A stretch of 64,000 bases of DNA from Hemiscyllium ocellatum (taxonomy: Eukaryota), in NCBI RefSeq assembly GCF_020745735.1, contig NC_083426.1, positions 12,152,001 through 12,216,000 of the forward strand, in the 5' to 3' direction. Shown here one piece after another: positions 1 through 64,000 of the stretch (position 1 is the stretch's first letter; every line of letters begins with the position of its first letter). A program made the translations under genes and the position numbers. Below the pieces are notes generated by a model. It did not search any database. It had not been told where the DNA came from and saw only the letters and a program-made list of their open reading frames with translations.

Positions 1-1224
1 GTCAACTAATGCTAGTGTCTCTCTGTTAACAACCAGTCATGGTCTATTCTCTAGCAGTGACAATTAGTCAAGCCCTTGAGAAGGATTGGTTGCAGTGAAC
101 TTCGTATACCACCCCGAGCCTGAATAACACATCAATCCTCTGAAACAGTTGCAGCACTTAATTAGACCAGATGAGGCTAACATTTTGGGCCCTTGTGATA
201 TTGTGGTGGGGTCCCTATCCCTACACCAGGAGGACTTGGTTTAAGTCCCACCTACTCCAGAGGTATGTAATAATATCTCTAAGCAGGTTGCTTATGAAGT
301 ATCTAAACCTAATATTTTCCCAGTCACTGACCATTGCCTTACCCAATTCCTTGTGATCTCAGCAATTGTAAATTTAATTCATTCTCTATTCACAGGTTTA
401 AGCTGGGTCCATTCCAGATTAATATTATTCATGTGTGTGAAAGAAAGCTTCCGAGTTTCACTCTAAAATATTGTACCTCCCATTTTTAGATGATCCCTGA
501 ACCTATGCTCAATTTCACCGAACAATCAGTTCCTCTGGACCTACCACACACAATTCCTTAAAAACTATCAATTCTTCGATCATGCAACTTCAAAATTCAA
601 GGCAGTAAAATGCAATTTGTTCAGTCTTTTCTCAGGACCTAATCATTTAAACCTTGTATTATTCTGGTGCTTTTATACTGCAGAGGTGATGGTATAGAGA
701 TAATATCATCATACTAGTAATACAGAGGTCAACAACTATGTGCTGGGAGCATGCTTTCAAATTCTACCATGGCAGCTGGTAGAATTGAATTGTAATTGAT
801 CAAGAACGTTTGCTACATTAATAAATTAGGAATTAAAAACTGAGCTAACAGTGACCATGAAGCTATTACACAGCTGGCTGACAAATGTCCTTCAGTGAAT
901 AATATCTACTTGCCTTCCCTGACATAAAAACAAAGTGCTGGAGAATCTAAGCTGGAACATCTATCAGAGAGAAATGTTTCAAGTTGAGTGAACATTCTTC
1001 AGAACTGGTCTACCATATCTGGTCTGGCTGTGTGTGACTAGAGACCCACAGCTTTAGTGTTACTTTACGGCTGGCATGGTAAACTAGTTAGCTGGTTAAC
1101 CCCATACTCTCATAATTCGGAACTTTCACTAATAAAATGTGGAACATTTTATTCCATCAAGAATTCCATCAAGAATTGAACAACCTGATTTGCAAAGCTT
1201 ATATCACAGGATCTGCTGTTCATA

Positions 1225-1520
1225 GAGTCATAGAGTTGTTGAGATGTACAGCATGTACTCAATCTAGTCCCACCTGCCAGCACCTGGCCTATATCCCTCC
1301 AAACCCTTCCTATTCGTATACCCATCCAAATGCCTTTTAAATGTTGCAATTGTACCAGCCTCCACCACTTCCTCTGTCAGCTCATTCCATACACATACCA
1401 CCCTCTACGTGAAAAAGTTGCCCCTTAGCTCTCTTTTATATCTTTCCCCTCTCACCCTAAACCTATGCCCTCTAGTTCTGAACTCCCCCACCCCAGGGAA
1501 AAGACTGTGTATTTATCCTA
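1225..1520 (-). mobile_element. CR1/HER1 LINE 3' end
   Basis: Reverse of SRTRGHRFRV..FTQRVV.. with the CR1 tail. Confidence 0.8.
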
Positions 1521-1974
1521 TCAATGTCTGCGGAATAAAGTCAACTAGTCTGCACCCAACATGATTAACATGAATGTGGGTTTTCCCTCTGAAGTTAAAT
1601 GAATACCCAGTTGAGCTTTTCTAACTGAAAAGCTGGATGATATCAATGGTTTTGTTGGTACTTGACTGTTGATGGTACAGGGACAGCACGGTGTAATAAA
1701 GGTTTCTACGGCAGCTGAGATTACTGGCCACTTTTGAGATGTTTGTGCTCCTGTTCTGTACTTTGTGATGCCATTGTGGAGTCTGTGGAGTTTCTAGAGA
1801 ATCTCATTTCTCAATGATCTCAGGGTCAGCCAGCTCACATTAAAAACCCTACAAGTCATCCACTAATGCTCAGTGGTTTTGCTGCTGTCAATGTTATCTT
1901 CATAATCTATTATTACAAACACATACAGGTCAGCCTGCCTAGCAGTAGGCTCTAACTTGGTTGCAAAGAGAAGC

Positions 1975-2300
1975 TGATGGCCTAGTGGTGTTATCATGAA
2001 CCTATTAATCAAAAAGTAAAATTCTGGGGACTTAGGTTTGAATCTTGCCACAAAACTTGGAGTTTTGGAATCAAAACTCAATAAAAAATCTGGTATGAAG
2101 GGTCTGATCATGATAATGGAACCATTGTTGATTGTTGGAAATACATGTCTGGTTTACTAATGTCCTTTAGGGAAGGGAACTGCCATCTTTACCTTGTCTG
2201 GCCTCCATGTGACTCCAGACACAAAGACACAAGACTTTTAAGTGCTCTCTGGGCTATTAGGGATGGGCAATAAATGCTGCCCTAGCCATGTCCCATGAAT
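1975..2300 (+). mobile_element. Deu-domain-like SINE remnant
   Basis: cctagtgg..atcatgaacc head and tagggatgggcaataaatgc tail; family assignment is from memory. Confidence 0.5.
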
Positions 2301-3929
2301 GAATACAAATTTTAAAAATCATCCTCTCTTAACTGTATTCCTTTGATTTTAACCACTTTCTTCTCTGTAGCTGGTCAAATAGGAACATAGACACCCACCT
2401 CAAAAATTAATCTGACACCTTGCTGCAAAACATCAGCAAGTGTAGGTCTTGACAGAGTGTCTGCAGTTGTTTACATTTTCCCTGCAGTACATTTGCTGTT
2501 GAGTTATATCTCATGAATCTAAGTCAAAACATTGGATTCAAGGTGATATGTTGACAATTCAATATATTGAATTTAGAAGGAGGCCCAAAGATTGTGTTCT
2601 GTCTGGATCCTAAATTGTAATCCACTGAGATAACTGCAAGACTATTCATTGACTCTTTGCTTTGAGGAGTTATCATCAGCACCTCACCTTATTGGATACA
2701 AAAATGTCCTGACCTGGTAGTGAGAGATTTTGTCTGCAATCCCAAGGCTGTTCTGTATCTCTCAATCTGGAGCTCTCTTCTCTGACCTTCCTCAGGATGC
2801 TTGATGTTTCTGAGCTGCTGGGATAATGATAATGGTTATTCTTTTGGCATCAACATCTTGTGCTTCTCCATTATTGTGCCTTTTCTTTCCCTTCAAAGTT
2901 TACCTGATCTCAAAGTGTTCCTTGTTTCTGAAGTCTTTGACAGCTCTCACCCTCATTTATCTTCTTTTCTGAAGTTGGCAGGTCATCCTGTGGGTTTATC
3001 AATTCCTGGCATCAGGTAGCTCTGACTGATGCCCACGTGTAGCCACCATGGCTTGAGATGAGGTTGACCATGGAATGGAAATCAGAACTATGGTCTTCCT
3101 AGCTCAGTTTAACCCTGTTCCTGTAGTACTCAATTAGTTGGCTGTCCTTATCTTATCTGTTAGGAATCCAGAGATAATCGTAGGAAAACAATTTCAACTC
3201 TTTATTCACACTGTAGTACACAGCAATCTAATGCAGGGGGCTATATCTCCATCTCAGATTCTCTCCAGTTGTGTTCTCTCAATATCATAATTAAATTATA
3301 AGTTACACCACTAACCGACTGACATTAACTATTGACTTCATTTCTTTCTCAGATTCTACAAAGCAGATGAACTCCTACTTCCCCATATTAAACTGCATCT
3401 TTCATACAGATTTGGCTCTTTCTAGGTCCTTACGCATGTCAGGGTACTGAGTTGGATGCTAATAATTTATGGGGAAGTGATGCTCAAGGGCCAAAAGGCC
3501 TACTCCTGCTCCTATTTTTGACGTTCCTATTGAAATTGCTGCTCCCCCCGCCCCATACACAATTTACATCCTAGAATGGCTGGGTGATCCACTGCTGCTA
3601 AGAGTATTTCAAGAGGAGCAAGAGAGTTTGTTCAGTTTACCAGCCTCAGCAAGTATTATCTGGACACCTATTTCCTTTCCTTTGTCACGACTTTCCCCTA
3701 TGCAAAATTTCTGCTACTTCTGCTACATAATGACAGTAACAGTGCAATTACTTGAATGCATTTGGGATGATTTGAACACTGTACATTTCATTAAAAATGT
3801 CTTCAATGATTAAATAAAACTTGGCTTCATTAATTGGAGCTATTCTAGATTCCAGCAACTGGTAATCTCTTGATGGTACAGCTATGACAAGGATCAAGAA
3901 GCCTGATCTATTCTAAGCAAATAATCCAC

Positions 3930-3995
3930 CTAATGTTTCATTTGTAATATCAAAATTATTTCAGAAATAAGGTTGGTTAAATGGTTTGTTTCATT
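3930..3995 (-). pseudogene. Short cytoplasmic-tail exon following the TM exon
   Basis: Acceptor ccacgtcctcag|AATGAAAC is conserved with 36389 and 38312. Short ORF NETNHLTN.. with no tyrosine motif. Confidence 0.5.
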
Positions 3996-4136
3996 CTGAG
4001 GACGTGGAAGGATTGACATAAATACAAGTCTTCTTAACAATATCTGTGAACAACATTTTCAAAATAGATAGAGTACTTGCAAAGTGCTCAGAATAATTAT
4101 AAATTGATATAGTTGTAAATTAATTATAATTCTCAC

Positions 4137-4379
4137 CTTACATTGTCTTGTAGACTGCACTTTGACTGAAACAATACACATCACCAAGAGAATGAGGACA
4201 ATCCAAAGCATCACATCCCAGACAGTGGAAATGCAGAAACTCTTCCTCCAATGCCATTCTTATTTCATTCTTTTGTTCCTCAAGAGACCTTTAGTCATGG
4301 TGCCCTGCTTCAATTTTCTTTTTAAACTGAGGAAGCATGCACCTTGTACAATCTGCTTTAAGCTCATTGCTCTCCAACT
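4137..4379 (-). pseudogene. Decayed stalk/transmembrane exon of a CD300-like receptor
   Basis: Acceptor atcag|, donor AAG|gtgaga. The 3' part reads TVWDVMLWIVLILLVMCIVSVKVQSTRQCK, with an in-frame stop upstream. Homologous to 36049-36290 and 37975-38215. Confidence 0.65.
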
Positions 4380-4432
4380 CTGATACTAAACATTTTTTAT
4401 TCTTGCATGAGGAGAAGGATATTAGAACTCAT

Positions 4433-5235
4433 ATATTGATTGATTTATTGTTGTCATCTGTACCAAGATAAAGTAAAAAGTATTGTTTTGTGTGCTATAC
4501 AGGCGGATCGTACTATACAAAGTGCATCAGCATAGCAGAACAGAGTGCAGAATACAGTGTTACAGCTACAGAGAAGGTGCAGAAAGACAGAGATCAGAAT
4601 TAACATTTAAGAGGTCCATTCAAAAGTCTGATAACAACATGGAAGAACATGTTCTTGAGTCTATTCATTTGGGTATTCAAAGGTATATATCTTCTGCCTG
4701 ACAGAAGTAGGTAAAGAGAGTAGAACAGGAATGGGAGGGGCTTTGATTATGTTGCTGCTTTATGAGGCAGTGGGAAGTATAGATGGAGATAATGGTTGGA
4801 AGGCTGGTTTGCGTGATGGACTGGGTTCTGGTCATGACTGTCTGTAGTTTATTGTGGTCTTGGCCATAACAGTTGCCATCCCACACTGTGATGCATCTGG
4901 ATAGGATGCTTTCTAAGGTACTTTCTTTTACAATCTCTGTCCTTCCCTCAGGACCCAAACCACAGCTGGTGACAGCGGTCTCTACACAGTGTGACATCGT
5001 CTTTAACCACAAAGGGATTTCCTGAGTCACTTCCTCTTGCCTCGGTTGTTGCCATGGTTCAGGTGACCGCACATACCAGCTGTGCTTTGTTCTACAAGGC
5101 AGCAGAGTGAGGGCAGGTTTGCTTTCAACTATATTATCCCTTTAATACAGGGACTAATATCGGTAATATAATTACAGTACGATCTGCTCGTAGAGCACAC
5201 AAAACAATATCTTTCATTGTATCTCAGTATGTGAC
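4433..5235 (-). mobile_element. Rex1/Babar-like LINE 3' fragment with a 260-bp cassette and an inverted second tail
   Basis: ESILSRCITVWDGNC..KLQTV..QSITQTSLP; tail-like sequence at both ends in opposite orientation. Confidence 0.65.
5014..5058 (+). promoter_or_regulatory. Composite NF-kB-like/AP-1/PU.1 site plus RFX-like site, copy 1
   Basis: GGGATTTCC-TGAGTCA-CTTCCTC are contiguous at 5014-5036, followed by GTTGCCATGG. Confidence 0.45.
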
Positions 5236-6280
5236 AATAATAATAAATAATCAAATTTAAAAAAAGGGCTGGTTAGGTAGACTGGCTATGCTAAATTGCC
5301 TATAGAATCCAAGGATGTATAGGCTAGGTGGATTACACAAGAGGGGAGCTGTTCTGTTGTTCAGTGTCCTAGTCAGTAAGTTTAACATGACCCAGGGCCA
5401 GTAGAATTATAGAAGTCAGCATCAAATGTTCTGAACAAAGATTTAGGATTTCTCCTCAAAGGTAAGAAGGTAAATTAACTCTCTTTACAAAAATGCCTCT
5501 GGGAGCATTTAACATTGGAAGTATCTGCTCCCAGAGGAAGGCATTCATTGAGCTCAAGAGAAAAGAAAATTGCATTCACTGTGATATCAACCCACTGCCA
5601 GGTAATTGTCAGTGTAGTCCTTGCTGCACCATTCATCTTTACTTGTCTGTGGGAGAAGAACTCCACTCGTGCGTTTTAACAATAAGATGCAGCTTGTTTC
5701 ACAATAAAACCATGTTCAAATTGTGCTAGTAAAATATATACAGTTACTCAGAGAATGAGGAAACCTGCCAATATAAGTATTTACCCTAAAAGATCCTAGA
5801 CTGCTTTCCTTTTCTCACCTAAATTCATACCTTTGAATTTATGGAACACTTTACAATCCATTCAGATGTCAGAGAGGGGTCTCAGTTCACCTGAAAGATG
5901 GCATACCCTCAGGCGAAATGAAATGTTAACCTATGTTATTTGACCAAATCCTGAAGTAGATCCATAACTCTCTGCCTTAGAGACTAGAATTTGATAAAGC
6001 TGACTTCTTTGAGCTGTTATACTTTGCTGGGGTAGTTATGTGATATGATGGGTATGCACTGGGGTACCACAAGGCTTGATGTCTTATGTGACATTTCCAT
6101 AAGACAAAGGAAAAGGAGGCATCTATAGATTACACCATATTGGGAATAGGATGGAACTGGAGGGAACAACTCAAATTATAGATGAATTAGACAAAATAGG
6201 TTTGTGGTTCATAGCAGATAAAATTAAATTGCAAAGTAAGAAGAAGCAATGGCCATCACAAATTGACATGAATAGATTTC

Positions 6281-6580
6281 CTAATGCTTCACTTTAGTAT
6301 CAGTTGTCATTTCAGATTCTGGTGGATCCTCTGTTGTTGGAGTTACTATGTTGTTTTCTGGAAGCTGGCTTTGAACTAGGGCATTGCCCCTGTTAGCTGA
6401 GTAACTTGTTGTCTCACCACTCCGTGATGATAACTTCTTTTGAAACTGCAAATCTGCATATATGACTCCATTTTCATTGTCCTTGAAATGGACAGTTCCT
6501 GTGCTCTGTATTTTTCCTGACCTGCTTTGACTGTGCTTTATATTTGAATATACAATATTGTCTTCTGCTCCTACCATTCG
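6281..6580 (-). CDS. Terminal cytoplasmic exon with two ITIM-type motifs (inhibitory receptor tail)
   Basis: Acceptor ttttgtttcag|, phase 0, open 99 codons to TAG. Contains IVYSNI and VIYADL, matching (I/V/L/S)xYxx(L/V/I). Confidence 0.8.
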   Translation of the reverse strand, partial: RMVGAEDNIVYSNIKHSQSRSGKIQSTGTVHFKDNENGVIYADLQFQKKLSSRSGETTSYSANRGNALVQSQLPENNIVTPTTEDPPESEMTTDTKVKH

Positions 6581-7149
6581 CTGAAACAAAAACACAAAGT
6601 TTGAATTGATCTTTGATTAATGGTGATTTTTGTTGCTATGAAGGGAGATCTATTTTCAGATTATTGTAAATTAATTGACAAAACTGTTGCAAAGTTTTAT
6701 AAATTATCAAATGCTCAAATAACCAACTCAGTCTGATAAGTTCATCCACACAAACCTGTTCACATTGGTCTTCATTTCACCTCAGTATTGTATTTAATTA
6801 GACCTTTCTACCTTGTGCGCTTATCCAGCTTACATGTGAGGTACCAGTTAGACAGTTTTGCAGACAGTCTAGATGACAGCTTATATTTACAAAGGGATAT
6901 ATTGACAGACTAACTGAATGGGCAAAATCATGGCAGATGGAATTCAATATAACCAACTGTGAGATTATCCATTTTGGAGTAAAAAAAGGATTGATCAAGA
7001 TATTTTCTGGGTGATATGAAGTTAAATGCAGTGAATGACAAAAGAAACTTGGGAGTTGAAATACATAGACCCTTAAAATGTCAAGAACAGGTGCAGAACA
7101 TAATCAAGGAAGGTGATGAAATGCTGACCTTTTGGACTGATACTGGAAA

Positions 7150-7184
7150 CATCTGATGAAGGAGCTGCGCTCTGAAAGCTAATG
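7150..7184 (+). ncRNA. Minimal hammerhead motif, second family (G-U closing stem II)
   Basis: CAU CUGAUGA A GGAGC-ugc-GCUCU GAAA GC UA AUG. Confidence 0.55.
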
Positions 7185-8204
7185 CTTCCAAATAAACCTG
7201 TTGGACTATAACCTGGTGTTATGTCATTTTTAACAAAATGAAATTAAAAGCTTCTGCAGGTATGTAAAAAAAATTGGCAAAGTCAAACGAGGATCCATTA
7301 AAAGCAGATTTAAGAGAATTTATTTGAAGAAATGGAGAAATGGCAGATAAGCTGAATGAATAAATTGTGACTTTTATAGCTGAGGAAACTATGAGTATTA
7401 TGTCTGATTTAGAGATTCAAATGGCAAGGGAGAACGAGGAGGTGAAGGAAATTAGTATTGGTAGGAAGGTTGTGCTGGAGAAATTAATGGAAGCTGATAA
7501 ATCCCCAAGACCTGATTGTCTGCTTTCCTATGTGTTGACAGAGGTGTCAGTAGAGATAGATAATGTATTGGTGATGATCTTTCAGAAGTTCAGATATTTG
7601 AGAATGATTCCTACAGGTTGAAAGCTTGCAGCTGATACCCCATTATTTATGGGAAGAGAAAGGGAAAGAATAGGGAACTACTGATGTATCAATCTTACAT
7701 CAATAGTAAGGAAAATGCTGGACTTCATCATAAAGGACGTGATGAATACACTCTGAGAAAAATGGTTTGATTGTGTAGTCAGCATGGATTTATAAATGAA
7801 CAATTGTGTTTTACCAACCTTTTGGAGTTTTTTCAGGATGTTACTCACAAAATTGTTAATGGAAAGTTAATGAATAGAGAGCATTTGGTTTTTGAGAAGG
7901 CTTTTAATAAGGACCCCACAGAAGGTTAATTTGTGAAGTTGAAGCACATAGTACAGGAAGCATTGCAATGGCATGGATTGATGATTAGTGTACAGACAGA
8001 AAATAGAGTGTAAGAATAAATGGGGCATTCTCACATTGGCAGGTTGTGACTAATGGGGTACTGCAAGGGCCAGGACTCATGCCCCAGCTTTATTCAATAT
8101 ATAAATGATTTGGACATGGGGACTAAGTATAATCTTTTCACATTTGCAGTTGATACAAGAAAAGGAGGATTATGTGTTGTGAGAAAGATACAAAACAACT
8201 TAGT

Positions 8205-8499
8205 GGGTGGCACGGTGGCACAGTGGTTAGCACTGCTGCCTCACACCGTCAGAGACCCCACTTCAATTCCCACCTCAGGTGACTGACTGTGTGGAATTTG
8301 CACGTTCTCCCAGTGTCTGCGTGGGTTTGCTCCAGTTTCCTCCCACAGTCCAAAGATATGTGGGTCAGGTGAATTGGCCATGCTAAATTGCCCGTAGTGT
8401 TAGGTAAGGGGTAAATGTATGGGTATGGGTGGGTGGCGGGTCGGTGTGGACTTGTTGGGCCGAAGGGTCTGTTTCCACACTGTAAGTAATCTAATCTAA
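8205..8499 (+). mobile_element. HE1-type tRNA-derived SINE (inserted in CR1)
   Basis: ggcacggtggcacagtggttagcactgctgcctcac head, V-SINE-like core, aatct tail. Confidence 0.9.
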
Positions 8500-9185
8500 A
8501 CTTCAGAAGGAGTTGGACAGGCTTAATGATAGAGAAAGACCTTGGCCACTGATATATATTATGAGTAAGTGTCAGGCTAGCCATTTTGATAGGAAGAACA
8601 GATGTGCAGAGTATTTTTAAATGGTGAGATGTTCGGAAGTATAAATGTAAAAAGTGACTTGGATCCCCTTGTCAATAAGATACTGAAGGCTAACATGCAA
8701 GTGCAGCAAGTTACTAGGAAGAATAATGAAATGTTACCATTTATTACAAGAGGATTTGAGCACTAGAATTGAGAATTCTTGCTTCAGTTGTTGTGTTGGA
8801 TGTTAGTTAGACTACACTTTAAGAATTTTGTGCAGTTTTGATCACCTTATCTCATGAAAGATATTATTGCCAAAGGAGTGCATGATAGTTTCACCAGACT
8901 TTTTGTTGCATATTTAAAGTAGAAGCTGCTAAGTATTTGGTGATTAATGGTATGAAGAGTTAAGAGGATAATGTGGCTTAACAGTATTGCAATGTTCAAT
9001 CAGCCATGATCATAGTAAAGTGTGGGGCAGGCTCAACAGGCTAAATGGCCTCCTAAATTCCTTCCAACAAGTATCAGCATTGCTGGGGCACCTTGGGATA
9101 TTGGAGTTTTCCTGGTTCATTTCAGATAAATCATTGATCAGACATTTCAGTAGAGCTTAATAAAGAACATCAGTGAGAACCATGC

Positions 9186-9506
9186 CATAAAATACTTCAA
9201 GCTTCACAGCATGTAATTCATCTTCAAGTGTTTGAGTAATACCAAGCTGTACCATCCTGCATCTTCCCTGTGAAGATCCTCCATGCTCACAATAAATACT
9301 CCTTGTGCCTTGTAATCCTTGATTGATATTCTTCCTCGCTGTCCACCTGGATCAGTTGTTCTCATCAAATATGAGCAATGGACAGTCCAACCATGACACC
9401 AGTATTTCATATTGGGCTTGAACAAAGAGTTGTATCGACAATTTATTGAGATTGATCTTCCCACAATTCCTGTTACTTTCTTGTTCGTCCACAGATATGG
9501 GTAAAG
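9186..9506 (-). pseudogene. Frameshifted V-type Ig exon of a third CD300-like gene
   Basis: Acceptor tctcctcag| followed by ..SINCRY..MKYWCHGWTVHC..EDAGWYS. One base is missing at 9244/9245 where the F-strand Cys should be; restoring it gives YSCGITQTLEDELHAVKLEVF. The exon starts with one extra base relative to A/B, and the homologous donor reads GC rather than GT. Confidence 0.8.
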
Positions 9507-10324
9507 CTGAGGAGACAACTTTTCAGAAATTGAACAAGAATTAAGTTCACAATCCAAATAAATATAACTAAATAAGTTTTACTCCTCCACTGTAAAAATC
9601 ACTGTAAACACTGTAAAATATCATTGACAAATATATGACCATATGAATTAGGAAGTACAACCTGGAACTATAAAGACGAAATGGGACATTCAGCTCTTGA
9701 AATCTTCTCTGCCATTCAAAACAGCATACCTAATATGTTTGTGTTCCAAATCTCACATTCTCATTTATTCTGATAACCTTTGATTCTTGTCCCACATATA
9801 TCTATCCACCTCTACTGCTTTCTGTGGCTGACAGTTCTCTGAAGAAATTACTTATTCCTATTGCTGTATTTAAAAGCTGATCCCTAATTTTAAAGCAGAG
9901 TCCCCTCAGGGACTCACCCTGAAGATTAAACATAATTTTCAAGACTCAATCTCCCCAATGCCCTCTATCACTGAACCATAATGTCCTCACTTTTATAATT
10001 AATTCATCTTATAATAGAGGATAGGATTTTCTAAGGCTTCTTAATCACATTTTGGTACCTTCATTCCAACATTATGTGACTCATGCATTAGAGCACCTTG
10101 ATCCCTTTGCACCTTGGATTTTCCATTGGTATAAAATTAAGTAATATTCAGTGTTCCAGGATTTTGACTTGGCGACAGTGAAGGAACATGGATATAGTTC
10201 CATGTAGGATGGTATGTGATATTAACATCATTTTTCAAATTTCAAAATGGGTATACATTCTTTTTGGATATTTCTGTAAAGTGCTTTCTTTGAAATAAGC
10301 TCCTCACGTGGAGCAGCCTTTGGG

Positions 10325-10632
10325 ACTGCACAGTGGCTCAGTGGTTAGCACTGCTACCTTACAGCACGAGGGACCCATGTTCAATTCCTGCATTGGGTGA
10401 CTGTCTGTGTGGAGTTTGCACATTCTCCCCATGTCTGCGTGGGTTTCCTCCAGGTGCTCTGGTTTCCTCCCACAATCTAAGGATGTGCAGGTCAGATGAA
10501 ATGGCCATGCTAAATTGCCCAAGTTGTTAAGTGTGTTAGCCAGGGGTAAATGTGGGGAATGGGGCTCGTGGGTTACTCTTTGGACTTGTTGGGCCGAAGA
10601 GCCTGTTTTCATACTGTGTGGAATCCAATCTA
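10325..10632 (+). mobile_element. HE1-type SINE
   Basis: Same head, core and tail. Confidence 0.88.
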
Positions 10633-12169
10633 AAATGGAGTTAAAATGCTAACCTTATTCCAGCATTTGCCAGAAAGCAAGTACATCTAAACCCTTTGTG
10701 TATTTTATTAGAAAATTGTTGATACTGTGTTGCTTTATGACAGATTTATAAACATTGTGTACATTACCTTGCTTTCAGTTCAGATTAATGATGGATTAAT
10801 TTTAGTTTGCAAAACTCAGAGACTGAAAGGTGTTTGTTCAGTTCTGTTGTGTCTTCACTGGGTTTAGAAGGGAGCGTATTTTCTCTCAATAAGCAGGTCT
10901 AGAAGGAAGCTCATCACCACCTTTTCACAGGTAATTAGGGATGGACAAGATATTCTGGCCGAGCTCGGGTAAAGGGGCCAACAGCGATGAGGTTCATGTC
11001 ACAATCTGAGGAATGGAACTTTATTTAAATACAAGAATCAAGGACCATATCTCTTGAGAAGGTTTTCGAATACCCCAAATTCCACAGTAGTTCACCAGAA
11101 ATATATTGAGTTCAATGTTTTTGTCCATTTAAATCCACCTATGTCACAGAATCTCTTGGATGTTTCCAACCACATTCCCAATTGATCCTACCACCTTCAA
11201 CAATATGGAAACGCCAACATGAGAAATTGAAGCAGGAGTCAATGATACCATTTAACAAGCTTTGTCAAATGCAGGTGAATACAACTATCTGCAAGTGCGG
11301 TTCCATTCACCACTCCTCCATTCTGTCTGTACCCTGGAATTCCCTGCCTTTGGTGCTCAACTACACCGAATGAGCTGCAGTAGTTCAAGAAATGAGCTCG
11401 TCACCACCTTCTCAAGGATGGATAATGCTGGCCCAGCCAGTGACATCCACAGCCCACATGCAAATAAAATAAAGATCACCTCACCTCTTCATTTGTTTGT
11501 CAATGAATGGAAACTGGTAAACTGATGTTGCGCAATGAGGATGATACCGGTGGGTGGTTGGTTACAGATCTGGGGAGTCTCTGCAGGATTGGCTGTGGAT
11601 ACTGAGAGAGGCCAGTGGGATTACGTGTTACAATGCTGCAGCGCTAGTCACTAACAAAAGGGCACAGCTCTAGGGAAAACCTGGATTCTCGGCAGCAATG
11701 TGTATTGAGGTTCTGACGGATTCTGGAAACTAGGTAGCTCCATAATTAAAATGCAGATCAGCCCCAATCCAACTAATGGGCTGAGTGGTCTCATCTCTTC
11801 TTTGATTTTCTGGGACTCTTATAGATTTTCAATGGAGCTGGAAGTATGAGCAGAAAAGTGCTGAGAGACAGCATTGCCAGCAGTAACATTTCAAACAATG
11901 AATGCTCAGGAGCAGATTTTGTCCGAGTCTGTTTCTGACTCAAAATCCTCATAAGAAGTGATGGCTCACACCTCACATACATGTTTTGACAACCCACCTA
12001 GTACAGCAACAAAGGGGGAGTTTTAACTGGACATCCATTCACCCCAACAGAACGGAAAATGGGAGGATCAGTGGGTTTAAATGGACAAAAACATAGAACT
12101 CAATATACAGGTACTGTGGGACCTGCCACAAATCCCCTCCCTCATTCAGATGGACATCCCTTTTTTTAA

Positions 12170-12680
12170 TATTCATTTATGGGACTTGGGCGTTACTGGC
12201 TGACCAGCATTGATAGCCCATCCCTATTTGCTTTGAGAAGGTGGTGGTGAGCTATCTTCTTGAATCGCTGCAGTTCACTTGCTGTGGGTTGACCTGTGGC
12301 CAGTAGGGAGGGAATTCCAAGATTTTGACCCAAATTCAGTGAAGGAATGGTGGTATATTTCCAAGTCAAGGTGGTGAGTGGCTTGGAGGGGAACCTGCAG
12401 GTGGTGGTGCTCCCAAGTACCTGCTGCACTTGTCCATCTAGATGGCAGTTATTGTGGGTTTAGAAGGTGCTGTCTAAGTATCTTTGGTGAATTTCTGCAG
12501 TGCATCTTGTAGATAGTACACACTGCTGCTAATGAGCACCGGTGGTGGAGGGAGTGGATGCTTGTAGATGTAGTGCCAATCAGGCAGGTTGCTTTGTCCA
12601 GAATGGTGTGAGGTTCTTGAGAGTTGTTGGAGCTGCACCCATCCAGGCAAGTGGGGAGTATTTCAACACACTCCTTTTCC
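12170..12680 (-). mobile_element. LINE 3' fragment (shares its tail with the Deu-type SINE)
   Basis: cccatccctatttgctttgagaaggtggtggtgagc; similar fragments at 11270-11470 (+) and 16850-17340 (-). Confidence 0.55.
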
Positions 12681-13514
12681 CCACAAGCTTTGGGGTTTTG
12701 TCAGTGACATCGGAGACTAATCCCAAGTGTCTAGTTGGCCTAGGTTAAATTTGGGGGATTGGTGGTTGGGCCGGGGAGGATGATGAGATGAGATGTGGGG
12801 ATATTTCTTCACCCAGAGAGTGGTGAGCTGATACAATTCTCTATTACAGAAAGTGGATGAAGGCAAGGCATTGAATGTTTACAGGAAGGAGTTTCTCCAG
12901 TTTGTTTGGGTTAAAGGGATCATTTTGGATTGGCACATGCTATTTCGCTCTTTGAAGGCCTTTGGAAGAATTGTGTAATGTCCCTGCTATAACACTTGGT
13001 GGCATATTCCTGGATTCATGAACTATTTATCATGCAGTTCCTGGAGAACATATAAATGTACAGAGCAGTAGGAACTTTAGCCCCTGTTTACAGCACAGTT
13101 TAATTGATATATCTTCTTCTGGTCCTTTGGAATCTTCCCTATGGATTAATTGATAAAGCTTCTCTCCCCTTTCAGCTGTCCTCTTTGTGATTCATAACCT
13201 ACATCCCACTCAGGCCGGACCCCGATACATCTGTCCACTGTTTGCTCCATCCATATCCAACAATGTCCTTCAAATGGACCAGGCCCCACAACATTAGCCT
13301 CCAGCAAGTGCTGTACAAGGGCAGCTCTCTCTCCAATTTGCAGACAAAAGTAACTAACACTTAGTCTCATGATACATTCATAGGTTTCTATCACATATAC
13401 CCTTGAGAATATTCACACGTTTTTCTTATGATGTCAAACCACAATGAACATCAAAACATGTGACAAATGTGGAAACCTCATTTTCACACCTCAGCCTCTT
13501 GAAAATAGACAGCA

Positions 13515-13840
13515 CAGTAGTTCAGTGGTTAGCACTGCTACCTCCCAGCTCCAGTGGCTTGGATTCAGTTCAAGCCTTGGGTGACTGTGTACATGTAGTT
13601 TGTACGTTCTCCTTGTAGGTTTGCTCTAGGTGCTACAGTTTCCTCCCATTGTCTAAAGATGTGCAGGTAAGGTGGATTGACCATGCTGAATTATGCATAG
13701 TGTCCAGGGATGTGTAGGCTAGATGGGTTAGCCACGGGACATCTGGGATTATGGAAACAAAGTGGGTTCTGAGTCTGGTCAGAGGGATAGTGAGATGGGC
13801 TGAATGGCCTCTTTCTGCACTGCAGGGATTCTATGATGCT
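13515..13840 (+). mobile_element. HE1-related SINE, diverged
   Basis: cagtggttagcactgct head and core. Confidence 0.75.
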
Positions 13841-14104
13841 TATTTAGATCCCTCATTGACCATGAGGATTTAATGGCCTAAACTGAATGTGTGTTCATTT
13901 AGAATAAACCATTCACATGTAGCGTGCTACAAACAGAAACATATTTACAAATAATTTTGGAATGAAAACTATTTTACAATATTTAAATTTTAATTTGATA
14001 AAATGTTAAAATGATTTGGTTTAATTCAAATTAATTTGGATTGTAATTTTTGGAATTTTCTTGGCCATTCCTAATTGCTCTTGAGAAGGTGACGGTGTGC
14101 TGCC

Positions 14105-14712
14105 TTATTGAACATAAGATTGGAGGCAGAGTATTGTGATAGATAGAAAACTGGTTGGCAGACAGGAAACAAAGAGTAGGAATAAATGAGTCTCTTTCCG
14201 AATGGCAGGCAGTGACGAGTGGGCTACCATCAGGATCAATACTAGGGCCCCAACTATTCACAATATATATTAATGATTTGGATGTGGGAACTAAATACTG
14301 TTAGTCCAAATTTGCAGATGACACAAAACTGAGTGGGAGGGTGACCTGTGACAATGTTGCAGAGATGCTTCAGTGAGATTTGGACAAGCTGAGGAAGTGG
14401 ACAAATGTAGGGCATTTACAAAAAAATGTGGATAAATGAGAGGCAATCCACTATAGGAGCAAGAAGAAGAAGGTGCATTTTGAAATGAAAAGCTATAAAT
14501 TGAGAGAGGGGAATGTGCAATGAGCCCTACGTATCCTCATTCAGCAGTAACCAACACTAACCATGCAGCTGCAGCAGGCAGTAAAAAGACAAATATAATG
14601 CTGGCTTTCATTGTGAGAGGATTTGAGTAAAAGATCAAGGATCTCTTGTGGCAATTATACAGAGCCTCGATGAGACCACATCTGTATGTGCAGTTTTGGT
14701 CTCCTTGTCTAG
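14105..14712 (+). mobile_element. CR1 RT fragment
   Basis: SGLPSGSILGPQLFTIYINDLD, KFADDTKL. Confidence 0.8.
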
Positions 14713-14715
14713 GGA

Positions 14716-15100
14716 AGTTAAAAATCACACAACACCAGGTTATAGTCCAACAGGTTTAATTGGAAGCACACTAGCTTTCGGAGCAACGCTCCTTCATCAG
14801 ATGATAATGGAGGGCTCGATCCTAACACACAGAATTTATAGCAAAAATTTAGTGTGATGTAACTGAAATTATACATTGAAAAATTAATTGTCTATTGAAT
14901 CTTTCATCTGTTTGAATACCATGATAGTTTCACAAGTGAGTTTCACACTAAAGTTTTGCTATAAATTCTGTCTGTTAGGATTGAGCCCTTCACTATCACC
15001 TGATAGGTAGCGTGCTTCCAATTAAACCTGTTGGACTAGAACCTGGTGTTGTGTGATTTTTAACTTTGCACACCCCAGTCCTACATTGGCATTTCCAAAT
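14716..15100. mobile_element. Penelope-like terminal inverted pair inserted in a CR1
   Basis: Head-to-head arms of the aatcacacaacaccaggttatagtccaacagg family, flanked by the 9-bp direct repeat cttgtctag (14704-14712, 15101-15109). Confidence 0.7.
14768..14803 (-). ncRNA. Minimal hammerhead ribozyme motif, second Penelope family
   Basis: CAU CUGAUGA A GGAGC-guu-GCUCC GAAA GC UA GUG; palindromic AGCU stem III and CUA cleavage triplet. Confidence 0.65.
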
Positions 15101-15179
15101 CTTGTCTAGCAAAAGTGATCTTCCTATAAACGGAGTGCAGTGAAGTTATGATTTGATTTGATTTACCACTGTATTTTGA

Positions 15180-16075
15180 TTATATTGGTAGCTTTCATGA
15201 GGAAGCGGGAAGTATAGATGGAGTCAATGGATGGGAGGCTGGTTTGCGTGCTGGACTGGGCTGTGTTCACAACTCTCTACAGTTCCTTTGAGTCTTAGGA
15301 AGAGCAATTGTCATACCATAATGTAATGCATTCACCTAGCATGCTTTCTACTGTGCATCTGTAAAAATTTGTAAGAGCCTTTATAGACATGTCAAATTTC
15401 CTTAGTCTCCTGAGGAACGAGAGGTGTTGCAGTGATTTCTTCAATATAGTGCCAAAATGGATGGACCAGGACTGATGGTTAGTAATCATCATTCCCAAGA
15501 ACTTGGTCTCTTGACAATCTCCACTTCAACACCATTGATACAGACAGGGATGTGACTTCCATTCTGCTTCCTGAAGTTAATGACCAGCTCCTTCATTTTG
15601 CTGACACTGATGAGGAGACTTTTTGTCTTTACACCATGCAGTTAAGCACTCTATTTCCTTCTTGTACTCCATTTTGATGTTGTTAGAGATCCGACCTACA
15701 ATGGTGATGTCATTAGCATACTTGTAAATGGAGTTGCTTGGAATTTGGTCACTCAGTCACGCGTGTATAAGGATTGTAGTGAGGAGCTGTGTGCACAGCC
15801 TTGTAGGTTACCGGTGTTGGGGATTATCATGGAGGAGATGTTGTTGCCTATCCTTAGTGACTGCGGTCTGTTGGTCAGGAAGTCGAGAATCCAGTTACAC
15901 GGTGGGGGGGAGCAGTGACCTCGGTCCCAGAATTTGGGGATTGCTTTGTTGGAATATAGTGTTGAACGTGGAGCTGTCATCAATAAGTAGGAGATTAATG
16001 TATATATCTTTGCTGTCCATATACTCTAGGAATGAGTGTAAGGCCTCTGATATAGACTTGTTGCATCCATGAGGC
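15180..16075 (-). mobile_element. Rex1/Babar-like LINE RT fragment
   Basis: [19 protein letters not shown]; QHLSFLRRLRKF..LTNFYRCTVESML. Confidence 0.75.
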
Positions 16076-18489
16076 ACGTTGCTTGATTTTTGTTTGCCAG
16101 AATGATCCCTGGGATGGCATGACTGGTGAGTGAAGAGTGATTGAATCTATTAGGATCATATTCACTGGAGCTCAGAAGAATGAGGGGGGGAGTATCATAG
16201 AAACCTAGACCATTCCAACAGCAATGATGTAGAAGGGATGTTCCTCATGATGGGGAGCCCAGAAGCAGGGGTCAATAAAATGTGGAGCTGGAGAAGGCTC
16301 AGCAGCTCAGCAGCATCAATGGAGCAGGAGAGTCAATGTTTGGGCAGATGAAGGGTCCAGCCAGAATCGTCAACACTCCTGCTCTTTTGATGCTGCTTGA
16401 CCTGCCGAGCTTTTTCCACCACCATGTTTTATCGCTTCTGACTTTCTAACATCTGGAGTTCTCACTACCTCCCAGACCCAGGGGTCACAGACTCAGTGCA
16501 CAAGGTAAACCATTTATGACTAAAATGAGGAAAGCTTCTTCATCCAGAGAGTGGTGAGTTTGTGGAATTCAATACGACAGAAAGCAGTCGACACCATATC
16601 ATCATTTGAATTCAAGGAGGAGTTGGACATAGCACTTGAGGATAAAGGGATCAAACAATGTGTCAAAAAAGTGGGAACAAGCTGTAGAGTTGGATTATCA
16701 ACCATGATAATTTTGAATATCAGTCCAGGCTCAAAAGTCCGAATGATCTACTCATGTTCCTATTTTCAATGGTTCTTTGGTTCTATGGTTTATCGCTGCA
16801 GTCGATGTGTTGTAGGTAGACACACAATGCCATATGGGAGGGAATTCAGAACCAGCAGTAGTGAAGGAACAGTGACATATTTCTTAGTCAAGAAGGTTAG
16901 TGACTTGGAAGGTAACTTGTAGGTGTTGGTGTTGCCTTGTATATAATGCTCTTGTCCTCTTCGATGGAAATGGTTGTGGGTTTGGAAGATGGTGGCTAAG
17001 GATCTTTGGCATATTTCTGCAGTGCATCTTGTAAATGGTACATGCTGCTGCTAGGAGTGTCAGTCGTAGAAGTAGTGGATGTTTATGGATGTGGTGTCAA
17101 TCAAGTGGACTGCTTTGCTTTGGATCTGTCAAGCTTCTTGAGTGTGTTTGGAGCTGCATCCACACAGGCAAGTGGGGAGAATTCCATCACAGTCCTCACT
17201 TGTTCCTTGTAGATGGTGGATAGTCTGTGCAGAGACAGGTGGTGAGTTATTCGCTGCAATAATTCTAAATTCTGAGCTGCTCTTGTAGCCATTGCAGTTA
17301 TATCTGGTTCATTTTCTGGTAAATGGTAATTCCAGGTTGTTGATAGTGGGGGACTCCCTAAAGACAAAAGGAATCGTGATGGACACAAATTACCCATTTC
17401 TCACAAGCAACTCCTATGGATCCATCAGGTGTCACAGGTTCATGAAACATCAGGCTGATGACTGCAGCCAAGGTGTTACATTTTAATGTTGGCAATACTG
17501 TGTTTGAACATAATGTGCAGTAATTGTGCTGTGGTTTGGGACACATCATGGCACAGTTGGACTCAAAATTGTGCGCAGGGGTATGGAATCACTGTTTCTC
17601 ACATCTCTGGAGGGAAAGGCTCCTTCTATTTGGAGCTTCTCAAGGGAGTCCAAAGGTGTGCAGGTCAGGTGGATTGACTGAACAAGTTGCCCTGTAGTGT
17701 CCTGGGACATGCAGGCTGGATGGATTAACCATGGGAAATGGGAGGTTATGGAGTAGGATGGGTTTGGGTGGGATGCTCTTCAGAAGGTTAGTGCAGATTT
17801 GATGGGACAAATGGCCTCTTTCCCACTATATGGGTTCTATGATTCCATTTGAATCATCTACAATTGACAGCTGACATGTCCATTATCTTAGAGCCTCGTA
17901 GTTTGCTGAGAAAAGCTGTACATAATACTGCTCATTGCACAATCAATGCTGTCTGACAAGAAGCTCAATACTGGGAAAAAAAGATGGTAACTGACTCTGG
18001 CCCACTCTGCAAGTGGTGTCAGACATTGTTGTGGTTAACTTTGGGTAAAAACATGTGAGGTTTCAACCTCGTGTTTGTGTATGTTACTTGCAGTCTGTCA
18101 ATGATGCACAATGCTCCTTTCGCTTCCCTTTTGTGTTGCTGTTCCTCTGTCCACAATGCCCTTTTATGTTCCCCTGTTTCTGTTCAACCTCTTTACACAA
18201 TCATTATGTCCCTCAATTACTACTAGAGCTCAGATCTTTGAGAATTGCCAAGCTCTTGTTGTCCCTAAACTCTCCCCAGGTAGAGACTAGACTGATAGTG
18301 ACTGAGGAAAGCCCCACCTCCTGTAGCCCTCTGGAGCCTACTATGTTTGAGGACAGCCCACTGAAGAACTGATTTTAACGTTTTCTTCCCTCTTTAGACC
18401 AGATAAGACTCAGGTTTCTTTGTCTGGACATTTATTAAGTCATGCATTAGGCTGAACATATCAAAAAATGGCAACTAGCTCAATTCTTG

Positions 18490-18810
18490 AGTGGAACTGT
18501 GGTTAGCACTGCTGCCTTACAGTTCCAGAAACCTGGGTTCAATTTCACACCTCAGCTGACTGTCTGTATGGAGTTTGCATGTTCACCATATGTCTGTGTG
18601 GGTTTGCTCTGGTTTCTTCCCACACTCCAAAGGTTATATGAATTGGCCACACCAATTTGCCCATCGTGTTCAGGGGTGTGTTGGCTAGCTGCATTCAGTC
18701 AAGGATAAATGTAGGGTAGGGCACTGGATCTGGGTGGGTTACTATTCGGAGACTCAGTGTGGGCTTGTTGGTTTGAAAGGCCTGTTTCCACAGTGTAGGG
18801 ATTCTAGTTC
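18490..18810 (+). mobile_element. HE1-related SINE, diverged
   Basis: Head and core recognisable. Confidence 0.75.
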
Positions 18811-20860
18811 TTCTTCAGGGATAAAAACAATTCTTACAGATAGCATGCTTCCAACCACCACTTCCTCCAAATTTTAATTTTCAATCAAGCAGTTACACAT
18901 TTACCCACCCCTAACTCTTACTAACAGTGTCTGCTTTCCAGGTTATTACACATAACTATATTAACTAAATTATCCAATTGTATTCAAATCAGTACATGTG
19001 ATTGTATTACCCAATCATGTTAAACATGCTCACATCCCTCACTGTAAGTACATCATCTGTCCTTAGGTCCATATTTAGGATTAGCAGAAACCTTGTACTG
19101 ACTATTTGTTCCCCTTCGAATTATCTTCCCTTATCTCAAATTGCCTCTTTTCTTTGTAATCATTTCCTCAGCAATGCTGTCCAATAAAATCCATCCCCAG
19201 GCTTGACTTGCATTGGAGAAACCAGAAAGTCGACATTCCTGCTTGTACGATGCTGTCTGACCTGCTGTGCTTTTCCAGCTCCACATTTTATCAACTCTGA
19301 CTTCCAGCATCTGTAGTCCTTGCTATTTCCCAGTCTTGACTTAACGGTTTCCCTCAGGCCTCCCCGATAAATACTCAAAACTTTCATAATCAAGGCTTCA
19401 ATGAAGTTTTAGACAATTGATCGGCAAGTTGCAGTTGGCAGTTAGCTGCTGTGATTTGCATGTTGGGAATTTGCACTGTCTAGTTTCGGGGAGAAGGAGA
19501 GGAGGAGAATTGGAAGGGACAGATAAATAGCAGAGTTAGGCAATGAATGAGACACAATGCTTGAAAATGTGTTGGTCACCACTCAATAGCAAAATTCTAT
19601 TGTTTCCGTTTAAATCTTAAAGGAGTTAATGGCAAAGTCTTTTCTTGACAAGAGATTCTGATTTCTCATTCTTGCCTTATTCCAACTTTTCACTGTTTCC
19701 CAAATTTTTCCAGGATGAGAAAAATTCCACCCACTTTCCTATTTATACAGGAGTGTCCCCATTCTTCTATTAAAAATGTACATTGATCTATCCCATGTAA
19801 AAATAAAACATTTTATTGGTGTCACTGATTTCCAGTGACTGAATCATTCAAATTGTTCCTTTCTTATAAAATCAGCATTCCACTGGGACACATTAGGGCA
19901 AAAAAAAAGAGACGATAAGTTTAATTGTGCATGTCACATTGGCAGACAGATAAGTATTAATCAGCTGTCAATATAAAACCTGGAGGTTCAGTTTTTGGTT
20001 CTTGCTCCTTTAATTTAATCACCAAAATCATTTAATGACAAATCTCTTTCATTATATAGAATTAAGAAATGTTCAAAATAAGATAAATGATTATTATTTG
20101 ATCAGATTGCAAAATTTCAGCCCATGTTGAAGTAGCAGAAATCTTCATTTTCCCACCTTGCTCATATTTGTTCACTCTGTAACTGGGGAAATAAAAAGTC
20201 GCAGAGTTCTTTGAGATGGGGAGTAATGCCTTACTTTACATGTCGTCTCTATTCAAAATTTTGGAAATGGAAATAATTTGAGATGAAGCTTGTGACAAAC
20301 TGTATCTGTGTCTAGATCACATGACTCCCTCTGCATCATCCTTTATATATGTGATAAAAATGTATGGTATTTGAATGCCACTTTATCACAAGTAGTTAAT
20401 GTCTCACTGCATTTGATATGAACAATGGGAGCAGAGATATATTGAAATTTCCGCTTTATCAAATATGTTTTCTATAAATATACCCAGTTGATATTTTCAG
20501 CAAAATAAAAGCATCAGGTTGGAGACTCTTGCTGCAGTCTGGAGAATTTGAAGTCTTCCAGTATTCTTGACCAAAATCAAGTCTCCCTAGACCTATGTCT
20601 TTTTCCCCCTTTCCCTATTGACTGTTTTATAACTGGACTAAAAGATGAGAGGGTTCTGTATTGTGGAGCTTCAATAGAAAGAGACCACAGGGGCAGCTCA
20701 TTCAACTCCTCCAACCTGTTGCACCAATCAATTGGATTACATTGGACTGACCTTCAGCTCAACTTTATTTTCCAATCATTGGCCCATGTCCCTTTATAAT
20801 CTTCCCCGATACTCTGATCTCATCCCTAAAGGGGCTTCACCAAGACTCTATACTACCTCT

Positions 20861-20916
20861 GGAACAGGAAATTCGACGTTTCGGGACAGAGCCCTTCATC
20901 AGGAATTTCCTGTTCC
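20861..20916 (-). ncRNA. Type I hammerhead ribozyme motif (Penelope-derived) with 14-bp stem I
   Basis: Minus strand reads GGAACAGGAAAUUC CUGAUGA A GGG-cucugu-CCC GAAA CG UC GAAUUUCCUGUUCC: intact core, palindromic ACGU stem III and GUC cleavage triplet. Confidence 0.75.
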
Positions 20917-21082
20917 TTGGATGCTGCCTAACCTGCTGTGCTTTAACCAGCAACACATTTTCAGCTCTGATCTCCAGCATCTGCAGACCTCACTTTTTAC
21001 TCTATACAACCTCTGCATGTTTGAATTCCAATCTTGAAATAAAGGTCAACATTCGATTCATCATTTCAACAGTCAACAATGT

Positions 21083-21352
21083 AGACCCGGGTTCAATTCC
21101 CGACTCAGGCGACTGACTGTGTGGAGTTTGCACGTTCTCCCCGTGTCTGCGTGGGTTTCCTCCGGGTGCTCCGGTTTCCTCCCACAGTCCAAAGATGTGC
21201 GGGTCAGGTGAATTGGCCAAGCTAAATTGCCCGTAGTGTTAGGTAAGGGGTAAATGTAGGGGTATGGGTGGGTTGCGCTTCGGCGGGTCGGTGTGGACTT
21301 GTTGGGCCGAAGGGCCTGTTTCCACACTGTAAGTCTAATCTAATCTAATCTA
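21083..21352 (+). mobile_element. HE1-type SINE, 5'-truncated, young
   Basis: CpG-rich core and (aatct)n tail. Confidence 0.9.
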
Positions 21353-22479
21353 AAAAATGTTCCCATTAAACAGAACTTTAGAAATTGTTGTATGCTTTCC
21401 AAGATGAGCATTTCTTTTCTGGGTTTTGCTGCTAAAACTGAATTTCTGGAAGGTCTACACAACTGACACATCACTTCCTCACAGCTTTCTCCATTAGTTT
21501 CTGCATCTGCAACTTTTTATGATTTATGACATGGCTAGATTCATTATTCCTTCATGTCATCTCATGAATGAAATTTGATCTGATTTGCCTTTCTCAGATT
21601 CAATGTGGAAGAACTCACACCTGCCCAGAATGAGCTCCATCTCCCACAGATTGGTCCATTCACTCTAACTGGTACTCCAACATCGTACAGAGCTAATCTT
21701 CTATGGTCAGTTGAAGAATTAGCTGAAAGTTCCATCTGTTTGTTCTGGGGTATACAAAAAATGCCAGGGCACTATCAGAAGAAGAGGAAAGGACGTTGCT
21801 AATGGTCTAAACATATTGTCTGGGTATTCAGCTACTTTGCTGATCTTGATGTGCAACAACATACAAACTCTCTGTCATTTTTGCCCGGATAATGAAAGTG
21901 AAATGGCAAATACATCTACAAAATTTTAAAAACACTTGGGACATATTGAAGTCTTAAAAACAGGTGTATGCATTTTGTTACAAGAACACCCAGTGATATC
22001 GGAAAACATTCTTTATTTGTCAAAATTATTCGGGATTGTCTACCAATTATGTCTGAATGGTGCAACTACAGAACTGAGAAAAGGCTGAATGAATTTCAAA
22101 AGCTTTCGACATCCTGATGTCAAGACAGGGACGATAGACATTTTGTGAATGGTCCATTCAATGATAAAGTGAAACTTGCATTGATTGAGAGTTATTCTGG
22201 ACTAAGGGTACCGATCACGACTGGATGGATGCAAGTTAGGATCAAGAATCCTGACGCTGCCCAAAATTAATCCATTTTATTTTATTTAAATTGCACACAT
22301 TTTAAAAATTATTCAAATGATCTGCAAAAAGAATTGTTTCATCCAGACAAAATTAAGTGATTCATATTGTTTACAATATCTGTGATGAATGAGTTTGAAA
22401 CACGGTCTGAGAAACATAGAAAATGTGCCCTGGAAAATGTCACTCTGGCCTCATGCAAGCTCCACAGTTTAACTAAATA

Positions 22480-23667
22480 ATGGCTGATCAGCTCCTGCAA
22501 CATTATATCACTGCAATATCCCCATACTCCTTCACCATGGCTAATCCGCTACTGCAACATTATATCACCGCACTATCCCCATATCCCTTCATTATGGCTA
22601 ATCAGCTACTGCAACGTTATATCACTGCACTATCCCCATATCCCTTCACCATGGCTAATCAGCTACTGCAACATTATATCACCGCACTATCCCCATATCC
22701 CTTCACCATGGCTAATCAGCTACTGCAACATTATATCACTGTACTATCCCCTTATCCCTTCACCATGGCTAATCAGCTACTGCAACATTATATCACTGCA
22801 CTATCCCCATATCCCCAATCCATGGCTAATCAGCTCCTGCAACGTTATATCACTGCACTATCCCCATATCCCCAATCCATGGCTAATCAGCTCCTGCAAC
22901 ATTATATCACTGCACTATCCCCATATCCCTTCACCATGGCTAATCAGCTACTGCAACATTATATCACCGCACTATCCCCATATCCCTTCACCATGGCTAA
23001 TCAGCTACTGCAACATTATATCACTGCACTATCCCCATACCCCTTCACCATGGCTAATCAGCTACTGCAACATTATACCACTGCACTATCCCCATACCCC
23101 TTCACTATGGCTAATCAGCTGCCGTAACATTATATCATTGCACTATCCTCATACCCCTTCACCATGGCTAATCAGCTACTGCAACATTATATCACCGCAC
23201 TATCCCCATATCCCTTCACCATGGCTAACCAGCTACTGCAACATTATATCACTGCACTATCCCCATACCCCTTCACCATGGCTTGTCAGCTACTGCAACA
23301 TTATATCACCGCACTATCCCCATATCCCCAAACCATGGCTAATCAGCTACTGCAACATTATATCACTGCACTATCCCGATACTCCTTCACCATGGCTAAT
23401 CAGCTACTGCAACATTATATCACTGCACTATCCCCATATCCCTTCACCATGGCTAACCAGCTACTGCAACATTATATCACCGCACTATCCCCATATCCCT
23501 TCACCATGGCTAACCAGCTACTGCAACATTATATCACTGCACTATCCCCATACCCCTTCACCATGGCTTGTCAGCTACTGCAACATTATATCACCGCACT
23601 ATCCCCATATCCCCAAACCATGGCTAATCAGCTACTGCAACATTATATCACTGCACTATCCCCATAT
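22480..23667 (+). repeat. Minisatellite, 21 units of 57 bp
   Basis: ATGGCT recurs every 57 nt from 22480 to 23620. Confidence 0.97.
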
Positions 23668-26282
23668 CTGTTTATTTCATTAGAAATTTCAGAAACTGGA
23701 AGTCTAGCTTCTCTGTTTTAAACATATTCAGTAGTCAGCTTCCACATCCCTCTGGGGTTGTGAATTCAAAGTCTCACCCCCTCTGTGTGAAGGGGATGAG
23801 GCCCTGTTCTGAGACTGTGTTCCCTGGTCCAGATATCTATGGAGTAGGATGTAATTAATGGAGTGTTTACAAAGTGCTCAAAATGGTTCTTATAAAATAC
23901 ACAATCCTCATCTTAGATTTTTGAGTATATGTTGTAACAGAAACAGCTGTAACCACCGAGAATGAAGAGCACCCATTGCATCAAATTCCAGGCAACTTAC
24001 CGGTGCAATAGGGAAGACACACAAAATTCCTTATGGAAACAAGATTACTTCATGTTTTAAACAATTATTCACTATTTGCATTATGATCTTAGAATATTAG
24101 AGCCAGGGAAAATAGCACAATAAGGGACTTAAGCAAGAAAACTAAATAACAGTTTAATTTATCATGATCATTTGACGAAGTTCTAATGAAACACATTTCT
24201 GTAGTGCATTCTGTAATGCTCAGCACAATGTTATACATGAGGATTATTAGACATGGATCGATATTTGTGGGAGGGACTGCATTCTGGTGTAATATTCCTG
24301 TGGTTGAGAAGTCTCTTCAGTCAGTGAGGAACTCAGAATAGCATCATCCCACACTGCTCCTGCACCTTCTAACAAGCAAGGCCTGACCAGCTGGAACCAG
24401 ACAGCCTCCCACCCTCTCAGTTTTGGAATAATGTTTAACATGAGAGAACAGAGGAGGAGAAGATGACAGAGAATGTAACATACCTGTCAATGATATTCCA
24501 GAATGAACAGGATTAATAATTTCTGAAGTATGACAAGTACAGTTCCATGGGATTTGGTGAATGGTGAAGGAGCTAACATGGAGAATGAAAGCCTCTGGGA
24601 GGTGGCAAACAGAAAATACTGAATTCTTTATTTTGAATTCCTATAAGCAAAAATAGCAGCTTTGTAAGGAAACTAAAAACATTGTTTAAACCCAGCCACC
24701 ATTTCTCCATCTTGATAAATTATTGTCTTAAATCAGGAATTACTAATGTATAATAAGCCTTTCTAATTTATATCTTCATTTATTAAGAGTTGAATACAAT
24801 GCTAACAATGCTAAGCATCACTTAGTTAGTGAATATCAAAGATTGAGTGAAAATATTCCTCTTTATCTCTGTCCTAAATGGCCTGCCTCTTATTCTGAGA
24901 TTGTTTCCCTTTGTTCTTGACCTCCTGACCTTTGGAAACATTATCCTACATCTACCCTGTCGAGCCCTGGAAGTATTTTGTGTGACTGAATGAGATTCTT
25001 TGAAACTCCAGAGATTATATTCCTAGTTTCTTTACTCTTTCTTCATTGGATAATCAGTCCATCCCTTTGTTGCATTCCCTCTCTGGCAAGTATATTTGGG
25101 GAAGGTTACCCATACTACACACAATACTCCAGCCATGGTCTCACCAAGGATCTCTATGATTGCAAGAAGACATCTTTACTTCTATACTCAATTCCTCTAA
25201 TAATAAAGTAAAACAATGAATGGCAGTTGCAGGAGATCTGAACTTAAAACATTAATTGCTGCAGAAACTCAGCAGGTCTGGCAACATCTATTGGAAGAAA
25301 TTAGAATAGACATTTCAAGTAAAACTCTTCATCAGAACCATTAGCAGCTTGGAAAAAGTGACATTTATCCTAAAACTGGATATGGGGAATGGAGTGGGAA
25401 AGGGGAGAAGGGGAGAGGTGAGCAGAGCCCAGAATGAGAGAGACATGAAAGGGATCTTGCAATAAATGACAACTTACCATTTTCTTTCACAATTGTTTGC
25501 TGTACCTGCAAGTTAACCTTCAGAGATTCATGAACAAGGCCACCAAGGCCCTTAATAATTCAGCATTTCTCAGACTTTCACCATTTCAGAAACTGTCTGG
25601 GAATCTGTTTCTCCTACCTGGCATGGATAACAATGACAACTTCACGAGTGTATTCAAATCCCATAGAGACAGAAGGAAAATAATTAGATTCATCGTCTAC
25701 CATTTGTAATCAACCAAGAGAGCTCTTTCTCAAATAGAGAATCCACAGTTCTTTTTAGGATAATGGATTTGGATGAATTAATTTTAGTATAAGGTTCCCC
25801 CTGTTTAGTAGCAAAGAAAAATGTAGCAGGAACTTAATTTTCACTTGTAATTTTTGTCTTTCCTCTGTATGAACATCGATGATACTCAGTTTATACAAAA
25901 GCATTTAAAGGGCTTAACATGGACAATAATCCTGAGATCCCCTTTCTTGTTATAGTTGCAGCAACAAAGCTACGAATCTTTATGAAAACCTTGATCCCCT
26001 TTCTTGGCATGTTTAAACAGAAAGGAAAGTTCCAGCCACAGATCTGGTCACTGCCCCACTGGACAATGGAGGACAGCAACCACTGTTCTGTCCTGGAGTG
26101 ATATCCATGATGGTAAAAGATTGTCAGTTTTGCCTTGAATCACAGGAAAGTTCACCCAAAAATTACTGCTGTTTCTTTGAGTGGACATGAGTGGAGATGC
26201 ATTGAATTTTGCTGAGAGTTTCTATATAAACATACATTTCCTGTTGTTTAAATATGTGAGTGTTACATTGCATATATTTGTG

Positions 26283-26535
26283 GACGGCACGATGGCACAG
26301 TAGTTAACACTGCTACCTTACAGCACCAGAGACCTGGGTTCAAATCCTGCCTGCGGGTGGTCTGGTTTCCTCCCACAGTCCAAAAATGTGCAGGTTAGGT
26401 GAATTGGCCATGCTAAATTGCCCGTAGTGTTAGGTGAAGGGATAAATGGGTCTTGGTGGGTTGCTCTTCGGAGGGTTGGTGTGGACTTGTTGGGCCAAAG
26501 GGCCTGTTTTCACACCGTAAGTAATTTAATCTAAC
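26283..26535 (+). mobile_element. HE1-type SINE with internal deletion
   Basis: Head joined to mid-core. Confidence 0.85.
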
Positions 26536-26929
26536 ATTAACCTGTCACCCGGCAATATTGAAAATGCTCATATCGTGCATCTAAGAGTGGGTTCACTGCT
26601 TTTTTCAGACTTTGGCAGGAAACCTCATTCCCTAGCAATAGATATACTGAATATTTTATTTTAATGAGTCTAATTGCAGGCAGAAGAGGGGTGGCCTCCT
26701 TGAGTGAGCACTCAGATCATTGCCTTCAATATACTTCAATCAAACGTTTGTTTAAAATATAATAAATAATGTGCATTGATGCAAAACATTCCACAAACTC
26801 AGGACAGCCAAAGAGCTTCCCAGGTAAATTTCCTTTGGCGAATGGGTACATGGAGACCAGCAGCTGTTCCTTTAAGGACTTTGAAGGTTCTATGTGAGCA
26901 AGAGTTGAACTCTGCACTTTAGTTCTCAG

Positions 26930-27225
26930 TGGCATGGTAGCTCAGTGGTTAGCACTGCTGCCTCACTGCACCAGGGTCCCAGGTTTGATTCCAGCCTCGG
27001 GTGACTGTCTGTGTGGAGTTTGCACATTCTACCTGTGTCTGTGTGGGTTTCCTCCCACAAGTTCAAACCTGTGCAGGTCAGATGAATTGGCCACGCTAAA
27101 TTGCCCATAGTGTTAGGTGCATTAGTCAGAGGGAAATGGGTCTGGCTGGGTTACTCTTCGGAGGATCGGTGTGGACTTGTTGGGCCGAAGGGCCTGTTTC
27201 CATCCAGCAGGGAATCTAATCTAAG
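26930..27225 (+). mobile_element. HE1-type SINE
   Basis: Head, core and tail. Confidence 0.88.
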
Positions 27226-28659
27226 TTCAACACTACAGAAATCTGTGTGAGAAAATTTACAATTCATAACTTAATCTGCTAAAAAAGCATTTTGGTTACC
27301 TACCTAATGTTTACTCAAGATTCAACTGATATCCTGCCAAAGACATTATGTGCATAATCTTGCCAAATGGGACCAGCAAAAAGATGTTGATACATCTTTT
27401 TAAAACCTCTCAAAACGACCTATTATAACACATCCCAGAGTCCCAACCATCTCTCTCAGGACCGATAGCACGTCCCCGACTGCAACCTGGATCTTCCTCT
27501 CCAGGGGACTTGCTCAGATCCTAGTGGACTCTCTTGCTGTTGAAGGGTCAAAAGTCATACCACCATTCACTTAACTCTCTCGTCAACAAATTGTCAATAT
27601 TGTGAGTTCCCCTTATAATAATTGCTTGAGCACATTGAACTGTAACTTACTAATATTGGCAATATTAATTTCCTATCTTTGGGATGGGTATTTTGATCTT
27701 GATGGGAAACCTTACCCATCAGTAGTGCAAATCTGCAAATCCCGTTAGTAATTTCTGTTATTGAATAATAATGTTCCATGTTGCTAGTCTTCAAGACCCC
27801 CCACATCCATTGAAAATGCAGAGAAATGCTTCAAATGCAATTTAGGTCATTCATTTGTTTCAAAATATCAAAATAAATTGTATTGATTCTGCACCTTTCA
27901 TAAAGCTCAGCACAACCTACAGTATTTCACAACCTAAAAAGTACTTCCCTTGATTGTATACGTGGTTGGAATGTAGGGAAACAGAGACTAATTTGTGCAC
28001 ATGAGAAATTCACACATATATTATCACCAGATAATCTGCTTACCATTGTGTTAGCTGAGGGGTGAAGTTTATGAGATGTTGAGAGGATTTTCCTGTTCTT
28101 CCTTGAATTGTATCAGCTGAAGGATGTCAGGGTCTGTAGTGTAACATCCTAACAGTCCCTCCAGCAGCACAGTACTATATCAGGGCTAGACAGGGGTATC
28201 AATATGAACTGGAATCTTTGAAATGGCATTTGAATTCACAGCCCACTGAAATCAGAAGTCAGAGTGCAACCAGTTGATCTCTTTCCACACTATACAAATG
28301 CAGTTTGAAGGTGAATCTTTGTTTACCAGCTGCTGACAGTTATCTTCTCTGGCAAATAATGCAAGTGGTCATTGTCAATATCAAGAGTATGCAAGGATAT
28401 ATGTACTGCTGCTCAGGAAAAAGGCATTTCTCTACTTTTCTGACCATCCTATTGTTTCCCACTGAAATCAATGATGAAGAAACAGTTTCTCCTCTGTCAA
28501 AAATTAAACTGTGACATTCAAACATGGTAAAGTCCTCCTTAATTCAGAATCAGGGTCATGACTCCATCTGAATTCTGAATGAGTCAGTTTCTAGTATATG
28601 GAAATCTATGGCGTGATAACAGAAATAGCACTTTGGCTCGCCCAGAACCGAAGAAGGGA

Positions 28660-29125
28660 TAAACGGTTCCATTCCTGCTGTTTCCAGTTGCCGATTCTGG
28701 GTGTTTGTTGTAGTGGCTGGTATGTTGGGTCTGGGTCTATGTGTTTATTGATGGAGTCCGTGGATGGGTGCCATGTTTCTAGAAATTATCTGGCTGTCCT
28801 CTGTTTGGTGTGTTCTATGATCATTGTTTTGTCCCAGTCGAATTTGTGGTCCTTGTCATCTGTTTATACAGCTACTTGGGTCAGCTTGTCCTGTCGCTTT
28901 GTGGCTAGTTGGATGTCATGGATACGGATTGCTAGGTGTCTGCCTGTTTGTCCTATGTAGTGTTTCATGCAGTCTTTGCATGGAATCTTATAAGTTACGT
29001 TAATCTTGCATATGATGGATATAGGGTCTTTTGTTATGGTAAGTTGTTGTCTGAGCATTGTTGTCAGTTTATGGGCTATCATGAATCTAAAGTGTCAGAA
29101 AAGTCTGGCTGTCACTTCTGAGATA
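28660..29125 (-). mobile_element. Penelope-like element fragment, GIY-YIG endonuclease remnant
   Basis: NVTYKIPCKDCMKHYIGQTGRHLAIRIH. Confidence 0.8.
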
Positions 29126-29139
29126 TTTTTTATATAAGG

Positions 29140-29525
29140 TAGAATGGTTAGTAGGTCAGACATGGCATATATAAATGATTTGGATGTTAACATAGGAGGT
29201 TTAGTTCTTATGTTTGCTGGATGACACCAAAATTGGTGGTATAGTGGACAGCGAAGAAGGTTACCTCAGATTACAATGGGATCTTGGTCAGATGGGCCAA
29301 TGGGCTGAAGACTGGCAGATGGAGTTTAATTTAGATAAATGCGGAATGCTGCATTTCGGAAAAGCAAATCAGAGCAGGATGTATACACTTAATGGTAAGG
29401 TTCTAGGGAGTATTGCTGAACAAAGAGATTTTGGAGCGCAGGTTCATAGCTTCTTGAAAGTGGAGTCACAGTTAGATAGGATAGTGAAGAAGATGTTTGG
29501 TATGCTTTCCTTTATTGGTCATTGA
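29140..29525 (+). mobile_element. CR1 RT fragment
   Basis: DDTKIGGIVDSEEGYLRLQWDL..WQMEFNLDKC. Confidence 0.85.
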
Positions 29526-30367
29526 TGAAGTAACTATAAGTGATTAGGCCTAAGACTCTACCCTTGAAGAACTCCTCCAGAGATGTTCTGGGGCTGAGTT
29601 GACTGTGGCTCTATCAACACCTCATTGACTGCAGTAGTCTTCAACATCTGGGTAAATAATGTGGAATGGCCCCTAAGTGAAACCAGAAGCAAGAATAGGA
29701 ATGACAAATGCTAGAGAATTATTGATAGTGAGTTTGATCGCCAAAGCTGGAGCAGTTAGAGCAAAAAATGTCATGAGGGTGACAGTGGAATGTGAGAAAG
29801 ATTGTGGAGGGGGTTCTGAGGAGGTTCAGAAGGATAAGATTAAGTGAAAAACAATCCAGAAAGAGCTGCCCCAAGGCACCTTTCTGTGTACCTTACAGCT
29901 CAGTAAAGATTTCAACTGAACAAGATATCAATTTACAACTCGAAGATGCCAGGGCTGCTCTGAGAAAATTAATTCAACATCAAAGCATTGCATGCCATGA
30001 AGCAGAACACATCCCTTCTGAGACCAACATTTCCAACTCCAGACACAAACTAGCCAAGGTAGCTACAAGCTCTCACAGTGAGCAAAATAGTCTTTATACC
30101 TCCTATGATAGCTATTTTCCTTGCTGATTTCAGGCGTTATTTATCTGATTTACTTCATTTCATATATTTTGATTTATTTATTGTTATTTTCACTGTAGTT
30201 CGGTACATGTGTCAAGTGTTGTTTCATGTTCCTGACAGGCAGATCGCACTGTAATTATATTACTGATATTAGTCCCTGTATTAAAGGGATAATATAGTTG
30301 AAAGTAAACCTGCCCTCGCTCTGCTGCCTTGTAGAACAAAGCACAGCTGATATGTGCGGTCACCTGA

Positions 30368-30412
30368 ACCATGGCAACAACCGAGGCAAGAGGAAGTGAC
30401 TCAGGAAATCCC
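30368..30412 (-). promoter_or_regulatory. Composite NF-kB-like/AP-1/PU.1 site plus RFX-like site, copy 2
   Basis: Reverse-complement copy: CCATGGCAAC..GAGGAAGTGACTCAGGAAATCCC, identical to copy 1. Confidence 0.45.
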
Positions 30413-30544
30413 TTTGTGGTTAAAGACGGTGTCACACTGTGCAGAGACCGCTGTCACCAGCTGTGGTTTGGGTCCTGGGGGAAGCACAGAGATTGTAAAT
30501 GAAAGTACCTTAGAAAGCATCCTATCCAGATGCACCACAGTGTG

Positions 30545-30850
30545 ATTAGATTACTTACAGTGTGGAAACAGGCCCTTCGGCCCAACAAGTCCACACTGAC
30601 CCGCCGAAACGCAACCCACCCATACCCCTACATATACCCCTTACCTAACACTACGGGCAATTTAGCATGGCCAATTTACCTGACCCGCACATTTTTGGAC
30701 TGTGGGAGGAAACCGGAGCACCCGGAGGAAACCCACGCAGACACGGGGAGAACGTGCAAACTCCACACAGTCAGTCACCTGAGGTGGGAATTGAACCCAG
30801 GTTCCTGTCGCTGTGAGGCAACAGTGCTAACCACTGTGCCACCGTGCCGC
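30545..30850 (-). mobile_element. HE1-type SINE
   Basis: Reverse complement of a full-length copy. Confidence 0.9.
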
Positions 30851-30853
30851 CCT

Positions 30854-31830
30854 GAACATGTTTTTTGGAATGATTTTTGTGGAAATAAAACTTTGTTGAA
30901 TATTTATAGTCGATGTATTTCATGAATGTGTATATATTACTCTATAAATAAGCTTTGTGCTTTTATGTTTTCCAGAATGTTTTTCTTCAAATGTCTTTTA
31001 TGGAAATAAAATGTCATTGAACATTTATGGTGTAGCAATGCTCTGTCCAAGACTGTAAGAAACTACAGAGATCCTTGACCATAGCCCAGTCCATCACACA
31101 AACCAGCCTCCCATCCATTCACTCCTTCTTTAATTCCTGCTGTCTCAGGGAAGCAAACAACATAATCAAAGACCCTTCCCAAACTCGGTTCTACTCTCTT
31201 GCACTGTCTTCATCAGGCAAAAGATATAAAAGATTGAATGCATGTATGAGTACTTTCAAGAATAGCTTCTTTCATGCTGTTATCAGATTTTTGCACTGAC
31301 CTCTCACATGTTAGTGTTGACCTCTCTCTTTCTGCACCTTCTCTATGGCTGTACACTGTATTCTGCACTGTGTTCTGCTCCCATGATGCACTTTAATGGT
31401 ACAATCCACCTGCACAGCACACAAAACAACACTCTTCACTGTGTCTCAATACAGGTACGTATCCCTTTATCTGAAATGCTCAGGACAAGCTGCTTTGCAG
31501 AAGTCGGAATTATGCACGGGGCAACAACTCGTAATCAAAAGTAAATAAATAGCAAAAACGTATGAATACTGACACTAAGTGGGATAAATAAAGACTAGAA
31601 ATGCTACCACACTTTATTTATAGAGTAGTGTACCAATAAATGAAATACATTGACCATAAATGTTCAACGACATTTTATTTCCATAAAAGACATTTGAAGA
31701 AAAACATTCTGGAAAACATAAAAGCACAAAGCTTATTTATAGAGTAATATATACACATTCATGAAATGCATCGACTATAAATATTCAACAAAGTTTTATT
31801 TCCACAAAAATCATTCCAAAAAACATGTTC
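30854..31830. repeat. 178-bp inverted repeat (30854-31031 vs 31653-31830)
   Basis: Near-identical reverse complements; one copy lies inside the Tigger end. Confidence 0.9.
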
Positions 31831-32434
31831 GGTAAAACTTAAACGTACACAGCTTCAGTACTATGGCAGGCGACTGTTTACAAGGCTTCTTCAGGTGTCA
31901 TCTGTCTCATTAACATGGGTTTCTGTCCAAACAATCTCTCTTTAATTGAGTAAATTGCCATAATCTCTTGCTCTCTGATAAATGCACGTTGTTCAAGGCC
32001 AGCATTTAACTGATCACACATTGTCACCATATCATCAATGGGGACTTTTTCAACCGTGTTCATTAACTCATCATCGTCGTCGTCATCATCATTACTATCC
32101 TCACACTTACCTGGACAGGAACCCATATTTCAGTAATGTTCTCATCACTCTAGGAATGCACGATAGGCATATCATTGTTAATGATCAGCATTTTTTCTAT
32201 GTCAACTTCATGTAATTTATTTACACTTTCGTCTGATAAATCTTGTGCATAAGTAACAAGGCTTGTTATCATCTTTTTCTCTTCAGTGACATGAAATCCT
32301 TCAAGCTCTTCACCTGCAGGTTCATTTACAAGACACATCGTTGTAGGCCAGAGTCTTGCCAAGAAGTTGTTAATGTTGCTTTATCAACATCATTCCAAGC
32401 GTTAGCAACTATGTAAATGGCATTCTTAAGACTA

Positions 32435-33538
32435 CAGAGGAACCTCGATTATCTGAATACCAATTATCCGATAATTGGATTATCAGAAGGAGATCTTGAG
32501 GTCCTGATAGAAACATTACATCAAAGCCGTGTTTCCAACAGTGATTGCGACTTTTGTTTACAGTGATTAAACAGGCACTGTCACCAAATGACTGACCTCC
32601 TGCCCTCTCTCTCTCCCCACACTTTCCCTGGAGCTCTACAGAGGGGGTGTACCCTAAACTGCGCCCAACCACCCCCACCCCCATTCCCCAGATAATCTCT
32701 CTAACATTGTCCTGTACAGGGCAGAAGTGNNNNNNNNNNNNNNNNNNNNNNNNNNNNNNNNNNNNNNNNNNNNNNNNNNNNNNNNNNNNNNNNNNNNNNN
32801 NNNNNNNNNNNNNNNNNNNNNNNNNNNNNNNNNNNNNNNNNNNNNNNNNNNNNNNNNNNNNNNNNNNNNNNNNNNNNNNNNNNNNNNNNNNNNNNNNNNN
32901 NNNNNNNNNNNNNNNNNNNNNNNNNNNNNNNNNNNNNNNNNNNNNNNNNNNNNNNNNNNNNNNNNNNNNNNNNNNNNNNTTACCCCACAAAGGCAGCTGC
33001 AGCAGCTGCAACAGCAACAGTTTTATTGTTGGTGTACGGTCCGGCTGCCCCGGAGAGGGGCGGGGGCTTTGTTGGACGGGGGCGGGGGGTCCGGGGTTGG
33101 GTGGGGTTGGGAGGGGTGGGGGGGTGTTGGACAGGGACGGGTGCAGGGTTGGCTGGCAGTCGGGGGGCCGGGGAAAGTGTTGGGTGGGGGTGGGGGAAGG
33201 TGTTAGCTGGGGGTGGGAGGCGGGGGGGAGGTGTTGGTCGGGGGTGAGGGTGGGGGCAGGCAGTGTTGGGAGGCAGGGGGAGGTGCTGGATGGTTGGAGG
33301 GGGATAGGGGGGATGTGTTGACCAGGGTTGGGGGGGGGATTGGGGGCGGGGGGTGGTGTTGGACGCCTGGGGGGTGGACATGGGCGCTGTGTTGGCTGGG
33401 TGCGGGGTTGGGTGCAGGACCTCGCACGCTGTGTGCTGCTGCAGTCTCCTGAAGAGGGAGCAGACTTTAGAAGCTCCAAGCCCCAGAGGAAAGGCATTGA
33501 ATCCCGCCCATCCCATTTGGATAATCGAGGTTCCCCTG
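32435..33538. mobile_element. Tigger-type MITE nested in the transposase
   Basis: TIRs CAGAGGAACCTCGATTATC / GATAATCGAGGTTCCCCTG with TA duplicated on both sides; G-rich interior spanning the N gap. Confidence 0.88.
32730..32979. other. Assembly gap (250 N)
   Basis: Run of N. Confidence 1.
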
Positions 33539-34815
33539 TAAACTCTTTGATGAAGTCTTGAAATCCTACCTCTCTGTTGACTGCAGCAAGTATACTATTT
33601 AAGTATTTTTTATACTTGCTCTTCATGGAGCATAATATTCCTTGGTCACAAGGCTGTAATACTGATGTCACATTCGGGGGCAAGTAAATGCTAAAAATAA
33701 TACTTTTCACAAGTTGTTTGGCAGGGGGATGTGCGGAGCAGTTGTCTGCAATGAGCTCGTGCCACTAGTATGAAGTGTTTACTGAATCAATCGTAAAAAG
33801 TTTCTCTGGTTACCCATGCTTTCTTGTTTGCATAATAATGCACAGGCAAATTGCGTTCACCTTTAAGACATCTCGGATGTATGTTTTCCCAATCACTGCC
33901 AATTTCACTTTGTGTGTGCCTATAGCATTGATACACCCAAGAATAGTTAATCCGTCCTTAGTTTCCTTAAAACCTGTTGGTGCTCTCTCATTAGCCGTTG
34001 CTCATGTTTTTCTCAGGACATAGCGCCAGTAGAGAGCTGTTTCATCAGCATTGTAAATTTGTTCAGGCCTAAGGCTTTTGGCAGATATCAGCTTGGCATA
34101 ATTTTCAGCTGCTTCATGGTCAGCAGAAGCCTTTTCGCCACAGATTTTCAGATATTTCACACCAATTACACTTCTTGAATTTCTGCAGCCAACCTTCTGA
34201 ATACCTTTAATGTCCGGTTCTTTATGATATTTTTCAGCTTGTTTCAGGACCATCAAACCAGTCAGTGGCATACGTTCACTTCTTCGTTGTCTAATCCACT
34301 CCATCTACACCGGATAAGATCTTCATTTCTTTGCCTATGCTGTGTTTTCCTATTTTTCATTAATTGACGGTCATCACTGTCACCATAAAACTTCAGTAAC
34401 TTGTCTTTCTGTTTCTTCAAATCATAGACAGTGGTAGTTCCGACACCATATTCTTCAGTTTGACACCGCACAGTCACACCATGATCAAGCTTCTGCAATA
34501 ACTCTACTTCCTGCATTATTGATAATGATAGATGCTTCCTTTTCTTTATATTATTGTTAGCCACAGATGTAAATGCATCTCTATGTGAAATTTTTACTCT
34601 AAAATTAAACAATTTAGCCCAGTCAAAACAATCCACAACTGACGCCTCTGAGTGCTGGGCCATGCCGCCATGTGGTCAAGTGGGTGTGGCCTTCGCTTGC
34701 CAAGAAAACCCCATGATGTTACACAGGCATGGCTGACACTGCACGCTCCATTAAACCCTTCGGTTTTCAGAGCTTTTCAGTTTTTGGATGCTCAGATAAA
34801 GGGATACATAATTGT

Positions 34816-35757
34816 ATATCTGATATAGATGAGGGCATTAAAAGTAATTTGAGCAAATTTGCTGATGACACAAAGCTGGGTGGGCAGGGTGAAATGTGCA
34901 GAAGATGTTATGAGAATACAAGGTGACTTGGACAGGCTATGTGCATGGATAGATGCATGGCATGCAGTTTAATGTGGATAATTGTATGGTTATCCACTTT
35001 GGTGGCAAGAACAGGGAGGGAGATTACTATCTAAATGGAGTCAAATTAGGTAAAGGGGAAGTCCAATGAGATCTAAGTGTTCTTGTACATCAGTCAATGA
35101 AAGCAAGCATGCAGGTACAGCAGGCAGAGAGAAAAGCTAATGGCATGCTGGCCTTCATAACAAGAGGAATTGAGTATAGGAGCAAAGAGGTCCTTCTACA
35201 GCTATACAGAGCCCTGGTGAGAACGCACCTGGAGTATTGTGTGCTGTTTTGGTCTCCAAATTTGAGGACATTCTGGCTATTGAAGGAGTGCAGCGTAGGT
35301 TCACATGGTCAATTCCCAGAATGGCAAGACTATTTTATGTTGAAAGATTGGAGCGACTGGGCTTGTATACACTTGAATTTAGAAGGATGAGAGGGGATCT
35401 GATTCAGACGTATAAAATTATTAAAGGATTGGACACTCTGGAAGCAGGAAGCGTGTTTCCACTGACATGTGAGTCCAGAACCAGAGGACACAGTTTAAAA
35501 ATACGGGGTAGACCATTTATAACAGAGTTGAGGAGAAACTTCTTCACCCAGAGAGTGGAGGATATATGGAATGCTCTGACCCAAAATGCAGTCTCTGGAT
35601 ACGTTCAAGAAAGAGATGGATAGAGCTCTTAGAGATAGAGGAATCAAGGGTTATAAGGATAAGGCAGGAACAGGATACTGATTGTGGATGATCAGCCATG
35701 ATCATAATGAATGATGGTGCTGACTGCAAGGGCTGCACCTATTGTCTATTGTCTATA
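34816..35757 (+). mobile_element. CR1 3' fragment
   Basis: KFADDTKLGG; LYRALVRTHLEYC; SRTRGHSLKI..FFTQRV; tail. Confidence 0.85.
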
Positions 35758-35777
35758 ACAATAAATCAATCAATACA

Positions 35778-36005
35778 CAGGTATCCCCTGCTGCCCAAAA
35801 GAAGAGCGTTCCTATGGAAATTTTTATTAGCCCAAATGGTGTAAATCGAAGAAATATTAATTTATTTCGGAAAAACTTTGCCTTTTCTCGTTAAAACAAA
35901 AATCCGATTCGATTATCTATCGGTTACCAAAAACAGGTCCTAATGTAGGTCTTTTGTAAAGGTGAAGTGGTGTAAATCGAACTTTTGAAAAGCAGTGGAT
36001 ACCTG
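35778..36005. mobile_element. About 230-bp Tigger-type MITE
   Basis: 24-bp imperfect TIRs caggtatcccctgctgcccaaaag / cttttgaaaagcagtggatacctg; TA on the right flank. Confidence 0.75.
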
Positions 36006-36048
36006 TACGTGAGACCTGTATGTGAGAATGAGAAATGTGTAGAATCAG

Positions 36049-36430
36049 AGTTGGAGAGCGATGAGTTTGAAGCAGATTGCCCAAGCCGTATGCTCCCTCA
36101 GTTAATAATGAAAATTGAAGCAGGACACTGTGACTAAAGGCTGCTCGAGAAACCAAAGAATGAAATAAGAATGGCATTGGAGGGAGAGTTTCGGCATTTC
36201 CACTGTCGGGAATGTGGTCTGTTGGGTGGTCTTCATTCTTTGGGGATTTGTGCTGTTTCAGTCACAGTGTAGTCTACAAGATAATATAAGGGAAGGGTTG
36301 TAATTAATTTATAATTAAATTAATTATTTTTCACAATATCTGTAAGCAATTTTTTGAAGTACTTATATCAATCCTCCCATGTCCTCAGAATGAAACAAAC
36401 TATTTAACTAATCACATGAGAGATTGCTGA
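36049..36430 (+). pseudogene. Orphan TM exon (36049-36290) plus short-tail exon (36389-36430), copy 1
   Basis: About 85% identity by eye to 4137-4379 and 3930-3995 (reverse strand). Contains frameshifts and stops; the donor is lost (ggaagg). Confidence 0.65.
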
Positions 36431-37974
36431 AATATTTCTGATGTTACAAATGACACATCAAGTGGATTATTTGTTCGGAATAGCGTCAGGCTTCTTGATC
36501 CTTGCTGTGTGGCCTTCATTTCAAATTGGGGTCTTTCGAGTCACTGATCAACTTCACAGCAAAGGCAGCAGTGGATCACCCAGCCATTCCAGGATGTAAA
36601 TTGTGTGGTGGGTGGGGGGAGAGGAGGAGCAGCAATGTCTGTAGAAACAGTGAAGATAGGAGCAGGAGTGAGCCATTCGACCTCTCGACACTGCCTCCCG
36701 GTCTATTATGATCACCTACCGCAGTATCCTGAGGTAGATAAGGACCTAGAAAGAGTCAATGGTGAAATCTGTGTGGAAAGTGCAATTTAATCTGGGGAAG
36801 TAGGAGTTCATCTACTTTGGAGTCTCTGAGAAGGAAGTGGGAGCAAATGGTTAATGTCAGTCAGTTAGTGGCGTAACTGATGATCTAATTATGGTATTGA
36901 GAGAACACTCAGAGAGAGAATCTGAGATGGAGAAGTTGCTCTCTGTATTAGATTGCTGTCATACATATTATGTGAATAAAGAGTTGGAATTGCTTTACTG
37001 TGACTATCTCCAGATTACTATCAGAGTAGGTAAGGGCAGCCAACCAATTGAATACTACAGGGACAGTGCCAAACGGAGCCTTAGAGAGACGTACAGGAAG
37101 ACGATTAGTGCAGACCTCCATTCCTTGATCAACCTCATCGCAAGCCATGATGGCAGCACAGTGAGTAACAGTTAGAGGTACCTGATGCCAAGACTTGGTA
37201 AACCCAACTTCAGAAAAGATGATAAATGAGGTCGAGAGCTGCCAAAGACTTCAGAAACAAGGAACACTTTGAAATTGGGTAAACTTTGAAGGGAAAGAAA
37301 GGCAGAACAATGGAACAGCTCAAGATATTGATGCTAAAAGTATAGGTAAAGGACCAGGGAGAATTGATTTTGGACAAGAATACAGGGTGTCTTAGAATTA
37401 CAGAGTGTGTTTCCTAATTCAAGAGATACGTGCCATCTTTAAAAGTGGCTGCCATGATCCAGTTGCAACCCTGACACACAGCATTAGTGAGAATGAGAAA
37501 GGACCATTTCTTAGTCAAGTTCTGAATAGGGCACTTAACTGGAACTAAGATCATGATGGAAAGCCCTTCCACTCATTTTCAGAAGTGTGTTTCTGATTGA
37601 TTGCTCTATTATGGTCAAAGATTGCTGCTGAGAAGGAAGTCTTCAATCTTGTAATGCAGGATATGAGATATCTTGATTTGGAGATGGGTGTACAAAGTTA
37701 AGAATCACACAACATCAGGTTATAGTCCAACAGGTTTAATTGGAAGCACACTAGCTTTCAAAGCATTGCTCCTTCATCATGTGATTGTGGAGGACACAAT
37801 TCTAAGGCACAGAATTTATAGCAAAAATTTACAGTATGATGTAAAATTTATATCACACTGTATATTTTTGCTATAAATTTGGTGAAGGTGAAGTGGTGTA
37901 AATCGAACTTTTGTAAAGCAGTGGATACCTGTACGTGAGACTTGTATGTGAGAATGAGAAATGTGTAGAATCAG

Positions 37975-38353
37975 AGTTGGAGAGCGATGAGTTTGAAGCA
38001 GATTGCCCAAGCTGCACGCTCCCTCAGTTAATAATGAAAATTGAAGCATGACACTGTGACTAAATGCTGCTCGAGAAACCAAAGAATGAAATGAGAATGG
38101 CATTGGAGGGAGAGTTTCTGCATTCCCACTGTCTGGGATGTGGCCTATCGGGTGGTCTTCATTCTTTGGGGATTTGTGCTGAATCAGTCACAGTATAATT
38201 GACAGACAATATAAGGGAAGGGTTGTAATTAATTCATAATTAAATTAATTTTTTTACAATATCTGTGAGCAATTTTTTGAAGTACTTATATCAATCCTCC
38301 TATGTCCTCAGAATGAAACAAACCATTTAACTAATCACATGAGAGATTGCTGA
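37975..38353 (+). pseudogene. Orphan TM plus short-tail exons, copy 2
   Basis: Tandem duplicate of 36049-36430. Reads PTVWDVAYRVVFI, then frameshifts to LGICAESVTV. Confidence 0.65.
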
Positions 38354-39637
38354 AATGTTTCTGAAGTTACAAATGACACATCAAGTGGATTATTTGTTCG
38401 GAACAGCGTCAGGCTTCTTGATCCTTGCTGTAGCTGCAGCATCAAGATCTGTGTGGCCTTCATTTCAAATTGGGGCCATTCGAGTCACTGATCAACTTCA
38501 CAGCAAAGGCAGCAGTGGATCACCCAGCCATTCCAGGATGTAAATTGTGTGGTGGGTGGGGGGAGAGGAGGAGCAGCAATGTCTGTAGAAACAGTGAAGA
38601 TAGGAGCAGGAGTGAGCCATTCGACCTCTCGACACTGCCTCCCGGTCTATTATGATCACCTACCTCAGTATCCTGAGGTAGATAAGGACCTAGAAAGAGT
38701 CAATGGTGAAATCTGTGTGGAATGTGCAGTTTAATCTGGGGAAGTAGGAGTTCATCTACTTTGGAGTCTCTGAGAAGGAAGTGGGAGCAAATGGTTAATG
38801 TCAGTCAGTTAATGGCGTAACTGATGATCTAATTATGGTATTGAGAGAACACTCAGAGAGAGAATCTGAGATGGAGAAGTTGCTCTCTGTATTAGATTGC
38901 TGTCATATATATTATGTGAATAAAGAATTGGAATTGCTTTATTGTCTCTATCTCCAGATTACTATCAGAGTAGGTAAGGGCAGCCAACCAATTGAATACT
39001 ACAGGGACAGTGCCAAACGGAGCCTTAGAGAGACGTACAGGAAGACGATTAGTGCAGACCTCCATTCCATGATCAACCTCATCGCAAGCCATGATGGCAG
39101 CACAGTGAGTAACAATTAGAGATGCCTGATGCCAAGACTTGGTAAACCCAACTTCAGAAAAGATGATAAATGAGGTCGAGAGCTGCCAAAGACTTCAGAA
39201 ACAAGGAACACTTTGAGATCAGGTAAACTTTGAAGGGAAAGAAAGGCAGAACAATGGAACAGCTCAAGATATTGATGCTAAAGTGTAAGTAAAGGACCAG
39301 GGAGAATTGATTTTGAACAAGAATACAGGGTGTCTTAGAATTACAGAGTGTGTTTCCTAATTCAAGAGATACGTGCCATCTTTAAAAGTGGCTGCCATGA
39401 TCCAGTTGCAACCCTGACACACAGCATTAGTGAGAATGAGAAAGAACCATTTCTTAGTCAAGTTCTGAATCAGGCACTTAACTGGAACTAAGATCATGAT
39501 GTAAAGCCCTTCCACTCATTTTCAGAAGTGTGTTTCTGATTGATTGCTCTATTATGGTCAAAGATTGCTGCTGAGAAGGAAGTCTTCAATCTTGTAATGC
39601 AGGATATGAGATACCTTGATTTGGAGATGGGTGTACA

Positions 39638-39940
39638 AAGTTAAAAATCACACAACATCAGGTTATAGTCCAACAGGTTTAATTGGAAGCACACTAGCTT
39701 TCGGAGCATCGGTCCTATATCAGGTGATTGTGGAGGACACAATTCTAAGGCACAGAATTTATAGCAAAAATTTACAATATGATGTAAAATTTATATCACA
39801 CTGTAAATTTTTGCTATAAATTTGGTGCCTTAGAATTGTGTCCTCCACAATCACATGATGAAGGAGCAATGCTCCGAAAGCTAGTGTGCTTCCAATAAAT
39901 CCTGTTGGACTTTAACCTGGTGTTATAGGATTTTTAACTG
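39638..39940. mobile_element. Penelope-like terminal inverted pair (hairpin)
   Basis: Arms of about 150 bp in inverted orientation; both hammerhead cores are mutated. Confidence 0.75.
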
Positions 39941-41232
39941 GAATATCTTGGGTAGATTTGACACCACCAATCCATCATGCTGGCATTAATCTGAGCCACT
40001 GATACCATGTGGGGAAGGATGCCCTCAATCGTTCCTGGCAGAAGACAAACTCAATCTTGATGAACTGTAAGTAGGGTTGGTCCATGATATTTAATTGCAG
40101 TTGGATTAAATCTAAGATACAGGATTATCTCTTGTGAAACATCTTTAGTTGCATGTTGTATATAGCTTAGGGTTGGACTTTCTGGAGTTCAGAAAAGCAT
40201 AGGAAGTTGAGACGTGACCTGATAGAAGTTCATAAAATACTGAGAGATATAGATAGAGTTGATGGTAGTTGTCTTTTCCCTGAGATGGAGAATTTCAAGA
40301 CTCAGGGGCACATTTTTAAGATGAGAGGAGAGAAATTTTGAAAGCATATCAGAGGCAAATTACTGACACTCAGACACTGGTGACCTGACAGCAGAGGGGT
40401 TTCATCCCCATTGGGATATTAACTCCCAAATGTTTCCAAGTGTTCTCCAGGAGTTTACCCAATGTATTGTTTCTGTTTCCCAGACAGAGCATTGTGATGG
40501 TCCTTGTTGGTTCAGTCTCTGGGTAATGACTTCAATGACTTTCCTTCCATATTAAGGGTTAAGGTGGGGGCACTGCCTTCAGCATTGTGGCTGGGGATGA
40601 GCACGGTTGATGAAGGGCGTCAGCCCCTTTGATCTTCTCAAAGGTGAAACCCAGCATGGTTCATCAGACTCACTCATCATCAACTACGCCCTGGTGAATA
40701 CAAAGCTCCATGTCAGTCGGTTCACCAGAGAGATCCTCACCTTGGAACAGAAGCTCACTCCCAGTTACTCAATCACAGTTCACTTCCCCCTTAATTTTCT
40801 CAGTTTTTGAGTTCCTTTCTCTGCCTGAAATTGACCTTATGTCTTGTTTATTTGGATCTTGTCCTTCAACTGCATGTCTAGAAGTTTAGATTGTGACAGA
40901 ATAATTACTCAGCAATAACAAGAGTCATATTATGTTAAAAAAAGCAAAATTATTAGCAGCAGTTTAATGTTAATTGCAGAACAAATTTTCATAAAGCAAA
41001 ACTCTTTGTGTCATGAACAGTTGATATTTTTTAACAAAGGAGAATGAGCCATTTGTCATTTACCTGAAAATTCAATTTACTTTGGTCACCATTATCAAGA
41101 ACATTTGACTTTTTAACTATCTTGATTTCATAACCTCCTATTCTTGGGCTAGGAATTAATTTAATTCTGCTGTTAAAACATAACTGACAGGAGAGTAATT
41201 TCTTCGGTGTCAGATTTTATCATCTAGTTTAC

Positions 41233-41270
41233 TGTGGTTTTATAAGCTGTCTTCCTCTATCCTCTTCCTC
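41233..41270 (+). promoter_or_regulatory. Candidate myeloid-type proximal promoter of receptor A (RUNX plus two ETS cores)
   Basis: TGTGGTT at 41233 and two CTTCCT motifs about 80-115 nt upstream of the ATG. The ETS pair is conserved in paralog B (52664-52684). Confidence 0.4.
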
Positions 41271-41348
41271 ATTTACATTCTTGTAAACATTGTGTTACAT
41301 ACTTTGTTGTGAGAAAGAAAAGCTGGAGGACGAACATCAGGAACTGAA

Positions 41349-41406
41349 ATGATCTTTGCAAATATAATGTTGTGGGCTTCAATTCTCCTCATCTATTCCA
41401 TTCCCG
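41349..41406 (+). CDS. Leader (signal peptide) exon of CD300/pIgR-like receptor A
   Basis: ATG at 41349 (second in-frame ATG at 41367) encodes MIFANIMLWASILLIYSIP, then a phase-1 donor G|gtgagt. Paralogous to 52788-52824, and the phase matches the V exon at 47206. Confidence 0.85.
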
Positions 41407-42279
41407 GTGAGTGACCATCTTAGTTGCTTATTCACATTTTCAATGTTTGTTTATGTCCACTATCTGGTTTATACAGCAGAGATATTTAAATCTTTGGAGA
41501 TATGTAATGGCACAAAGGAGGATCTTATGACATAGTGGGGAACATCATTGTTGCTGTGACAGATGCCATGAGTCGATTCTCCCTCCAGCACATTTTGCAA
41601 AGGAATGTGGATGCTAACAGAGCCAAACAGGTTCATGATCAACCTGCATTTCCTTCCATCATGGCCATGACAGGGAGCAGGAGTGGGTGTGATTCCAGGC
41701 CAGCATTGTCCAATGCAGAGTGTGACAATGCTGTCACTTTAAAGCGTTATTTATCCTGTTTTTCTTTAGGAGAGATTGTGAGGCAGAGGTACGGAGCTGT
41801 CTCTAAGAACGTAAACAATTTGACAGGGCTTAGTTTGTTTTTAAAGTTGGAACAATGGAAGTAGACTGAGTCACAGACCAGGCTTTCTAGGTTTTTTTGT
41901 AGATTTTAGGTTTTATTTTAAGCAGAAGCCAGTGGGATCTCAAAAGATTTGAGAGCTTCAGTGAATGTCTCCTGGCTGCTACACTCTGAATTTTCTCTTG
42001 ATATTTTTTCCTCCTGGACTGGAGAACTGCATGTGAGAATCTGGGTTTGAATTTTACCTTCTGCCAAGGCGTGTGTTTATGGAATGTTACTATATTGGAA
42101 CAGTTCATTAGTAATAGGTTCTGTACCTATTATTCAATCAAGCTTTCTAATAGTTAGGTTAATCTAGTTCCTGCTTCTTTCTTTTGCATTTTAACTATAA
42201 CATTTAAATAAATTATGTTTTGTTTAATGTCGAGTAGTTTGTTCAGTCGCATCACATCTGGAGCATGGCGCCTCACAAA

Positions 42280-43860
42280 GGACTGATTAGGGATAGTCAT
42301 CATGGCTTTGTGTGTAGGAAATCATGTCTCACAAACTTGATTGAGGTTTTTGAAGAAGTAATAAAGAGGATTGATGAGGGTAGAGCAGTGGACATGATCT
42401 ATATGGACTTCAGTAAGTGGTTCAACAAGGTTCCCCATAGGATACTAGCTAGCAAGGTTGGATCTCATGGAATACAGGGGCAACTAGCCATTTGGATAGA
42501 CAACTGGCTGAAAAGTAGAAGACAGAGAGTGATGGTGAGAGTTGTTTTTCAGACTGGAGGCCTGTGACCAGTGGAGTGCCACAAGGATCGATGCTGGGTC
42601 CATTACTTTTCGTCATTTATGTAAAAGATTTGGATGTGTGCAAAAGAGGTACAGTTATTGAGTTTGTAGATGATGCCAAAATTAGAGGTGTAGTGGACAG
42701 CGAAGAAGGTTTCCTCAGATTACAATAGGATCTGGATCAGATGGGCTAATGGGCTGAGAAGTGGCAAGTGGAGTTTAATTTAGATAAATGTGAGGTGCCG
42801 CACTTTGGGAAAGCAAATCTTAGCAGGACTTATACACTCAATGGTAAGGTCCTAGGGAGTATTGCTGAACAAAGAGACCTTGGAGTGCAGGTTCAATGCT
42901 CCTTGAAAGTGGAGTTGCAGGTAGATAGGATAGTGAAGAAGGCGTTTGCTATGCTTTCCTTTATTGGTCAGAATATTGAGTACAGGAGTTGTGAGGTCAT
43001 GTTGCGGCCGTACAGGACATTGGTTAGGCCACTGTTGGAATATTGCGTGCATTTCTGGTCTCCTTCCTATCGGAAGGATATTGTGAAACTTGAAAGGGTT
43101 CATAAAGATTGACAAGGATGTTGCCAGGGCTGGAGGATTTGAGCTACAGGGAGAGGCTGAACAGACTGGAGCTGTTTTCCCTGCAGCATCGGAGGCTGAG
43201 GGGTGACCTTATAGAGATTTACAAAATCATGAGGGGCATGGACAGGATAAATAGAGAAAATCTTTTCCCTGGGGTGCAGAACTAGAGGGCATAGGTTTAG
43301 GTGAGAAGGGAAAGATATTAAAGAGACCTAAGGGGCAATTTTTTCACGGAGAAGGTGGTACGTGTATGGAATGAGCTGCCAGAGGATGTGGTGGAGGCTG
43401 GTACAATTGCAACATTTAAAAGGCATCTGGATGAGGATATGAATAGGAAGGGTTTGGAGGGATAGGGGCTGGGTTTTGGCAGATGGCACAGCGGCTCAGT
43501 GGTTAGCACTGCGGCCTCATAGCACCAGGGTGCCAGGTTTGATTCCAGCCTTGGGCGACTGTGTGGAGTTTGCACATTCTCTTTGTGGGTGTGCTCCGGT
43601 TTCCTCCCACACTCCAAAGATGTGCAGGTCAGATGAATTGGCCATTCTAAATTGCCCATAGTGTTATGTGCGTTAGTCAGAGGGAAATGGGTCTGGGTCG
43701 GTTACTCTTCAGAGGGTCGGTGTGGACTGGTTGGGCCGAAGGGCCTATTTCCACACAGTAGGGAATCAAATCTAATTTAAATTGGTTTGGGATATCTGGT
43801 TGGTATGGATGAGTTGGACCGAAGTGACTGTTTCCATGCTGTACGTTTCTATGACTCTAT
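42280..43860 (+). mobile_element. CR1/HER1 RT and 3' end
   Basis: SHHGFVCRKSCLTNLIEVFEEV; YMDFSK; LVRPLLEYCVHFWSP. Confidence 0.88.
43482..43780 (+). mobile_element. HE1-type SINE in a CR1 tail
   Basis: Head, core and tail. Confidence 0.88.
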
Positions 43861-44689
43861 CTACCTTTAAAATATGAAAAAGTTAACATTTTGGCTAGAT
43901 TCTTAAAATATTTTGAGGGATTCTGGTGTAGTCTGTAACATGGATGGCAGCCCTTATATTACAACAATTAGCTTTGAGCTAGTGACCTATTTCCTGGAGA
44001 ACAAGCTGCAGAAAACCGACACAGAATGTACTTTGTCTGCTCCATATATCTCTAAATACGGAAATCTTCGAAATTTTAAGGAACGAATGGAAAATTACAT
44101 GAATAATACCAGGAAATATTGCACATTCTTTTGAAAATATTATCATAAAATGGAATATAGTTACCAAGTAGAGTCTAGATTAGAGTGGTGCTGGAAAAGC
44201 ACAGCAGGTCAGGCAGCACCCGAGGAGGAGGAAAATCGACGTTTCGGGCAAAAGCCCTTCAACAGGAATAGAACATCTATTCCTCTGGTTTCCAACATCT
44301 GCAGTCCTTGTTTTTACCTTTATATAGTTGCCAAGTAGTTTAGAGCAGCGTTATTAATTAAGGATGAAATGAGAATGACAATATGATTTTTTAAAAGTGA
44401 CACAAGCAGCAGCATCAAAACAAGAGTCCATTTTCATCAGTCCAAAGTTTTTAATGTAGTCAGCTGCTCAATATACACTGAAAACCAGAACGACAATAAG
44501 CCTTCAAACAAAATATCATGATTTTGTAATTATTTATTTTATTTTCAAAATGCCATTCATTAAATATTATTTAATGAAGTTCGATAACAAAAGTAGAAGG
44601 TTGGTTTATTTTCTGTTTCCATTTCTGGAGATAAGTGGTCATCAATATCCACTACAAACCCACAGTTATATATCTGTATATCCTGACTC

Positions 44690-45835
44690 CCTGCTTCCTG
44701 AAAAGACACTGTTCCCTTCTCCCAGTTCCTCTGTCTCCATCGAATGTCAACCTCCAGAAGGATTCCTCCCAGATATCCACTCAACTGAGGATTCCCCACC
44801 AACTGTGATTGACAGGGCCCTCAGCTGTGTCTGTCCCATCTCCCACACTCCAACCCTCAACCCCTCTCTTCTGTTCCACAACAGTGACAGAGTCCCCTTC
44901 ATCCTCAGCTACCATCCCACCAGCATCCACATTCAGAGGATCATTAGCCTCCATTTACATCACCTTCAGCAGGATGCCGCTACTGACTCATATTCACCTC
45001 CTCACCCTGTCACCCTTCTGGAGCAGCCATTCCCTCCAAGACACTCTGGTCTACCTCTCCTTCACTCCCAACAAATTCCCATACACCCACGGCACCTTCC
45101 CATGTAATCAAAGAAGGTGTAGCACTGAACAGTTTGCTTCCTCCCCCTCTCAGTATCCAAGGCCCCAGACACACCTTCCAGGTGAAGCAGCACTTTACCT
45201 GCACTTCACTCAACTTAGTCTGCTGCATTCGCTGCTCTCGAAGTGCAGACTGGGCGACTGCTTTGCAGAACACCTCCATTTTGTCTGCAAAGATGACCCG
45301 AAGCTTCCTGTTGTCTGCCATTTCAATACACAACCAGCATCTCGGTCTCGTACTTTCGACAGTACTCCTGCGAAGCGAAGCTCAAGCTGAAAGAACAACA
45401 CCTCATTTTCACCTCTTCAGGAATCAGTATCGAGTTCAGTAATTTTAGGGCCTTAGTCCCTTCCCCCAACCCCCACACTCCAGGCCTTGTTATCACATGG
45501 GCTGCTACATCACAACCCATTGTCAGCCATTAACAATCCCTATTAGCGGTTATTGATTCTCCTAGGCTGACCTTTATCCAATGCTCTGTCTGCCCAATTG
45601 TTTTAATGTCTTCCTTCTGGACTCCATCTCCACATAGTGTTCAGCAATGCCCCCCTCCCTCCAACCTATTCTAGACCATATGTATTACCCTTTTCTTTGC
45701 TCCTATCAGTTCTGAAGAAGGGTGACTGGACCTGAAATGTTAACTCTGATTTATCTCCACACTTGCTGCCTGACCTGCTATGTTTTTCCAGCAATCACTG
45801 ATTTTGTTTCAGCTTTCCAGCATCCACAGTTATAG
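44690..45835 (+). mobile_element. Penelope-like element 3' fragment (RT C-terminus, GIY-YIG remnant, hammerhead, tail)
   Basis: DRVPFILSYHP; TFQVKQHFTCTSLNLVCCIRC; CRLGDCFAEHL. Confidence 0.8.
45708..45744 (+). ncRNA. CpG-decayed hammerhead motif at the 3' end of a Penelope fragment
   Basis: AGUU CUGAAGA A GGGU-gacugg-ACCU GAAA UG UU AACU, downstream of the GIY-YIG-like remnant. Confidence 0.5.
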
Positions 45836-47205
45836 AATCATAGAGTCATACAGCACAGAAACAGACCCTTTGGTCTAACTAGTCCATGCCAATCATGTTT
45901 CCAAACTAAACTAATCCAACCTGCCTGAACCTGGCCCATAACCCTCCAAATATATTCTATTCATGCACTTATTTAAATGTCTTTTAAATGTTATAACTGT
46001 ACCTGTATCCAACATTTTGTCTGAAAGTTCATTCCAAGCATGAGTTACTCACTGTGTAAAAAAAATTGCCTTTCATGTCTTTTTAGAATCTTTCTCCTAT
46101 CGCCTTAAAATTATGCTCCTCGTCTTGAATACTCCATCCATAGAAAAGGACAGTTTCTCATAGAATCCTGACAGTGTGGAAACAGGCTATTTGGCGCAGT
46201 AAGTCCACAACAACCCTTCGAAGAGTATCCCACCCAGACCCATTTCCCTACCCTATTACGCCACATTTCCCTTGACTAATGCCCCTAACCTGCACATCTC
46301 AGAACACAATGGGGCAATTTACCATGCATAATCTACTTACCTAGCACATCATTGCACACTTACACTTAAATTCCTCTCTGCTATTTTATTCAAGAATTAT
46401 TCTCCCAACAAGACCATTGGTCTGGTATTTATTGAAATAAAGTCTACCTGGTCATCAACAGGCTGCTCCTCCTCTACACTGGGACACAGTGTGGCAGCAA
46501 TTTAAGCATTTTCTCAGGAACCATCTCACTGGAACAATCAGTAAATTACTTCTGTTATTTTACTCTCCTTAACCTGACAACAATGTGTGATCACAAATAA
46601 TCCTGCCTTTACTGCCCTCAAGGTCCTGCACATTGAGCTCTCCCTCCCATCGTGAACCATCCCTTGCTGAACTTCAGTTCTCTTCTTTCCCACTTAAGGT
46701 CTCTCATCAACTTCCTGGGTCACGTGTTGTATTTGCCTCTTGAGCACTGAAAATGTAGCCGCTGAGCACATCATGAGTCTCCACACAATCCCCCCCACCC
46801 CCCCCACCCCCGCATGAAACCCTCCTTCTCCGGTCGGAGTAAGGACCCTTCAGCAACTGTGCCCTCCTTCACACTGATCCCCAGCCAGCTCCAACCCAGG
46901 CCTGTCGCTCAGGCTGCTCTCCGGGGGACAACATTTCGATGATGTCACACACAGTAGAGTTAGAGCCCACAGTGGGCAGCACAAGCCCAATTTCAAGATT
47001 GTCCCGAAGCTCGAACAGTGGAGTAAGAAAATATCCCGATTGTTTCAATCATTCCCTGGGAATCTGGCACATCCTGAGGCTCTGATAAGGGTTTATATTA
47101 CTGATTACCTTTATCACATACTGGATGGAACATAGCTGATTAAAATATATCTGTTTGTATTAGGCTGTTCTTTCCAGTTAAATTTTTGAAATATTGTCTC
47201 CTCAG

Positions 47206-47520
47206 TTTCAGGTGCTTTATGGGCAGAAGAAAATGTAACGGGAATTTTGGGAAGAGCGATCACAATATCTTGTCACTACGAAGCACGGTGGTACCAGTCA
47301 CACATGAAATATTGGTGTCATGGATGGACTCGTCTGTGTCAGGTTATAGCAATGACAAATTGGCCAAATGGGAGAATATCAATCACTGACAACAAAACAC
47401 AAGGAATATTTCTTGTTACAATGAAGAATCTTCAATGGAGGGATGCAGGATGGTACAGCTGTGGGATGGAGATTCCTGGTCTTGACCCAATGTTTAATGC
47501 AAAGCTGCACATCTCTGATG
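47206..47520 (+). CDS. V-type Ig exon, receptor A (CD300/CMRF35/pIgR-like)
   Basis: Acceptor tctcctcag|, donor G|gtaaat, 315 nt, phase 1-1. Encodes ITISCHY..MKYWCHGWTRLC..GRISITDNKTQGIFLVTMKNLQWRDAGWYSCG. The extra WC..C cysteine pair and DAGWYxC are hallmarks of CD300/pIgR/TREM-type V domains. Confidence 0.93.
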
Positions 47521-47562
47521 GTAAATGTCTCAGTGATTTTTTAAACATTACTTTCCACTATA

Positions 47563-47871
47563 TGGGCGGCACGGTGGCACAGTAGTTAGCACTGTTGCCT
47601 CACAGTGCCAGAGACCCAGGTTCAGTTCCTGCCTCAGGAGACTGACTGTGTGGAGTTTGCACATTCTCCCCGTGTCTGCGTGGGTTTCCTCCGGGTGCTC
47701 CGGTTTCATCCCACAGCCCAAAGATGTGCAGGTTAGGTGAATTGGCCATGCTACATTGCCTGTAGTGTTAGGTGTAGGGGAATGTGTCTGGGTGGGTTAC
47801 GCTTCGGCGGGTCGGTGTGGACTTGTTGGGTAGAAGGGCCTGTTTCCACACTGTAAGTAATCTAATCTAAT
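47563..47871 (+). mobile_element. HE1-type SINE in the V-C2 intron of receptor A only
   Basis: Flanked by the direct repeat actatat; absent from the 133-nt intron of receptor B. Confidence 0.9.
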
Positions 47872-47979
47872 GACTATATGTCTGTTCATTGTTTAATCCT
47901 GGAAGAAAGATTATCAAGTGTTGGGAGCATTTGATTTTTGATGCAATTCAATTTCTCAATAATTGTTTCTTTCCCACAG

Positions 47980-48303
47980 AAGCCGTCTCGGTTCCTGGGC
48001 TTCGATTTTTATCCCAACCAAATGTCTCATGTTCTGGGGGTTCAGTGACAGTCTCCTGTGAGTCTGCCCGAGGATCTCTCCCCATTCACTACACATGGTC
48101 TGAGAAGACGCCATCACAAGATTCAAAGATCTCTGACACCAATAAACTGGATCTACATTGTCAATCCTTCACACAGCAACATCATCAATATTACTGCACA
48201 GCCTCACATACTCAGGGAACAAAACCCAGTGAAATGGTTCATGTCTCAGTTACCAATGTAGCAGAGAAGGGTTGTAGTTACATGATAACAATCAGCAGCA
48301 TAG
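47980..48303 (+). CDS. C2-type Ig exon, receptor A
   Basis: Acceptor tttcccacag|, donor G|gtaaga, 324 nt, phase 1-1. Encodes GSVTVSCESARGSLPIHYTW..QYYCTAS, with the B-strand Cys, Trp and YYC of an Ig C2/I-set fold. Confidence 0.9.
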
Positions 48304-48560
48304 GTAAGATTTATACAAACACTGAGTCCTGCAGGTACTTTTAATGACTATTCAAACTACTCATGGGTCAAGCTTCTTACATACTTACAAATAACTGCAC
48401 CTTATCACATTATGTCTCTTTAATATTTAAACAATTTTGAAAATGGACAAAATTGTAATAACGCGCAAGATAATGCATAAATTATGCACTCCTGTTTTGT
48501 GTTACATCTCACAGCATGTGTGTGTTATACCTTTAATAGATAAAGTCATCAGAGCTAAAA

Positions 48561-48792
48561 ATATGTTGCTGGTTAAAGCGCAGCAGGTCAGGCAGCATCC
48601 AAGGAACAGGAAATTCGACGTTTCGGGCACAAGCCCTTCATCAGGAATAAGGAAAGTGTGTCCAGCAGACTAAGATATCTTAGTCTGCTGGACACACTTT
48701 CCTCATTCGTGATGAAGGGCTTGTGCCCGAAACGTCGAATTTCCTGTTCCTTGGATGCTGCCTGACCTGCTGCGCTTTAACCAGCAACATAT
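48561..48792. repeat. 232-bp spacerless palindrome of Penelope-like terminal sequence
   Basis: 116-bp arms centred on GAT|ATC (48676/48677), with two mismatches. Confidence 0.92.
48613..48648 (-). ncRNA. Minimal hammerhead ribozyme motif in the left arm of the palindrome
   Basis: AUUC CUGAUGA A GGGC-uugu-GCCC GAAA CG UC GAAU. Confidence 0.7.
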
Positions 48793-50889
48793 CTCTGTGT
48801 GGCACCATCCCATGCCAATGTCATTCTGACAATGCTGTTTGAGGTAGAACAGCATAGAATTAAACCTGTGTTGCTGTCCTAAAGATTTCACCCATTCACT
48901 TTTTTTTTGGATATGTATAGCTCCCAAGCATGCATTAATAAATATTTAATAAAGAAACCTGAATCTGGCCTGGACTAAACAGGAAATAGAACATACAATC
49001 ACTCTTTTGGGGTCTCTCACAAAACATAGGAAGCACCAGAGGAGGTGGAGTTATTCCAGGTCACTGTCACTTTGACCTCCACATGGGGAGGATTAGGGCC
49101 AATAAGGGCTTTGTAATTCTCAAAGACATGGGCTCTATTTGAAATTAGGGACATAATGGCCATAGGGAGAGAATGAACAGAAATGGTGAGATGGCAAAAG
49201 GTCATCGGATCCACAGGGACAGCAACAATTCAGGGAGGAAGAAGGATCATCCTGCACCACAGGTAGAGTCTGTTGTTAATTCACAGAGATACCCCACTCC
49301 TGGTGTCTGCAGGATATGGAGCACCTCATCAAAGCCACTAATAGTTCTGAAGAACAGTCAACGGACCCAATACAGAGACTACTTTCTCACCACAGACACT
49401 GCCAGACCTGCTGTGTTTCTCCAGCAATTTCTGTTTTTGTCACAAAAACACTCAGTTAACGCTTCACCAATCCTGACCCAGTCGCTGTGCAGTAACTGTG
49501 TAAAATGACAGACACCCAATTGCAGAGTGGGAATGGAGTCATTTATTCATATTTTGGGAGGGACAGTGGAAGGTGGCTTGCAGTAAAACTCTATGATTTT
49601 GAAACCTAGTCGGGGCAATTGCACCCATGCATCCACTGATTCAGTCCCACCACTGGCATCAACTTACACTTCAACTACATTGTCCAGAAATAAACATTAC
49701 AGGTGATGGCCTCAAGCAATCATTGACTATAACATTGTTCACCCTCAGCATCTTGTTAACAAGGTCAATGTAATCAGACAAGATAATTTCAAAGTGCCTC
49801 TTGGGTTTGGTATTTCTGTAATGCACTGCATAGCAATCATTGGAAGACAGCAATTCTCAGCTGCTACATTCACACACTGAATTGTGAGTTCATGACAAGA
49901 TACAGCCAGTTCTTCCATAATGTGATGGTTGCAATTCTGCATTATAGAAAAATTATGCTTTTGAAATAGCACTCTAAGTGTTGGCTGTTTAAAAGTTTTA
50001 GAAGCTCCTGCTTTAGAAACAGCATCCCCAATGCATCAATCATATAACAGGGAATTTGTGTTGACCAAGCGCACATTCTAACAGAATGATCTGTAGTCTG
50101 CATTGTGTAAAGGTGCCTTTTCTTCAGGAAGGAGGAGTCTATAATAGTGACTTACTGTCAGAATTCTACAACCCCCAATGGAGCCCGAAATCTTGGCTGT
50201 ACAGATGACATTTGGATGAAGATTCACACCTCAGACATCCGAATGGAGTTATGACATGGACAATATTTGCCTTGAATTTTCTGCCAGTGCCTACATTTCA
50301 ATGAGTGACTGAGCAGCTGTGTGGTATCTCCCACTCTCAGACACACAAATGCAGTCAAGCTGTGTCTGCTGCCATTTTCCCCAGATGACAGCTATTCATA
50401 TCTGTCCCCGAGCTGTGGCAGGGAGAGACACTCAGTCCAGGAACGAGAATGTCCCACCATCACTGGTTCACCCCAGGTGCAGGATTGCAGAAGCTGCACT
50501 CACATTGCTTTCAGAATGTCCCCATCACCAACTTACAGAGTTTAGGAACAGGAAAGGATTTCCACTCCAACAATGCTCAAACTGTATGTGACCATCAATG
50601 CCAGATTTTGGAGGTATGTCTTCGATATACTGGGATGTCCCACAATACTGAGATATTAAAAAGGTCACTGGGTCCTGCTCCGTCCCGCGGGTCTCAGACA
50701 TACAGGGATAGCTGTTGGGAGACAAGGAGTATCCTCTCAAAACTTGGCCAATGGCATCTCTATGAAACCCATCGACTGATGAACACCAATGACTACAGTG
50801 ATGGAGTGCAGCTGCGTGCTCATACTCAGCAGACACTGAGTGTGCTAGACCTGGACATCGTGGGAAATTAGGGGGACATTGAGGGACCA

Positions 50890-52335
50890 CTTGCAGAAAT
50901 ATTTGTATCATTATAAAAACTGTTGAGGTATTGAATGACTGGAACATATTGAATGTTGTGCTTTTGTTTAAGGAGGGATGTAAGGAGTAGCTGGGAAGTA
51001 GATACCTGAGTGCAATTTCGGTGGGAGGTAAGTTGTTGGAGGTGATTCTGCAAGGTAAGATTCATAAAGCATTTGGTGAAGCAAGGAATGATCAGGATAG
51101 TCAACATAGTTTAGTGTGAGAGAAATCCTGTCTCACAAACTTGATTGTGTATTTTAATGAAGTTACCAAGAAGATTGATCAGGACAGAGTGGTGGATGTT
51201 GTTTACTTGGATTTTAGTAAAGCCTTCAACAAAGTTCTGCATGGCAGCTTAATTATGAAAGGTAGATCACATGGATTTAGGGTGAGCTTGCCAATTGGAT
51301 CCAAAATTGGCTTAACGGGAGGAGACAGAGAGTGATTGGTGGAGAGTTGTTTTTCAGACTGGAGGCCTATGACACGTGGTGTTCCACAGAGATCAGTGCG
51401 GAGTCCACATTTATTGGTCATTTATATAAAAGCTTTAGATATGAATATGGGAGGCAGGGTTAGTACATTTGTGGATGACACCAAGATTGGTGGTATAGTG
51501 GACTGTAAGAAATTATTTAAGGTTACAAAGATAGCTTGCACAATTGGGTCAATGGTGTGAAGAGTGGGAGATGGAGTTTAGTTTGGATAAATGTGAAGTA
51601 TAGGATTTTGGTAAAACAAAAAAAGACAAAAGTTACACAACTGAAAGTAGGCTTTGGGCAGTGTTGTAGAACAGAGAGACCTAGGGATTCTGGTTAATAA
51701 TTAATTGGAGTTGGCATCACATGTTGTTAGGGCGGTTAAGAAAGCATTTAGCTTGCTTGCTTTATTGCTCAGACTTTATTGGAGGATAGGATTTGGGACT
51801 TTTTTTGCATTTGAACCGAACATTGGTGAGATCTCTTCGGGAGGATTTATCCAGTTCTGGTCTCCATATAAAAGGACGAATATTGTTAAGCTGGTGAGGA
51901 TTCAGAAGAGATTTACCAAGAGTTGCTGGGAATGGAGGGGTTGAATTACAAGGAGAGGCTGGATAGGCTGGGACTTTTTTCCATGGAGCATAGGAGGTTG
52001 AGAGCAGACCTTTTTGAGCTTTATAAAATAATGAGGTTTACAGAAGAAGTGAATGGTGGGGGTCCTTTCCCTGGAGGAGGGATTTCAAGATGAAGGGCCA
52101 TATTTCTAAGCTGAAAGGAGAATGTTTGAAAAATTCTTCACAGAGAGTGGTGCACGTGGGGAATGAACCTCCAGAGGAAGTGGTGGATGTGGGTACAGTT
52201 ACAACATTTAAAAGGCATTTAGATAAGTATAAATAAATGATAGAAGGCTTTGGGGTCAGTGCAAGCAGATGGGACCCATTTAATTTGACGTTATGGGTAT
52301 GGACGAGTTGGACCGAAGGGTCTTTTTCCATATTG
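50890..52335 (+). mobile_element. CR1 RT and 3' end, decayed
   Basis: VDVVYLDFSKAFNKV; FVDDTKIGG. Confidence 0.85.
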
Positions 52336-52663
52336 TGTAATGCCATGACTCCATGACAACGTATTAATAAAAACTCTATTGTTAGTTGCAGGAATAATTT
52401 TCATAGAAGAGAACTATTTTTGTGAAAATCTATGTCAAAAATTTCTAACGTGGAAGAATGAACCATTTCTAGTGCAGCTGAGATTTCAAGCTGAATAATG
52501 AGCTTGGGTCACCATTACCCACAGCATCTGACTCTTGAACTGTCTTGATTTCAGAATTTTCTATTCATTCAATGAAAAGTAATTTATTTCTTCTGTTAAA
52601 CATCACTGACAAGAGACTTCAGGGTCAGTTTCAACATCTGGCTCACTGTAGTTTCAGAAACTG

Positions 52664-52684
52664 CCTTCCTATATCCTCTTCCTC
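52664..52684 (+). promoter_or_regulatory. Candidate proximal promoter ETS motifs of receptor B
   Basis: ccttcctatatcctcttcctc, aligning with 41250-41270. Confidence 0.35.
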
Positions 52685-52787
52685 ATTTCAATTCTTGTAG
52701 ACGTTGCATTATACACTTATTTCAATGTGAGAAACAAGAGTTGAGAGACTGACATCAAGAACTGAACTGATCTTTGTGAATAACACA

Positions 52788-52824
52788 ATGGGGATTTTGA
52801 TTCTCTTCATTTGTTCCATTCCTG
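52788..52824 (+). CDS. Leader exon of CD300/pIgR-like receptor B
   Basis: Encodes MGILILFICSIP, then a phase-1 donor G|gtgagtgacc. Flanks align with receptor A leader region. Confidence 0.85.
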
Positions 52825-52899
52825 GTGAGTGACCATCTGAGTTAGTTGCATGTTCAGATAATCAATGTTTGTTGAAGTCCACTCTCTGCTTTATACAGT

Positions 52900-52978
52900 A
52901 AAAAAAATCACACTATAAGCTGGTGTTGTGTGATTTTTAACTTTGTCCACCCAGTCCAACACCAGCTCCTCCACACCA
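52900..52978 (+). mobile_element. Short Penelope-tail insertion in intron 1 of receptor B
   Basis: 13-bp direct repeat TGCTTTATACAGT (52887-52899, 52979-52991); the site is empty in receptor A near 41465. Confidence 0.75.
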
Positions 52979-55412
52979 TGCTTTATACAGTGAAGATGCT
53001 TCAATATTTGGAGACATGTAAAGGCACAAAGGAAGCTCTTGTGACACGATGGGTAACATTGTTATTGCCATGACAAATGCTCAGTGTTCGATTCTCATTC
53101 CAGCACATTTTGCAAAGGAATGTGTATTCTCACAAAGCCAAACAGGTTCATTATCAACCTGCAAATCTTTCCAAAATGTGCAGGGCAGGGAGTAAGAGTG
53201 GGTGAGGTTCCAGATCAGCCTCATCCAATGCAGAGTGACACCCCTCACATTACAGCAACTGGTTCAGACGAATGACCTGTTCCTGGAAGAACAAGCTGCG
53301 GAAAACAGACATGATTCAAGTATTTCACCTCTTGAGTACTTTTAAAGGATTCCAGGAATGGGATAAGGGGCTGGAGTTGGGGCTTTGTCTGTGTGGGATG
53401 ATCTTTGGAGGGTCAGTGCAGACTCAATGGGCTGAATGGCTTATTTCTGCAACATAGGGATTCTACAATTCGATTCAAGTATTTCACCTATTGAGTACTT
53501 TTAAACTCTCTCACAGCATGTGCTTTGTCTGCCTCAGGCAACTCGAAATATCTAAGACTTTGTTATTTAAAGGGAATGTTGTATCTTCTTCTAAAAATGT
53601 TATCCTACCGTGGGCTACAGTAAACAAACAATGTAGAGGTGCATTAACTATTTGGAATGAAATAAAAAGAACATAATTTTGTTTAAACTGAAAAAGCAGA
53701 AAAATTAAAATGAAAACCTATTTCAATCAGATGCAAACTTCTAATGTTGCTTGACTTTCAAAATCCATTAAAAGGTGGAGTGGTCAGAAGCTCCCAAACA
53801 AAACAATTTTGATTTTTCATTATTTACTTTCCTATTAAAATGCCATTAATTCAATATTTTTTACTGAGGCTATTGCATAAAAATAGCTGGTTGGTTTATA
53901 TTTCACCTCCCACAAGAAGCCTTTTTACTTTCAGTCTTTGACCAACTTTAACCAAGTTATTTATGCTTTTTCAATCCCATTGATTTTAACATTGCAATGT
54001 AACATTGTAATAAAGCTATTGTTCAACATTTTCACCTCTCCTTCTTTGTGATAGATTTTTTCAAGATAATTTCAAGCACATATTAATAAAATTCCCAATG
54101 TTGCATGACCCTTGACTGCAACTCAGTGAATTCTGTGAGATCAAATCTGCCTGGAACATGTTGTGGTTTATGCCCACTCATTTCATGCAGAGTACTTTAC
54201 AGACAGAGAACTGAAGCGTGCATCTGTTTCACAAACCCCTTTATTTCAAAGCTTCCTCTTTCCAAGAAGGTTTCTTTCTCCTGACTTCCATCAGCCTTCC
54301 TCATTCATGTATTCCTCATTCCTCATTCTCTTCTCTCCAGTCTACATTTCAATTCCATTCTGTCATTTCAGTCAAGAATCATTCCCCAAACAAAGTTGGT
54401 CTGGTAGTTATTGAAGTAAATGAGAAATTGAGGACTGCAGATGCTGGAGATCAGAGTTAGAAAGTGTGGCAAAGCACAGCCCGTCAGGCAGAACCTGAGA
54501 AGCAGGAGATTCAATGTTTCTGGATAAGCCTTTCATTAGGAATTTATTGATGTAAAGTCTACCCAGTCATCAACAGGCTGTTCCTCTTCCACACCAGGAC
54601 AAAACGTGGCAGCAATTTAAACATTTTCCCATGAAGCATCTCATCTGGAACAATCAGTAAATTAGTTCTGTCGTTTTATTATCTATACAATTACAACAAT
54701 GTGTGATTACAAATAATCCTGCCTTTACTGTCCCCAAGATTCTGCACATTGATTTCTCTCTCCCATCGTGAACCATCCTTTGCTGAACTTCAATTCTCTT
54801 CCTTTCCCAATTGAGGTCTCTCATCATCTTCCTGGGTCACCTGTTGTATCTGCCCATTGAACCCTGAAAATGCAGCCCTGGAGCCCACCATGAGTCTACA
54901 CACAGCCCCCCTCTCCTCCCTGGATGAAACCCTCCTTCTCCAGTTGGAGTAAGGACCCTTCAGCACCTGTACCCTCCTTCACACTGATCCCCAATCGACT
55001 CCAATCCAGGCCTGTCACTCAGGCTGCTATCCAGGGGGACAACATTTCGATGATGGAGTTAGAGCTCACAGCAGGCAGCACAAACCCAATTTCAAGATTG
55101 TCCCAAAGCACGACCAGTGGGGTAAGAAAATATCCTGACTGTTTCAATCATTCCCTTGGAATTTGGAACATTCTGAAACTCTGATAAGGGATTAGATTCC
55201 CTACAGTGTGGAAACAGGCCCTTCGGCCCAACAAGTCCACGCCGACCCTCTGAAGAGTGACCGACCCAGACTGCTACCCTATATTTACCCCTCAACCACT
55301 GTTCCACGTCAATTGCTCTCACCGGAAGGTGGATGTAATGTAGCTAATCAAAATGTGTCTCGGTATATTAAGCATCTTTTCTAGTCAAGTGTTTGACATG
55401 TTTTCTCCTCAG

Positions 55413-55727
55413 TTTCAGGTGCTTTATGGGCAGAAACACTTGCAACGGGAATTTTGGGAAGAACAATCACAATAGCTTGCAATTACAATTCACGGTGGTA
55501 CCAGCCAAGCATGAAATATTGGTGTCACGGATGGACTCGTGATTGTAAGGTCATAGCAACGACAAATTGGCAGACTGGGAGAATATCAATCACTGACAAC
55601 AAAACACAAGGAATATTTCTTGTCACAATGAAGAATCTTCAATGGGGAGATGCCGGATGGTACAGCTGTGGGATTGACACTCCTGGCCTTGACCCACATT
55701 TTAATGTAAAGCTGCACATCTCTGAAG
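55413..55727 (+). CDS. V-type Ig exon, receptor B
   Basis: Acceptor ttctcctcag|, donor G|gtaaag, 315 nt. Encodes MKYWCHGWTRDC..DAGWYSCG; 82 of 104 aa identical to receptor A. Confidence 0.93.
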
Positions 55728-55860
55728 GTAAAGGACTCATTTTATTTTAAAATTACTCTCTGCTGATATATCTGATCAGTGTTTTATTCAGGAAGAAAAC
55801 TGACAAAGCATTGGAGGATATTTGATCTTTGATCTCTCAATAATTGTTTCTTTCCCACAG

Positions 55861-56184
55861 AAGCCGTCTCTGTTCCTGGGCTTCGATTTTTATCCCAACC
55901 AAATGTCTCATGTTCTGGGGGGTCAGTGACAGTCTCCTGTGAGTCTGCCCGGGGATCCCTCCCCATTCACTACGCATGGTCTGAGAAGATGCCATCACAA
56001 GATTCAAAGATCTCTGACACCAATAAACTGGATCTACATTGTCAATCCTTCACACAGCAGCATCATCAATATTACTGCACAGCCTCAAATACTCAGGGAA
56101 CAAAACCCAGTGAAATGGTTAATGTGTCAGTCAACAATGTAAGACAGAAGAACTGCAGTTATAGGATACAGATCAACAGCATCG
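55861..56184 (+). CDS. C2-type Ig exon, receptor B
   Basis: Acceptor tttcccacag|, donor G|gtaagt, 324 nt; nearly identical to the receptor A C2 exon. Confidence 0.9.
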
Positions 56185-56989
56185 GTAAGTGTGATGTAAA
56201 CAATGTTTATTTATTATCTCACTCTGAAAAACTGTAATTGAGAAAATGCACTCCATTTGTCTTATCGTCTGTTCTGAACAAAGCCAACTCTTTGCACTGT
56301 GCTTGGAAAATGAGGAGGAGCATAAAATACTATCCACAGCATGCATAAACATTTCAACAACTCCAATAACCTCTGCAAATTAAAACAATGATTGATTAAC
56401 AAATTATTTGCATTTTTCTAAGAGATGGAATTATCAAATTCAGTACATGACTATTGTGTCCAGATTTTGGACAGGTATTGGGGATAGAGAGGAGATCAGT
56501 TGTACAATGAAATACCTGTAAATATTGCCTGCAGCCATTTCCTGATCTGATCTGTTTGAGCTGTCAGAGAAGAAGTAAGTCAGCATCAAGTCGAAGTGAC
56601 ACACGGGAACTGTATTTGGAACTATCAGCAGCAGCTCATGTGGCTGCACTCTCACTTTTGATGCCAGCATGTTGGGGCTTCCAGTTCCCCTTCGGGGTTA
56701 AAATTCAGCTGGATCCCACTGCCCAGCAGAGAGAAGTAATGCTGTGCTGTGGCAGGTGAGACAGTGTCGATGAGGTGAGAAACTGAGAACCTGTTCCCCA
56801 TTTAGGAATGGCACCATTTGTAAACTAATTACAGAATAATGGTTCTCCTAGTGTCTGAGCAAGCATTCATTCCTCAATCAATGTTACTAAAAACAATCAG
56901 ATTTTTGAGAGAATTATTTCAATGGCATTGACTGCTGCAAATTAACTTTTACATTAAAAATCAAAAGAACTGTGCATGCTGTAAATCAG

Positions 56990-58915
56990 AAACAAAAACA
57001 AAATCCAAAAGGATTTTATGAATCTCTTAAGAACAAAAGGGTAACTAGAGAGATAATATGACCAATCCAAGATCAACAAATTGGCCTTTGTGTGGAACCA
57101 CAGGCAATGGGCAAGTACGAACCGAGTATTTTGCGTCAGTTTTACTGTTGAGAAAGACCTGGAGATACAGAATGTGGGGAAATAGATGATGACATCTTGA
57201 TGATGTCCATATTACAGAGGAGGAGGTGCTGGATGTCTTAAAGTGAATAAAGTTCCCAGGACCTGATCTGGTGTACCCTCGAACTCTGTGGGAAGTTAGG
57301 GAAGTAATTGTTGGGCATCTTGACGAGATATTCATACCAAAGATAGTCACAGGTGATGTGCCGGAAGATTGGTGATTGGCTATGCAATGCCACTATTTAA
57401 GAAAGTTGGTAAGGAAAAGCTCAGGAACTATAGGCAGGTATTGGGCAAGTTGTTGGAGGGTATCCTGACGGACATGATTCATATGCATTTGGAAAAGCAA
57501 GGACTGATTATGGATGGTCAACATGGCTTGGTGCGTGGGAAATCATGTCTCATGAGCTTGGTTGAGTTTTTTGAAGAAGTAATTAATGAGGGCAGAACAG
57601 TGGATGTGATCTACATGGACTGCAGTAAAGCTTTTGACAAGGTTCCACATGTTAGACTCGTAAGCAAGGTTAGATCATGTGGAATAGAGGGAAGAGAGAG
57701 GGTAATGGTGGAGGATTGCTTTTCAGACTGGAGGCCTGTGACCAGCGGTGTGCCACAAGGATCGGTGCTGGGTCAACTGCTTTTCATCACTTACATAAAT
57801 GATTTGGATGTGAACATATGAGGTATGGTTATTAAATTTGCAGATGACACCTAAATTGGAGGTGTAGTGAACAGCGAAGAAAGTTATCTCAGACGACAAT
57901 GGGATCTCGATAAGATGGGCCAGTGAGCCGAGGAGTTGTAGATGGAGTTTAATTTAAATAAATGTGAGGTGCTGCATTTTGGAAAAGCAGGACATATGCA
58001 TTTCATGGTAAGGACGTGGAGCGTGTTGCAAAACAAAGAGACCTTGGAATGCAGGTTCGTAGTTCCTTGAAAGTAGAGTCTCAGGCAAATAAGGTAGTGA
58101 AGAGATGTTTAGTATGCTTTCCTTTATTAGTCAGAGCATGGACACAGGAGTTGGGAGGTCGTGTTATGGCTGTACAGGACATTGGTTCGGCTACTTTTGC
58201 AATATTATGTGCAATTCTGGTCTCCCTCCTATCGGAAAGATTTTGTGAAATTTGAAAGGGTTCAGAAAAGATTGACAATGATGTATCCACGAGTGGAGGA
58301 TTTGAGCTACAGGGAGAGGCTGAATAGGCTGGGGCTGTTTTCCCTGGTGCATCGGAGGCTGAGGGGTGAACTTATGAAGGTTTATAAAATCATGTGGGCC
58401 AAGAGCAGAGTAAATAGACAATATCTTTTCCCTGGGGTGGGAGAATCCAGAACTAGAGGACATAGATTTAGGGTGAGGGGGGGGGGAAAGGTTTAAAAGT
58501 GACCTAAGTTGCAATGTTTTAAATCAAAGCTTTGTGCGTGTATGCACTGAGCTGCCAGATAAGTGGTGGAGACTGGTACAATTCCAACATGTGAAAGTTA
58601 TGATTTGGAGGAGCCGGGGTTGGACTGGCTGCATGACACCGTAATTTTTTGCTATAAATTCTGCGTCTGATGGTCCTGCTTCACAACCACCTGATGAAGG
58701 AGCACACTTCGAAAGGTAGTGCTTCCAGATAAACCTCTTGGACTATAACCTGGTGTTGTGTGATTTTGAACATATAAAAGGCATAATTAGCAAGGGTTGA
58801 GAGGGATAAGGGCCAAGTGCTGGCAAATGGGACTAGATTAGGTTAGGATATCTGGTCAGCAAAGATGAGTTGGACCGAAGGGTCTGTTTCTGTGCTTTAT
58901 TTCCCTGTGACTCTG
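56990..58915 (+). mobile_element. CR1 RT and 3' end with a Penelope insertion near 58590-58775
   Basis: QHGLVRGKSCLMSL; SGVPQGSVLGQLLFITYINDLD. Confidence 0.88.
58688..58721 (+). ncRNA. Degenerate hammerhead motif, second family
   Basis: CAC CUGAUGA A GGAG-caca-CUUC GAAA GG UA GUG; core intact but the stem III palindrome is broken. Confidence 0.45.
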
Positions 58916-58999
58916 TAGGAGTCCCTGGAGTGCCTGTGACTTTGAAATATGTTTAGGCCAGACACTGTTATAAACTTATGTTGATTTGACAGTACTACA

Positions 59000-60095
59000 A
59001 ACTCACACCTTGTCCTCATGCCTCAAGGTCTGCCCCCATTACATCCCTACCCACCCTGTCATCTAGACAGCCCTACACTACACCTCCTCCATTCTCTGCT
59101 CCACTGTTCTAAAACTGCTCCCCCCACCCTCTCACCAAACACAATAAGGACAGGGTGTCCTTTGTCCTTACCTTCCACCCCAGTCTCCGCCTCCAACATA
59201 TCATTCTTAAACACTTCTGTGAACTTCAACTACACACCATAACCAAGAATATCTTCCCCTCCCCACCCCCCTCCAGCTTCTGCAAAGACCGCTGCCTTCA
59301 TCACTTGTTGCTTCCCCCACTCATACCACCGAACCTCCAAACTCCCATTACCTTCCCCTGTAACCGTAAAAGATGCAAAACCTGCTGGTACACCTCCCCC
59401 CCCCCCCCCCCCCCACCTCCAGCCAGGCCCAAAACAGTCCTGCCAGGTGAAACAGAGGTTCACCTGACTCTCCTCCAACTGAGTTTACTGTATCCGCTGC
59501 ACCCAATGTGGTCTTCTCTATGTTGGGGAGACCAAACGTAAGCTTAGGGAATGGTTTGTTGAGCATCTCAGTCAGATCTGCAGAGGCCAACCGATCCCCC
59601 CGGTCACTGCCCATTTTAATTCCCTTTCCCACTCCATTTCCGACATGTCCATTCTTGGCCTCCTCCATTGCCACAGTGAATCAGATCGCAAATTGGAGGA
59701 ACAACACCTTATCTTCTGCCTGAGCAGTGTACAGCCTGGAGGACTCAATAATGAAATCTCCAATTTCAAATAGCCTCCATTCCCATCCCTGAACTTCTTT
59801 TCCAGCCCCTCCCCCTCCCTTCCATGACTCTGACTGACCCTTCCTTCCAGCTCCCAGCTGGACTCATCCTTTCCATCACCAAAAGCCTTATCCTCTACTA
59901 GTGTTCAGCTATCACTACCTCAACATTCCCCCCCTCCCCATCCAAAACACTCTTCCACAACACCACCCCCTTTACCTACAGCTCCCCTCACTGTCACCCC
60001 CAGGCCTGAAGAAAGGTTCCACCTGAAGCATCAACTTCTCCACCTCCTGATGCTGCCTGGCTTGTTGTGTTCTTCCAGCCTCTTGTTTGTCTACT
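59000..60095 (+). mobile_element. Penelope-like element 3' fragment
   Basis: TFPCNRKRCKTC, and YCIRCTQCGLLYVGETKRKL in a shifted frame; degenerate terminal motif near 60006. Confidence 0.75.
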
Positions 60096-60809
60096 CATAT
60101 TTAAGGAGCAAATTAACTCCAGCCTTTTTAGGTAGAAATACCAAGGTGGAGGCAAAAATCCAAATCATGTTGAAAGCTCACCCAGCCATCACAGGATATA
60201 ACAGGAGAGACCACTGAATCCCCCAGGAATACATTGTCCAGTGGGGACAGTGACCAGCTCAGTGTCTGGAACATTGTTTTTACATTTGACAAGGACGAGA
60301 AGGGGGATCTCAGGAATACAGTCCCACCAACCTCAGCCTTTAACAAGCATACAGCAATATCAATGTCCAGGTGGAGATCCAAACACAAATTATGTTGAAG
60401 CTAGGTCACTACCACATCTCTCCAGACAGGGGGAGTTAGAGAGAAATGAATTCAACAAAATCTATTATTCACAACAAGTTGTGACGTTCCATCAGTGAGG
60501 AGAGCTTTCATGGTTGTCTGCAAGTGAGACTCAGATGAAACTGAATATTTTCTTATGTCTCAATAGGAGAGGAATATTTTTGTGACAATTCCTCAACAAT
60601 TTCGGCAAAAACATCACGAACAACAAGAACATCTTCAGAATCCAAGTCTGTCACTAAAAGGTAGATCATTTTCATTGTCAATATTTCATTGATTCCAAGT
60701 GAGAATTGGTGATTTAGCATAAAGGTTTACAATAATTTCCACTTTCAGACTATGATTTATCAGAATGGAAAAGGTGGGTGATTGTGTACAGAGCAATTGT
60801 AGAGTCATA

Positions 60810-61050
60810 CAGTCATAGAGATGTACATGTGGAAACAGAGCCTATTGTCCAACTCGTCCATGCTGACCAGATATCCTAAACTAATCTAATCCCATTGACT
60901 AACTCTTGACCCATATCCCTCTAAAACCTTCCTATGCATATATCCATCCAGATTCCTTTTAAGTGTTGCAATTGTCCCAGCCTCCACCACTTTCTCTGGC
61001 AGCTCATTCCATAATGCACCACTCTCTGTGAAAAAGATGGCCCGTAGGTC
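60810..61050 (-). mobile_element. CR1 3' end
   Basis: Reverse tail (atagagtcat repeats). Confidence 0.75.
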
Positions 61051-61053
61051 CCT

Positions 61054-64000
61054 TTGTTTCAGGAGGCAGTCACACCTGGTAGATTAAGTAATTCAAACTC
61101 AGTCAGTGATCAGGGACAAAAGGGTGTGTTGAGTGAGCCAGGTAGGGGGATCCTGAGTTCAGGAACGAAGGAGTCTCAGCTTTTAACCTTTTCCAGCAGG
61201 TATGAGATGTTTGCTCCCTGTGTGGATGAGGAAAAGGGCGGTGGGGATGATGAGCTAGCTAACCACAGCACCATGGTGCAGAAGGCCATTCAAGAGGGGA
61301 GAGCTAAAAGACAAGTGGTCATTATAGGGGATTCTATAGTTAGTGGGATAGATAGCATCCTTTGCAAGACTGATCCGGAGTCCCGTATGGTGTGTTGTCT
61401 GCCTGCTGCCAGGGTGCAGGACATCTCTGGCCAGCTTGAAAGGATTTGGAGCTGGAGGGGGAAGGTCCAGTTGTTGTCCTCCAACAACATAGGCAAGGCT
61501 ATTACCGGTTTGAGGATTATCAACCCCAAGGAACGAAATGAAGGAACTGGTCCTCAAGGGTTATAATCTCCAGATTAATATACAAGCAATGTGTTTTGGG
61601 ATAAGAAAATTAAGGAAGTAAACATGTTGCTAAGGGAATGGTGCGGGAAAGAGGAGTTCCATTCATGGGGCATTGGCATCAGTTTTGGAACAGGAGGGAT
61701 CTGCATTGATGGGACGGTCTCGACCTTAAACGATCTGGACCAGTGTTCTAGAAAAAAATATAAATAGGGTGGTCACTAGGACTTTAAACTAGTGAGGTGG
61801 GGGGAAGGGAAGGGGAAACCGACAGGAAATATGATGGTAAATAACAAGGTAAGCCACAGGTTAGCATGTGTGCAGGACGGTTTATCGACAACGCAGATTA
61901 TGAGAAAAGTGAAAAGGAAGGATAATTTTAGAGATGATGAAAATCATGAGAGCATGAAAACTAGCATAAAGGCACTTTACTTGAATGTTCATAGCATTCT
62001 TAACAAGGTTAACAGCACAAATTATTGCGAATGAATAAGATTTAGTCACCATTACGGAGACATGGTTACAGGATGGTCACGACTACGGGTTAAATATCCA
62101 GGGCTAACAGACTAGAAGGTAAGGGAGGTGGTGTCACTCTGATATTCAAGGGTGACATCAGGGCCATGCTGAGAGATGATATAGGTTCTATGGAGAATAA
62201 GATTGAATCCATTTGGGTGGAAATTTGAAATTTTAAGAAGAAAATGTCACTGATAGGCATAGTCTATAGGCCACCAAATAATAACATCACATTAAGGTAG
62301 ACAATAAACAAAGAAATAACTAATGCCAATAAAAATGGTATGCCAATTATCATGGGGAATTTTAATCTACATGTGGACTGGTCGAACCAGCTCTGTCAGG
62401 GTAGCCTTGAGGAGGAGTTTGTTGAGTGTATCTGTGATAGTTTACTTGAACAGTGTGTAATGGAACCGACAAGGGAGCAAGTTATCCTAGATTTGGTCCT
62501 GTGTTTTGGGACAGGAATAATGAATGACTTCATAGTTAGGGATCCTCTTGGAATGAGTAATTACAGTATGGTTGAATTTAGAATACAGATGGAGAGAGTG
62601 AAGTTAAAATCCAATATCAGGGTCCTGTGTTTAAACAAGTGAGACTACGATAGGATGAGGGAGGACTTGGCTAAAGTAGACTGGAAACAAGACTTTATGG
62701 TGGGACAGTTGATGAGCAGAGGAGGACTTCCAAGCAATTTTTCAAAGTGCTCAGCAAAAGTATATTCCAGTGAATTGAAGGACTGTAAGGAAAGGGATAA
62801 TCTGCCATGGGTGTCTCAGGAAATAAGGGAGGCTATCAAATTGAAAGAGAAGGCATACAAAATGGCCAACATCAGTGGTATACTAAAAGGTTGAGAAAGC
62901 TTTAAAAGTCAACAGAAAGCCACAAAATAGCTATATATTAAAGTGAGGTAGACTATGAGAAAAACCTAGCACAGAATATAAAGACACATAGCAAAAGTTT
63001 CTACAGATATATAAACCAAAAAAGAATGGCTAAAATTAACATTGGTCTTTTAAAGGATGAGAAGGGTCATTTATTAATGAGATATGATGAAATGGCCAAG
63101 GCATTGAAAATATATTTTATGTCAGTTTTCACAGTAGAGGACACAAATAACATACCAGTAACTGACAAAGAGATGGAGGTAAGTGAGGCCCTGGGAACAA
63201 TCGTTATTATGGAAGAGCAAGTGTTGGGCAAACTAATGGAGCTCAGGACAGACAAGCCTCTTTGCCCTGATGGAATGCATCCCAGGGTGCTAAAAGAGAT
63301 GGTGAGAGAAATAACAAGATTTTCAGAAATTTGCTGGATACTAGGGCACTTCCAGCAGATTGGAAAACAGCAAATATGACGCCACTGTTTAAAAAGGACA
63401 GTAGACAAATGATGGGGAATTGTAGACCGGTTAGCTGAACCTGTCATGGGGGAGTTGCTTGAGCCCATTATCAAGGAAGAAATAACAAGAAATCTCAGTA
63501 GAAATTGTCCCATTAGGCAATCGCAGTGTGGGTTCATGAAAAGCAGGTCATGCCCTTTTGGAATTCTATGAAAACATTATGAGCACTGTGGACAGTGAGG
63601 ACCCAGTAGACGTAGTGCACCTGGATTTCCAAAAGGCCTTTGATAAGGTGCTACATAAGAGGTTGCTGCATGTGATAAAGATGCATGGCATTAGGGGTAA
63701 AGTATAAGAGGATAGAGGATTGGTTAACAACAGGAGCCAAAGAGTGGGGATAAATGAGCGCAATTCTGGTTGGCAATCAGTAACAAGTGGTGTGCCTCAG
63801 GGATCGGTGCTGGGACCACAATTATACACAATTTATATAGATAATTTGGAGTTGGGGATCTGATGTACGGGGTCATAGTTTGCAGATGACACTAAGGTGA
63901 GTGGCAGAGCAAAGTGTGCAGAGGATTGTGAAACTTTGCACAGGAACATAGATAACTTATGTGATTGGCAAAGTTCCGGCCGATGGAATACATTGTTAAT
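61054..64000 (+). mobile_element. Long CR1 LINE: ORF1 esterase-like remnant plus ORF2 endonuclease/RT, runs off the window
   Basis: QVVIIGDSIVSGID..MVCCLPAARVQD (ORF1); IIMGNFNLHVDW, EPTREQVILDLV (endonuclease); PDGMHPRVLKE, SGVPQGSVLGPQL (RT). Confidence 0.88.

Follow-up and report, generated by a model that had tools for sequence, protein, structure and literature searches.

The clearnose skate receptors MDIR2, MDIR3 and MDIR5 (Cannon et al. 2006, Immunogenetics 58:362, as cited in PMC3031540) are the described proteins with which the locus reported here is most closely compared. V domains of the CD300/pIgR type carry a YWC motif and an extra disulfide pair (PMC3031540). Secreted Ig paralogues that have no transmembrane (TM) segment are encoded by genes of their own within clusters of membrane-bound activating and inhibitory receptors, examples being LAIR2 and LILRA3 of the human leukocyte receptor complex and SITR of carp; in the last, another Ig domain accompanies a CD300-like V domain (PMC3031540).

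The DNA analysed here, a stretch of 64,000 nt from the epaulette shark Hemiscyllium ocellatum (the window), lies within an array of tandemly repeated genes for MDIR-type immune receptors, each of which encodes a CD300/pIgR-like V domain and an FCRL-like C2 domain. Skate MDIR5, MDIR3 and MDIR2 are recovered by the paralogue P0016 with E-values of 1e-77 to 1e-164 at 49–58% identity. The two cassettes considered below, copies A and B, are assigned to the MDIR family by Ig-domain homology; MDIR5 (P0169) matches A with 47% identity over the V exon (E 4e-25) and 50–64% over the C2 exon (E 1e-27 to 7e-39). As an MDIR cluster should, the array contains both activating members, represented by the arginine-bearing TM exon that a public gene model assigns to B, and inhibitory ones, represented by an ITIM exon. 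Public gene models in the array fuse neighbours and bear misleading names (pIgR-like, FCRL5, CMRF35-like); the mixed automatic names of the relatives arise because the V domain resembles pIgR and CD300LF and the C2 domain resembles FCRL5. A run of N occupies positions 32730–32979. Three features of the wider array are needed below.

6583–6302, minus strand: ITIM exon, located by tblastn with relatives
36138–36269, plus strand: degenerate TM-type pseudo-exon, 74% identical to the TM region at 4.2 kb
about 38064–38195, plus strand: second copy of the TM-type pseudo-exon, with 72% identity to the TM region at 4.2 kb

In both TM-type copies, at 36 and 38 kb, 1 bp is deleted and the GT donor is gone, which makes them relics. 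They lie on the plus strand; the minus strand carries the ITIM exon (6.5 kb) and the TM exon at 4.2 kb, which are out of order in the array. A broken TM remnant is present at about 23.9 kb, also on the minus strand.

The initial annotation had described tandem leader-V-C2 cassettes, the first of them with intact splice signals and frames open through the C2 exon to a donor at 48303. All of this can be read directly in the DNA, where every leader/V/C2 junction of A and B is of phase 1 and every frame is open. The features of copy A and of the spacer behind it are as follows.

40965–41348, plus strand: region upstream of A (promoter, 5'UTR), about 72–75% identical by blastn to 52377–52787 upstream of B
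41349–41406, plus strand: coding part of the A leader exon (MIFANIMLWASILLIYSIP + 1 nt), with donor GT at 41407
42278–43440, plus strand: LINE fragment in A intron 1, with a reverse-transcriptase remnant (self-blastn)
47206–47520, plus strand: V exon of A, encoding a V domain of the CD300/pIgR type that has a KYWC motif and four cysteines (Pfam V-set, E 2.4e-10)
47980–48303, plus strand: C2 exon of A, encoding an Ig domain of FCRL type, with the phase-1 donor ATAG|GTAAGA (PDB sequence search, FCRL5, E 3e-29)
48304–48344, plus strand: tail that A gains by read-through (GKIYTNTESCRYF, closed by TAA at 48342–48344), 13 codons past the C2 donor
48325–52376, plus strand: spacer between A and B, with no family exons and with a palindromic element (48561–48792), a LINE fragment (51027–52231) and other repeats
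48937–48953, plus strand: pair of AATAAA hexamers some 600 nt past the A stop, as candidate poly(A) signals

The first ATG of A (41349) stands where B and the relatives have CTG, and the second (41367) is the usual start methionine of the family. In PDB sequence searches the V domain of A retrieved pIgR (E 2e-36) and CD300LF/CLM-1 (E 1e-16), and its four cysteines together with the sequence KYWCHGW provide the second disulfide pair and the YWC motif typical of such domains; in Pfam, the C2 domain matched Ig families at sub-threshold level only. The LINE fragment of intron 1 gives a Pfam RVT_1 match (E 1.6e-4) at 42265–42567 and has related copies at 51027–52231 and 57444–58597. Within the V-C2 intron of A a repeat covers 47640–47701.

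Homology between the two copies extends from 40965 to 48324 in A and from 52377 to 56205 in B (blastn). Its start in the upstream regions shows where the duplicated unit begins on the 5' side, and it ends 20 bp beyond the C2 donor. As the initial annotation had maintained, the 4.5 kb ahead of the B leader contain no family TM or ITIM exon: on the plus strand of 48304–52787, no stalk, TM or ITIM exon was detected by tblastn with at least 30 relatives, by three profile HMMs run on the six-frame translation or by a hydrophobicity scan. In particular, no private TM exon was found between 48304 and 52700, and none was found for A or B anywhere in the window, even at relaxed thresholds. Translation through the C2 donor does reach the stop noted earlier at 48344, after the 13 additional codons, and A thus combines a signal peptide and Ig domains with a stop ahead of any TM segment. 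The same stop is used in the public annotation of the H. ocellatum genome, in which A is a separate plus-strand gene with a 245-aa V-set/Ig product; this gene ends 4444 nt ahead of the ATG of B, that is, exactly at 48344, and its length is that of 697 coding nt of A and 38 read-through nt taken together. The AATAAA pair reported near 48938–48953 is present, with hexamers at 48937 and 48948. As proof of the 3' end of A we reject it, the density of such hexamers being that of chance (the 4.5 kb hold seven where about 5.5 would be expected, and the 4.4-kb intron of B itself has five).

Copy B is differently equipped. Its features in the window are listed below.

52788–52824, plus strand: coding part of the B leader exon (MGILILFICSIP + 1 nt), the usual leader of the family, identical to the start of P0212
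55413–55727, plus strand: B V exon, 100% identical to residues 14–117 of P0212
55861–56184, plus strand: B C2 exon, 100% identical to residues 119–225 of P0212
60567–60660, plus strand: stalk exon of B (completion of G followed by EEYFCDNSSTISAKTSRTTRTSSESKSVTK), tblastn E 1e-8

The stalk exon has the acceptor tcaatag| and the donor aaaag|gtagat, is entered in phase 1 and left in phase 2, and gives the only significant match of the stalk profile in the window (E 8.8e-8). Its sequence recurs verbatim in P0212, a public epaulette-shark gene model that is 100% identical to B and extends to a TM exon just past the window end; no TM exon was found in the last 3.3 kb of the window, behind the stalk exon. 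The TM exon given to B by P0212 contains an arginine (VWDVIRW...). On this model B is an MDIR-family receptor of the conventional activating kind with a stalk and an arginine TM exon of its own, the stalk exon being read in the window and the TM exon depending on P0212. The initial annotation had stated that B has no TM exon in the 7.8 kb that follow it, which holds within the window; but it was wrong to suppose that B, too, is without an anchor, an impression that arose because the window ended there and the stalk exon at 60567–60660 had been missed. The practical result is thus a correction, since the picture of cassettes without anchors came largely from these two circumstances. A contig of Chiloscyllium punctatum (L001) is B-like and 86% identical, and is therefore considered to carry a paralogue.

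For copy A, we propose that it is a TM-less, probably secreted paralogue, an intact duplicate without an anchor, and give this reading about an even chance of being correct. For gene families of this kind, a duplicate that has lost its anchor is nothing unusual. A is an old partial duplicate that comprises only promoter, leader, V and C2, with neither a stalk nor a TM exon to itself. The C2 donor would stay unspliced, translation would enter the intron and run to the TAA, and the RNA would terminate at a poly(A) site further downstream. The product would be a 245-aa V-C2 protein with a signal peptide which, once secreted, could bind the ligands of its membrane-bound neighbours as a decoy or in an opsonin-like manner. 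A secreted V-C2 decoy and a truncated duplicate had both been suggested in the initial annotation; together they make up the explanation we favour, for which the end of homology just past the donor and the 245-aa gene call both speak. We infer that A is expressed mainly as the read-through transcript and that its protein is secreted and functional.

The ending of A is not confined to one species. P0001 of the bamboo shark Chiloscyllium plagiosum is 95% identical to the C2 domain of A and ends with GKFYTNTEACRYF, so that its tail and stop position match those of A; the A-type 3' end therefore predates the split of the two genera. Products predicted to consist only of V and C2 also occur in further species of shark and ray (P0006, P0008, P0202 and P0204). 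Two cautions attach to the gene models: the public 245-aa model may derive from homology and ab initio completion alone, and P0001 lies on a contig so short that its model would have to end by read-through irrespective of the true transcript. What counts against secretion is the C2 donor itself, which has the strong consensus G|GTAAG and is kept in both species. A strong unpaired splice donor tends to be joined to the next acceptor rather than neglected. In two small runs from the same organism, X1 and X7, guessed to be RNA, 0.08–0.21 of the words of A or B occur, a share that, coming from unmapped reads, carries no weight either way.

Alternatively, A may be a non-functional truncated duplicate, silent or with its RNA degraded, the exons of which look intact through recent or repeated gene conversion in a birth-and-death family. 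Relics are plainly present in the array, as witnessed by the TM copies at 36.2 and 38.2 kb, the remnant at about 23.9 kb and the out-of-order ITIM and TM exons. The core of the C2 exon is nearly homogenised between A and B, as conversion would produce (dS 0.09 in the core vs 0.72 at the 3' end), and conversion from functional paralogues could keep the exons of A intact without selection on A. Among the sequencing runs registered as RNA, none contained the exons of A. P0001, moreover, begins at an internal methionine of the V exon, so that the bamboo-shark copy may be incomplete. The signs are nevertheless that A is not decaying and that its coding frame is kept. All its signals are intact (the ATG, five splice sites and 232 codons) despite a non-coding divergence from B of about 14–25%, and when neutral decay was simulated with half the divergence of the introns, only 0.1–1% of runs left the ATG, the frame and every splice site undamaged. 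Between A and B there are no indels in 639 exon nt, against about one per 100 nt in the flanking introns; dN/dS is 0.32 for C2 and 0.70 for V. In the tree the terminal branch of A is of ordinary length (0.15, the family median) and that of B is longer (0.20). Conversion is further opposed by the signature VAEKGCSYMITISS at the 3' end of the A C2 exon, which is shared with P0001 and absent from the other fetched members of the clade, since conversion by a neighbour would erase it. The public annotation, too, treats A as protein-coding. We therefore consider a silent relic unlikely, although it is the strongest of the alternatives.

Less probable again, in our judgement, is that transcripts from the A promoter are spliced into exons of B, the surviving, weaker version of the shared-anchor idea put forward in the initial annotation. 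The donor at 48303 would be joined to the B V exon at 55413, which would yield a four-Ig V-C2-V-C2-stalk-TM receptor, or, less likely, to the stalk exon at 60567, which would place the A ectodomain on the B anchor. The strong, conserved donor speaks for such splicing, the three junctions are of phase 1, and the joined frames are open from A C2 to B V and from A C2 to the B stalk. The predicted junction ...ISSI|VSGALWAE... is formed like the C2-to-V junction of skate MDIR5, ...MNNT|VSGALWAE..., and the internal V domains of MDIR3 also begin with VSGA(L/V)WA. MDIR5 is a 501-aa V-C2-V-C2-stalk-TM protein; it and MDIR4 are reportedly devoid of signalling motifs. A gene model of C. punctatum (P0216) links V-C2 cassettes through the leader exon of the second cassette with no TM exon between them, and P0212, P0016, P0211 and P0213 splice an upstream gene into the 5'UTR and leader exon of its neighbour, so that read-through is at least modelled, although these fusions may be prediction artefacts of a tandem array. 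Against splicing from A, the genome annotation joins B to its downstream neighbour yet keeps A apart from B, and B retains the usual leader of the family and has its own conserved upstream region. When the acceptor of the B-to-next fusion is transferred to the matching position before the B leader (AG at 52737–52738), the frame coming from A stops after four codons.

The fullest form of such splicing would be a nested locus with two promoters, in which transcripts from the A promoter skip the acceptor-less leader of B and join A C2 to B V while the promoter of B itself gives the two-Ig form, so that one anchor would serve two- and four-Ig receptors. We hold this to be slightly more doubtful still. 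If true, the A/B locus would be a living intermediate in a process by which MDIR-type receptors gain domains, namely the tandem duplication of entire leader-V-C2 units.

If, as we favour, A is secreted, then in the epaulette shark and in bamboo sharks an activating innate receptor has kept a dedicated soluble counterpart beside its membrane-bound paralogues, an arrangement reached independently in mammals (LAIR2, LILRA3) and carp (SITR). Soluble paralogues of decoy or opsonin type would thereby be placed in the oldest receptor clusters of jawed vertebrates, and A would offer an easily expressed two-domain protein for seeking ligands of the MDIR family.

Clustered protocadherins and UGT1A, where variable first exons are spliced to shared constant exons, resemble the locus only in that A has its own promoter, leader and ectodomain, followed by an open donor of phase 1 but by no 3' exons of its own. 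The suggestion that the array consists of such cassettes with common TM and tail exons is not supported, there being no shared constant region in the window and only A lacking private 3' exons: every other unit examined, namely B, the next gene and the tandem units modelled in this species as P0016 and P0211, has stalk and TM exons of its own. Splicing from A would also add domains rather than swap them, because the downstream unit has internal acceptors.

Among mammalian proteins, the V domain of A matches CD300 and pIgR by sequence and its C2 domain matches FCRL5. CD300 proteins, however, have a single V domain, pIgR has V-type domains only and the FCRLs have no V domain of CD300 type; neither A nor B can be placed in the mammalian CD300 family proper, as both continue from the V domain into a C2 domain of FCRL type. 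LAIR2, LILRA3 and SITR belong to different gene families, and their secretion was established by experiment, whereas that of A is inferred; in SITR, moreover, the domain order is reversed (V/C2 then V). The MDIR family differs from A in that A ends after one V-C2 pair, with no stalk, TM or tail exon. In other respects the array agrees with it, having the CD300/pIgR-like V domain, the FCRL-like C2 domain, the cysteine-bearing stalk and the charged TM segment or ITIM tail. MDIR proteins are likewise built from repeated V and C2 modules, multi-cassette relatives were found, and the combination of V with C2 is the MDIR layout of cartilaginous fish.

The window is eukaryotic (40% G+C), with a single masked run of N (32730-32979). 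The exons of the two tandem receptor cassettes, A and B, were assigned by sequence reading as follows:

41349 (ATG) to 41406, + strand, leader of A
47206-47520, + strand, V exon of A
47980-48303, + strand, C2 exon of A
52788-52824, + strand, leader of B
55413-55727, + strand, V exon of B
55861-56184, + strand, C2 exon of B

Introns are of phase 1 and splice sites AG/GT throughout, and the spliced frames of both cassettes are open, which for A agrees with the intact splice signals and open frames described in the initial annotation. The leader of B, MGILILFICSIP, has the usual form for the family; that of A carries an extra in-frame upstream ATG, where B and the relatives have CTG. A SINE-like insertion (47560-47870) lies within the V-C2 intron of A and is absent from the 133-bp equivalent in B. 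The V domain is a V-set domain (Pfam E 2e-10), closest by sequence to pIgR and CD300LF structures, and the C2 domain matches FCRL5 (E 3e-29). Protein searches retrieved relatives from sharks and rays by the hundred, variously named by automatic annotation, and the matches also include the clearnose-skate modular domain immune-type receptors MDIR2, MDIR3 and MDIR5.

Both cassettes had been thought to lack an anchor. For B this proved incorrect. Searches with the tails of close relatives (tblastn) gave one + strand exon, at 60567-60660 (E 1e-8), which is also the only significant stalk-profile match in the whole window (E 9e-8). It encodes EEYFCDNSSTISAKTSRTTRTSSESKSVTK and has a good acceptor, a good donor and correct phases. 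Residues 14-225 of P0212, a public Hemiscyllium ocellatum model, match the V and C2 exons of B with 100% identity, which shows the window to be of epaulette shark. P0212 carries the stalk sequence of B word for word and goes on with SYVVWDVIRWVLFTVLVICSVSVTI, a TM segment containing arginine that was not found within the window. As predicted from these sequences, B is a complete gene with its own stalk and TM, the latter known from P0212; it had seemed anchor-less because the stalk exon was overlooked and the window ends too early.

For A, the claim largely held. Self-comparison delimits a duplicated unit at 40965-48324 (A) and 52377-56205 (B), the likeness stopping 20 bp past the C2 donor. 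Within the 4 kb between the units lie several repeats, among them a LINE fragment and a palindromic element, and neither tblastn with more than 30 relatives, nor three profile HMMs, nor a hydrophobicity scan detected a stalk, TM or ITIM exon between A and B, a private TM exon for A included. The palindromic element (48561-48792; 232 bp, perfect-looking, 98% self-complementary) lies 220 bp past the stop of A; partial copies occur at 20.9 kb and 44.2 kb, and it probably represents a MITE-like repeat.

Reading through the donor of A yields GKIYTNTESCRYF and then TAA at 48342-48344, the stop proposed initially. The AATAAA hexamers initially noted near 48938-48953 are present (48937 and 48948), at a local density not above chance. 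In the public gene table, a gene of its own is annotated on the + strand near P0212; its V-set/Ig product is 245 aa long and ends 4444 nt upstream of the start of B. Counted from the ATG of B (52788), this is 48344, the last base of the read-through stop, and the 697 coding nt of A plus 38 nt make 245 codons; in the public annotation, therefore, A is already a V-C2 protein without a TM. P0001, a Chiloscyllium plagiosum model 95% identical to the C2 of A, shares its private C-terminal signature, ending GKFYTNTEACRYF at the same stop, which points to an A-type 3' end older than the split of Hemiscyllium and Chiloscyllium, with the caveat that P0001 sits on a 3-kb contig and that it and the 245-aa model could both be homology-driven.

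Comparison of A with B gives a dN/dS of 0.70 in V and 0.32 in C2, with no indels in 639 exon bases versus about one per 100 bases in the flanking introns. In a neutral-decay simulation of the lineage of A, given half the intron divergence, ATG, frame and splice sites all survived in 0.1-1% of trials. When 55 V-C2 cassettes are placed in a maximum-likelihood tree, A falls in a clade of bamboo and epaulette sharks (Hemiscylliidae), with a terminal branch of 0.15 (B, 0.20; median, 0.14). Gene conversion may contribute to the likeness of A and B, since dS in the C2 core is 0.09 vs 0.72 at the C2 3' end, which suggests homogenisation of the core. On this evidence A is a maintained duplicate without an anchor, and the likeliest reading, at about even odds, is a secreted paralogue; that it is a silent relic appears rather unlikely.

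Splicing of the C2 donor of A into the exons of B is, in our judgement, improbable. The donor is strong, and joining it to the V or stalk exon of B keeps the frame. As a precedent within the family, skate MDIR5 (V-C2-V-C2-stalk-TM) has an internal junction, ...NNT|VSGALWAE..., of the form that joining A to the V exon of B would give, the internal V domains of MDIR3 start similarly, and the Chiloscyllium punctatum model P0216 links two cassettes via the leader exon of the second. However, B retains a leader of the form usual in the family and an upstream region of its own, annotation keeps A apart from B though it joined B to its neighbour, and the acceptor of the neighbour fusions would throw A out of frame. 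A protocadherin-like arrangement with a shared anchor is unsupported, since P0212, which extends into the next tandem gene (5'UTR, leader, V, C2, stalk, TM), gives B and that gene one stalk and TM each, and every unit examined in the array, A excepted, has its own.

Similar fusions occur in P0016, P0211 and P0213 and, with P0212 and P0216, recur in public models of three species. In fused models an upstream exon is spliced to the 5'UTR and leader exon of the next gene, reading in frame ...ERLTSRTELIFVNKTMW... (equivalent region in B, 52737-52824). Either read-through transcripts are common in the array or the fusions are model artefacts. The relatives P0216 and P0049 leave out the TM exon, the stalk being spliced to an exon further downstream (HN.YTKTLGEHHGLY...), which predicts soluble isoforms by a second route within the same family.

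Other receptor-family sequences in the window are:

4214-4158, minus strand, TM-type exon
6583-6302, minus strand, ITIM-bearing exon of a third family member, of a different subfamily
9494-9246, minus strand, V exon of that third member, sharing 87-88% identity with the first V in P0167 and P0170 (H. ocellatum models)
23870-23996, minus strand, broken TM-type remnant: VAWNLMQWVLFIL, a frameshift, then VVTAVSVTTYTQKSK
36000-36520 and 37930-38470 (36.2 and 38.2 kb), + strand, degenerate TM-type copies, each with a 1-bp deletion and the GT donor lost

The first three, assigned to this third member (3900-9500), are not arranged as a single transcript would require, and no C2 exon lies between them. 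After the 23.9-kb remnant comes a degenerate match to the 'HNVYTKTLGEHHGLY...' exon, which in relatives stands after the TM exon. The + strand copies are in tandem, 1.94 kb apart, and are probably relics of a unit formerly preceding A.

MDIR-type receptors here form a cluster of the ordinary birth-and-death kind. With one V-C2 pair and no anchor of its own, A is unlike skate MDIR5, which has two such pairs, a stalk and a TM.
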